Notes: generated by a model from the letters alone, not told the origin. DNA of 41,457 bases from an uncultured Thermodesulfobacteriota bacterium (GCA_964609705.1 CAZSTT010000001.1:16420-57876), one strand, 5' to 3'. Numbered from the stretch's first letter, positions 1 to 41,457 are shown. Numbers and translations are program-made.

Positions 1-39
1 CCGGTTATAGTTTAAACCTTTAACTTCTTCTCTTTTCCC

Positions 40-77
40 AAGGGAGGGCCGGAATGCCGATCCTCCCTTTTTTATTT
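40..77 (+). terminator. Rho-independent terminator-like hairpin plus T-run, probably for a + strand gene left of the window; it also lies just 3' of eno
   Basis: Stem AAGGGAGG (40-47) / CCTCCCTT (62-69) runs directly into TTTTTATTTT on the + strand. Confidence 0.45.
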
Positions 78-90
78 TAGCAGACCCAGA

Positions 91-1386
<1,296 letters not shown>

Positions 1387-1564
1387 TCATTGGGTTACCT
1401 TATTATTGGTGGATCCTATCATAATTGATGGGCTTTTTAAAGGAAATAGCCCTATCCATCCTATTTTGAATCCTGGATATTAGGCTTGACAAAAATAATA
1501 ATAACGTCCAAAGAAATACAATACAAGAATGTATATATATGATCATACCTGGGAGGGTTCAATC

Positions 1565-2107
1565 ATGAATCTGGCGGATCGATGGCATCGTATTTATTCC
1601 AAGACCATCGGGGCCTTCCGTATTTTTACCATCCGGGAAGATGGTTATCGATTACCCCGCAGTCATCAGGAAGCCCCTTTTTATATCCTGGAAAGTAATG
1701 ATTGGGTCAATGTGATTCCGATAACTGAAGATGGAAAGGTTTTATTAATCAGGCAATTCCGTTTTGGTATTGAGGAAGTAACGCTGGAAATACCTGGGGG
1801 AATTGTAGACTCCGGGTATACCCCCATGGAAGCGGCCCGGAAAGAACTTCTCGAGGAAACCGGTTATTCCTCGGACCATTGGGAATATCTGGGGGTTGTC
1901 CATCCCAATCCGGCTTTTCTTAACAACCGCTGTCACAGTTTTCTGGCCCGGAATGTAACAAAAATCACTGAAATGTCCCCTGAAGAGAGCGAAGAATTTG
2001 AGGCCCTCCAAGTCCCCCTGGTGGAAATCAAAAATTTAATCGGACAGGGAATCATCTCGCATTCCCTGGTGATTTGTGCCTTTTATCTGCATCAGAATCG
2101 GTACTGA
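1565..2107 (+). CDS. NUDIX hydrolase (ADP-ribose pyrophosphatase-like)
   Basis: Nudix box GGIVDSGYTPMEAARKELLEETGY. I moved the start to ATG 1565, which follows a GGGAGG SD; the ORF track starts at 1529 in the same frame. Confidence 0.85.
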   Translation: MNLADRWHRIYSKTIGAFRIFTIREDGYRLPRSHQEAPFYILESNDWVNVIPITEDGKVLLIRQFRFGIEEVTLEIPGGIVDSGYTPMEAARKELLEETGYSSDHWEYLGVVHPNPAFLNNRCHSFLARNVTKITEMSPEESEEFEALQVPLVEIKNLIGQGIISHSLVICAFYLHQNRY

Positions 2108-2121
2108 TTTTACTTCTGAGA

Positions 2122-2150
2122 TTGACCCGCCTTCCAGGCTGTGCTAAGTT
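2122..2150 (+). promoter_or_regulatory. Candidate sigma-70 promoter for the small Lys-rich ORF
   Basis: TTGACC (2122-2127), 17-nt spacer, TAAGTT (2145-2150), about 45 nt upstream of ATG 2195. Confidence 0.3.
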
Positions 2151-2194
2151 AAGTTAATAAAAGGTATTGAAAACCGAACAACGGGAGGATTCCA

Positions 2195-2296
2195 ATGGCA
2201 AAATCAATGGACACCAAAAAAGAAACCAAAAAGAAACCGGCCAAGACCGCTAAAGAAAAAAAGAAAGCCAAGCAGGAAAAGAAAAAGGGGAAATAG
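2195..2296 (+). CDS. Small lysine-rich basic protein, 33 aa (MAKSMDTKKETKKKPAKTAKEKKKAKQEKKKGK); not in the ORF track
   Basis: ATG preceded by GGGAGGA at 5-nt spacing, ending in TAG at 2294-2296. The track ORF 2204..2410 (-) is its low-complexity mirror image. Confidence 0.5.
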   Translation: MAKSMDTKKETKKKPAKTAKEKKKAKQEKKKGK

Positions 2297-2387
2297 TTTA
2301 TCGGAAGTATTTTTAGGACGGCATCCGGCCGATCGGTCGTTCAACTTTGTTGAACTAAAAGAAGGCATCGATTCGGATGCCGGATCC

Positions 2388-2471
2388 CGATCTCCTGGGG
2401 AGCTCGGCAAAGCCGAGCGGACCGCCCGTATCGTGGTGCTACGCCACCAGGAGCGTGGCCCGACGGTTTAA
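2388..2471. repeat. Copy A of a conserved roughly 85-nt structured element (second copy at 36035..36123)
   Basis: Hairpins GCTCGGC-aaa-GCCGAGC (2402-2418) and GTGGTG-cta-CGCCAC (2433-2447). The core GGACCGCCCGTATCGTGGTGCTACGCCAC...CGACGGTTTAA aligns with GGCCGACCGTATTGTGGTGCCACGCCAC...TGACGGTTTAA at 36.07-36.12 kb. Confidence 0.55.
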
Positions 2472-2785
2472 TATTTATTCCCCACCTTAGCGCCGAAAAT
2501 CCCGGGCCAGATTTTTATGGAGGGTCTCCCCCGGCCCGGGAAGAGGCGAGCTCCGGTTTTTTCTCAAAACAGTACCCTTAAAACGACTCGTTCCTCCTAC
2601 AGCCCGACAGCACTGAAAATTACTTTCTTTACCGAGGGCAATCCCTTCCCCCATTCCTATTTTTTTACAAAATTCGATATACCGAGATTATCTGCCGGAA
2701 AATTTTTTCAGGATAGTCAGCCAGTCTGGTCCTGAAAGATTTACCCCTCGAATATTGTTTTCCAGACCAGCCACAACCGCCAGTT

Positions 2786-2806
2786 TTTTTTACAATGTGT
2801 AAAAAA
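2786..2806. promoter_or_regulatory. Palindromic candidate upstream activator site (TTTTTACA-atg-TGTAAAAA)
   Basis: Perfect 9-bp inverted repeat centred 128 bp upstream of the GG of the -24 element at 2924. The same motif occurs at 11915-11932. Confidence 0.4.
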
Positions 2807-2922
2807 GAACATGACCCTGAGGTGACTAGATACCTATTCAAGGGGAAGAAGGGGCGGGGCCCCTTTCTTAAGAATTCATTTAATTTCAGGTTGTTATTTA
2901 AACAAACCGAGTTGCCCGGTTT

Positions 2923-2938
2923 TGGTATGGACCTTGCA
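2923..2938 (+). promoter_or_regulatory. Sigma-54 (-24/-12) type promoter candidate
   Basis: TGGTATG-GACC-TTGCA versus consensus TGGCACG-N4-TTGCW, with correct GG/GC spacing, 115 nt upstream of ATG 3053. Confidence 0.5.
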
Positions 2939-3052
2939 AAAAAAAGTGTAACCCCAATGAGAACGGAGGTGATTGGAAGAAACCACCGGCTTTTGTTTAG
3001 TAAAACTTCTCTTCAATCAAGTTGAGTCAGTAAAGTCAAGGAGGAAATTATT

Positions 3053-3613
3053 ATGGCAGAAATGTCGAAAACACGTGGAACAATCAAGTTTTTGTTCTGG
3101 ATCCTGGCGGCGGCGGGTTTGTTCTATTACGCTTTCCACACCTACAATTCAGGACAGTTGGTCAGTTGGTATTATTATAAGGCCAAGACCGATGGCTATG
3201 CGGTAAATGCCGATACACTCAAAGGCGCCAATAAAGAAAAGCCGGCCCTGGTGCAGATCGGTCCCTTTGAAAAGATTGAAGGCCTTCAGGCCGTTCCGGT
3301 TAAAAAAGGAGATCGGCTGCCGGTTAATGCCAATGGCATTATAACTCCTGAACAGCTTAAAAAAGGTGAGCGGGCTACCCTGGAGGATAAAATTATCAAG
3401 GTGACCATGCCGGTTAAGATAAGAGAGGCCAAGGGTTTTAAATATAAAGATACCTTCAAGCACAAAGGGATTCAAACCAATCCCTGGGCCGCTGTCTGGA
3501 ATGTGGGCCTGATCCTGTTGATAGGGCTCAGCCTGGGGCTCACGGCCGAGGGATTCACCGATATGATGGGGTATAAACTGGAAAAGATCGACCATTTTGA
3601 GGGCGGACACTAA
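3053..3613 (+). CDS. Hypothetical bitopic membrane protein (N- and C-terminal TM segments, roughly 120-aa exposed middle)
   Basis: 186-aa ORF with SD AAGGAGGA upstream. Hydrophobic stretches FLFWILAAAGLFYYAF and AAVWNVGLILLIGLSLGL. First gene of a tightly spaced + strand operon. Confidence 0.7.
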   Translation: MAEMSKTRGTIKFLFWILAAAGLFYYAFHTYNSGQLVSWYYYKAKTDGYAVNADTLKGANKEKPALVQIGPFEKIEGLQAVPVKKGDRLPVNANGIITPEQLKKGERATLEDKIIKVTMPVKIREAKGFKYKDTFKHKGIQTNPWAAVWNVGLILLIGLSLGLTAEGFTDMMGYKLEKIDHFEGGH

Positions 3614-3624
3614 AGGAGGAAATT

Positions 3625-4692
3625 ATGTTTGAATTTTTAATAGCAGGTATGCAGGCCCCTATATTCTTACTGGTCCTGACCGGATTCACGGTGGGGATAG
3701 TCGGGGGGTTTATCGGAGTCGGCGGCGGCTATATGGTCACCCCGGCCTTGATTGTTTTCGGATTTCCCGGATACATGGCTTCGGGAATCGATATGACCCA
3801 TATTGCCGGCAAAGGGGTAGTGGCCACCATCAGGCACCGGCAGCTCGGCAACATTGACTGGGTTTTGGGTCTGGCCATGATCGGCGGGACCATGCTGGGT
3901 GTGGAACAAGGGGTCCGGCTGCTTACTTATACCAAAGAATTGGGGCTTTCCGGAATTATTCTTTTAACCGCCTCGGTGATCATTATGCTGGGGCTCTTTA
4001 TTTATACCCAGATCGAGACCCGATCGGCCCATAAAAAGATTGAGAAGATGTCTAAGGACGGGGAACATGTCGGAAGGGAAGTTATGACCAGTAAGGGTCC
4101 GGCCTTTTTTCAAAGAATTCCTCTTTTCCCCATTGTCCGCTGCCGGGTGGCCAAGATCGTGGTCTCCATGTGGGTGATCGTGGTGGTCGGGCTGGTTACC
4201 GGCGTCTTGGCCGGGTTTTTGGGGGTGGGGGGCGGTTTCATTCGCGTTCCGGCCCTGATCTATATCGTCGGGGCTTCCACCCACATTGCCGTGGGGACCG
4301 ACCTTCTGGAAATAGCGGTTTCCGGAGGATATGGGGCCTTGAGACATTCCATGATGGGAAATGTGGATATGATTGCCGTGCTCTTCATGATCGTCGGGGC
4401 CATGTTCGGGACTCAATTCGGGAGCATCGCCACCTCCTATGTCAGGGGACCGGCCATCCGCTATATCCTCAGTTATTCCTTGATCCTGGCCACGGTCGGG
4501 GCCTTTCTGAGACTCGGCTACATGATGACCGGGTCGAAGTATGAGATCCTGTCTTTTCTGGCGGTGGTCTTTACCCTGGGAGAAATGATCTTCCTCTGTC
4601 TTTTTATTGTTTCACTGGTGATTTTTTCCGTACGCCATAAGCATGGGAAAAAGGTCCCGGCCTGGGTGCCTTCCCTGGTGGTGTCCAATTAA
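3625..4692 (+). CDS. TSUP (TauE/SafE, DUF81) family anion/sulfite-type permease
   Basis: Polytopic 355-aa protein with the duplicated TSUP signature GGFIGVGGGYMVTPALI / AGFLGVGGGFIRVPALIY. SD AAAGGAGGA lies 12 nt after the previous stop. Confidence 0.85.
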   Translation: MFEFLIAGMQAPIFLLVLTGFTVGIVGGFIGVGGGYMVTPALIVFGFPGYMASGIDMTHIAGKGVVATIRHRQLGNIDWVLGLAMIGGTMLGVEQGVRLLTYTKELGLSGIILLTASVIIMLGLFIYTQIETRSAHKKIEKMSKDGEHVGREVMTSKGPAFFQRIPLFPIVRCRVAKIVVSMWVIVVVGLVTGVLAGFLGVGGGFIRVPALIYIVGASTHIAVGTDLLEIAVSGGYGALRHSMMGNVDMIAVLFMIVGAMFGTQFGSIATSYVRGPAIRYILSYSLILATVGAFLRLGYMMTGSKYEILSFLAVVFTLGEMIFLCLFIVSLVIFSVRHKHGKKVPAWVPSLVVSN

Positions 4693-4717
4693 ATAACGGG
4701 GCGAAAGTGGAGAACCT

Positions 4718-4912
4718 ATGAGAATTCCGGTGAATATTTTGCACATCGATTCTGAATATCAGGTTCACCACTTGGTTATTGAGGAAGGATTATTGAACCA
4801 TTCAAGGATTTCATTGGAGACGGCTATTGCCTTCCTGAAGTCGAGAAAGTTCGACCTAATCCTTTCCGAACCCCATAATAAAGTATTATTAGAAAAAACA
4901 AAGGAGAATTAA
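4718..4912 (+). CDS. Hypothetical 64-aa protein resembling the first half of a receiver domain with non-canonical acidic residues
   Basis: SD GGAG 5 nt upstream. ILHIDSE...AIAFLKSRKFDLILSE parallels the beta1-alpha1-beta2-alpha2-beta3 pattern (xxVDDE...PDLILLD) of CheY-like receivers, with Glu at the phospho-Asp position. Confidence 0.45.
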   Translation: MRIPVNILHIDSEYQVHHLVIEEGLLNHSRISLETAIAFLKSRKFDLILSEPHNKVLLEKTKEN

Positions 4913-4914
4913 AT

Positions 4915-5022
4915 ATGAGATGGTTTATCGATTCCATGTTCGGGTATTGGATCCTTCTTCTGGCTTTTTCCTTAGGCGTGTCGGCCGTCATTTATGAGGT
5001 CTGGCTGCGCGGAAACTTATAG
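4915..5022 (+). CDS. Small hydrophobic protein, 35 aa (MRWFIDSMFGYWILLLAFSLGVSAVIYEVWLRGNL); not in the ORF track
   Basis: ATG 4915 preceded by AAGGAGAA, with a single predicted TM helix. It sits in a 3-nt gap after the previous gene and 12 nt before the next. Confidence 0.5.
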   Translation: MRWFIDSMFGYWILLLAFSLGVSAVIYEVWLRGNL

Positions 5023-5034
5023 GGGGGTGAATCC

Positions 5035-5238
5035 ATGAAATTATTATTTCAGATTGTCGGCAATTTGATCCTTTACGGATATCTACTCTGGTCCCTCTAT
5101 CATTCTACTATTGTCGAATGGGACCCCTGGGATGCCTTTACCGTGGTCTTTGTCTTGTTTGTGGCCATAGTCACCTCCTTGATGCCCGCTCTTCATGCCT
5201 CTAAAACTTCTCCGGGGACTTATCCTTATGACGACTGA
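5035..5238 (+). CDS. Small membrane protein (2 TM), 67 aa
   Basis: SD GGGGGGTG upstream, with two hydrophobic helices. Confidence 0.55.
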   Translation: MKLLFQIVGNLILYGYLLWSLYHSTIVEWDPWDAFTVVFVLFVAIVTSLMPALHASKTSPGTYPYDD

Positions 5239-5872
5239 AGTCGAGGCCTTACGGACCAAAATCCGTCAGCTCTACCCCAAACGTCAAAGGGGTGATCTGA
5301 CGGAAAAGGTCTTTCAGAAAGAGCTGATCGAGCGCACGCTGGACTTGTATCGGGCGCTCCTTAAGGCCCGTTTCCAAAAGGGGGAGGCTATTCAGAAAGA
5401 ACATCATGTGGTCCGCGCCCATACCCGATTGACCCATTCTGTCTTAAGAGAACCGGAACAGGAGGCGGTCAGCCTCTTTGCTACTGATCGCCGGCTGTTC
5501 TGTGTTCAAGCCTGTTTGATGCCCGACCATCCGCCCACCGCGGATGATAAGGATCAGACCGTCATCAGGGAAATTCCCTTTAAGAAAAACCTTTCAATCA
5601 CCCCTCGACGTCAGATTAGATGGGGGGAGATCGGTGTGGGAGGGGCCATGGGGGCTTTTGCTCTCCTCTTCGCCTCTTGGCTCTCCTTCACCGGCCCATT
5701 TCTGATCGGTCTGGGAGCGGCCGGTATGGTCCATGGCCTCATACTCCCCACCCGTTGGCTGGAAATTAAAAACCCTGAATCGGAATCGGCTCAAGACCCG
5801 ATCATCATTTATGCCCTTAGAAAAAAAAGTGCTCGAAACCTGGTGCAATATATCCAGGTCAGAAAGGGGTAG
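5195..5872 (+). CDS. Hypothetical protein with a central TM hairpin (alternative start ATG 5228, MTTEVEAL...)
   Basis: 225-aa ORF overlapping the previous gene. Hydrophobic GVGGAMGAFALLFASWLSFTGPFLIGLGAAGMVHGLIL. Its stop lies 3 nt before the receiver gene. Confidence 0.6.
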   Translation: MPLKLLRGLILMTTEVEALRTKIRQLYPKRQRGDLTEKVFQKELIERTLDLYRALLKARFQKGEAIQKEHHVVRAHTRLTHSVLREPEQEAVSLFATDRRLFCVQACLMPDHPPTADDKDQTVIREIPFKKNLSITPRRQIRWGEIGVGGAMGAFALLFASWLSFTGPFLIGLGAAGMVHGLILPTRWLEIKNPESESAQDPIIIYALRKKSARNLVQYIQVRKG

Positions 5873-5874
5873 GG

Positions 5875-6267
5875 ATGAAAGGGAAAAAAGTTCTACTGGT
5901 GGATGATGAAGTTGATTTCACCGCCGGTTTAAGCAAGGTGTTGCGTCGCCGGGGGGTTGAGGTGGAAACCGCTTCCGACGGATTTACCGCCGTATCGCGA
6001 ATTGTTAAAGAACCCTTCGATGTCATCGTCCTGGATGTTAAGATGCCGGGAATGGATGGAATCCAGGTTTTAGCCGAGATCAAACGGTTAAACATCAACA
6101 CCCAAGTCATTTTACTGACCGGGCATCTTTCCCTTTCCGAGGAGGAAACAGGTTTGAAAGAAGGGGCGTTTGCCTATTTGTTTAAACCCTTCCCCATTTT
6201 GAAACTGGTGGATTTGATTGGAGAGGCAGCTCGGAAAAACTTGAAACCGGGAGTAGATGACCGATGA
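5875..6267 (+). CDS. Single-domain response regulator (CheY-like receiver)
   Basis: LLVDDE, VLDVKMPGMDG, LLTGH and KPF are receiver hallmarks. No output domain. Confidence 0.9.
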   Translation: MKGKKVLLVDDEVDFTAGLSKVLRRRGVEVETASDGFTAVSRIVKEPFDVIVLDVKMPGMDGIQVLAEIKRLNINTQVILLTGHLSLSEEETGLKEGAFAYLFKPFPILKLVDLIGEAARKNLKPGVDDR

Positions 6268-6376
6268 CCGATACTGGAGGTCGGATACCGGATATCCAGT
6301 CGTTGGCCTCAGGTCTTTGACTTTAAGGTTTCAACGAATTCTTGAATCCTCGCTCGACTTCCTATATTATTAGAAA

Positions 6377-9046
6377 ATGCAAGAAAATATTTCAGACAAT
6401 CCTTCTGATCAACAACCGGCCTGGTACCAGTCGGGGGGACGAAAAATTTGGAGGGGATTCCTTTTTTTTCTGGAAGTGATCGGACTTCGCCGGTCAAACG
6501 GGGTCGATCAATCAGCCCGGGTGACCCGGTTAAAACAAAATCATACCGAATTCCGCAAGCTCCTTTCCGCCAATAACAGTTTTCTTGAAACGATGACCGA
6601 TCTGGAAGAAAAATACCTGGAACAGGGTTTTTTCGATCGGACTTATATTCAACGGAGGGTTTTAAGAGCTATCGCCGATATTCACACCATGATTGATACT
6701 ATTATGGCGATTTCTAATAGTCGATATCCTGCGTTGCGTGAGCGGTTTGAAGGGATCGTGTTTTCCCTGACCAGATTAATCGAGGGCTCGGGAAGCGGAG
6801 TTCCCCTAGCATGGGTAAGGGATTTACCGGCTTTAGATAAAAGCCAGACTGATCTGGTCGGGGGAAAGGCGGCGAATCTGGGGGAAATCCGGAATGTCCT
6901 GGATCTGCCCACGCCGGATGGATTTGTGGTCACCACCGAAGGATATCGACTTCTTCTGGAAAAGGGAGGGGTTAAATCCTGGCTCCAAGATAAGGACCTG
7001 GAACTATTGACCACCCAGGATGTGGAAGAAATCAGCCGAACGATTCAGGAACAATTCCAGACCATTCATGTCCCTTCGTCCTTTAATGAGGCCATCCTAG
7101 GGGCATATGACCGACTGATCCAAAGAATAGGAACCCCGGTCTCCCTGGCCGTGCGATCCAGTGCCTTGGGGGAAGATGGCGGATTTTCATTTGCCGGGCA
7201 ATTTCTGACTCTTTTGAATATCAAGCGTGAAGGGTTGGTGGAGGCTTATCTCCAGGTGGCCGCCAGCCTGTTTTCTTCCGAAGCCATTCATTACCGCCGA
7301 TTGCATGGGATCCCTGGACATTCGGCTGAGATGGCCGTGGTGTTTGTTGCCATGGTAAATGCCCAGGCCAGCGGAGTGACCTTTTCCAAAGATCCCAATC
7401 AACCCGATTCCAATAAAATCCTGATCCAGGCTATTCGCGGGTTGGGAGTCCCTTTGGTGGAGGGACGGACCTCCCCGGAAGTGATCTTCGTTCCCAACAA
7501 TTTAAATCAATCCCAAATCGTTCGTTCTCCTTCACAGCAAAGGACTCGCCTTCTCCTTACTGACCAGGAGGAACTTAAAGAGGATCTGATCGGATTTGGG
7601 GAAACCGAGCAAGATTTTTTGACTGACGAAGAGGTTGTCCTCCTTGGCCAATGGGCTGTGCTGTTAGAGGATCATTTTGGAAGTCCGCAGGATATCGAAT
7701 GGGCCATGGATCGGGACAGGAAGATTTATCTCCTCCAATCCCGGCCGTTACGCCTGCTGGAACAGAAAGGTGAGGCCGGACGACCTTTGCCCGGATACCC
7801 CGTACTGCTAAGCGGGGGGGAAGTGGCCTGCCCGGGAACCGGTACCGGACCGGCGGTCCACATGTCGGAGGATGATGACCTCAACACTTTTCCCGAAGGA
7901 GGAATTTTGATCGCCCGGAGGTCTTCCCCACGCTTTGTTCGACTCATGTCCAAGGTCCGGGCCATCGTCACCGATTTTGGAAGTACCACCGGTCATATGG
8001 CCTCCTTGTCCAGGGAATTCGGGGTGCCGACCTTGTTGAACACCAAAACCGCCACACAGCAAATCCGCCCAGGGACTATCCTCACTGTGGATGTCGCCAA
8101 TAGGCTGGTCTATGAGGGCGAAGTTCCCCTGCCGGAATGGAAAGGGAAAACGGAAAAATGGGCCTTGGAAAAATCATCGACCCCGGAACTGGAGTACCTT
8201 AAAAAGGTCATCGAACTCATTCAACCCCTTAATCTGACGGATCCCTTGTCCAAGAACTTCAAAGAAGATCAGTGCCGAACCCTTCACGATCTGGCCAGGT
8301 TCATTCATGAGAAATCCTACGAAGAGATGTTTATTTTGGGTGAACAATTAGGAGATCTTCGAGCCTCCAGTTATCATCTGGATGTTTTCCTGCCGATTGA
8401 CCTTTACCTGATCGATCTGGGGGGCGGGGTGGAGGGAGTCCCCAAACAAGGTAAGATTAAACGGTCCCAGATCCTTTCCATCCCCTTAACTGCCCTTCTG
8501 GAAGGGATGCTCCATGAAAAGATTCCCCGGTACGGTTCGAAACCGATGGATTATAAGGGTTTCTTTTCCATCATGATGCGGCATGCTGTAAACAGCCCGG
8601 AAGGAGAGCAATCCTTTCAGGATCCCTGCTATGCCATTATTTCCGACCACTATCTAAATTACACCGCCAGGGTGGGATATCATTTCAGTGTGGTGGACAC
8701 TTATTGCAGCAGTACGCCGAATAAGAATTACATCAGTCTGACTTTCCGGGGAGGTGCAGCCGACCTGGTTCGAAGGGCTCGCCGAACTAGGGCCATTGCC
8801 GGCATTCTTCGGGAACATGGGTTCCATGTGGGGTTGGCTCACGATGTGGTCACCGCCCGGCTGGGAAAAGCCTCCCAAGAGGAAATGATCGGTCATTTAA
8901 AAATGATCGGTAGCCTCTTCCAATTCTTTCGTCAAATGGACGTTTCTATGATGAGCGAGGATTCGGTCGACCAATTCAAAGATGCCTTTCTGCGGGGGGA
9001 GTATGATTTCGGGCAAGAAAGATCAGAAATGACGATCAAAGATTAA
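6377..9046 (+). CDS. PEP-utilising enzyme family protein (PpsA/PPDK-like ATP-grasp plus phospho-His swivel domain) with a non-canonical C-terminal domain
   Basis: GGKAANLGE, AVRSSALGEDG and FAGQ fit the PPDK_N type. GSTTGHMASLSREFGVPTL is the mobile His domain. In the last roughly 300 aa I cannot find the NDL / CGE-type motifs of the PEP/pyruvate TIM barrel. Confidence 0.8.
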   Translation: MQENISDNPSDQQPAWYQSGGRKIWRGFLFFLEVIGLRRSNGVDQSARVTRLKQNHTEFRKLLSANNSFLETMTDLEEKYLEQGFFDRTYIQRRVLRAIADIHTMIDTIMAISNSRYPALRERFEGIVFSLTRLIEGSGSGVPLAWVRDLPALDKSQTDLVGGKAANLGEIRNVLDLPTPDGFVVTTEGYRLLLEKGGVKSWLQDKDLELLTTQDVEEISRTIQEQFQTIHVPSSFNEAILGAYDRLIQRIGTPVSLAVRSSALGEDGGFSFAGQFLTLLNIKREGLVEAYLQVAASLFSSEAIHYRRLHGIPGHSAEMAVVFVAMVNAQASGVTFSKDPNQPDSNKILIQAIRGLGVPLVEGRTSPEVIFVPNNLNQSQIVRSPSQQRTRLLLTDQEELKEDLIGFGETEQDFLTDEEVVLLGQWAVLLEDHFGSPQDIEWAMDRDRKIYLLQSRPLRLLEQKGEAGRPLPGYPVLLSGGEVACPGTGTGPAVHMSEDDDLNTFPEGGILIARRSSPRFVRLMSKVRAIVTDFGSTTGHMASLSREFGVPTLLNTKTATQQIRPGTILTVDVANRLVYEGEVPLPEWKGKTEKWALEKSSTPELEYLKKVIELIQPLNLTDPLSKNFKEDQCRTLHDLARFIHEKSYEEMFILGEQLGDLRASSYHLDVFLPIDLYLIDLGGGVEGVPKQGKIKRSQILSIPLTALLEGMLHEKIPRYGSKPMDYKGFFSIMMRHAVNSPEGEQSFQDPCYAIISDHYLNYTARVGYHFSVVDTYCSSTPNKNYISLTFRGGAADLVRRARRTRAIAGILREHGFHVGLAHDVVTARLGKASQEEMIGHLKMIGSLFQFFRQMDVSMMSEDSVDQFKDAFLRGEYDFGQERSEMTIKD

Positions 9047-9085
9047 AAAAGAACCTAAGGGAAAATGTTGCTTCAATATCGATAT

Positions 9086-9502
9086 TCAATTTTTAGTCTG
9101 AGTATCGAAGACCTCTTTGGAAATGGACTTGGATTCGCTGGCATTTTCAATAGCCGAAACCAGGGTTTCCACCGGGCAGGGTTTGAGCAGCACCAGGGCC
9201 ACCCCCTTATCCATGACCTGGACCACCCGGTCGATATCCAGGTTGCCGGTCAGGAGGATCACCGGGGTCAGGGAATCTTTGGCGCGGATTTCCTGTAAAA
9301 CGGCCAGGCCATCCATTCCAGGCATCCTAAGATCCAGCACAATCACATCCGGTTCTTCCATGGAAAGCAGTTTAAGGGCTGAAAGGCCGTCAAAAGCCGC
9401 TTTAACCTCCATCCCCCTTCTCTTAAGCACCTTGGTTAAAGACTCAACAAAAATCCTTTCATCGTCGATCAGTATAACCCGGATGGATTTAGAACTGTTC
9501 AC
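9086..9502 (-). CDS. Single-domain response regulator (CheY-like receiver)
   Basis: ILIDDE, VLDLRMPGMDG, LLTGN and KP motifs. GTG start overlaps the upstream stop (GTGA). Confidence 0.9.
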   Translation of the reverse strand: MNSSKSIRVILIDDERIFVESLTKVLKRRGMEVKAAFDGLSALKLLSMEEPDVIVLDLRMPGMDGLAVLQEIRAKDSLTPVILLTGNLDIDRVVQVMDKGVALVLLKPCPVETLVSAIENASESKSISKEVFDTQTKN

Positions 9503-9921
9503 TTTTTCCCCTCTTCTCCAGCTTCCGGACCTTCGTCCTTTTCTTCAAGAATCAACTTTCTTTGATAAGCCTGTCGAATTTTTTCGTGGAGATCTTCAAA
9601 CCGGACCGGTTTCATAAGAAAATCAAAAGCCCCCAACTGCATCCCGTCTATGCCTGATTCGAAAGAGCCGTGACCGGTAAGGATAATCACTTCCACCCCG
9701 GGTTTTTTCCCCTTGATCAACTTCAAGGCGGCCATACCGTCCATTCCCGGCATCTTTAAATCCAAGACAATAACATCAAAATCGTATTCATCGACCGCTT
9801 GGACTGCGCTTTCTCCGTTGTAAACCGTGACGATATCATAGCCCCGTTTGGATATCAGTTTGGCGATATTATTGGCAAAGGCTACTTCATCATCGACCAA
9901 CAGGATTTTGGCTTTTTTCAT
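9499..9921 (-). CDS. Single-domain response regulator (CheY-like receiver)
   Basis: LLVDDE, VLDLKMPGMDG, ILTGHG and KP motifs. ATG overlaps the kinase stop (ATGA). Confidence 0.9.
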   Translation of the reverse strand: MKKAKILLVDDEVAFANNIAKLISKRGYDIVTVYNGESAVQAVDEYDFDVIVLDLKMPGMDGMAALKLIKGKKPGVEVIILTGHGSFESGIDGMQLGAFDFLMKPVRFEDLHEKIRQAYQRKLILEEKDEGPEAGEEGKK

Positions 9922-11717
9922 TTCCTGCTGTCCTCCCTGGGTATTTGGGGTGCCGTTGGGGCAAGGTTTTCCTGCCCGGTGTCCTGGGAATCTTCTGCCC
10001 GATTAAAGGGGAGGAAGAGGTTGAACTGGGCCCCTTTCCCGACTTCACTTTGCACCGATATGTCGCCCCCCAATTGTTGGATGATGCTGTAAGAAATAGA
10101 AAGCCCCAAACCGGTTCCCTTACCCACCGGTTTCGTAGTAAAGAAAGGATCGAATATTTTATCCAGGTTCTCAGGAGGAATCCCTGATCCGGTATCGGCA
10201 ACGATGATCTCAACCCCCTGCCTTTCAAGGTTGGAACGGGTGCTGATGCTGATCGTCCCATAAGGTTTCCCTTCATGGGCATCAATGGCATTGACAATCA
10301 GGTTTAAAAATACCTGTTGAAGTTGAGAGGCATCGGATCGGATAGGTCCTAAATCCTGCTCCAAGTTGGTATTGAATTGGACCCCTCTCCCCTTGGCCTT
10401 CCCTTCCATCAGTTGGATTACTTCCTTCAAAAAGGCATTGAGGTTGACCATCTCAATCCGGGAACCGGTCCGACGGGAAAACCTCAATAAGTTATGGGTA
10501 ATGAGATTACATCGTTGTACCTGCGTATCGATCTGGGACAAAGATTCCTCAAGTTCTTTTTTGAAAGCCTCATCCAGTCCTTCTGTTTCGTCAATGAAAT
10601 CTCGAATAACCTGGTTCTCGGTCAGAATGATCGCTAAGGGGTTATTGATCTCGTGGGCGACTCCGGCCGAGAGTTCCCCCAAGGAGGCCAGTTTGCCGGC
10701 TTGCATCAACTGTCTATTTAATTGTTCGGCTTGCTCATCCCTTTTTTTGATGGTCTTCATCATGGTTCTGGTAATGATCACAGTGATGATAACAATGCCC
10801 AGGAGACTCAAGTGAAGGAAAATCAGAGTAGCCAGATTGGCATGATTGACCGTTCGGAAGGCTTCGGAATAATCCTGTTTAACAATCAGCAGCCATTGCG
10901 GGTCTTTAAGCCAGGCAAAAGCAAAGATTTGACGGCCGGCGGTTTGTCGGGTTTCTGCTTTAGAAGGGCTTAGAATACGAGTTCCGCTGTTTTCTTTAAA
11001 TTGTTCTAAGGATAAAGGGGCCTTTTCCATTATCGCCCCCTGGGAACGGGGGCTGGTTTGAAAAATACCTTTCCGGTTTAGAAGATAGGCTTCTCCGGTG
11101 CGGCCGATTTTTACGTTTTCAACCAAGGATCGTAGGTATTCCGTATCGATGCTGGCCCGCAATATCCAGCGGCGATTCCCTTCCACCCGTAAAAAGGCAA
11201 TGATAAAGTGGGGTGTATTTCGAAACCCCGTAAACATATCGCTGATGAAGACCTTTTTTTCCATTAATTCTCTAAACCAAAAGGATTGGGAATAGTCTTT
11301 GTCCATCAAATTATAAGGACCGATATAAGCTAAATGCCTGCCTTGTTCATTAATCAATCCTAAATCGGTAAAGAATTGACCTTCCTGGTTGATGGCAGTC
11401 AAGACGGCCATGAGGTTGCCCGGTTTTTGCAACTCCGCCAGGGAATGGGTTAAGGCCACCAATTGAAGATCGGCGGTTCTTTCTTTTAAAAACAACTCAA
11501 TGATTTTTCGGTGATCCTCAACCTGACTTTGGAAATATTCCGTCACCCGGGCACTGGAAAAATTGGAATAATAAATGTAGATACCCCACCCCACCAGAAG
11601 CAAAGGGACGAGAGAACTGATCAAGGTCAGGAAGACAAATTTTCGGTAGAGCCGGCGATAACGCGTTCCCTTTTGTTCCAATACTTGATGGGATTGAATA
11701 TTTTGATCCGTATCCAA
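9918..11717 (-). CDS. Sensor histidine kinase with a periplasmic Cache-like domain
   Basis: Two TM segments flank a roughly 250-aa Cache-like region. H-box GVAHEINNPL, N-box LNLIVNAIDA, G-boxes DTGSGI and GTGLGLS. TTG start behind a GAGGT SD. Confidence 0.9.
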   Translation of the reverse strand: MDTDQNIQSHQVLEQKGTRYRRLYRKFVFLTLISSLVPLLLVGWGIYIYYSNFSSARVTEYFQSQVEDHRKIIELFLKERTADLQLVALTHSLAELQKPGNLMAVLTAINQEGQFFTDLGLINEQGRHLAYIGPYNLMDKDYSQSFWFRELMEKKVFISDMFTGFRNTPHFIIAFLRVEGNRRWILRASIDTEYLRSLVENVKIGRTGEAYLLNRKGIFQTSPRSQGAIMEKAPLSLEQFKENSGTRILSPSKAETRQTAGRQIFAFAWLKDPQWLLIVKQDYSEAFRTVNHANLATLIFLHLSLLGIVIITVIITRTMMKTIKKRDEQAEQLNRQLMQAGKLASLGELSAGVAHEINNPLAIILTENQVIRDFIDETEGLDEAFKKELEESLSQIDTQVQRCNLITHNLLRFSRRTGSRIEMVNLNAFLKEVIQLMEGKAKGRGVQFNTNLEQDLGPIRSDASQLQQVFLNLIVNAIDAHEGKPYGTISISTRSNLERQGVEIIVADTGSGIPPENLDKIFDPFFTTKPVGKGTGLGLSISYSIIQQLGGDISVQSEVGKGAQFNLFLPFNRAEDSQDTGQENLAPTAPQIPREDSRK

Positions 11718-11795
11718 ATTAACCTCAATCGGAATGATGATTTTTATTGAACAGGATAATCCTTTTGGAAGGGACCAACCTTACTTAATTCTTAA

Positions 11796-11812
11796 GGCAA
11801 CTATCATGCCAA
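11796..11812 (-). promoter_or_regulatory. Sigma-54 (-24/-12) type promoter candidate for the kinase operon
   Basis: The minus strand reads TGGCATG-ATAG-TTGCC (consensus TGGCACG-N4-TTGCW), about 80 nt upstream of the start at 11717. Confidence 0.5.
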
Positions 11813-11914
11813 TAGAAAATTCTTTCAAAATCCGTTTTAATTTTTTTATCTTATTGAAATTAATAAGCTTAAAAGTTATTTCAGGAAAGGATTGCCGAAG
11901 AAAACTGCCAATTC

Positions 11915-11932
11915 TTTTTACACGGTGTAAAG
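11915..11932. promoter_or_regulatory. Palindromic candidate upstream activator site (TTTTTACA-cgg-TGTAAAG)
   Basis: Same half-sites and 3-nt spacer as 2786-2806, centred 114 bp upstream of the -24 GG at 11810. Confidence 0.4.
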
Positions 11933-12051
11933 AATCGATGACAGAGACCGCCTGAAAAAAATGAGGGAGTTTTTCAAAAGACTGGAAAGGAACAGGGGAT
12001 ATCAGCTAGGCCCCCCTCAAATAATGCCATTCAATATCGGCAAGTTCATGG

Positions 12052-13239
12052 TCAACTTTTTTGTGCCCAAACTTTTTCCCGTAATCCCCGGGGAACCCAA
12101 AACCCCTGGGAAGGACAATGTTCCAGACAACAATAACATTCTATACACAGATTCGATTTAAGCTGAAGGCCCCTCTCCGACAGACTCAGGGCCTGAGCCG
12201 GGCAGGCCTGAACGCATAAGCCGCATTCCTGGCAGTTTTCCGGTTTGACCCTGGGTTTGGCTTCGTAGAGCCAATCAAAGGCCTTTCCGATCAACCAGGC
12301 CGGTATGATTGCCTCCGCCCATTCCCGTGTTCTGGTGAAGGGATGTTTAAAACCGGGTACCGGCAATTCAGGCCAACCGGCGTCTCCCAGGAGTTCAATT
12401 GCGGAGGGATCGGCTGTTCCTAATCCGGCTTCCGACCCCAGGATAATCGAATGGATCTTGGCCGGACTAAAACCCATGATAGTGGATGCTGCAACATCCA
12501 AGGCTACCGGATCGGTCGACGCCAGAAGCCGGCAGACCGGCCTGAGCTGCCCGTGGGTCGGACCGGCCCCCTCCATAGCGGCAACCCCATCCATGAGGTT
12601 TAAGATCCGGGGGACTTTGGCCTTTATCCCTCCCCAAATATCGACCAGGGCCTGGGCCATGACCGGACCGTTGGGCGCTGCTACATGAACCTCCCGTTTA
12701 AGGGAACCCGGCAGAAAACCTAAAAAGTTTTTGATCGCCCCGGTGAGCCCGGTCAGGATGTGTGTTTTTAGTTTGGGGAGGTTGACAATAGCGTCGATTT
12801 GATCCAGCAGGGCCGTGGCTTTGAAGCGGGAATATATTTTTCCCTTGGGATTTTCGATCTCGATAAGTCCGACTTCTTCCAGGTTGACTAATTCGGCTTT
12901 TAGGCGGGAGGCCGTCATTTCCAGGCCCATCAGGGCATAGGCCCGTTTGGTTTTTCCGTAAGACCCCATACCGCCGGAATCGGCAATAAACAGATTGACC
13001 TGATAATGGCTTCGGAGATATTGTCCTACCGCCTCAACCACTTCTCCCCGGGTGTTGACCGGCTGATCGGGTCCATGGTTGGCGGAAAGGCAATTGGGCT
13101 TGAGCAGGACCCGGTCGCCCCTGGACAAAGGGAGCGGCTCCAAGGCGGATAAAATGTTTTCAACCGCCCTGGAAAGATGGGTTGATTGATAATCAGGACA
13201 GCGGCAGACGCTGACCCGGCCACTATATTCAGACATCAA
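12052..13239 (-). CDS. DUF362-family protein with a C-terminal 2x[4Fe-4S] ferredoxin-type domain
   Basis: The body resembles DUF362 (family recalled from memory). The C-terminus has CQECGLCVQACP and CIECYCCLEHCP cluster motifs. The start overlaps the upstream stop (ATGA). Confidence 0.8.
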   Translation of the reverse strand: MMSEYSGRVSVCRCPDYQSTHLSRAVENILSALEPLPLSRGDRVLLKPNCLSANHGPDQPVNTRGEVVEAVGQYLRSHYQVNLFIADSGGMGSYGKTKRAYALMGLEMTASRLKAELVNLEEVGLIEIENPKGKIYSRFKATALLDQIDAIVNLPKLKTHILTGLTGAIKNFLGFLPGSLKREVHVAAPNGPVMAQALVDIWGGIKAKVPRILNLMDGVAAMEGAGPTHGQLRPVCRLLASTDPVALDVAASTIMGFSPAKIHSIILGSEAGLGTADPSAIELLGDAGWPELPVPGFKHPFTRTREWAEAIIPAWLIGKAFDWLYEAKPRVKPENCQECGLCVQACPAQALSLSERGLQLKSNLCIECYCCLEHCPSQGFWVPRGLREKVWAQKS

Positions 13240-13862
13240 ATAGTTATCGTTTCCGGTTGAACCGGTTGGGAGAAAATATCTTCCATAGCCGGGAGCACTT
13301 CTCCCGCCTTCAGATCATCATAAAACCGGGCCAGAGATGTTTGTATATAAGGAAAAAGCCAAAGGAAGCCTATTCCCAGACTTAGAATACACAGCAAGGC
13401 CCATCCAAGGAATCTCCAGAAGAGGCAGAATAACTTCCAGCGGTTTCCATTCATCATGCCCTCGCTTTTTCGCAGGGCCTCCGAACTTTTCATCTCCGGG
13501 TTCTCCGCCAGGATGAAAAAGGTCTGGGAATAGGACAGGGCGGCGATGATAGCGGCAACAAAGGGGAAAACACACAAGAGTATCAAAAGATAGGCTCCCA
13601 GGGCCTTAGAAAAGCGCTGAAACCCGTCAAACAGCTGGGCAAGCTTGGACTCCTGTTTCCTGGAAAGGGCGAGAAAAAAGATGGTCCAACCCAGGATCAA
13701 AGGACCCTCAATGATTAGTCCGCCGATCCAACCTACCCTGGGTACTAAGGAAATTCCAATAGCAAGAAGCATATAAATCACACTTCCGCCGATAGCCAAT
13801 CCCCAACGCCCTTTAAGAGCTTCCCTGGCCTGTTGCATCAAATCACGATTCGTGGTTGGCAT
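13236..13862 (-). CDS. DUF975-like polytopic membrane protein
   Basis: I moved the start to ATG 13862 (MPTTNRDLMQQAREALKGRWG), which follows AAGGAGG. The longer track ORF would overlap the upstream gene. Several TM helices. Confidence 0.7.
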   Translation of the reverse strand: MPTTNRDLMQQAREALKGRWGLAIGGSVIYMLLAIGISLVPRVGWIGGLIIEGPLILGWTIFFLALSRKQESKLAQLFDGFQRFSKALGAYLLILLCVFPFVAAIIAALSYSQTFFILAENPEMKSSEALRKSEGMMNGNRWKLFCLFWRFLGWALLCILSLGIGFLWLFPYIQTSLARFYDDLKAGEVLPAMEDIFSQPVQPETITI

Positions 13863-13953
13863 GGTTCCTCCTTTTGAAAATAATATCGGCCCCCAGTCGG
13901 ATCCAAATTCGAATATTAAAAAAAGATTCCAAGGGTTCGCCGAATGGACTATT

Positions 13954-14700
13954 TTACAGACTAAACTTCCAGGCGCAATACCAGTCTTCCCCATGCTGGT
14001 CCGGAGGGCAACCAAGGCATTCGGTTTTAATCCGTCGGTCGACAGCAGAAGCAAAAAAGGGATATTCCACCATACCCACAGACTTACAGGGATAGTCGGG
14101 AAGGCCTTTTCTTTTCCGGGCCGACTGGACCCGGCAGTCGTTCATGCGAAAGATGAACTGGGTGGCATCAATATCCTCGATGGATTGTCGGTTGATTCGG
14201 GCATACATACGGAAACCGAGGGCGATTTTAAGCCCTTCCAGGCCCGGAGATTCGGGCAGGCCCAATATTTTTTTTATCCTGAAGGCTTCATAAGGGGAAA
14301 AGCGGGACCAGCCGGTATCGTTGCAGCGTTTGGCAGCGTCCATCCCGAAACGTTTTTCCACGGTTTGAAACCAGACCCCATCGTTGGCCAGCCAGTTGAC
14401 GGCCGTACCATCGATGGCTTCCATCAATTTTTCCTTACTCATCCGGTTTAAGGAGGCAGGGACGCCATTCTCTATCTGGAAACCGAATAGACCGGCCATC
14501 CTCTTTAAAATGATGGACCAGGCCAGATCACCGGATTCTCCTTCAAGTTCGGAGGCCTTTTGTATGCCAAGCTGATACTCCACTTCCCGAAACCAGCAGC
14601 CGTAATGGATCAAGGTTCGTCGAAATCCTTCCAGGAGCCATTGGACCAGTTCTGGTTGGGAAAGATCTTCCATTTTTTTAGGATAATTAGGATCGGCCAT
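13954..14700 (-). CDS. Conserved hypothetical cytoplasmic protein (resembles DUF6125; unverified)
   Basis: 248-aa ORF with protein-like composition and a Cys-rich C-terminus (CRVQ...PCK...CLGCPP...CAW). First gene of a three-gene minus-strand operon. Confidence 0.65.
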   Translation of the reverse strand: MADPNYPKKMEDLSQPELVQWLLEGFRRTLIHYGCWFREVEYQLGIQKASELEGESGDLAWSIILKRMAGLFGFQIENGVPASLNRMSKEKLMEAIDGTAVNWLANDGVWFQTVEKRFGMDAAKRCNDTGWSRFSPYEAFRIKKILGLPESPGLEGLKIALGFRMYARINRQSIEDIDATQFIFRMNDCRVQSARKRKGLPDYPCKSVGMVEYPFFASAVDRRIKTECLGCPPDQHGEDWYCAWKFSL

Positions 14701-14760
14701 CCGCTTTCTTTTCCTCCTGGTTCCTTTTCTGGATTATTAATGGTTTCATAAGATGGATTC

Positions 14761-14876
14761 GTAAAAAGTCGTCACCCCGGTGAAAACCGGGGTCCAGAGA
14801 TTTTATAACAGATTGAATTTTATGGATTCCGACTTTCATCGGAATGACAAAACCGGATCTTCGGCGACTTTTTGCG
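14761..14876. mobile_element. MITE-like 116-bp repeat, copy 1 (terminal inverted repeats GTAAAAAGTCGTC / GGCGACTTTTTGC, two internal hairpins)
   Basis: The reverse complement of 25217..25331 matches it: the first 37 nt are identical, the last 52 nt have 7 mismatches, and the centre has diverged. Hairpins ACCCCGG-tgaaaa-CCGGGGT and ATTCCGA-ctttca-TCGGAAT. Confidence 0.75.
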
Positions 14877-14895
14877 AGTCCATCTATTGCAGCTC

Positions 14896-15456
14896 TTAGC
14901 AACTCATTTCAAGATGATCGATAAGGGCCTGGGGTGGAAAGGACAGGTGCCTGAAAATCATATTTTCCACTTTCAAGGTATCCTGATACAAGGTCCCTAT
15001 ACGTTCAACGGCCTCGGAGGAGCGCCCGTAGGTTTCCACCAGATATTCAAAGCGGTCTTTCAAATCAACCACTTCATCGTGCCGGACCCTTTTATCGGCA
15101 TAATGGACTAGAATCACTTCGTCAATCTCTCCATTATGGAAATAGGCGTCTTCCAGGCGGACATGCTGGGCTACGATTCTGGCTACCGGATCAAACCCCA
15201 GTGCCCTGACCATTGATTCCCCAATCAGGGCGTGGTTGCCCCTGGTCTTCAGGCATTCGGTTTTGGCAATATCATGAAGTAAGCCCCCGGCTTCGACCAG
15301 GTCCAAATTTAATTCCGGGAATCGAGGCTTCAGATTTTTACCAAGAAAAAGGGCAATCCGGGCCACCTGAAGGCTGTGGTCTTTGATATTCGGGAGCATG
15401 CCATGCCGTTCCATCAGAGACAGGCAGGTCTGGCGGGAGGGAAAAAGATCAGTCAA
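14896..15456 (-). CDS. HD/HDIG-domain metal-dependent phosphohydrolase
   Basis: HSLQVARIA ... GLLHDIAK ... HYADK pattern of HD-superfamily hydrolases (YqeK-like size, 186 aa). Confidence 0.8.
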   Translation of the reverse strand: MTDLFPSRQTCLSLMERHGMLPNIKDHSLQVARIALFLGKNLKPRFPELNLDLVEAGGLLHDIAKTECLKTRGNHALIGESMVRALGFDPVARIVAQHVRLEDAYFHNGEIDEVILVHYADKRVRHDEVVDLKDRFEYLVETYGRSSEAVERIGTLYQDTLKVENMIFRHLSFPPQALIDHLEMSC

Positions 15457-15488
15457 TTAATTATACCTTCACATATATTTTCTTGGCG

Positions 15489-15623
15489 CAGACGAGACAG
15501 ACAAAAACAGACTGAATAATATAATCTGATTGACGACCTGTCAATCAGATCCCTGTTTGCCCATCGGGCAAGCAGGGTTTACCCCGGCGTTAGTCCGCCG
15601 GGGTAAAAGTCTGTGGTCGTCTG
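15489..15623. repeat. Intergenic multi-hairpin structure (three consecutive 9-12 bp stems enclosed by a long-range stem)
   Basis: CTGATTGAC/GTCAATCAG (15526-15548), CCCTGTTTGCCC/GGGCAAGCAGGG (15551-15577) and TTTACCCCGGCG/CGCCGGGGTAAA (15578-15607). Outer pairing CAGACGAGACAGAC (15489-15502) with GTCTGTGGTCGTCTG (15609-15623). Confidence 0.5.
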
Positions 15624-15712
15624 TGTGGGTTTATGGCAAAAAGAGGATTTTTCAAAAAAATGAATTGATACAAAGATGTATTTCTCCGAACACCTGCTCT
15701 GAACCCCGGACT

Positions 15713-17665
15713 CTAATTCTTGAGTTCAGGAAGATCCATGTATAAATCCAAGGCATCGGGATTGGCCAGGGCGTCTTTGTTTAAAACCGGCTTCCCATGA
15801 ATCACATTGCGGACCGCCAGTTCCACCTTCTTCATATTAATGGTATAGGGAATATCGGACACCGCAATGATCTTGGCCGGCACATGCCGGGGGGTGGTGT
15901 TGTCCCGGATGGTCTTCTTGATCTTGTTTTTTAAGGCCTCGTCTAACTGCACTCCCGCTGCCGGCTTGACAAAAAGGATGATCCGGACATCATTTTCCCA
16001 GTCCTGTCCGACGACGACGCTGTCGGCTATCTCCGGCAGGGTCTCCACCTGCCGGTAGATGTCCGCCGTGCCGATACGCACTCCTCCCGGATTCAAGGTG
16101 GCGTCGGAGCGGCCGTAAATGACCACCCCCCCGTTTTCCGTGATTTTGATAAAATCCCCGTGGCACCAGACCCCGGGAAAGGATTTGAAATAGGCGCCCA
16201 GATATTTTTCCTGATCCGGATCATCCCAAAAATAGAGGGGCATGGAAGGAAAGGGGGCTGTGCAAACCAGCTCTCCCAGTTCTTCGATGACCGCTTTTCC
16301 CTGGGCGTTAAAGGCCTCCACCTTCAGGCCCAGACCCCGGCACTGAAGCTCTCCTTCGTACACCGGCAGCAAGGGATTGCCCAGGGCAAAACAGCCGTTC
16401 AGGTCGGTCCCCCCGGAAATAGAGGACAACTGGACGTCTTTTTTGACCTCCCGGTAAATATAGTGGAATCCTTCCACCGGAAGCGGCGACCCGGTGGAGA
16501 GGATGGCCCGCAGGGGGGCCAGATCAAAGTCCCGGCGCGGCCGTACGCCCTCTTTCTCCAGGGAGGTGATATAGCGGGCGCTGGTCCCAAAAACAGTGAT
16601 CCCTTCATCCTGAGCCAGCTTCCACAAAACCCCGGGATCGGGGTAAAAGGGGGAACCATCGAACAAGACCAAGGTCGCCCCGCAGGCCAGGGCACTGGTT
16701 AACCAGTTCCACATCATCCAACCGCAGGTAGTGAAATAAAAGATAGTGTCTTCCCGTTTCAGATCGGTATGGAGCATCATTTCCTTGAGCTGGTGCACCA
16801 GGATGCCGGCTACCCCCTGGACCATACATTTAGGCAGTCCCGTGGTGCCCGAAGAGTACATAATATAAAGAGGATGATCGGCGGGTACCTGGGCAAAGTC
16901 AATTTCAAGATCGGTCTCCGGGGCCAGAAAGTCCCGGTAAAGAACAGCCCCAGGGATGGCAAGGATATCCGGCTTCTCCTGCGTATAAGGGACGACCACC
17001 ACCTGTTCAATCGAAGGCAGTTCCTTGATGATGTCGGCAATTCGGCCGAGGGAATCAAAGGTCTTCCCATTATAGGTGTATCCGTCAGCCGTAAACAGAA
17101 CCTTTGGCTTGATCTGCCCAAAACGGTCCAGAACCCCCTTGATCCCGAAGTCCGGGGAGCAGGAGGACCAGACCGCGCCCAGAGAAGCGGCCGCCAGCAT
17201 GGCTATGATGGTCTCCATCATATTCGGCATGAAACCGACCACCCGATCCCCCGGGTTGATTCCTGCCCCTTTCAGAGATTTGGCCAGGGCGGCCACCTGG
17301 GAATACAATTCCTGATAAGTGATCTTTCTCGATTCCAGGGCTTCCCCTTTAAAAATCAGGGCCGTTTGCCGGTCCCGATAGCGGAGCAGATTTTCCGCGT
17401 AATTGAGCCGGGCTCCTTCAAACCAGCGGGTCCCGGGCATCTTGCCTAAATCATCCACGACCCGGTCATAACCCCTGGAGGCTTTGACCTCCCCGAACTC
17501 CCACATGGCCGCCCAGAAGTCCCCTATCCGATCTATGGACCAGTTATAGAGCTCCGGATAACCCTGGATGGCCATCCCGTATTTCCGGTTCACAAATTGG
17601 ATAAACCGGATCATATTCGTCTTTTCCATCTTTTCCGGCGTTGGTTCCCATAATGGTTTTTTCAT
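15713..17665 (-). CDS. Acetoacetate-CoA ligase (acetoacetyl-CoA synthetase)-like AMP-forming acyl-CoA synthetase
   Basis: AMP-binding motif YSSGTTGLPK and an N-terminus LWEPTPEKMEKTNMIRF...YNWSIDRIGDFWAAMWEF typical of acetoacetyl-CoA synthetases. I moved the start to ATG 17665 (MKKPLWEP), which follows AAGGAAGG. Confidence 0.85.
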   Translation of the reverse strand: MKKPLWEPTPEKMEKTNMIRFIQFVNRKYGMAIQGYPELYNWSIDRIGDFWAAMWEFGEVKASRGYDRVVDDLGKMPGTRWFEGARLNYAENLLRYRDRQTALIFKGEALESRKITYQELYSQVAALAKSLKGAGINPGDRVVGFMPNMMETIIAMLAAASLGAVWSSCSPDFGIKGVLDRFGQIKPKVLFTADGYTYNGKTFDSLGRIADIIKELPSIEQVVVVPYTQEKPDILAIPGAVLYRDFLAPETDLEIDFAQVPADHPLYIMYSSGTTGLPKCMVQGVAGILVHQLKEMMLHTDLKREDTIFYFTTCGWMMWNWLTSALACGATLVLFDGSPFYPDPGVLWKLAQDEGITVFGTSARYITSLEKEGVRPRRDFDLAPLRAILSTGSPLPVEGFHYIYREVKKDVQLSSISGGTDLNGCFALGNPLLPVYEGELQCRGLGLKVEAFNAQGKAVIEELGELVCTAPFPSMPLYFWDDPDQEKYLGAYFKSFPGVWCHGDFIKITENGGVVIYGRSDATLNPGGVRIGTADIYRQVETLPEIADSVVVGQDWENDVRIILFVKPAAGVQLDEALKNKIKKTIRDNTTPRHVPAKIIAVSDIPYTINMKKVELAVRNVIHGKPVLNKDALANPDALDLYMDLPELKN

Positions 17666-18023
17666 CGGAGGGTCCTTCCTTAGTTTTTCTAATTGATAAA
17701 AGATATTGAAAAAAGACAAAGGTGTCAAGAAAGATATCGTAGATTACTTTATGATTGCCTGGAAAACCAAAATTACGAATGGCCCGACTCATGGCCGCAT
17801 CAACCAGTTTTTTCCGGCCATCCGGGAGCCTTTTGCAAAGGTCTTGGTTCGGCAAAAATAGGTCAGGCATCCTGTTTGATAATAGGTTGAAACCATTTAG
17901 ATAGTCAGCCGGGACGGCTGACCTATTGGATGAAAGGACCTCCCGGGTAAGAGATATTTGTCGGAACAGTCAGAATTTCAGCCCAGGTATCCATACTTAG
18001 TCTTTGTTCAACCTAATTATGAC

Positions 18024-18059
18024 TTGACATCACCGAGAATGATGCTATGATGACATCAT
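18024..18059 (+). promoter_or_regulatory. Near-consensus sigma-70 promoter plus palindromic operator directly abutting the vapB ATG
   Basis: TTGACA (18024-18029), 16-nt spacer, TATGAT (18046-18051). ATG at 18058 lies only 6 nt after the -10. The palindrome ATGATG-A-CATCAT (18047-18059) overlaps the -10 and the start codon. Confidence 0.55.
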
Positions 18060-18306
18060 GAGAACCACACTTACGATAGACGACGATGTTCTGGACAAAG
18101 CGAAAGCTGTGGCGGCAAAACTCCGTGCGCCCTTTCGGCACGTGGTTAATGAGGCGCTCCGTACCGGATTGCAGATGGTTGAGGATACCACGCTAAAAAC
18201 TCGATCCTATCGCACCCGCCCCCACAAGATGGGGTTGAAAGCTGGAAGGAATCTGGACAACATCCAAGAACTCTTATCTCAGATCGAGGGGGAAGATCAC
18301 CGGTGA
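18058..18306 (+). CDS. vapB: Type II antitoxin, VapB-like
   Basis: 82 aa. The N-terminus MRTTLTIDDDVLDKAKAVA is typical of VapB-family antitoxins. The stop overlaps the vapC start (GTGA). Confidence 0.8.
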   Translation: MRTTLTIDDDVLDKAKAVAAKLRAPFRHVVNEALRTGLQMVEDTTLKTRSYRTRPHKMGLKAGRNLDNIQELLSQIEGEDHR

Positions 18307-18731
18307 TCCTCGTGGATGCCAACATCCTTTTGTATGCCGAAGACCAACTGAGTCCATACCATGAGGCAGCATGCCGATGGTGGGATACTCAATTGTCCGG
18401 ATCCTCGCCCGTGTGCTTTTGCTGGACCGTCCTTGGCGCGTTCATCCGCATCGGCACGAATCCGCGCGTCTTTGAGAACCCATTGTCTCTCGATCAGGCC
18501 CTCTCTCGCGTACAAAGCTGGCTGGATCAACCCTGCACCCGCCTCATTCATCCTACCGCCCGGCATTGGATCATTTTTCGGAAAATGTTGATCGAAGGCC
18601 AAGCCGTCGCCAACCTGGTAACGGACGCGCATCTGGCTGCTCTGGCCAGTGAACACGGCTGTGAGTTAATCTCCACCGACACCGATTTCTCGCGCTTTCC
18701 TGGGATCAAGTGGAAAAATCCATTAAAGTAA
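18303..18731 (+). CDS. vapC: Type II toxin, PIN-domain ribonuclease VapC
   Basis: ILVDANILLYA (first acidic residue), LVTDAHLAALA and ISTDTDFSRF give the PIN-domain pattern. 142 aa. Confidence 0.85.
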   Translation: MILVDANILLYAEDQLSPYHEAACRWWDTQLSGSSPVCFCWTVLGAFIRIGTNPRVFENPLSLDQALSRVQSWLDQPCTRLIHPTARHWIIFRKMLIEGQAVANLVTDAHLAALASEHGCELISTDTDFSRFPGIKWKNPLK

Positions 18732-19637
18732 CGATTCTTCCGGCAACAGGGAAGTATTTTTGGAAATCCTGATTCAATCCAAAAGAATTTATGGTATTCA
18801 AATTCTGGCTTACGTTTTGATGAATAATCATTTTCACTTCCTTTTGGAAACTCCCCTAGCCAATTTAAGTCAATTCATGAGGCGATTTAATATCACCTAC
18901 ACCAGCTATTTCAATCGGATCCATAAACGAGTGGGGCATTTATTCCAGGGTCGTTACAAAAGTATTCTTGTGGATAAAGAGAGCTATTTGTCCGAGCTAT
19001 CAAGATACATTCATTTAAATCCGGTTCGGATTAAGGGAATGAAAAATAAAACTTCAGAGGAATCTTGGAATTATCTGGTAAATTATCCCTGGAGCAGTTT
19101 AAGAAGATATTTGAACAAGAAGAACAAAAAACCTTTTATTGAATACTCTTTAGTTTTAGAGGATTTGGGGGGGATACTGATTCGGGAAGACGCGCCTATC
19201 AGAAAAGAATAAAAGAAGATCTCTCTGGCGAATTAGAAGTTAGAAGAAAAGTGATCGGCCAGTCCATCCTGGGCGGGGATCAATTTATTAAATGGTTGAA
19301 AGAGAACTTCTATCCCAAAAAGCGTGACCCAGAATGTCCCGGTTTAACCGAACTAAAGCGGTATAGAGCCAAGGAGGAAATTTTTGAACTATTCTTGGAG
19401 GAAACCGGAAAAAGCCTTGAAGAATTAAAAAGTAAGAAAAATCCGCTTAGGCCGGTGCTTATGGATGTATTGTACCGAGTAGGCGGGTTAACCGGAATCG
19501 AGATTGGAAAGATTTTCAATGTAGGTTATAGTGCAGTTAGTCAAACAAGAAAAAGATTGGCGCTGAGGAGCGAAAAAGATAAAAATCTAAGAGAATTAAT
19601 CGGGCGGATTGAAAATTTGTCAATTTTAAAGAATTGA
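18727..19637 (+). pseudogene. Degraded Y1 (IS200/RAYT-like) transposase with a DnaA-C-like HTH tail; 5'-truncated and frameshifted
   Basis: HUH motif NHFHFLL and Tyr region GRYKS are present, but no ATG or N-terminal region: the frame opens only after a stop at 18724-26, right behind vapC. The reading frame switches inside a G7 run (19167-19173). The downstream piece (19251..19637) carries GIEIGKIFNVGYSAVSQTRKR. Confidence 0.75.
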
Positions 19638-19652
19638 CCCCTTAGCTCCCGT

Positions 19653-19678
19653 TCAGATCCAGAAGGACTGAGTTTTTT
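19653..19678 (+). terminator. Terminator-like hairpin plus T-run after the transposase remnant
   Basis: TCAGATCC-agaa-GGACTGA followed by GTTTTTTG. Confidence 0.4.
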
Positions 19679-19688
19679 GTGGCAGGGT

Positions 19689-19943
19689 TCATTTTTTCAA
19701 CCGGGACTCGATGGCCTTTAAATCACTTTTCCGGGGAGGGTTTTTTTCGGCCCAGGCAACCGCCTCATCAATTTCGGTTCGGGCTTTGGGTTGGTGCAAC
19801 CACTGTTCACTGTTTGGAACAAATTGCCCGACTTTGACAATCCATACCCCGGCTTCGATTTGATCGACCAGTACCGTCTTGCCGGCGAATTTTTTCCCCA
19901 AAGAGATTTGCCCGCTTCGACCCACAGATTTTATAGCTTCCAT
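19689..19943 (-). CDS. AbrB/MazE/SpoVT-type DNA-binding protein (antitoxin-like), no partner toxin adjacent
   Basis: 84 aa. VGRSGQISLGKKFAGKTVLVDQIEAGVWIVKV fits the swapped-hairpin AbrB fold pattern. Upstream on the minus strand are TTGACT-N16-TATCAT and a direct repeat TATCATA-aat-TATCATA. Confidence 0.65.
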   Translation of the reverse strand: MEAIKSVGRSGQISLGKKFAGKTVLVDQIEAGVWIVKVGQFVPNSEQWLHQPKARTEIDEAVAWAEKNPPRKSDLKAIESRLKK

Positions 19944-20069
19944 GGTTCTTCTTCGTTCATTCTATGATAATTTATGATAGCATTAATGCATGAAAAGTCA
20001 AGAATAGTCGCCGGAGAGGAACCGACCGAAATCTTCAAATCCTGGTCAATCCTTCATTACTTGAAATTG

Positions 20070-20106
20070 CGAAAAAGGCCTGAGCATTTATTCAGATCAG
20101 CTCAGG
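20070..20106 (-). terminator. Possible terminator overlapping the nadE stop codon
   Basis: The minus strand reads CCTGAGC-N14-GCTCAGG followed by CCTTTTTC. Confidence 0.3.
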
Positions 20107-21835
20107 AGGTCTTCCCGGTATAGCGGTTGGTGATCGGCAGGCGCCAGTCCTTGCCAAAGGCGCGGGAGGTGATTTTAATGCCCGGCGGGCTTTGACGGCG
20201 CTTGTATTCATTTCGGTCGACCATCCTGATCACCTTTTGGACCATTTTCCGGTCGAATCCTCGATTAACGATTTCATCCACTGAACAGCTCTCTTCCACA
20301 TAAGCCGCCAGGATAGGATCCAATTGTTCATAAAGGGGCAGGGAATCCGAATCCTTTTGGTCAGGACGCAGTTCCGCCGAAGGGGGCTTTTCCAAAACCC
20401 GTTGAGGGATAATTGTCCGTTCCTGACGTTGATTAAGGTAGAGACTTATATCATAGACCAAAGTTTTGGGAACGTCCTTCAAGACCGCAAAACCTCCGGC
20501 GGTATCTCCGTAAAGGGTCGAATATCCCACACCCACTTCACTCTTATTGCCGGTGGTCAATACCAGCCAGCCGAATTTGTTGGATAAAGCCATCAGCAAG
20601 GTCCCCCGGATCCTGGGTTGAAGATTTTCTTCGGTCAGGTCTTCGGGCATTTTTTTAAAATGGGGCTTTAATATTTCCAGGTAAGATTGGAAAACCTTTT
20701 CGATAGGAATGTTCAGGAAATGGATTCCCAAATTTTTGGATAACCTTTCAGCGTCCTCCAGACTGTGACCGGAAGAATAGCGGGTAGGCATGGCAATCCC
20801 GTAAACCTGTTTCGCGCCCAGGGCATCGGCGGCAACAACCGCTGTCAGGGAGCTGTCAATACCTCCGGAAAGGCCGATTACCGCTTTGCTGAATCCGTTT
20901 TTTCGGCAATAATCTCCGGTCCCCAGGACCAGGGCCTGGTAAACCTCGGCCTCCCGCGAGAGGGGATCCGCCATTTGAGGGGGGATCGGTTTTGATTTTT
21001 GGGGATGGAGGATTTTAGGGATTTTATGCTCTTGAATATTTATTCCTTCTTCTCGGGACTGTTTTCGACGGCGGGGATCGAAAAGCCGCCACCGAAGGAC
21101 TTCTTTCAGGTCCAGATCGGCTATTAGAAGATCTTTGGTAAACTGGCCGGCCCGGGCAATCATTTCCCCTCGGGGATCGAAGATCATACTCTGGCCATCA
21201 AAAATCAACTCATCCTGACCTCCCACCAGATTGCAATAGGCCAGATAGGCCCGATTGTCCGCCGCCCGGGTGGAAAGCATCCGCTCCCGATCCTGTCCCT
21301 TTCCTTGAAAATAAGGAGAAGAGGAGATGTTGATCAATATTTGGGCTCCCCCTTGAACCGCCTGGGCTTGGGGGGGGCCGTTTGGGTACCAGATGTCTTC
21401 ACAGATACTGATCCCGATTACTGTTTTATCCAAACGGAAAACCGGATTATTTCTCCCGGCTTGAAAATAGCGGTTTTCGTCAAAGACGCCATAATTGGGG
21501 AGGAAATGTTTGGCATAAACCCCAATGAGTTTGCCATCGGCCAAGACCGCAGCTCCATTATACAGGTCGTCCTCCACCGACAAACATCCGACGACGGCCA
21601 CCAGTCCTTTGGTCTTTGGGGCCAGTTCGGTCAGGACCCTCTGGGCCGATTCCACAAAGTCCGGTTTAAGCAAGAGGTCTTCCGGCGGATAGCCGGTGAT
21701 GGCCAGTTCCGGAAAGGCTACCAGGTGGGCTCCGGACTTCCGGGCCTTTTCCAGACCTTCAATGATTTTTTGCCGGTTTCCGGACAAATCCCCTACCGTG
21801 GCATTGATTTGGGCTAAGGCGATCCTAAAAGTCAT
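20102..21835 (-). CDS. nadE: Glutamine-dependent NAD+ synthetase
   Basis: N-terminal carbon-nitrogen hydrolase domain (IALAQIN..., ICED) fused to an NAD-synthase domain with the P-loop GLSGGIDSS. 577 aa. Confidence 0.93.
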   Translation of the reverse strand: MTFRIALAQINATVGDLSGNRQKIIEGLEKARKSGAHLVAFPELAITGYPPEDLLLKPDFVESAQRVLTELAPKTKGLVAVVGCLSVEDDLYNGAAVLADGKLIGVYAKHFLPNYGVFDENRYFQAGRNNPVFRLDKTVIGISICEDIWYPNGPPQAQAVQGGAQILINISSSPYFQGKGQDRERMLSTRAADNRAYLAYCNLVGGQDELIFDGQSMIFDPRGEMIARAGQFTKDLLIADLDLKEVLRWRLFDPRRRKQSREEGINIQEHKIPKILHPQKSKPIPPQMADPLSREAEVYQALVLGTGDYCRKNGFSKAVIGLSGGIDSSLTAVVAADALGAKQVYGIAMPTRYSSGHSLEDAERLSKNLGIHFLNIPIEKVFQSYLEILKPHFKKMPEDLTEENLQPRIRGTLLMALSNKFGWLVLTTGNKSEVGVGYSTLYGDTAGGFAVLKDVPKTLVYDISLYLNQRQERTIIPQRVLEKPPSAELRPDQKDSDSLPLYEQLDPILAAYVEESCSVDEIVNRGFDRKMVQKVIRMVDRNEYKRRQSPPGIKITSRAFGKDWRLPITNRYTGKTS

Positions 21836-21919
21836 AACCTTCCATTCCTTACTGAGTGTTCCTCTTTCCGGGCTTTATAGTACCCTTTCCGGAGCTCTTC
21901 GTCAAAAATAAAATCAAAG

Positions 21920-23089
21920 TTAGGAAACTCCGCAAAATTCAATAATAGTATCGGTCAGGATTTTGGTCAGGGTTATGATCGAGGCGAAATCCACATATTC
22001 GGTGGCGGCATGAAATCCATCGCCGGCCGGACCGATAATCACCGATGGAATACCGGCCTCGGCCAGGATGGCTGAATCCATCCATCCGCCCACGCCGATA
22101 AATTGCGGGGCTTTTTTTACGGTATTGGCATAGGCTCTGGCCAAGGCGCCGACGATTTCATGATCTCGGGCCACCTCCAGGGGGGGCCGGGAAAAAGAGA
22201 CCTCGAATTTGGCCTTGAATTGATCATCTTTCGAGGCCAGGTCATCGATCAGGGCCTGTATTTCCACTTCAATCGTTTTAATGGTTTCCCCTGGAATAAA
22301 TCTTCTCTCCAATTCGACCAGGCAGTAATCGGGATAAGTGCTAAGTTCAGTGCCCCCTTTAATCAGCGAGGCATGTATCGACGGCGACCCCAGCAGGGGG
22401 TGCTTTTTTTGAATCAGGGATTCCTTACCCAATTCCTCTATCCGGGCTAAAAATTTTCCGGCCTTGACAATGGCGTCAATTCCCCTGTCGGGCCGGCTGC
22501 CATGGGCGGCCTTGCCGAAAACCTCGACTTTGATCCAGGCAAATCCTTTGTGGGCGATACAAACCTTTAAACCTGTCGGTTCGCAAAGAATAGCAGCATG
22601 GGCGGAATATTCCCTGACCAATACCTCTGTCCCCGCACTCAGGTATTCCTCATCGGCCACAAAGGCCAGGATAACATCCCCTTTGGGTCTCAGACCGGCT
22701 TCGATAATAGCTTTGACAGCGGCTATCATTGCGGCCAGGCCGCCTTTCATATCAAAACTGCCCCGGCCATAGACCTTTCCATCCCGGAATACCGGATTTA
22801 AAGGATCGATATCCATCCGGGTTATGCCGACCGTGTCCGTGTGCCCGTTCAGCATGAGGGATTTGCCTGCACCGCTACCCTTGAGCACCCCGATAACATT
22901 GACCCGCTTTGGTTTGATTTCTTGATAATGGACCTCCAGTCCCATGGCAGCCAGGTATTTCCCAATGTGCTCGGCAATCAGAAGTTCCCCGCTTCCCATA
23001 CCGGCCAGTTCAGGATTGACCGATTCGATCCGAATCAAATCCTGTAAAGCTTGCAATAACTCTCTTTCTTCAATTATCATGGTACTCAA
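21920..23089 (-). CDS. M20-family metallo-deacylase (ArgE/DapE-like)
   Basis: LNGHTDTV, GRGSFDMKGG and ADEE are metal-ligand motifs of peptidase family M20. Confidence 0.85.
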   Translation of the reverse strand: MSTMIIEERELLQALQDLIRIESVNPELAGMGSGELLIAEHIGKYLAAMGLEVHYQEIKPKRVNVIGVLKGSGAGKSLMLNGHTDTVGITRMDIDPLNPVFRDGKVYGRGSFDMKGGLAAMIAAVKAIIEAGLRPKGDVILAFVADEEYLSAGTEVLVREYSAHAAILCEPTGLKVCIAHKGFAWIKVEVFGKAAHGSRPDRGIDAIVKAGKFLARIEELGKESLIQKKHPLLGSPSIHASLIKGGTELSTYPDYCLVELERRFIPGETIKTIEVEIQALIDDLASKDDQFKAKFEVSFSRPPLEVARDHEIVGALARAYANTVKKAPQFIGVGGWMDSAILAEAGIPSVIIGPAGDGFHAATEYVDFASIITLTKILTDTIIEFCGVS

Positions 23090-23106
23090 ACCTCTATCCC
23101 CGAATC

Positions 23107-24165
23107 TTACTTTTTGAGACTCTTCGCCTGTTGACTGATCGATTTCCAGCGTGCTTTTTCGATGGCGCTGGCCTTCATGGTTTGTCGGTCGGTTAAATAG
23201 ACAATCTCTTTTTTTAATTTCCGGTAGCTTTCTAATCGTTTCGGCTCAAGAGTTCCATGGCTAATGGCTTCCTGTACGGCACAACTCGGTTCGCCTTCAT
23301 GACGGCAATCCCAATAACGGCATTCCGAGGCCAGGGCTTCAATGTCATCAAAGACCCGCTTTAATCCTTCTTCATCCCCCCAGACCTGCAATTCCCGCAT
23401 CCCGGGGGTATCGATAACCAAGCCTCCATTCGGAAGAAAAATCAATTCCCGAAAGGTGGTGGTGTGCCGGCCACGGCTCCCCAATTCGCTCACGGTGTTC
23501 ACCTTAAGCCGTTCAGAACCGGAGAGGGCATTGATTAGAGTCGATTTCCCTACTCCCGAGGAACCCAGGAAGGCAACAGTCATCCCAACCTGGATATATG
23601 GAGATAGAGCTCCCAGCCCTGTTTTTTCAGAGGCACTTAAGGTATGGACCTCGGCACCAAGAGCAATAGCTTCAACTTCGCATTTTCTAATTTCGGCCTC
23701 GGGGCAGAGGTCGGCTTTGTTCAACAGGATGACCGGTAAAGCCCCGCTCTCCCAGGCAACCGTTAAATAGCGTTCGATGCGTCTTAAATTAAAATTCAAA
23801 TCCAGCCCGCAGACAATAAATACTAGATCAATGTTTGCAGCAACGACCTGTTCCTCGGTTTTTTGGCCGGCCACTTTACGGCTGAAAGCGCTCTTTCTCG
23901 GAAGCAGTGTCTGTATGATTGCTTTCCCTTCATCGGGAAGGGCAGAGACAGCCACCCAGTCCCCTACGGTGGGGAATTCCCCTTTGCTATCAGTCTCGAA
24001 TCGAAACCGGCCGGAGATTTGACAGGTAAATTCTCCCCCTTCCCCATGGGCCAAATAGCTCCCCCGGTTCTCCCGGATGATCCGCATCGCAGAAAAACCC
24101 TGGTTCCGATAGGGGAGGAAATGGTCTTCAAAAAATGGTCCCCATCCTAAATCAATTAATTGCAT
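23107..24165 (-). CDS. rsgA: Ribosome small-subunit-dependent GTPase A
   Basis: Circularly permuted GTPase: LNKADL (G4) precedes GSSGVGKSTLINAL (G1), then GRHTTT and DTPG, with a C-terminal Zn knuckle CRYWDCRHEGEPSC. I took the start at ATG 24165; the track start 24210 is TTG. Confidence 0.9.
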   Translation of the reverse strand: MQLIDLGWGPFFEDHFLPYRNQGFSAMRIIRENRGSYLAHGEGGEFTCQISGRFRFETDSKGEFPTVGDWVAVSALPDEGKAIIQTLLPRKSAFSRKVAGQKTEEQVVAANIDLVFIVCGLDLNFNLRRIERYLTVAWESGALPVILLNKADLCPEAEIRKCEVEAIALGAEVHTLSASEKTGLGALSPYIQVGMTVAFLGSSGVGKSTLINALSGSERLKVNTVSELGSRGRHTTTFRELIFLPNGGLVIDTPGMRELQVWGDEEGLKRVFDDIEALASECRYWDCRHEGEPSCAVQEAISHGTLEPKRLESYRKLKKEIVYLTDRQTMKASAIEKARWKSISQQAKSLKK

Positions 24166-24497
24166 TCTATTTTTCTCATTTCCCAGACGGTCCCCTTCGG
24201 GTCGGGGCAATGAAGTTTAAACACCTTTCTGTTTTCGCTGTTCCAGGAAGGAAAACCCAGGGCCGCCCGCCAGACATATAAATCCAATACATGAAGTAGC
24301 GCTTCGCAAACATCCTTGGGCCTTTTATATGGGTTCTCATACAGGAAGGTGTCGCCTAGCTTATGTCGGCATTCCTCATGCTTTTCCACCATCTTGATTT
24401 CAATCTTCCCCAACTGTTGCCATAGCTCTCGGTAATCCTCATGATTATTGATCCTGGAAATATCCAAGTTTAGATCAATGTTATTTTTCTTTTCCAT
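24156..24497 (-). CDS. Small Cys-containing hypothetical protein (resembles TIGR04076 family; unverified)
   Basis: 113 aa with SD GGGAGAG upstream. The pattern C-H-x-GD ... P-x-D-x-C-x-AL ... W ... CPDP recalls TIGR04076 proteins. Confidence 0.6.
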   Translation of the reverse strand: MEKKNNIDLNLDISRINNHEDYRELWQQLGKIEIKMVEKHEECRHKLGDTFLYENPYKRPKDVCEALLHVLDLYVWRAALGFPSWNSENRKVFKLHCPDPKGTVWEMRKIECN

Positions 24498-24602
24498 TTC
24501 GCTCTCCCTGTTTATGTGGTTGGGAAAAGGGAAGTTTTGTTTAAATAGTCTACTATTACTAAAACTATTTAATAATTCAAGTTTGTTTGTTTGATGGTCT
24601 AA

Positions 24603-25118
24603 TTATTCGGCAAATTTTCTTTGATAGAGTGCATACAAAACCGGAAAACCGGGGGCGATTTTTTGCAGGGGGTCGGCCAGTAATTGGGTCAGGTGATCGG
24701 GGGTGAAATAATCTCCAGTAGTGGCTTCTTCCAGGTTGAGGCGGATGGGATCATCGGTTCGAGCCGTAAAGAGGGTGACGAATTCCCAACCGGTTTCCAA
24801 GCAAGCAGGATGTTCCAGCACCTCCGTCAATTCCACCTCAAGCCCCAGTTCTTCCCACAACTCCCTTTGGGCCGCCTCCAGAGGTGATTCCCCGGGATCG
24901 GTGTGCCCGGCTGCAGAGGTGTCCCAGTGTTCCGGGTACTGGTCTTTGGATGGAGATCGTTTCTGGAGATACAGGTCTCCTTTGGTATTGAAGATGAAGA
25001 TGTGGACGGAGCGGTGACGTAAGCCTTTTTTATGAATTTCATAACGGCTGGCAATCCCGATAACCTGATTGTCTTCGTCCACCACTTCCAGGAATTCTTC
25101 TTTTGTGTTTTTCTTCAT
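24603..25118 (-). CDS. NUDIX hydrolase
   Basis: Nudix box GHTDPGESPLEAAQRELWEELG. 171 aa. Confidence 0.88.
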   Translation of the reverse strand: MKKNTKEEFLEVVDEDNQVIGIASRYEIHKKGLRHRSVHIFIFNTKGDLYLQKRSPSKDQYPEHWDTSAAGHTDPGESPLEAAQRELWEELGLEVELTEVLEHPACLETGWEFVTLFTARTDDPIRLNLEEATTGDYFTPDHLTQLLADPLQKIAPGFPVLYALYQRKFAE

Positions 25119-25216
25119 ATCCGGAAGACGGCTTTCCTATTGCCTTTCCAAAAAATTTATTTCATACTCTTTGTATCGGCTGGGCGGCTTATTTGCAAGA
25201 TATTATTGCCGATGTT

Positions 25217-25331
25217 GTAAAAAGTCGCCCAAAGCCCGGTTTCGTCATTCCGACGAAAGTCGGAATCCAGGAAGATGAACCAATTAAAAACCTCCTGGAC
25301 CCCGGTTTTCACCGGGGTGACGACTTTTTAC
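25217..25331. mobile_element. MITE-like 115-bp repeat, copy 2 (inverted relative to copy 1)
   Basis: Ends GTAAAAAGTCGCC ... GACGACTTTTTAC, with the same two internal hairpins as 14761..14876. It lies in the divergent intergenic region between the NUDIX gene and mutS2. Confidence 0.75.
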
Positions 25332-25398
25332 GATCATTATTAATTCAAAAACTGAATACTCGAATCCTTAATCCCGTTATTTATATGGTAAAGATCTC

Positions 25399-27765
25399 AT
25401 GATTTCTGAAAATTCTCTTGATCTGCTGGAATATCCCAAGCTTCTGGGGATCATAGCCGAGCAGGTCCACTGCCCGGCAACTCATCAGACGGTTTTGGCC
25501 ATACGCCCTTATGGAAACCTGCCCGATATCCTCCAACGTCAGCGTCTGGTGGAAGAACTAAGAAGACTTTCGGCCGAAGGGTCGCCCCTGACGTTCTTCA
25601 CCTTTGCCGATCTTAAGCCATTTCTGGAAAAGGTCCGGCCTGTCGGTGCGGTCCTGGACCCGCTGGAACTCTCCGCCTTTATGCCCCTGTTACAATTATC
25701 CTCGGCGATAGCTGGTCAGATCAAGGAGATCGAAGATCTCCCCTATCTAAAAATATTGACCCGGAATTTAAGGGGGTTTCCTCAATTGATGGCCTTTCTG
25801 GAAAGGGCCCTGGATCAGGAAGGCAATGTCCTGGATCAGGCCTCCCCCTTACTGGCCGAGTTGAGAAAGGAAATCCGGCAGCTGGAGGGCCAGATTCGCA
25901 GGAAATTGGAAGAGATCATCCGGGAGCCCCGAGTAAGCCAATTTTTACAGGATGATTTTATCACCCAAAGGTCCGGGCGCTGGGTCATCCCGGTCCGTAT
26001 GGATTCCAAAACCCAGATCCCGGGGGTCGTCCATGATGTCTCCCGAACCGGCGAAACGGCTTTTGTCGAGCCCTTGAATATTATCAGTCTGGCTAACCAA
26101 TTGGAAAATCTGATGGCCGAGGAAAAGGCCGAGGTGATCCGCATTCTTCGGGAACTTTCCACCATGGTCCGCCAAAGGGCTGATGACCTGGAAAACGAGC
26201 AGGCCATTCTGGTCCATCTGGATCTCTTATCCTGTCTGGCTTATCTGGCCGACCGAATGCGGATGGAAATGCCGGAGATCCATGAGGGAACCGGGATACG
26301 CCTGATCAAGGCCCGTCATCCCTTACTGGCCCTTTCCTTCGAGAAAAAAGGCCCCCGGAAAGAGGTCGTTCCCCTGACTCTTGAATTGGGGACCGAATCC
26401 ACGGTGATGGTTATTACCGGAGTCAATGCCGGGGGGAAAACCATCTCACTTAAAACCACCGGACTGATTCTGCTCATGGCCCTCTCCGGTATGCCGGTTC
26501 CGGCTGATTCGGCTTCGAGGTTCCCCCTGGTGAATGACCTTCTGGCCGATATCGGGGACGAACAATCCATTGAAAACAGTCTTTCCACTTTTTCAGCCCA
26601 TATCCAGAGGATAACCGGCATCATCCATCAGGCCAATGAAAAAACCCTGGTCTTGATGGATGAACTGGGGACCAGCACAGACCCGGTGGAAGGGGCGGCC
26701 ATTGCCTGTGCCGTTTTAAAAGAGTTGCAGGACAAAGGGGCTTTAGTAATGGCCACTACCCACTTGACCGAAATCAAAGGGTTTGTGCATCGCAGTGAGG
26801 GAATGGTCAATGCCTCCATGGAATTTGATCAAAAGACGCTGACTCCCTTGTATCGATTGCGTATGGGTGAACCGGGACAATCCCATGCCCTTGAAATCGC
26901 CAGGCAGTATGGTCTTCCCGAGACCATTCTGGAAACAGCCCATAAGCTGTTGAGCGGACGGGAAGAAGGATTTGAACAATTGGTGGCCGATTTGAATCTG
27001 AAAAGAAGGGAATACGAAACAGGTCTGGAGGAGCTAAAAATGCGCCAGGATGACCTGGCCGAAGAAAACCGGAAAATCCAAGGGATGCTTGACGAGACAG
27101 AAAGGAAGGAAAAAGAGATCCTGGCCAGGGCTTATCAGGAAGCGGTCGATATTGCCGCCCAAACCAAACGGCAGATGAATCTTTTCCTGGAAGATCTTAA
27201 AAAAGCAGACAAGACCAATCGGCGTCTGGCTCTTCAAAAGTTAAGGGAAGAAGAGGGAGCACTGACCAGGAAGCTGCGGGAAGCCAGGGGCCTGAAAGAA
27301 GACGGCCCGGCCATAGGGTCTCTTCACGAAGGGGATCGTGTCTTTATCCGTTCTCTTGACAGTGATGCCGAAGTGCTTTCCGTTTTGTTAAGGCAAAACC
27401 GTGTCAAAGTAAGGGCCGAGGGCCGGGAAATCGAGGTGCCCATATCGGATGTCGGATACCCGGAAGGGAAACCAGGATTGCGGACAAAGGCTTCCTCAGT
27501 TACCCGGGGTTTCCAGACCTTGGCCCCTTCCCGAATAAACCTGATCGGTCAGAGGGTGGATGATGCCCTGTACCAGATCGAACCCTTTCTGAATCATGCC
27601 TCTTTAGACGGTTTGCCGGAGGTCACTATCGTCCATGGAGTCGGAACCGGGACTTTGGCCAGGGGGGTGAGAGATTTTTTAAAAGGCCACCCGCTGGTGA
27701 AAGGCTTCCGAAAAGGGGACCGCTCCGAAGGGGGGGAAGGGGTCACTGTCGTCCGATTGGAGTAA
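25399..27765 (+). CDS. mutS2: Endonuclease MutS2 (MutS ATPase domain plus C-terminal Smr domain)
   Basis: Walker A GVNAGGKT, DELGTSTDP, a long coiled-coil, and the Smr motif TIVHGVGTGTLARGVRDFL. Confidence 0.93.
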   Translation: MISENSLDLLEYPKLLGIIAEQVHCPATHQTVLAIRPYGNLPDILQRQRLVEELRRLSAEGSPLTFFTFADLKPFLEKVRPVGAVLDPLELSAFMPLLQLSSAIAGQIKEIEDLPYLKILTRNLRGFPQLMAFLERALDQEGNVLDQASPLLAELRKEIRQLEGQIRRKLEEIIREPRVSQFLQDDFITQRSGRWVIPVRMDSKTQIPGVVHDVSRTGETAFVEPLNIISLANQLENLMAEEKAEVIRILRELSTMVRQRADDLENEQAILVHLDLLSCLAYLADRMRMEMPEIHEGTGIRLIKARHPLLALSFEKKGPRKEVVPLTLELGTESTVMVITGVNAGGKTISLKTTGLILLMALSGMPVPADSASRFPLVNDLLADIGDEQSIENSLSTFSAHIQRITGIIHQANEKTLVLMDELGTSTDPVEGAAIACAVLKELQDKGALVMATTHLTEIKGFVHRSEGMVNASMEFDQKTLTPLYRLRMGEPGQSHALEIARQYGLPETILETAHKLLSGREEGFEQLVADLNLKRREYETGLEELKMRQDDLAEENRKIQGMLDETERKEKEILARAYQEAVDIAAQTKRQMNLFLEDLKKADKTNRRLALQKLREEEGALTRKLREARGLKEDGPAIGSLHEGDRVFIRSLDSDAEVLSVLLRQNRVKVRAEGREIEVPISDVGYPEGKPGLRTKASSVTRGFQTLAPSRINLIGQRVDDALYQIEPFLNHASLDGLPEVTIVHGVGTGTLARGVRDFLKGHPLVKGFRKGDRSEGGEGVTVVRLE

Positions 27766-27894
27766 AGGGCCTTAAATAGAAAAAATGTAATTTAAGCCGC
27801 AAGGTATGATAAAATTATTATGTTTAGATCCTAATGGATCGTGCCTCAGGCAGGTCCCAACAAAAAACCCTCGGCAAAAAGTGGAAGGGAAAGC

Positions 27895-28221
27895 ATGGCC
27901 AAACAATTTGTTCACGCCCTCAATGAGGAGTATAGAAGCATCTCGGGTTGGTACCAACTTTATAAGGAAGAGATCTTCGAACACGACGGGAAAAGGATCC
28001 TTTTTCTCCTGGGGGAAGGAGCGGCCGACTCGGCCTGCTGCGGCAGTGGCGGGTGCCGCTATGCCTTGGTCCCCGGAGAGGTCCTTGACTGGAAAAGCTC
28101 TCATGATGAGGAAGGAAGACCCATATCCCGGATCGAGCCGATTAAGGATCCGGTAACCCGGGAAGAGGTGCGGCGGCACATCATAAAAACCGAAGGGGTC
28201 CCTCAAGTACAATTCTGGTAA
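27895..28221 (+). CDS. Hypothetical small protein (108 aa; CCGSGGC motif)
   Basis: ATG 27895 preceded by GGAAGGGA, with protein-like composition. The competing minus-strand ORF 27772..28212 looks non-protein-like. Confidence 0.55.
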   Translation: MAKQFVHALNEEYRSISGWYQLYKEEIFEHDGKRILFLLGEGAADSACCGSGGCRYALVPGEVLDWKSSHDEEGRPISRIEPIKDPVTREEVRRHIIKTEGVPQVQFW

Positions 28222-28404
28222 GGAATGGGGAGCCGGGGTCTATTATCTTTGCATTACCGGCGGTAAAACACGGCTTTCAGGTAGCCGCTGACCAATTAGG
28301 TTTCTGGAAAAAGCAACAGGGAAACGAGGCTAAAAAAAATCGAAGGCCTTCGCTGCCGAACCGTTAGATCTTAATAAATAAAATAATCAGGGGGTAAAGA
28401 AAGC

Positions 28405-28950
28405 ATGAAGGAAAGTTTGCCGCAGGAAATATATAAGGAATTATTGAAGGGTCAAACCGTTGCCCTGGTCATGGAGCATGATTTGCCCGGTGTCACCCCG
28501 GAGATGATCGATTGGTGGTGGGACAACATCGAAAATGAATCTTACAAACTGTGGCATCCGCAGGAACACCACACTTTTGAATGGCAGATTCCACCAAAGA
28601 AAGTGGGGCATGCCGGTGCTATTCACATGGCCTGCGAGGGTATAGGGGAAGTGCCGGCTCATATTCTTCGTATCCGGTGGGAGCAGCCTGAAGCGGCCCT
28701 CAATAAAACGATTTACAGTCACGTGAATGTCGGCAGTCCGCTCGGTCCCGGGCCGGAGGATAATCCTACGGCCTGTGTCGTTCATGAGTACGAGGCGACC
28801 GCTCAAGGAAGCCGAATGCGCTCGACCTTCACCTTGCCGGCGATTGTTCCTCAAACGTTTCTGGATGAATTGCGCAAGCACAATATGGCTGAGATGGGGC
28901 AGCTCCCCATTTTTCTGCCGAAATTATACAGGGGAAAAACCGGGAAATAA
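28405..28950 (+). CDS. Hypothetical protein (MIDWWWDNIE..YKLWHPQEHH region faintly recalls DAPG/phloretin-hydrolase-family proteins; unverified)
   Basis: 181-aa ORF with SD GGGGGT upstream. Confidence 0.6.
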   Translation: MKESLPQEIYKELLKGQTVALVMEHDLPGVTPEMIDWWWDNIENESYKLWHPQEHHTFEWQIPPKKVGHAGAIHMACEGIGEVPAHILRIRWEQPEAALNKTIYSHVNVGSPLGPGPEDNPTACVVHEYEATAQGSRMRSTFTLPAIVPQTFLDELRKHNMAEMGQLPIFLPKLYRGKTGK

Positions 28951-28956
28951 CCGATC

Positions 28957-29199
28957 ATGAAAGAAGTGAAAATTTCAAAAGAGCCCATCGAGCTTTATAA
29001 AATCCTGAAGTTAGAAAGCCTGGTCGACAGCGGCGGGGAAGCGAAACATGTGATTTCTGAAGGGCGGGTTATCGTCAATGGAAAGGTCGAAACCAGAAAG
29101 AGGAAGAAGATCTTTTCCGGGGATATCGTGGAATTTGGAAAAAATAAAATTCGCGTACAAGTCGAATCCAATAGTGTTCTTGAGAATGGACTGAAATAA
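28957..29199 (+). CDS. S4-domain RNA-binding protein (YbcJ-like)
   Basis: 80 aa. LYKILKLESLVDSGGEAKHVISEGRVIVNGKVETRKRKKIFSGDIV is the typical small S4-domain pattern. Confidence 0.8.
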   Translation: MKEVKISKEPIELYKILKLESLVDSGGEAKHVISEGRVIVNGKVETRKRKKIFSGDIVEFGKNKIRVQVESNSVLENGLK

Positions 29200-29224
29200 A
29201 AGGGAGGGGTGGAGACCCCTCCTT
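29193..29224 (-). terminator. Rho-independent terminator for the USP gene (hairpin shared with the convergent S4 gene)
   Basis: GGAGGGGT-ggag-ACCCCTCC (29204-29222). On the minus strand it is followed by TTTTATTT. Confidence 0.55.
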
Positions 29225-29250
29225 GAAGCCCTGTGTTTTGGGCGTTCCGG

Positions 29251-30189
29251 TCAGCCCACGATCCAGACCGCTTTATTCCTGGCCTCTTGAACAATCTTGT
29301 TGGAGACACTGCCCAGAAAAAATTCTTTGGCCTTAGAAATTCCCCTTCGGCCGACGACAAGAGTTCCATAATGCCCCGAGTCGGCCTCCGCCAGGATAGT
29401 TTTGCCGATATCCGAACATCTCAGGCAGATTTTTCTTTCAATTCTCTCCGGATTGATCCCGGCTTCCCGAAGAATCCCTTCACACTGGTCCAAATAGGGG
29501 GTTATGGCTTTTTTATATTTTTCTTCTGAAAGGGAGAGGGAAGAAAAATCGGGCACAACCAGGAGCCCGGAAAGGTTGATCAGGCCCGGCCAGACATGCA
29601 GCAGCAGTATTTGTATCTCCTCTTCCCGGCAAGCTCCCAAGATAAATGAAAGATGGTCAACCGACCGAAGGGAATTTTCAGAACCGTCGACGGCTACCAA
29701 AATTCTGGGGGCCTTTACTTTTCCACCGACGATCCAGATCGGAATATTCCTGGCTCCCTGAATGACTTTATTGGACACACTGCCCAGATACATCTCTTCT
29801 ATTTTCCCTAATCCCCGGCGTCCAATTATAACGGCATCAACCATCTCTTTCCTGGCTTCAAATAATATTTCACGGGCCGTGCCGCGTCGTTGCTCCCGGG
29901 AGAGAATTTTGACTTGTGATTCGGACCATCCCTTTTTCAATAAATCTTTTTTCGTTTTTATCAGGATTTCTTCGACGGCGTTTTGATGTTTTTCCTTTAG
30001 CTGGCGAAGATACTTCCGGCTCACCGGATCCAGGGGGCCCGAATCTTGATAGACAGGAGGCGTTTGTGGCAGGACATGGAACAAGACCAGAGTGATCTCC
30101 GGACACATCTGGAAAAGTTGTTGAACATAGTCCAGAGCCATTAATGAGTTTTTAGAGCCGTCTATGGCCAGGAGTAATTTTTTTTCCAC
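29251..30189 (-). CDS. Tandem universal stress protein (2 x UspA domains)
   Basis: Two repeats each end in the ATP-binding motif GRRGLGKIEEMYLGSVSNKVI / GRRGISKAKEFFLGSVSNKIV. GTG start behind GAAGGAGA. Confidence 0.88.
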   Translation of the reverse strand: MEKKLLLAIDGSKNSLMALDYVQQLFQMCPEITLVLFHVLPQTPPVYQDSGPLDPVSRKYLRQLKEKHQNAVEEILIKTKKDLLKKGWSESQVKILSREQRRGTAREILFEARKEMVDAVIIGRRGLGKIEEMYLGSVSNKVIQGARNIPIWIVGGKVKAPRILVAVDGSENSLRSVDHLSFILGACREEEIQILLLHVWPGLINLSGLLVVPDFSSLSLSEEKYKKAITPYLDQCEGILREAGINPERIERKICLRCSDIGKTILAEADSGHYGTLVVGRRGISKAKEFFLGSVSNKIVQEARNKAVWIVG

Positions 30190-30233
30190 GACAAGTCTCC
30201 TTCACTTTGGATTTAAATAAGGTCCAGTGGAAC

Positions 30234-31790
30234 CTACCCCGGCCGTTTTACCGAAGGAAATAAGCTCGGGTCGGTGTGGGGGATGAAGCGGGCGGCGCTG
30301 AAGCGGTTCATAAAATCCTGGTTAACATTCATTTCCAGGTAAGTGATCTTATCGGCGATTTTTTTCACCTCTCCCAGGGCCTGATAATCCAACAAAACTT
30401 CTGCCGCCCCTTTGAGCGAGGTGTTTCCCATGGGAAGGTAGCGTTCCAAAGGCAGGTCAGGAAGCAAGCCCAGGATAACGGCTCTTCGGGGGTCGATATG
30501 ATTTCCGAAGGCACCGGCCACATAGAACTTTTCGATATCCTTCAACTCATATCCGACAGACTGTACCAAGGTGGTCAGGATGGTGTACATGGCCGCCTTG
30601 GATCTCAGCAGAATATCCAGATCTACCTGGGTGAGAGTGATGGGGAGATGGTTCGAGGTTTCCTCGGCCGGGACCAATAAATAAGCCGGTTGATCGTCAA
30701 GGTTTATCCAGCGATCCGTGGGTGTTTTTAAATTAAATTTTCCCCGGATATCCAGCAGGCCGGCCATAAATAATTCAGCGGTCAGATCGATCAGTCCGGA
30801 GCCGCAAATTCCTTTGGGCGGGCCCTGGCCGATCAAGGAATAACTTATTGCTTTGGTCTTCGGATCGATCCGTACTTTCTCAATGGCCCCCTCATCGGCC
30901 ACCATTCCCATCTGGGCCACACCCCCTTCCAAGGCCGGTCCGGCAGCCCCGGCACAGCCGATCAGCCATTCGGAATTGCCGAAGACCACCTCGGCATTGG
31001 TTCCTACATCGACCAGCAGGGAAAGGGCCTCCTGTTGATAGAGTCTCGAGTGGAGAATTCCGGCCAGGACATCCCCGCCGAGGTAACTGCCCACATTGGG
31101 AAAGCAATAGGTGACGGCCCGGGGATGGAGGTTCAATTTCAGGTCATGAGCGGTCAGAGGTTCGACCACATTCAGGATAGGGATATAAGGTTCCCGGCAA
31201 ATGGAGGCCGGGTTGAGTCCGAGAAAAAGGTGGGTCATGGTGGTATTGCCGGCCAGGGTCAAGGCAAAAAGCTCCTGAGAAGAAAGATTATATTCCCGGC
31301 TGAGTTTTAAAAGAACGTTATTGATTTCGGAAATTACACAGGTCTGTAATTCTTTCAGCCGGTCAGGCCTGTCGGCATAATGAATCCGGGTCAGGATATC
31401 GGCCCCAAAACGGGTCTGGGGGTTTTCGCTGGAGGTTTCCGACAACAGATTTCCTTGGGCCAGGTCCCAGAGCTGATAGGCCATCCGGGTGGTTCCCAGG
31501 TCCACGGCCAGGCCGAAATTTCTCCGGGAGGTATCGCCCGCCTCCAGTTCGATAACAACAGGCAGCGGCATAGTCATGGCCACGGTGGCCGTAACCCGAT
31601 ACTCTGCCGCTCGAAGTATTGAAACCCAACCCGGGATTAGACTAAAAGGCAGGGTCAGAAAATCAAGCCCCAATTCAATTTTGATCTGTTTCTTGAGACG
31701 ATCGATCTCTGCCGTATTATCTTTGAGACTGGGCGGAGACAGTTTGAGGAATATTTTTTGGACTAAAGGTATTTTAGATTTTTCAATCAT
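30234..31790 (-). CDS. ASKHA-fold ATPase (DUF4445, RACo-like corrinoid-activator C-terminal module) lacking an N-terminal ferredoxin domain
   Basis: AVDLGTT and LVDVGTNAE phosphate-binding motifs and ICGSGLIDL. The first roughly 100 aa contain no Cys cluster. Confidence 0.7.
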   Translation of the reverse strand: MIEKSKIPLVQKIFLKLSPPSLKDNTAEIDRLKKQIKIELGLDFLTLPFSLIPGWVSILRAAEYRVTATVAMTMPLPVVIELEAGDTSRRNFGLAVDLGTTRMAYQLWDLAQGNLLSETSSENPQTRFGADILTRIHYADRPDRLKELQTCVISEINNVLLKLSREYNLSSQELFALTLAGNTTMTHLFLGLNPASICREPYIPILNVVEPLTAHDLKLNLHPRAVTYCFPNVGSYLGGDVLAGILHSRLYQQEALSLLVDVGTNAEVVFGNSEWLIGCAGAAGPALEGGVAQMGMVADEGAIEKVRIDPKTKAISYSLIGQGPPKGICGSGLIDLTAELFMAGLLDIRGKFNLKTPTDRWINLDDQPAYLLVPAEETSNHLPITLTQVDLDILLRSKAAMYTILTTLVQSVGYELKDIEKFYVAGAFGNHIDPRRAVILGLLPDLPLERYLPMGNTSLKGAAEVLLDYQALGEVKKIADKITYLEMNVNQDFMNRFSAARFIPHTDPSLFPSVKRPG

Positions 31791-31825
31791 AACTTTGAGA
31801 ATTTATCTTTAACTTTCGATACTAA

Positions 31826-32082
31826 GGTCCAAGGGGGTCTTATTTTTGGGGTTGTCCACCCTGAACCTGGAAGCTTCTTTGCCGGGCAAATTATTTAACT
31901 AAATCCAGAGCAGGCCTTCACCTAAGCTCGAAACGCGCCGGTCGGCTTTGCCGACCAAAAAGGAGGCTTCCAAAGGAAGCCGGGGGTGTATGCCCTGCCT
32001 CGAATCAAACTTTGCTGGACGGGCCGGGATTGGGCGATAAGTTACCCTTTGGACAATCCCAAAAATAAGACCCCCTTGGACC
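31826..32082. mobile_element. 257-bp intergenic element bounded by 33-bp terminal inverted repeats (32/33 complementary)
   Basis: GGTCCAAGGGGGTCTTATTTTTGGGGTTGTCCA (31826-31858) versus TGGACAATCCCAAAAATAAGACCCCCTTGGACC (32050-32082). It contains the double-hairpin module at 31940-31981. Confidence 0.7.
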
Positions 32083-32117
32083 GTTTAACCATTTCATATA
32101 GGTTTGGTTATTTTCAT

Positions 32118-33557
32118 TCAGCTGACAATCATCTCGACGGTTTCCTGAATCTTTTTCCAGGCCTGAACCACATGGCGTTCTTCCGTATAGGTTTGGCCCA
32201 CACAGAATCGAAGGGTATAACGGCTATCGAGGACGGTATGGGTTAAATAAAGATCTCCGCTCTGATTCAGTTTTTCCTCTAATTGCTGGTTCTGTTCATC
32301 GTTTCCCCGGTATCGAAAACAAACCAGATTTAAAGGCGCCGGGGCTGCCAATTCAAACCGGTCGTCTTCTTGAATCCATTGGGCAAAGGATTGGGCCAGC
32401 TTGATGTGCTGCCTCACGTGATACTGCAGGCCCTCGATTCCGTAATAGCGAAGTACAAACCATAATTTTAAGGCCCGAAATCGTCTTCCTAACTGGATAT
32501 GCCAATCCCGATAGTCAAAAACAGCTCCTGATTCGGAGGCCTTATTACGCAAATATTCGGGAAGGATGCTGAAGGTTCGGATCAGGGTTTCCCGGTCGGC
32601 TACAAAGAAACAATCGCAATCGAAATTGGTAAACATCCATTTGTGGGGGTTGAAACAAAAGCTGTCGGCAGATTCCAATCCGTTAAGGATATATTGATAT
32701 TCCGGACAAAGGGCGGCAGTCCCGGACATAGCCCCATCCACATGAAACCAAAGCCCCTCCTGCCGACAGATCCGGCCGATCTGGGGCAAAGGATCCAGGG
32801 CATTGGAAGAGGTCGTTCCGACAGTGGCGGAAACAAAACAGGGGATCAATCCGGCCTGACGGTCCTGCCTGATTTGCAGGGCCAGGGCCTCGGGTCTCAT
32901 GGCAAAGCGGTCGTCTACTTCAATGAGACGAAGGTTTTTCAGCCCCAACCCGGCTATCTTGACTGCTTTCTCAATGGAAGAGTGGGCCTGGGTCGAGGTG
33001 TAGGCCACCAACTGACCGTCGCAGCCTTTCTGATTGGTCTGAAAACCGGAGGCTTTTTCACGAGCAGCCAGCAAGGCACTCAGTGAGGCACTGGAAGCCG
33101 TGTCCTGGATCACCCCGCCCCCCCTGCCGTCAGACCTGAACTTATCGGGCAGTCCGAGCATACCGGCCAGCCAGTCCAAGACATGGGTTTCCAGCTCGGT
33201 ACAGGCGGGACTGGTAGCCCACAACATACCCTGGACCCCCAAACCGGCTGAAAGCAGTTCTCCTAATATGGAAGGTCCGGAAGCATTGGCCGGAAAAAAG
33301 GCAAAGAAATTCGGAGACTGCCAGTGAGTGATCCCCGGCAGGATCAGTCGCCCCACATCCTGGAGGATGGCTTCGAAGCTTTCACCCTGTAAGGGCGGGT
33401 CCTTTGGTAGAGAGGCCCTGATTTGGCCGGGATGAGCCTGGGAGAGAACCGGAAACGACTCTATGTTTTCATAATATTCGGCGATCCAATCCACAACCGC
33501 TCGTCCATGGCGGCGGAATTCCTCGGGAGTCATATGGAAGCCAATCTTTTTATCCAT
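32118..33557 (-). CDS. PLP-dependent aromatic-L-amino-acid decarboxylase-like enzyme (group II decarboxylase)
   Basis: HWQSPNFFAFFP and the NPHKW PLP-lysine motif, with DDC/TyDC-like length. I took the start at ATG 33557 behind GAGGTG; the track start 33566 is GTG. Confidence 0.88.
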   Translation of the reverse strand: MDKKIGFHMTPEEFRRHGRAVVDWIAEYYENIESFPVLSQAHPGQIRASLPKDPPLQGESFEAILQDVGRLILPGITHWQSPNFFAFFPANASGPSILGELLSAGLGVQGMLWATSPACTELETHVLDWLAGMLGLPDKFRSDGRGGGVIQDTASSASLSALLAAREKASGFQTNQKGCDGQLVAYTSTQAHSSIEKAVKIAGLGLKNLRLIEVDDRFAMRPEALALQIRQDRQAGLIPCFVSATVGTTSSNALDPLPQIGRICRQEGLWFHVDGAMSGTAALCPEYQYILNGLESADSFCFNPHKWMFTNFDCDCFFVADRETLIRTFSILPEYLRNKASESGAVFDYRDWHIQLGRRFRALKLWFVLRYYGIEGLQYHVRQHIKLAQSFAQWIQEDDRFELAAPAPLNLVCFRYRGNDEQNQQLEEKLNQSGDLYLTHTVLDSRYTLRFCVGQTYTEERHVVQAWKKIQETVEMIVS

Positions 33558-33752
33558 AAGAGGCACCTCTGATAGTTTAAATTCCTGAAAATTATTTAGC
33601 CGGAATCAATCCGTTCAACAAAACATAATATAACAAAGGCAGGAAAGAAAGATCCTTTAGCATGACCCGGATCCTGGATTTTATAAATATTTTTTGGGAG
33701 GGGGAATATCCGGAACAAGTCTTTCAGCCCGACTGCTCAAGGAAGAAACCAT

Positions 33753-34499
33753 TCAAGGCTCCAGTCCCTTGGAATGCAGTTCTCTTTGGATTTCAAGTAT
33801 TTTTACACCTAGAACCCGATCCAGTTCCGGATTCCTGTTGATAAATTGGAGGGCAATAAAGGCTAATTCACGACTCCGTTTTTGATTGTCCGGATAAGAT
33901 ATTCTTTTGATTTGAGCTTCCAAGTTAAAATGATTCTCATCGAGGGCCAGGGTAATCCTGATGGTCTTGCCTACTTCAAAATTAAATTCACGATCCTGAC
34001 TGTGGGTGGCACTGATTAAAGTGCCTCCGATTGAAATGTTAATGATCCCTAAAGGCTGGTTGTAGGCAGATATCTCAAGACCGCAATTACTGGGAGGGTG
34101 AATACGATAAAACATTCGAAGATCATAAGATTGGGGTAAGCTGTTTTGCTGCAGGATAACGGCGGATGCGCTTTGGGAGGAAGATAATTTGTACTCTTTT
34201 ACGAACTCTACAATCCTGGCTTGGAATCCATAGCGAACCGTTTTTCCCTTTTCAAAGTTCAAAAAAGAAACAATGATGCCCTTGTTAAGCCGGATGGCTG
34301 ATAACTCCGGGTCAGGCTGGGCAATGATAAGTTTTTTTCCGTTGATATCATGTAAAGTTGATGTTCGGATATCATTAATTTCTCGAATGAAATCAGTGTT
34401 GACAACAAGACTGATAGACAAACCCGGTTTTAAGAGGATTTTTGGGACGGCGGATGTTGATTTTTTCTTGGCGTTTAGTGGAGCTCGCAAATCTGGCAA
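33753..34499 (-). CDS. PilZ-domain protein (c-di-GMP receptor family), paralogue 1
   Basis: RxxxR (RMFYR) and D/NxSxxG (NISIGG) motifs about 21 aa apart in the C-terminal half. TTG start, exact start uncertain. Confidence 0.75.
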   Translation of the reverse strand: MPDLRAPLNAKKKSTSAVPKILLKPGLSISLVVNTDFIREINDIRTSTLHDINGKKLIIAQPDPELSAIRLNKGIIVSFLNFEKGKTVRYGFQARIVEFVKEYKLSSSQSASAVILQQNSLPQSYDLRMFYRIHPPSNCGLEISAYNQPLGIINISIGGTLISATHSQDREFNFEVGKTIRITLALDENHFNLEAQIKRISYPDNQKRSRELAFIALQFINRNPELDRVLGVKILEIQRELHSKGLEP

Positions 34500-34749
34500 C
34501 TCCCGTTACCCCAACGAACTCTGGATCAGGGCCAATACAGGTATCGGGGAACCGGATACAGGCTAAACCCTGATCCCGGCTTCCGGTGGAATGGCGTTTT
34601 AGGGTTCTTGGAATAAGCTGTTGTTAATATTTATTAACCACGGAAAAAGTCAAAATGGGACTTCATCGAAAAAGGAGATGCCGGCGGGACCTAAACTAAC
34701 CCCGACTTGGACCTGACCGGTTGATGGACTTTTTCCATACTCCCCAATT

Positions 34750-34778
34750 TTTATATATGAGGAAGACCAACAGATCAA
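34750..34778 (-). promoter_or_regulatory. Candidate sigma-70 promoter far upstream of PilZ paralogue 1
   Basis: The minus strand reads TTGATC-N17-TATAAA. The surrounding block TTTTTATATAT...GATCAAG is conserved upstream of paralogue 2 (35826-35855). Confidence 0.3.
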
Positions 34779-34973
34779 GAAGAAAAAGGTAAGGGGTGGG
34801 GGTTTAAGGTCCTGTAACTTAATTCTCGTTTCGGGATTTTAATAAACCATCAGGCCACGCTTTTGGTGGAGTGACGCCAGGTACTATGAAAAAAGGGCTG
34901 GGTGAGGGTTAACTCGTTCTAATCCGGAAAAAGGCTTTCAGTCGATAATCAAGAAAAGCAGGGATTCAAGGCT

Positions 34974-35761
34974 TCAGTCCCTTGGAAGCAGTTCTCTCTG
35001 GATATCGAGTATTTTCCTGCCCAAGATTCGGTCCAGTTCCAAATCCCGGTTAAAAAATTGAAGGGCGAGAAATACCAATTCACGGTTCCATTTTTGACTG
35101 TCGGGAAATGATATTCTTTTGATTTGTGCGTCAAGATTAAAAGACCGCTCATCGAGGACCAGGGTAATCTTAATGGTTTTGCCATTCACAACTTAAATTC
35201 CCGATTTTGGCTGAACGTAGCGCTGATTATAGCCCCTCCGATTGAAATATCAATAATACCCATCGGCTGGTCGTTAATATATAGACGCAGACCAAAATCG
35301 CCGGAGGGATAAATGCGATAAAACATTCGAAGATTATAGCGTTCGGGGACTGATTTTTGCAACACAATGATGGCTGGAACCGTTTGGGACTGAGACAGTC
35401 GGTATTCATTGTCGAATTCTACGATTTGAGCATGGAATCCGTAACGAACAAGGTTTTTATTTTCTTCTGTCAGAAAAGAAATAATAATGCTTTGGTTCAG
35501 ATGATGGGGTAAAAGAGGGGGGTCGGTTTGGGCCAGGATAAGTTTTCCACCTGAAATCTCGTGAAGAGTTGATGCCCGAATGTCGTTAATTTCCCTTATA
35601 ATATTGGTATTGACAACAAGACTGAGGGGTAACCCCGGTTTTATCATGGCCCTAGGTTCCTTGGAAGATGGTGTTTTATCAGCAATAAGAGGTTCTGGAA
35701 ACCTCGCAACCCCCTCATCAGGTCCTATACGGTTCAGGTTTGATTCAGACCCGGGAGTCAA
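34974..35761 (-). pseudogene. PilZ-domain protein, paralogue 2, interrupted by a 1-nt frameshift
   Basis: Track ORFs 35186..35761 and 34974..35189 overlap by 4 nt and are colinear with paralogue 1 (REFNFEVGKTIRITL versus REFKL*/VNGKTIKITL). RMFYR and DISIGG are present. The likely true start is ATG 35647. Confidence 0.65.
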
Positions 35762-36034
35762 AAAACTTCGAAGAACCGGCTACGGTTTACGCTAAAATGA
35801 CATTTCGGGCTTTAGAGCAAGCTGATTTTTATATATATAAGGTTGATAGATCAAGTGGAAAAACCCGGGGACAGTTTCCTCCAGGGCACTGCCAAAACCG
35901 GGGGAGATAAAAGCGGGTTATAAAAGAAAAGCAGGGGGCCCCGTTATTTACTTGAAAAAACAGAAGACTTTTTTTATAGATTGTTTAATACGAAAATAGG
36001 ATTCGAGCCTACACTCCTATAGGAAGCCTAATCG

Positions 36035-36167
36035 TCGATCTTTTGAAGAGGTTCCCTTTCGGGGGCCGTTAGGCCGACCGTATTGTGGTGCCACGCCACA
36101 AAAGGCGGGGCGTGACGGTTTAAGGAATAAGGTTTGCTTAAACAAGTTATCGGCCTTTGAAGATCGA
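36035..36167. repeat. Copy B of the conserved structured element, in the 5' region of mobB
   Basis: Nested stems TCGATCTT (36035-42)/AAGATCGA (36160-67), GGCCG.../...CGGCC, GTGGTG-cca-CGCCAC (36085-99) and GGTTTAAG/CTTAAAC. The core is homologous to 2388..2471. Confidence 0.55.
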
Positions 36168-36318
36168 TTGGTTGGAGGATTCCCGGGCAAGATAAAAAGA
36201 TCGGGGGCAAAGTGGCGTCAAGGACTTTTTCCGAAAACTCCATTCCGGAACGAACCTTTTTCAGAGCGGTACAGTTTGGATCTTTCATCTAAACCTTATG
36301 GAAGTATAAGGAGTTAAG

Positions 36319-36984
36319 ATGCCCTTAATTATCTCCATTGTCGGGTATTCCAATAGCGGCAAGACCCGTTTACTAGAGAAAATGATCCCTCTCTTGAAGG
36401 CCAAGGGGTACACCATTGGGATAATAAAACACACTGGACATGACTTTCCACTGGATCAACCCGGCAAAGATACTTATAAATTCAAACAAGCCGGGGCGGA
36501 TGGAGTGGTTCTGGCCGGTTCCGGACAAATCGGATATATCGGAAGCATAGGGGAGTCGGAAGATTTTAACTTGACCCGGATTGAACAAACCTTTTTCTCC
36601 GACCGGGATATCGTTCTGACCGAAGGGTTTAAAAAAGGAGATAACCCAAAAATTGCCGTATTGACCAGGGGACAGGAAGAACAACTAGTAACAGAAATTG
36701 AGGGCGATGTTATTGCTACGGTGGGCGAAAGCCCCTTCCAATCGAACCTGCCTCACTTCAAGGCGGATGATCCCGAAGGATTGGTGCAATTGTTGGAAGA
36801 CCGGTTTCTAAAAGGAAGGAACAAACCTTCTGTCAGGGTCATTCTGGATGGTAAAAATATCCCTTTGAATCATTTTGTACAAGACATGGCCCGGAGCGGG
36901 ATCGTGGGAATGCTGTCCCCTTTAAAAGGTTTTAAAGAATCCCATAACATAGAAATTAAAATCCATTTTCCGGAAAAGAGATGA
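36319..36984 (+). CDS. mobB: Molybdopterin-guanine dinucleotide biosynthesis adapter protein MobB, with a roughly 50-aa C-terminal extension
   Basis: P-loop VGYSNSGKTRL, IKHTGHDF and GKDTYKFKQAGA. SD AAGGAG upstream. Confidence 0.85.
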   Translation: MPLIISIVGYSNSGKTRLLEKMIPLLKAKGYTIGIIKHTGHDFPLDQPGKDTYKFKQAGADGVVLAGSGQIGYIGSIGESEDFNLTRIEQTFFSDRDIVLTEGFKKGDNPKIAVLTRGQEEQLVTEIEGDVIATVGESPFQSNLPHFKADDPEGLVQLLEDRFLKGRNKPSVRVILDGKNIPLNHFVQDMARSGIVGMLSPLKGFKESHNIEIKIHFPEKR

Positions 36985-36988
36985 CCTA

Positions 36989-37918
36989 ATGAAAAAACTC
37001 AGGGTAGCCTTGCTTATAGGAGGCATTTCCAATGAACGGGAGATTTCTCTCAAAAGCGGGAGCGAAGTACGGAAGGCTTTAAATCCTGATCGATATCAGG
37101 TTTCTGTATATGACCTGAAAGAGGGCTTGGCGCCACTGGTAGCTGATGCCCCTGGGATAGATGTGGCTTTGATTATTCTTCACGGCCGGTTTGGGGAAGA
37201 TGGTACCGTTCAAGGATTGTTGGAATTGCTCGGCATCCCTTATCAGGGTTCCGGGGTTTTAGGGAGTGCTTTGGCCATAAACAAATGGTTGACCAAGACC
37301 CTCTACCGTCAGGAAGGGTTGCCGGTGGGCCGGGATTACCTCGTTCGTCAGGGAAACTTTTTAGATTTGAACTCAGTGGTCCAAGAACTGGGTTGGCCTG
37401 TAGTGGTTAAACCGAACAATGAAGGATCGAGTATCGGTGTCCAAATGGCCAAAAACTTGCAGGAACTTTGCGAAATAATTAAGCAAACATTTTCTTTAGA
37501 TCAAGAGGTTCTGCTTGAAGAGTATATCAAGGGCCGGGAAATAACAGCCGGGGTGTTGGGAAACCAATCCCTTCAGGCCTTGCCCATCGTTGAAATAATC
37601 CCTTCGGAGTCTTATGAATTTTTTAATTACGAAGCCAAGTATAAAGAAAAGGCCACTCGGGAAATATGCCCCGCCGATCTTCCGGAATCGATTGCCAAGC
37701 TTGCCCAGGAATATGCTTTGCGGGCCCATAGAGCTCTTAATTTAAGAGGTTACAGCCGAACCGATATGGTTCTCAGAGGTAAGGATGTTGTATTATTGGA
37801 AACCAATACTATCCCTGGTATGACCCAGACCAGCCTGTTGCCCCTGGCTGCCAAAGCAGCAGGAATGGATTTTTCCGCCTTATTGGACCGGCTGATTGAT
37901 CTGGCCTTAGAGAAATAA
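36989..37918 (+). CDS. ddl: D-alanine--D-alanine ligase
   Basis: GGISNEREISL, HGRFGEDGTVQGLLELLGIPYQGSG, an ATP-grasp core and ETNTIPGMT. Confidence 0.93.
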   Translation: MKKLRVALLIGGISNEREISLKSGSEVRKALNPDRYQVSVYDLKEGLAPLVADAPGIDVALIILHGRFGEDGTVQGLLELLGIPYQGSGVLGSALAINKWLTKTLYRQEGLPVGRDYLVRQGNFLDLNSVVQELGWPVVVKPNNEGSSIGVQMAKNLQELCEIIKQTFSLDQEVLLEEYIKGREITAGVLGNQSLQALPIVEIIPSESYEFFNYEAKYKEKATREICPADLPESIAKLAQEYALRAHRALNLRGYSRTDMVLRGKDVVLLETNTIPGMTQTSLLPLAAKAAGMDFSALLDRLIDLALEK

Positions 37919-37981
37919 AATTCATCATCCGACTGAAGCTTTCTGTTTCAAGGCCCGGAGAATCTTCCAGGCAAGAAAGAC

Positions 37982-38022
37982 GATTGGCTTTGCCAATCTG
38001 AAAAGAGCTTCCCTTAGGAAGC
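37982..38022. repeat. Double-hairpin module (GATTGGC-ttt-GCCAATC, 8 nt, GCTTCC-ctta-GGAAGC)
   Basis: It has the same architecture as 31940-31981 (GGTCGGC-ttt-GCCGACC, 8 nt, GGCTTCC-aaa-GGAAGCC). Related modules occur at 40487-40530 and 2402-2447. Confidence 0.6.
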
Positions 38023-38251
38023 GGCGGTCTATTTTATTGAAGCTTGCTCGATAATCCGCGTCAGTCACGCCAAGGCGTGGCGGAGAAATCGCTCGATATC
38101 CCTTTTCAGAACGCTCGGCATAATGGCGATGGGTGGACCCGATGACGGCATGGCCTCATTCGGGGCAGGCATTAATTCAATGAAAAAATTGAGATCATTA
38201 TGAATCACCTGAAGCAGGATAGGACAATGATTTCATAACCGAATTTAAAGA

Positions 38252-38296
38252 TTACAAAACAAAAAGAGGAGATACTTTTTACAGTATCTCCTCTTT
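38252..38296 (-). terminator. Rho-independent terminator of sat
   Basis: Perfect 14-bp stem AAAGAGGAGATACT (38263-76)/AGTATCTCCTCTTT (38283-96). On the minus strand it is followed by TTGTTTTGTAA. Confidence 0.7.
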
Positions 38297-38402
38297 AATT
38301 AAGAAAATAGGCTTTGGAGTCTTCTGAGCCTGTTTTCATGTTTCGTGGTGTCACGTCACTTACGTGACATGATGGTTAGTTTTTCAAAACAAAGAGAAGG
38401 TA

Positions 38403-39674
38403 TTATTTTCCGGTTGCAGCCCCATGCAGTTTGACTTCAACTTTTTCATCCAGACCGGCATAGTATTCACGGAGAATATCCAGCACCTCCTCGCGACCGA
38501 AATGATCGGCAATTGGCGTGCCTTCGGACAGGCCCTTACGCAGTGCCGTACCGCTCAGCATGACGCGCTCTTTCTTGTCGTGGGGGCAGGTTCTCAAGGA
38601 AGCCATACCGTCGCATTTGTAGCAGTAGAAGGTCCAGTCGATCTTCAGCGGGGTGCAAAGCAGGGCTTTTCCGCCAGCCGGCTTGGGAATCTTGTCAAAA
38701 ATGGTCTGGGCTTCAAACATGCCGTAAAAATCACCAACTCCGGCATGGTCACGGCCGATAATCATTCTGGAGCACCCGTAATTTTGACGGAAGGTGGCAT
38801 GAAGCAGGGCTTCACGGGGGCCGGCATAACGCATATCCAGGGGATAACCGCCCTGAAGGACATTAGCTTCTACGAAATAATTCTTAACCAGCGCGTCGAT
38901 ACATCTCACCCGAACCTCGGCAGGGATGTCCCCCGGTTTCAAGTTGCCCACCAGGGAGTGAATAAAAACGCCGTCACATACTTCTACAGCGATTTTGCAA
39001 AGATATTCGTGGGAACGATGCATGGGGTTTCGCAGCTGCAGGGCGGCCACTTCACTCCAGCCTCTTTCTTCAAAAATCTTTCTGGATTCAGCCGGTCTCA
39101 TATAAACGCCGGCATATTTGGTGGGATATTCGGCTTCACTCAGTACTTTTACCGGGCCGGCCAGATTGACCTCTTTTTGACTCATGACCATCTGAACGCC
39201 GGGATGATCATCTTTGGCAATTTTCCAGAAGTCTTCTACGGTCTTGGTCCCTTCGCCCATAAAAGTTTTTTCGCATTCGAACTTTTTGTCGGCCTCGGTC
39301 ATTTCGTATTTTTCGGTAACCTTCATAGTGGCCATGAATTCGTTACGCTCCGGGTCGAACAAGGCGATCTCATCACCGATCGCGATCGTTGCGGCTTCTT
39401 CCTTGGATACGGAAAGCGTAACCGGAATGGGCCAAAACGTTCCGTCAGCCAGAAGATAATTATCCAAAACGCCCTTCCAGTCTGCCTTGGTCATAAAACC
39501 GGTCAAGGGGCTGAATCCGCCAATGCCCATCATAATTAAATCGCCTTTTTCACGGGGGCTGACATCAAATTTTTTCAATCCTTGAGCTTTTTTCAATTCT
39601 GCCGCCAACTCTGCGCCTTCAAGCAAGCAGCAGGTTAAACCTTTTCCGCCATGAGGTGGGAGTAATCCTGACAT
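38403..39674 (-). CDS. sat: Sulfate adenylyltransferase (ATP sulfurylase)
   Basis: [11 protein letters not shown] and GRDHAGVG motifs. 423 aa. SD AGGAGA upstream. Confidence 0.95.
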
Positions 39675-39758
39675 CTGTTACTTTCTCCTTTCAATTCTTA
39701 TTGGGTTTATAGGTAATTACATGGAACCTTCCATGACTACTTTTCATACATGGTTACG

Positions 39759-39787
39759 CATTTAATCAAAACCATGAATTAAGTCAA
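39759..39787 (-). promoter_or_regulatory. Candidate sigma-70 promoter of sat
   Basis: The minus strand reads TTGACT-N17-TAAATG, about 85 nt upstream of the ATG. Confidence 0.35.
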
Positions 39788-40181
39788 GTGAAAAAATATA
39801 CAAAAAGAAGATACTGGGAGAGAAGATGAACTATAAAAGGGGGTGAAAGAGGGAAAAGGAGGGAAAAATCCTTCTAATTTGACAGGAATATATGGAGCAA
39901 ACCTTTTAATAGAATTATGGAGTTAGCCGGTGAGTGAACTCCTAGTGATGAATAATTCCTTAAGAGAAGAATGGATACAACCTGTTGTTAATACCTCATG
40001 CCCTCAGCCGGGCGATGCGTTCTTCAATGGGTCCAGATTGCGTCCCGACAAAGAGTTGACGATAAACATAAAGTGCAAGGGGACATCCTAGAGTCTTTCT
40101 GTTAATAAAAAAAGTGAGTTTGAGAATAATAACAAATTTAAAGAGATAGCAATTTACCCATTTTTTGAGTACACGTCTCCC

Positions 40182-40386
<205 letters not shown>

Positions 40387-40394
40387 GGATCGCC

Positions 40395-40708
40395 AATTAA
40401 TTAGTTCTCATCCGGAAAAGACCTTTCCGGATGAGAACACTCCGATACCGGTCATCATCTAGGGCCAGAAACCTCCCGCTCGGTCCGCTCGGCTTCGCCG
40501 AGCTCCTCAAGAGGCCCCTGTACAGGGGCCGATCAGCCGAGCTTCTGTTAAGGTCGATGAAATCGACCGATTGAAAAAGGGTTTCTGGGGAGAGCTTCGT
40601 CGGGTCCCCGTATGGGGACCTTTGTTTAAGGTCGACAAAGTCGATCGATCGGAAATCCAGGTGTTTCCATCCGGAAATTCGAATTTCCGAATGGAAACTA
40701 ATTAAGTT
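40395..40708. mobile_element. 314-bp hairpin-packed element bounded by 22-bp inverted repeats; each end is itself a 35-36 nt palindrome
   Basis: Left TTAATTAGTTCTCATCCGGAAA, right (reverse complement) TTAATTAGTTTCCATTCGGAAA, 19/22 matched. End palindromes at 40404-40438 and 40663-40698. Five internal GC-rich hairpins lie in two degenerate roughly 75-nt units. Confidence 0.65.
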
Positions 40709-40884
40709 GTTGTGGGTATTGGAAGACGGTCCACAAGGTTTTGGGTACCTTGCATCTTTTTTCATTAGTTAAGGCTTTCCGGAACGTGGACAGAGTTCAA
40801 GGGCGAAGGCAATCAGCCATCTACGGTTTCCTTTGAGCTCGTAAGTTATTTTGTTAAACGAGCATTTTTTTAGCATTTTTTCCC

Positions 40885-40912
40885 TTGACAAAAAAATTGA
40901 ATCTGGTATACC
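40885..40912 (+). promoter_or_regulatory. Strong sigma-70 promoter candidate with an extended -10, facing an ORF-free 550 bp
   Basis: TTGACA (40885-90), 16-nt spacer containing TG, TATACC (40907-12). Confidence 0.4.
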
Positions 40913-41457
40913 TAAGCCTTCCTTGTTCCAATATTCACAAAATTAATAAAAGTATAATTTATTTAGATAGTTAAGAAAATAGAGATTGTGTCTTGGGTAA
41001 ATCGGCCAACTATGGGGAATCTCCTGGAAAGGTCTTTTTAAATCAGGAGAGTTGGTAACGGTTTTGAGTCAAACCATCAGACAGATTTTGTTAATGAAGA
41101 ACGACTTGCCAAATGACATAAGGTCGGGTTGGATTAACTGAGCCGGGAAGGCTTTACCGGTTTAAAAAAATTGCCGGTCCCAATGCCATAGACCATGTCG
41201 GAAGGGTCGTAAAACTTATCCCTAAGGCCTAATTCGACAGCGCCACGACCAAGACGATCGATTGCTGACCCGTGATGGAAAGGATGAAATCTTTGATATG
41301 GTCGTCTCTCTGGGAAAAATTGATATCATGGAAGATTTTTTAAAAAAACACGGAGCCTAAGACCTTTTTTCAAGACCTGACCTTGATGATTAATTAAGAT
41401 TGACGATCAGGGAATTCATTTGGAAAGCAAAATCTGATCAATAATTGAAAAATGAAA

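What the first reader, a model, noticed from the sequence alone, without database searches (positions are those of the whole stretch)
2786..11932. Two convergent operons share sigma-54-type promoters and the same upstream palindrome: candidate undescribed signalling/transport module
On the + strand, TGGTATG-GACC-TTGCA (2923-2938) fits TGGCACG-N4-TTGCW with exact GG/GC spacing, 115 nt before ATG 3053. On the - strand, TGGCATG-ATAG-TTGC (11811 to 11797) fits equally well, about 80 nt before the Cache-kinase start. Centred 128 bp and 114 bp upstream of the respective GG dinucleotides are near-identical palindromes: TTTTTACA-atg-TGTAAAAA (2787-2806) and TTTTTACA-cgg-TGTAAAG (11915-11932). That is the geometry expected for a shared enhancer-binding-protein site. 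The two tightly packed operons converge at 9046/9086. Together they encode a bitopic membrane protein, a TSUP permease, four small or unknown proteins, three output-less receivers, one Cache kinase and an atypical PEP-utilising enzyme. No AAA+ activator is encoded in the window, so the regulator must lie elsewhere. I do not recognise this gene combination as a described system.
Basis: partly seen in the sequence, partly recalled or inferred. Interest (0 to 1): 0.72.

Follow-up and report, generated by a model that had tools for sequence, protein, structure and literature searches.

The report
Sigma-54 regulon for an anion-transporter signalling module
Two facing operons of a likely sulfate-reducing bacterium carry conserved sigma-54 promoters and a shared activator-binding site, and they encode a widespread anion-permease, receiver and kinase module of unknown function; a domain-level look-alike in Desulfovibrio was flagged only by a nitrate-resistance phenotype.

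Summary
Both -24/-12 elements and both palindromes sit at the stated coordinates, far above chance, and the ten genes have the stated domains.

Comparison with 79 related loci supports the regulatory reading:
- TTTACA-N3-TGTAAA occurs 40 times in 1.46 Mb (about 0.03 expected; 0 in 849 kb of control loci).
- 34 of 41 sites lie 112-258 bp upstream of a strict -24/-12 element.

The palindrome is the junction of two inverted 17-bp sites, TGTAAA-N5-CTGRCA, forming a 37-bp composite. That 17-mer equals the motif predicted for the NtrC-type activators DVU0110/DVUA0057 upstream of a TSUP-permease operon in Desulfovibrio vulgaris.

An orthologous NtrC-type activator (REC-AAA+-HTH) lies beside the cluster in at least 13 related loci. 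Two loci fetched through that activator alone carry the same site and promoter. The window encodes no such activator, so the regulator does lie elsewhere.

The gene set is not wholly undescribed. It parallels the Desulfovibrio 'nitrate cluster' (TauE, kinase, receiver, PPDK_N/swivel dikinase), though only at domain level. Function is still unknown. The dikinase C-terminal domain has no known fold.

Verdict: a new variant of a known kind, of moderate interest.

The parts
2778..2814 (.). Upstream activator site of the + operon. It is a 37-bp composite of two inverted 17-mers (2778-2794 and 2798-2814) around a 3-bp spacer. The centre is at 2796, 128 bp upstream of the GG.
   Evidence: On the - strand, 2778-2794 reads TGTAAAAAAAACTGGCG. 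The outer part of the right half is degenerate. The site is invariant in 7 relatives.
2923..2938 (+). Sigma-54 type -24/-12 promoter of operon A-G: TGGTATG-GACC-TTGCA.
   Evidence: It is conserved as TGGTAYAGACCTTGC in close relatives. A high-scoring site precedes gene A in 29 of 49 loci.
3053..3613 (+). Gene A: 186-aa membrane protein with two transmembrane helices (2-32 and 144-171) flanking a beta-rich domain similar to the N-terminal domains of MoeA/gephyrin-E.
   Evidence: Pfam MoeA_N at 28.5 bits, below the cut-off. AF2 model pLDDT 85.5. Foldseek against MoeA 1uz5: E = 2e-5. All homologues are annotated 'hypothetical protein'.
3625..4692 (+). Gene B: TSUP/TauE-family permease, 355 aa.
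   Evidence: Pfam TauE, E = 1.3e-37. Present in 57 of the related loci.
4718..4912 (+). Gene C: 64-aa ORF of doubtful status. It resembles the N-terminal half of a receiver domain and is conserved only in L001 and L002.
   Evidence: tblastn gives 41% identity over 49 aa to the receiver of the L051 activator, E = 0.21.
5035..5238 (+). Gene D: 67-aa hydrophobic protein.
   Evidence: conserved in most loci. No Pfam or NCBIfam hit.
5195..5872 (+). Gene E: 225-aa protein with a hydrophobic hairpin near the C-terminus and no family assignment. The true start is probably the ATG at 5228, so the overlap with D is short.
   Evidence: Present in 48 loci.
5875..6267 (+). Gene F: stand-alone receiver domain with canonical DD, D54, T82 and K104, directly upstream of G.
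   Evidence: Pfam Response_reg, E = 5e-28. Best NCBIfam matches are receivers of NtrC/AtoC-type regulators.
6377..9046 (+). Gene G: 889-aa dikinase-like enzyme. It has an N-terminal helical region, an ATP-grasp domain (PPDK_N, 159-464), a swivelling His domain (505-574, GSTTGH540MAS) and a conserved C-terminal domain of about 300 aa with no known fold.
   Evidence: The match to the PEP synthase model stops at position 471 of 798. No PDB sequence or fold match for residues 590-889.
9086..9502 (-). Gene H: stand-alone receiver domain, 138 aa.
   Evidence: Pfam Response_reg, E = 5.6e-29.
9499..9921 (-). Gene I: stand-alone receiver domain, 140 aa.
   Evidence: Pfam Response_reg, E = 2.3e-31.
9918..11717 (-). 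Gene J: sensor histidine kinase with dCache_1, HisKA and HATPase domains. The kinase core is AtoS/ZraS-like.
   Evidence: Present in 53 loci.
11797..11812 (-). Sigma-54 type -24/-12 promoter of operon J-I-H: TGGCATG-ATAG-TTGC.
   Evidence: It is conserved as TGGCATRATAGTTGC in 7 relatives. A high-scoring site precedes the kinase in 19 of 36 loci.
11906..11942 (.). The centre is at 11924, 114 bp upstream of the GG.
   Evidence: On the - strand, 11906-11922 reads TGTAAAAAGAATTGGCA. The site is invariant in relatives.

Best explanation
Shown by sequence and comparison:
- The two convergent operons are each driven by a sigma-54 (-24/-12) promoter.
- About 114-128 bp upstream of each promoter lies the same 37-bp activator site. 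It consists of two inverted 17-bp elements, TGTAAA-N5-CTGRCA (each a TGT-N11-ACA pseudo-palindrome), separated by 3 bp.

Inferred, strongly:
- The site is bound by an NtrC-family response-regulator activator (REC-AAA+-HTH_8, about 475 aa). Its orthologues are encoded beside this gene cluster in many relatives but not in this window.
- Two adjacent dimer sites would nucleate the AAA+ oligomer, which loops to the sigma-54 holoenzyme.

Inferred, moderately:
- The activator is phosphorylated by a membrane kinase. In the closest relatives that carry it nearby, this is a 4HB_MCP-type kinase encoded just upstream.
- In a Desulfobacteraceae-like group the activator gene follows kinase J and receivers I and H in one co-directional string. 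Kinase J may therefore feed the same activator.
- Because the J-I-H operon carries the site, the circuit would be positively autoregulated.

Inferred, weakly:
- The output is a TSUP/TauE anion permease with three accessory membrane proteins. It is coupled to a receiver (F) and a His-swivel dikinase (G) that modulate or energise transport of an oxyanion.
- This is by analogy with the Desulfovibrio 'nitrate cluster', whose loss makes cells nitrate-resistant.
For: Sites in the window:
- They are exact and beyond chance.

Conservation across related loci:
- Phylogenetic footprints cover the activator site, -24/-12 and little else.
- 40 exact palindromes occur in 1.46 Mb of window plus related loci, against 0.03 expected from composition. 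None occur in 849 kb of control loci anchored on unrelated activators.
- 34 of 41 sites lie 112-258 bp upstream of a strict -24/-12 element in the correct orientation, with modes near 112-131 and 195-224 bp.
- High-scoring -24/-12 sites: 29 of 49 loci upstream of A, 19 of 36 upstream of J, background 2%.

The composite site and its known counterpart:
- The symmetrised profile of 80 half-sites shows the outer CTGrCA at +13 to +18.
- The half-site equals the DVU0110 motif TGTAAAAAAAGCTGACA listed upstream of DVU0132-0133, a TSUP operon (PMC4641369 supplement). L035 carries that exact 17-mer.

The candidate activator:
- Orthologous activators (67-97% identical to each other, shared HTH GNRSRAAKLLGLSRPTLQ.KIEKY) lie next to the cluster in L004, L006, L007, L009-L011, L022, L035, L036, L046, L050, L051 and L076.
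- Loci L082 and L083, fetched only through this activator, show kinase, then activator, then palindrome plus sigma-54 promoter (114-116 bp apart), then receiver and dikinase. TauE operons nearby carry the same site.
- The core of kinase J and the receivers resemble AtoS/ZraS and NtrC-type partners.

The module and its analogue:
- The module is conserved: G in 78 loci, TauE 57, kinase 53, receiver 52, E 48, A 44.
- Fusions of G with a receiver (P0196) and with an LMW phosphatase (P0256) exist.
- An anion-selective porin gene lies beside the cluster in three loci.
- Nitrate-cluster domain composition and phenotype: PMC4001038.
Against: - No transcription start, sigma-54 dependence or protein-DNA binding has been measured for any of these loci.
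- The DVU0110 motif itself is a computational prediction, supported only by DAP-chip binding to the region (PMC4641369, PMC3333781).
- The activator is not in the window. I could not show that the source genome has an orthologue.
- Neither DVU0110 nor the nitrate-cluster proteins were available for sequence comparison. Both links rest on motif identity and domain composition.
- About 40% of A-homologue loci show no sigma-54 site within 450 bp. Several loci carry other activator types with no palindrome.
- In the window, the outer parts of the right-hand 17-mers are degenerate.
- The substrate, the direction of transport and the role of G are unknown. The C-terminal domain of G has no fold match.
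Confidence: 0.78

Rival explanations
1. The promoters are sigma-54 dependent, but the conserved palindrome is bound by some other DNA-binding protein. Candidates are a repressor, an architectural protein or a different class of regulator. The true activator would bind elsewhere or act from solution.
For: - No binding data exist.
- The inner TTTACA-N3-TGTAAA is AT-rich and could bend DNA.
- The window encodes no activator.
Against: - The site lies at classic activator-site distances from -24/-12 and occurs in either orientation relative to the promoter.
- Each half is a TGT-N11-ACA element typical of NtrC/NifA-type sites and identical to the motif assigned to DVU0110/DVUA0057.
- It co-occurs with one orthologous activator family, including in loci fetched via that activator alone.
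- It does not resemble the IHF consensus (own knowledge).
Confidence: 0.08
2. The site is an activator site, but in this genome it is served by a different activator with similar specificity. Examples would be a PrsR-like or other paralogue, as with DVU0110 and DVUA0057 sharing one motif. Kinase J with its receivers would then be an independent pathway acting only on the transporter or dikinase.
For: - Kazakov et al. could not separate DVU0110 from DVUA0057 by motif.
- The three loci closest to the window (window, L001, L002) lack the activator nearby.
- No hit on the 1.6-Mb contig of L001 appears among the best 120 activator homologues.
- In the closest relatives that do have it, the activator has its own 4HB_MCP kinase.
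Against: - The activator family beside the cluster is the same orthologous group in 13 or more loci across several orders.
- PrsR (DVUA0057) is only 39% identical and has a different HTH.
- The activator scores below the PrsR model cut-off, 430 against 502.6 bits.
Confidence: 0.1
3. The -24/-12 matches are not used. The operons are transcribed from sigma-70-type promoters, and the conserved blocks serve another purpose.
For: - No start sites have been mapped.
- A weak sigma-70-like match (9 of 12) overlaps the J promoter region.
Against: - Sigma-70-like matches in the region are no more frequent than in shuffles: 13 found against 10.0 +/- 2.8 expected.
- The -24/-12 elements are invariant in relatives, while the DNA between them and the genes is not.
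- They recur in 29 of 49 and 19 of 36 orthologous upstream regions, against a 2% background.
Confidence: 0.03

Closest known systems
DVU0110/DVUA0057 regulon of Desulfovibrio vulgaris Hildenborough: sigma-54 promoter plus predicted site TGTAAAAAAAGCTGACA upstream of DVU0132-DVU0133, a TSUP permease operon (Rajeev 2011, PMC3333781; Kazakov 2015, PMC4641369).
   Same: - An NtrC-type response-regulator activator and a sigma-54 promoter in front of a TSUP/TauE permease operon.
- The 17-bp motif equals the half-site consensus here (TGTAAA-rAA-NN-CTGrCA).
- The motif is found letter for letter in L035.
   Different: - Here two 17-mers are placed as an inverted pair 3 bp apart, giving a 37-bp site with a near-perfect inner palindrome. 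The listed Desulfovibrio sites are single 17-mers, some 160-530 bp from the gene.
- The operon here also carries a receiver and a dikinase, and a second operon (kinase plus two receivers) shares the site.
- Orthology of the activator to DVU0110 was not tested, because no sequence was on hand. It is not PrsR/DVUA0057.
Desulfovibrio 'nitrate cluster', DVU0251-DVU0245 / Dde_0597-Dde_0605 (Korte et al. 2014, PMC4001038).
   Same: - A TauE permease, a hypothetical protein, a sensor histidine kinase, a stand-alone receiver and a PPDK_N plus PEP-utilizers-mobile dikinase without the PEP-binding barrel, all in one cluster in a sulfate reducer.
- A phosphatase neighbours the dikinase there. A distant G homologue here is fused to an LMW phosphatase.
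- In L035-L037 the order TauE, E, kinase, receiver, dikinase mirrors the Desulfovibrio order.
   Different: - The window has the MoeA_N-like membrane protein A plus D and E, which are not listed for Desulfovibrio.
- It lacks the PtxB-like periplasmic protein, DUF169 and the phosphatase.
- The kinase sensor is dCache, not PAS/HAMP.
- The kinase and two extra receivers form a separate convergent operon.
- The nitrate cluster is not in the published sigma-54 regulon lists.
- Sequence homology was not tested.
PEP synthase / pyruvate phosphate dikinase, and the related rifampicin phosphotransferase and PigC/RedH enzymes.
   Same: G has the ATP-grasp nucleotide domain and the swivelling phospho-histidine domain with a T-G-H motif, in the PEP synthase order.
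   Different: - The PEP/pyruvate TIM barrel is replaced by a conserved domain of about 300 aa. This domain has no Pfam, PDB-sequence or PDB-fold match.
- All equivalog scores are far below their cut-offs.
- G adds an N-terminal helical region of about 145 aa.

Membership tests
Sigma-54 (-24/-12) promoter | GG and GC dinucleotides exactly 10 bp apart within TGGCAC-N5-TTGCW-like context | tested here: met
   TGGTATGGACCTTGCA at 2923-2938 and TGGCATGATAGTTGC at 11811-11797. These are the only two exact matches to TGGYAYG-N4-TTGC in the window, against 0.05 expected.
Sigma-54 (-24/-12) promoter | Element conserved at orthologous promoters | tested here: met
   Invariant blocks in alignments A3 and A4. 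Found in 29 of 49 and 19 of 36 upstream regions, against a 2% background.
Sigma-54 (-24/-12) promoter | Upstream activator site roughly 80-200 bp upstream | tested here: met
   Site centres lie 128 and 114 bp upstream of the GG. The same geometry holds in 34 of 41 sites across loci.
Sigma-54 (-24/-12) promoter | Transcription start about 12 nt after the GC; dependence on RpoN and an AAA+ activator | not testable with these tools
   No transcript or genetic data are available. Neither rpoN nor an activator is in the window.
DVU0110/DVUA0057-type activator site | 17-bp TGTAAA-N5-CTGACA (TGT-N11-ACA) element upstream of a sigma-54 promoter | tested here: met
   11906-11922 matches TGTAAA-N5-YTGRCA with 0 mismatches and 2778-2794 with 1 mismatch. 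An identical 17-mer occurs in L035.
DVU0110/DVUA0057-type activator site | Target operon encodes a TSUP permease | tested here: met
   Gene B matches TauE with E = 1.3e-37. DVU0132-0133 is described as a TSUP permease operon.
DVU0110/DVUA0057-type activator site | Cognate activator orthologous to DVU0110 or DVUA0057 | tested here: inconclusive
   The cluster-linked activator is not PrsR/DVUA0057: 39% identity, a different HTH, and a score below the TIGR02915 cut-off. DVU0110 is chromosomal and its sequence was not on hand.
Desulfovibrio 'nitrate cluster' | TauE permease, kinase, stand-alone receiver and PPDK_N/mobile-domain dikinase in one cluster | tested here: met
   Domains, compared with Table 3 of PMC4001038.
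Desulfovibrio 'nitrate cluster' | PtxB-like periplasmic protein and protein phosphatase in the cluster | tested here: not met
   Neither is present between 2786 and 11932. An LMW phosphatase is fused to a distant G homologue only.
Desulfovibrio 'nitrate cluster' | Sequence orthology to DVU0251, DVU0247 and DVU0246 | not tested
Names of distant G-family clusters gave no Desulfovibrio entry.
Desulfovibrio 'nitrate cluster' | Loss of function confers nitrate resistance | not testable with these tools
   This is a phenotype.
PEP synthase / PPDK | C-terminal PEP/pyruvate-binding TIM barrel (PEP-utilizers_C) | tested here: not met
   There is no Pfam hit beyond residue 574. The PEP synthase model match ends at position 471 of 798, with 294 bits against a cut-off of 598. 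No PDB match was found.
PEP synthase / PPDK | ATP-grasp nucleotide domain and swivelling His domain | tested here: met
   PPDK_N, E = 3.6e-74; PEP-utilizers, E = 3.8e-17. GSTTGHMAS is invariant.
TSUP/TauE permease | Full-length match to the TauE model | tested here: met
   130.2 bits against a cut-off of 32.6, covering residues 16-291.

The most novel reading that the evidence does not exclude
The 889-aa enzyme and its many relatives are a new class of signalling enzyme. It would be an ATP-driven His-swivel dikinase that exchanges phosphoryl groups with, or is gated by, stand-alone receiver domains. Through its unique C-terminal domain it would phosphorylate either an accessory protein of the TSUP permease or the transported oxyanion itself. 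That would make it a hybrid of PTS-like and two-component logic controlling anion transport in anaerobes.
Probability: 0.15. Interest if true: 0.85.

Novelty: new variant of a known kind. Interest (0 to 1): 0.5.

Why it matters
If the reading holds, it assigns a regulator family, a defined 37-bp operator and a sigma-54 promoter pair to a gene module that is widespread in anaerobes. The related loci come from MAGs labelled Desulfobacterota, Myxococcales, Acidobacteriota and Nitrospirota.

The only functional clue so far is that losing a domain-level look-alike makes Desulfovibrio resistant to nitrate. That trait matters for nitrate-based control of oil-field souring.

The reading also singles out a large, biochemically untouched family of His-swivel dikinases. 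At least 150 clusters at 50% identity match full length. Their fixed partnership with receiver domains and TSUP permeases gives a concrete entry point: which molecule or protein do they phosphorylate? The regulatory part is conventional in kind. The open question is the output.

Tried and rejected
1. PEP synthase: rejected. The TIM barrel is absent.
2. PrsK/PrsR (PEP-CTERM) system as the regulator: rejected. I fetched DVUA0057 from plasmid pDV1. It is 39% identical, has a different HTH, and the cluster-linked activator scores below the model cut-off.
3. Magnetosome TauE (PMC4287615): unrelated context.
4. Fold of the C-terminal domain of G: the AF2 model has pLDDT 68. Foldseek against PDB gave nothing better than E = 0.04 and TM about 0.2. 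phmmer against PDB gave nothing.
5. Riboswitch or structured leader: no Rfam hit at E <= 1 in 2100-12300. The leader fold has z = +1.15.
6. Intrinsic terminator between the convergent operons: none is convincing.
7. Organism names for distant G homologues, sought to reach Desulfovibrio: the clusters carried no useful names.
8. Activator on plasmid records: only generic matches of about 44% identity.
I used the other 78 loci as a negative control instead.
10. Homology between E and the 238-aa protein that follows TauE in Nitrospirota-type clusters: none detected.
11. My first -24/-12 scan used a wrong spacer of N9. It was redone with N8.

Full report
**Observation**

- TGGTATGGACCTTGCA lies at 2923-2938 on the + strand, and TGGCATGATAGTTGC at 11811-11797 on the - strand.
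- TGGYAYG-N4-TTGC occurs exactly twice in the 41.5-kb window, only at these places. Shuffles give 0.05.
- TTTACA-N3-TGTAAA also occurs exactly twice, only here. Shuffles give 0.00.
- The palindrome centres are 128 and 114 bp upstream of the GG.

My first scan used a wrong spacer and was repeated correctly.

**Genes**

Pfam and NCBIfam confirm the gene content.

| Gene | Coordinates | Strand | Product |
|---|---|---|---|
| A | 3053-3613 | + | 186-aa protein with two transmembrane helices |
| B | 3625-4692 | + | TauE/TSUP permease |
| C | 4718-4912 | + | 64-aa ORF |
| D | 5035-5238 | + | 67-aa hydrophobic protein |
| E | 5195-5872 | + | 225 aa, no family |
| F | 5875-6267 | + | Receiver domain |
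| G | 6377-9046 | + | 889 aa, PPDK_N plus swivel domain |
| H | 9086-9502 | - | Receiver domain |
| I | 9499-9921 | - | Receiver domain |
| J | 9918-11717 | - | dCache_1-HisKA-HATPase kinase |

- G has PPDK_N and the PEP-utilizers mobile domain. Its match to PEP synthase models stops at the swivel domain, so the PEP-binding barrel is missing.
- The core of kinase J and the three receivers score best against AtoS/ZraS and NtrC/AtoC/ZraR-type partners.
- The window encodes no sigma-54 activator.
- It does encode ATP sulfurylase at 38403-39674.
- Protein homologues come from Desulfobacca, Syntrophales, Syntrophobacteraceae and similar MAGs. The source is therefore probably a sulfate-reducing member of the Desulfobacterota. 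This is an inference.

**Neighbourhood conservation**

I aligned G homologues and scanned one genome per species. This returned 79 loci.
- tblastn and ORF clustering show the string A-B-(D)-E-(F)-G in about 45-55 loci. The source records are labelled delta-proteobacterial/Thermodesulfobacteriota, Myxococcales and Acidobacteriota.
- The kinase with two receivers lies next to it in about 50 loci. It is either convergent downstream, as in the window, or co-directional upstream.
- No metabolic enzyme is consistently linked.
- Universal stress proteins occur in 10 loci. A phosphate-selective-type anion porin lies between the activator and gene A in three loci.

**Promoters and site across relatives**

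- Alignments of the two upstream regions from the seven closest loci show only a few islands of invariance. These are the palindrome with flanks, the -24/-12 element and, for operon A, a GGAGGTG box in the leader.
- With a simple weighted score, a strong -24/-12 element precedes the A homologue in 29 of 49 loci and the kinase homologue in 19 of 36. Random 450-bp stretches give 2%.
- TTTACA-N3-TGTAAA occurs exactly 40 times in the 1.46 Mb of loci plus window. Base composition predicts 0.03.
- It is absent from 849 kb of control loci that a saturated metagenome scan returned around mostly unrelated activators.
- Of 41 sites, 34 have a strict -24/-12 element 112-258 bp away in the right orientation. 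Preferred distances are near 112-131 and 195-224 bp.
- The 3-bp spacer varies freely.

**What the palindrome is**

A-rich positions lie at +8 to +10 and CTGrCA at +13 to +18 from the centre.
- Each half is thus a 17-mer, TGTAAA-rAA-NN-CTGrCA, a TGT-N11-ACA pseudo-palindrome. Two halves face each other across 3 bp, giving 37 bp in all.
- In the window the left halves are good: 2778-2794 has one mismatch and 11906-11922 has none. The outer parts of the right halves are degenerate.
- The supplement of Kazakov et al. 2015 lists TGTAAAAAAAGCTGACA as the site of the NtrC-type regulators DVU0110/DVUA0057. It lies upstream of DVU0132-DVU0133, an operon with a TSUP permease, in several Desulfovibrio genomes.
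- That is the half-site consensus found here, and L035 carries the identical 17 letters.
- The published motif is a prediction backed by DAP-chip binding to the region.
- Two adjacent dimer sites are the usual way NtrC-type activators assemble (own knowledge).

**The activator**

- A six-frame search for the GAFTGA signature found activator genes in many loci.
- One orthologous group is 67-97% identical among its members. It has REC-AAA+-HTH_8 architecture and a shared HTH, GNRSRAAKLLGLSRPTLQ.KIEKY.
- This group lies directly beside the cluster in L004, L006, L007, L009, L010, L011, L022, L035, L036, L046, L050, L051 and L076. Nearly all of these carry the palindrome; L009 and L076 carry only single 17-mer sites.
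- In L004, L046 and L051 the activator follows its own membrane kinase.
- In L009-L011 and L022 it follows J, I and H in one co-directional, overlapping string.
- Other activator types in other loci are about 40% identical and are not accompanied by the palindrome upstream of A.
- The group is not PrsR. DVUA0057, fetched from plasmid pDV1, is 39% identical with a different HTH. The activator scores 430 bits against the PrsR cut-off of 502.6, and it is also below the NtrC and AtoC cut-offs.

As an independent test I looked up two homologues of the activator on megabase contigs.
- Both loci show a 4HB_MCP kinase, then the activator, then the palindrome plus a sigma-54 promoter 114-116 bp apart, then a receiver and a PPDK_N/swivel dikinase.
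- TauE operons nearby carry the same site.

I could not show that the genome of the window has this activator.

**Proteins A and G**

- An AlphaFold model of A (pLDDT 85.5) has two long helices flanking a beta domain. Foldseek matches that domain to the N-terminal domains of MoeA/gephyrin-E/Cnx1E with E = 2e-5.
- All 575 detected homologues of A are 'hypothetical protein'.
- The C-terminal 300 residues of G gave a moderate model (pLDDT 68). It has no PDB fold match better than E = 0.04 and no PDB sequence match.
- The G family is large. The best 150 clusters at 50% identity nearly all match full length, including the C-terminal domain, at 30-55% identity.
- One member is fused to a receiver domain and another to an LMW phosphotyrosine-phosphatase domain.
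- The receivers F, H and I have the canonical acidic pocket, Thr and Lys. G has the T-G-H motif. These points come from reading the sequences.

**Comparison with the literature**

- Korte et al. 2014 described a 'nitrate cluster' in D. vulgaris and D. alaskensis. It comprises TauE, a hypothetical protein, a PtxB-like protein, a PAS/HAMP kinase, a receiver, a PPDK_N/mobile-domain dikinase and a phosphatase.
- Transposon mutants of this cluster outgrow the wild type in 100-150 mM nitrate. The authors suggest leaky uptake by a thiosulfate transporter.
- The window's module shares the TauE, kinase, receiver and dikinase core. It differs in its accessory proteins and in operon layout.
- I found no later paper on these genes in the library.
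- The nitrate cluster does not appear in the published sigma-54 regulon tables.
- Sequence-level homology to the Desulfovibrio proteins could not be tested here.

**Mechanism and confidence**

| Claim | Confidence |
|---|---|
| Both operons have sigma-54 promoters and share an activator site | About 0.9 |
| The binder is the cluster-linked NtrC-type response regulator, encoded elsewhere in this genome | About 0.75 |
| Kinase J feeds that regulator and so autoregulates its own operon | About 0.4, because the nearest relatives give the activator its own kinase |
| The output is oxyanion transport by the TSUP permease, modulated by receiver F and dikinase G | About 0.35, by analogy and from the porin, MoeA-like and TauE hints |

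What G phosphorylates is unknown.

**Verdict**

The regulatory architecture is a standard kind, and its motif has a published counterpart. The gene module is a variant of a cluster known only by phenotype. Its novelty lies in three things: the composite operator, the assignment of an activator family, and the uncharacterised dikinase family.

Noticed in passing
window 2965-2971: A GGAGGTG box about 17-23 nt into the predicted transcript of operon A is invariant in seven relatives, while the rest of the 5' leader is not. In L004 the leader is deleted and this box serves as the Shine-Dalgarno sequence of gene A. There is no Rfam hit and the fold is unremarkable.
   Followed up: partly
window 4718-4912: The 64-aa ORF C looks like the N-terminal half of a receiver domain: 41% identity over 49 aa to the receiver of the L051 activator, E = 0.21. 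It is found only in the window, L001 and L002. It may be a relic rather than a gene.
   Followed up: partly
window 5195-5238: The mechanical ORF of E overlaps D by 44 nt. An in-frame ATG at 5228 would give an 11-nt overlap and is the more likely start.
   Followed up: no
L046 4348-5760 (-); also L004 and L051: A phosphate-selective-type anion porin gene (Porin_O_P, E = 3e-42) lies between the activator gene and gene A, divergent from A. L003 and L046 have a second copy of the activator site about 125-132 bp upstream of the first; the L046 copy has one mismatch.
   Followed up: partly
P0196 and P0256 (distant homologues of G): In P0196 the G-type dikinase is fused to a C-terminal receiver domain. 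In P0256 it is fused to an N-terminal LMW phosphotyrosine-phosphatase domain. Several members of about 1055-1075 aa have an unassigned C-terminal extension of about 200 aa.
   Followed up: partly
L016 4172 (-), L016 22385 (-), L022 15518 (+), L030 18361 (+), L064 18241 (+), L035 503 (-): More sites pairing the palindrome with a sigma-54 promoter drive other genes near the cluster. These are atypical receiver-like proteins of 135-149 aa, a receiver-dCache kinase fusion, a second dCache kinase, and a 100-aa membrane protein whose C-terminal tail resembles that of A.
   Followed up: partly
L083 5319-5615: The precomputed annotation gives Pfam PF28216 ('DVU0150') for the 98-aa protein just upstream of a TauE gene. 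My own Pfam scan of that ORF found nothing.
   Followed up: no
window 18303-19212: A PIN-domain gene sits next to an IS200-like Y1 transposase.
   Followed up: no
window 36319-39674: MobB (molybdopterin-guanine dinucleotide synthesis), D-Ala-D-Ala ligase and ATP sulfurylase genes are present. The last points to a sulfate reducer.
   Followed up: no
window 23573-23587 (-) and 33791-33807 (-): There is a one-mismatch -24/-12 match inside the rsgA-like ORF, and a one-mismatch 17-mer match inside the PilZ-domain ORF. Neither is paired with the other element, so both are probably chance.
   Followed up: no
window 12052-13239 (-): A DUF362 plus 4Fe-4S ferredoxin-domain gene ends about 110 bp upstream of the activator site of operon J-I-H, on the same strand. 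Homologues follow the kinase operon only in the closest relative.
   Followed up: no
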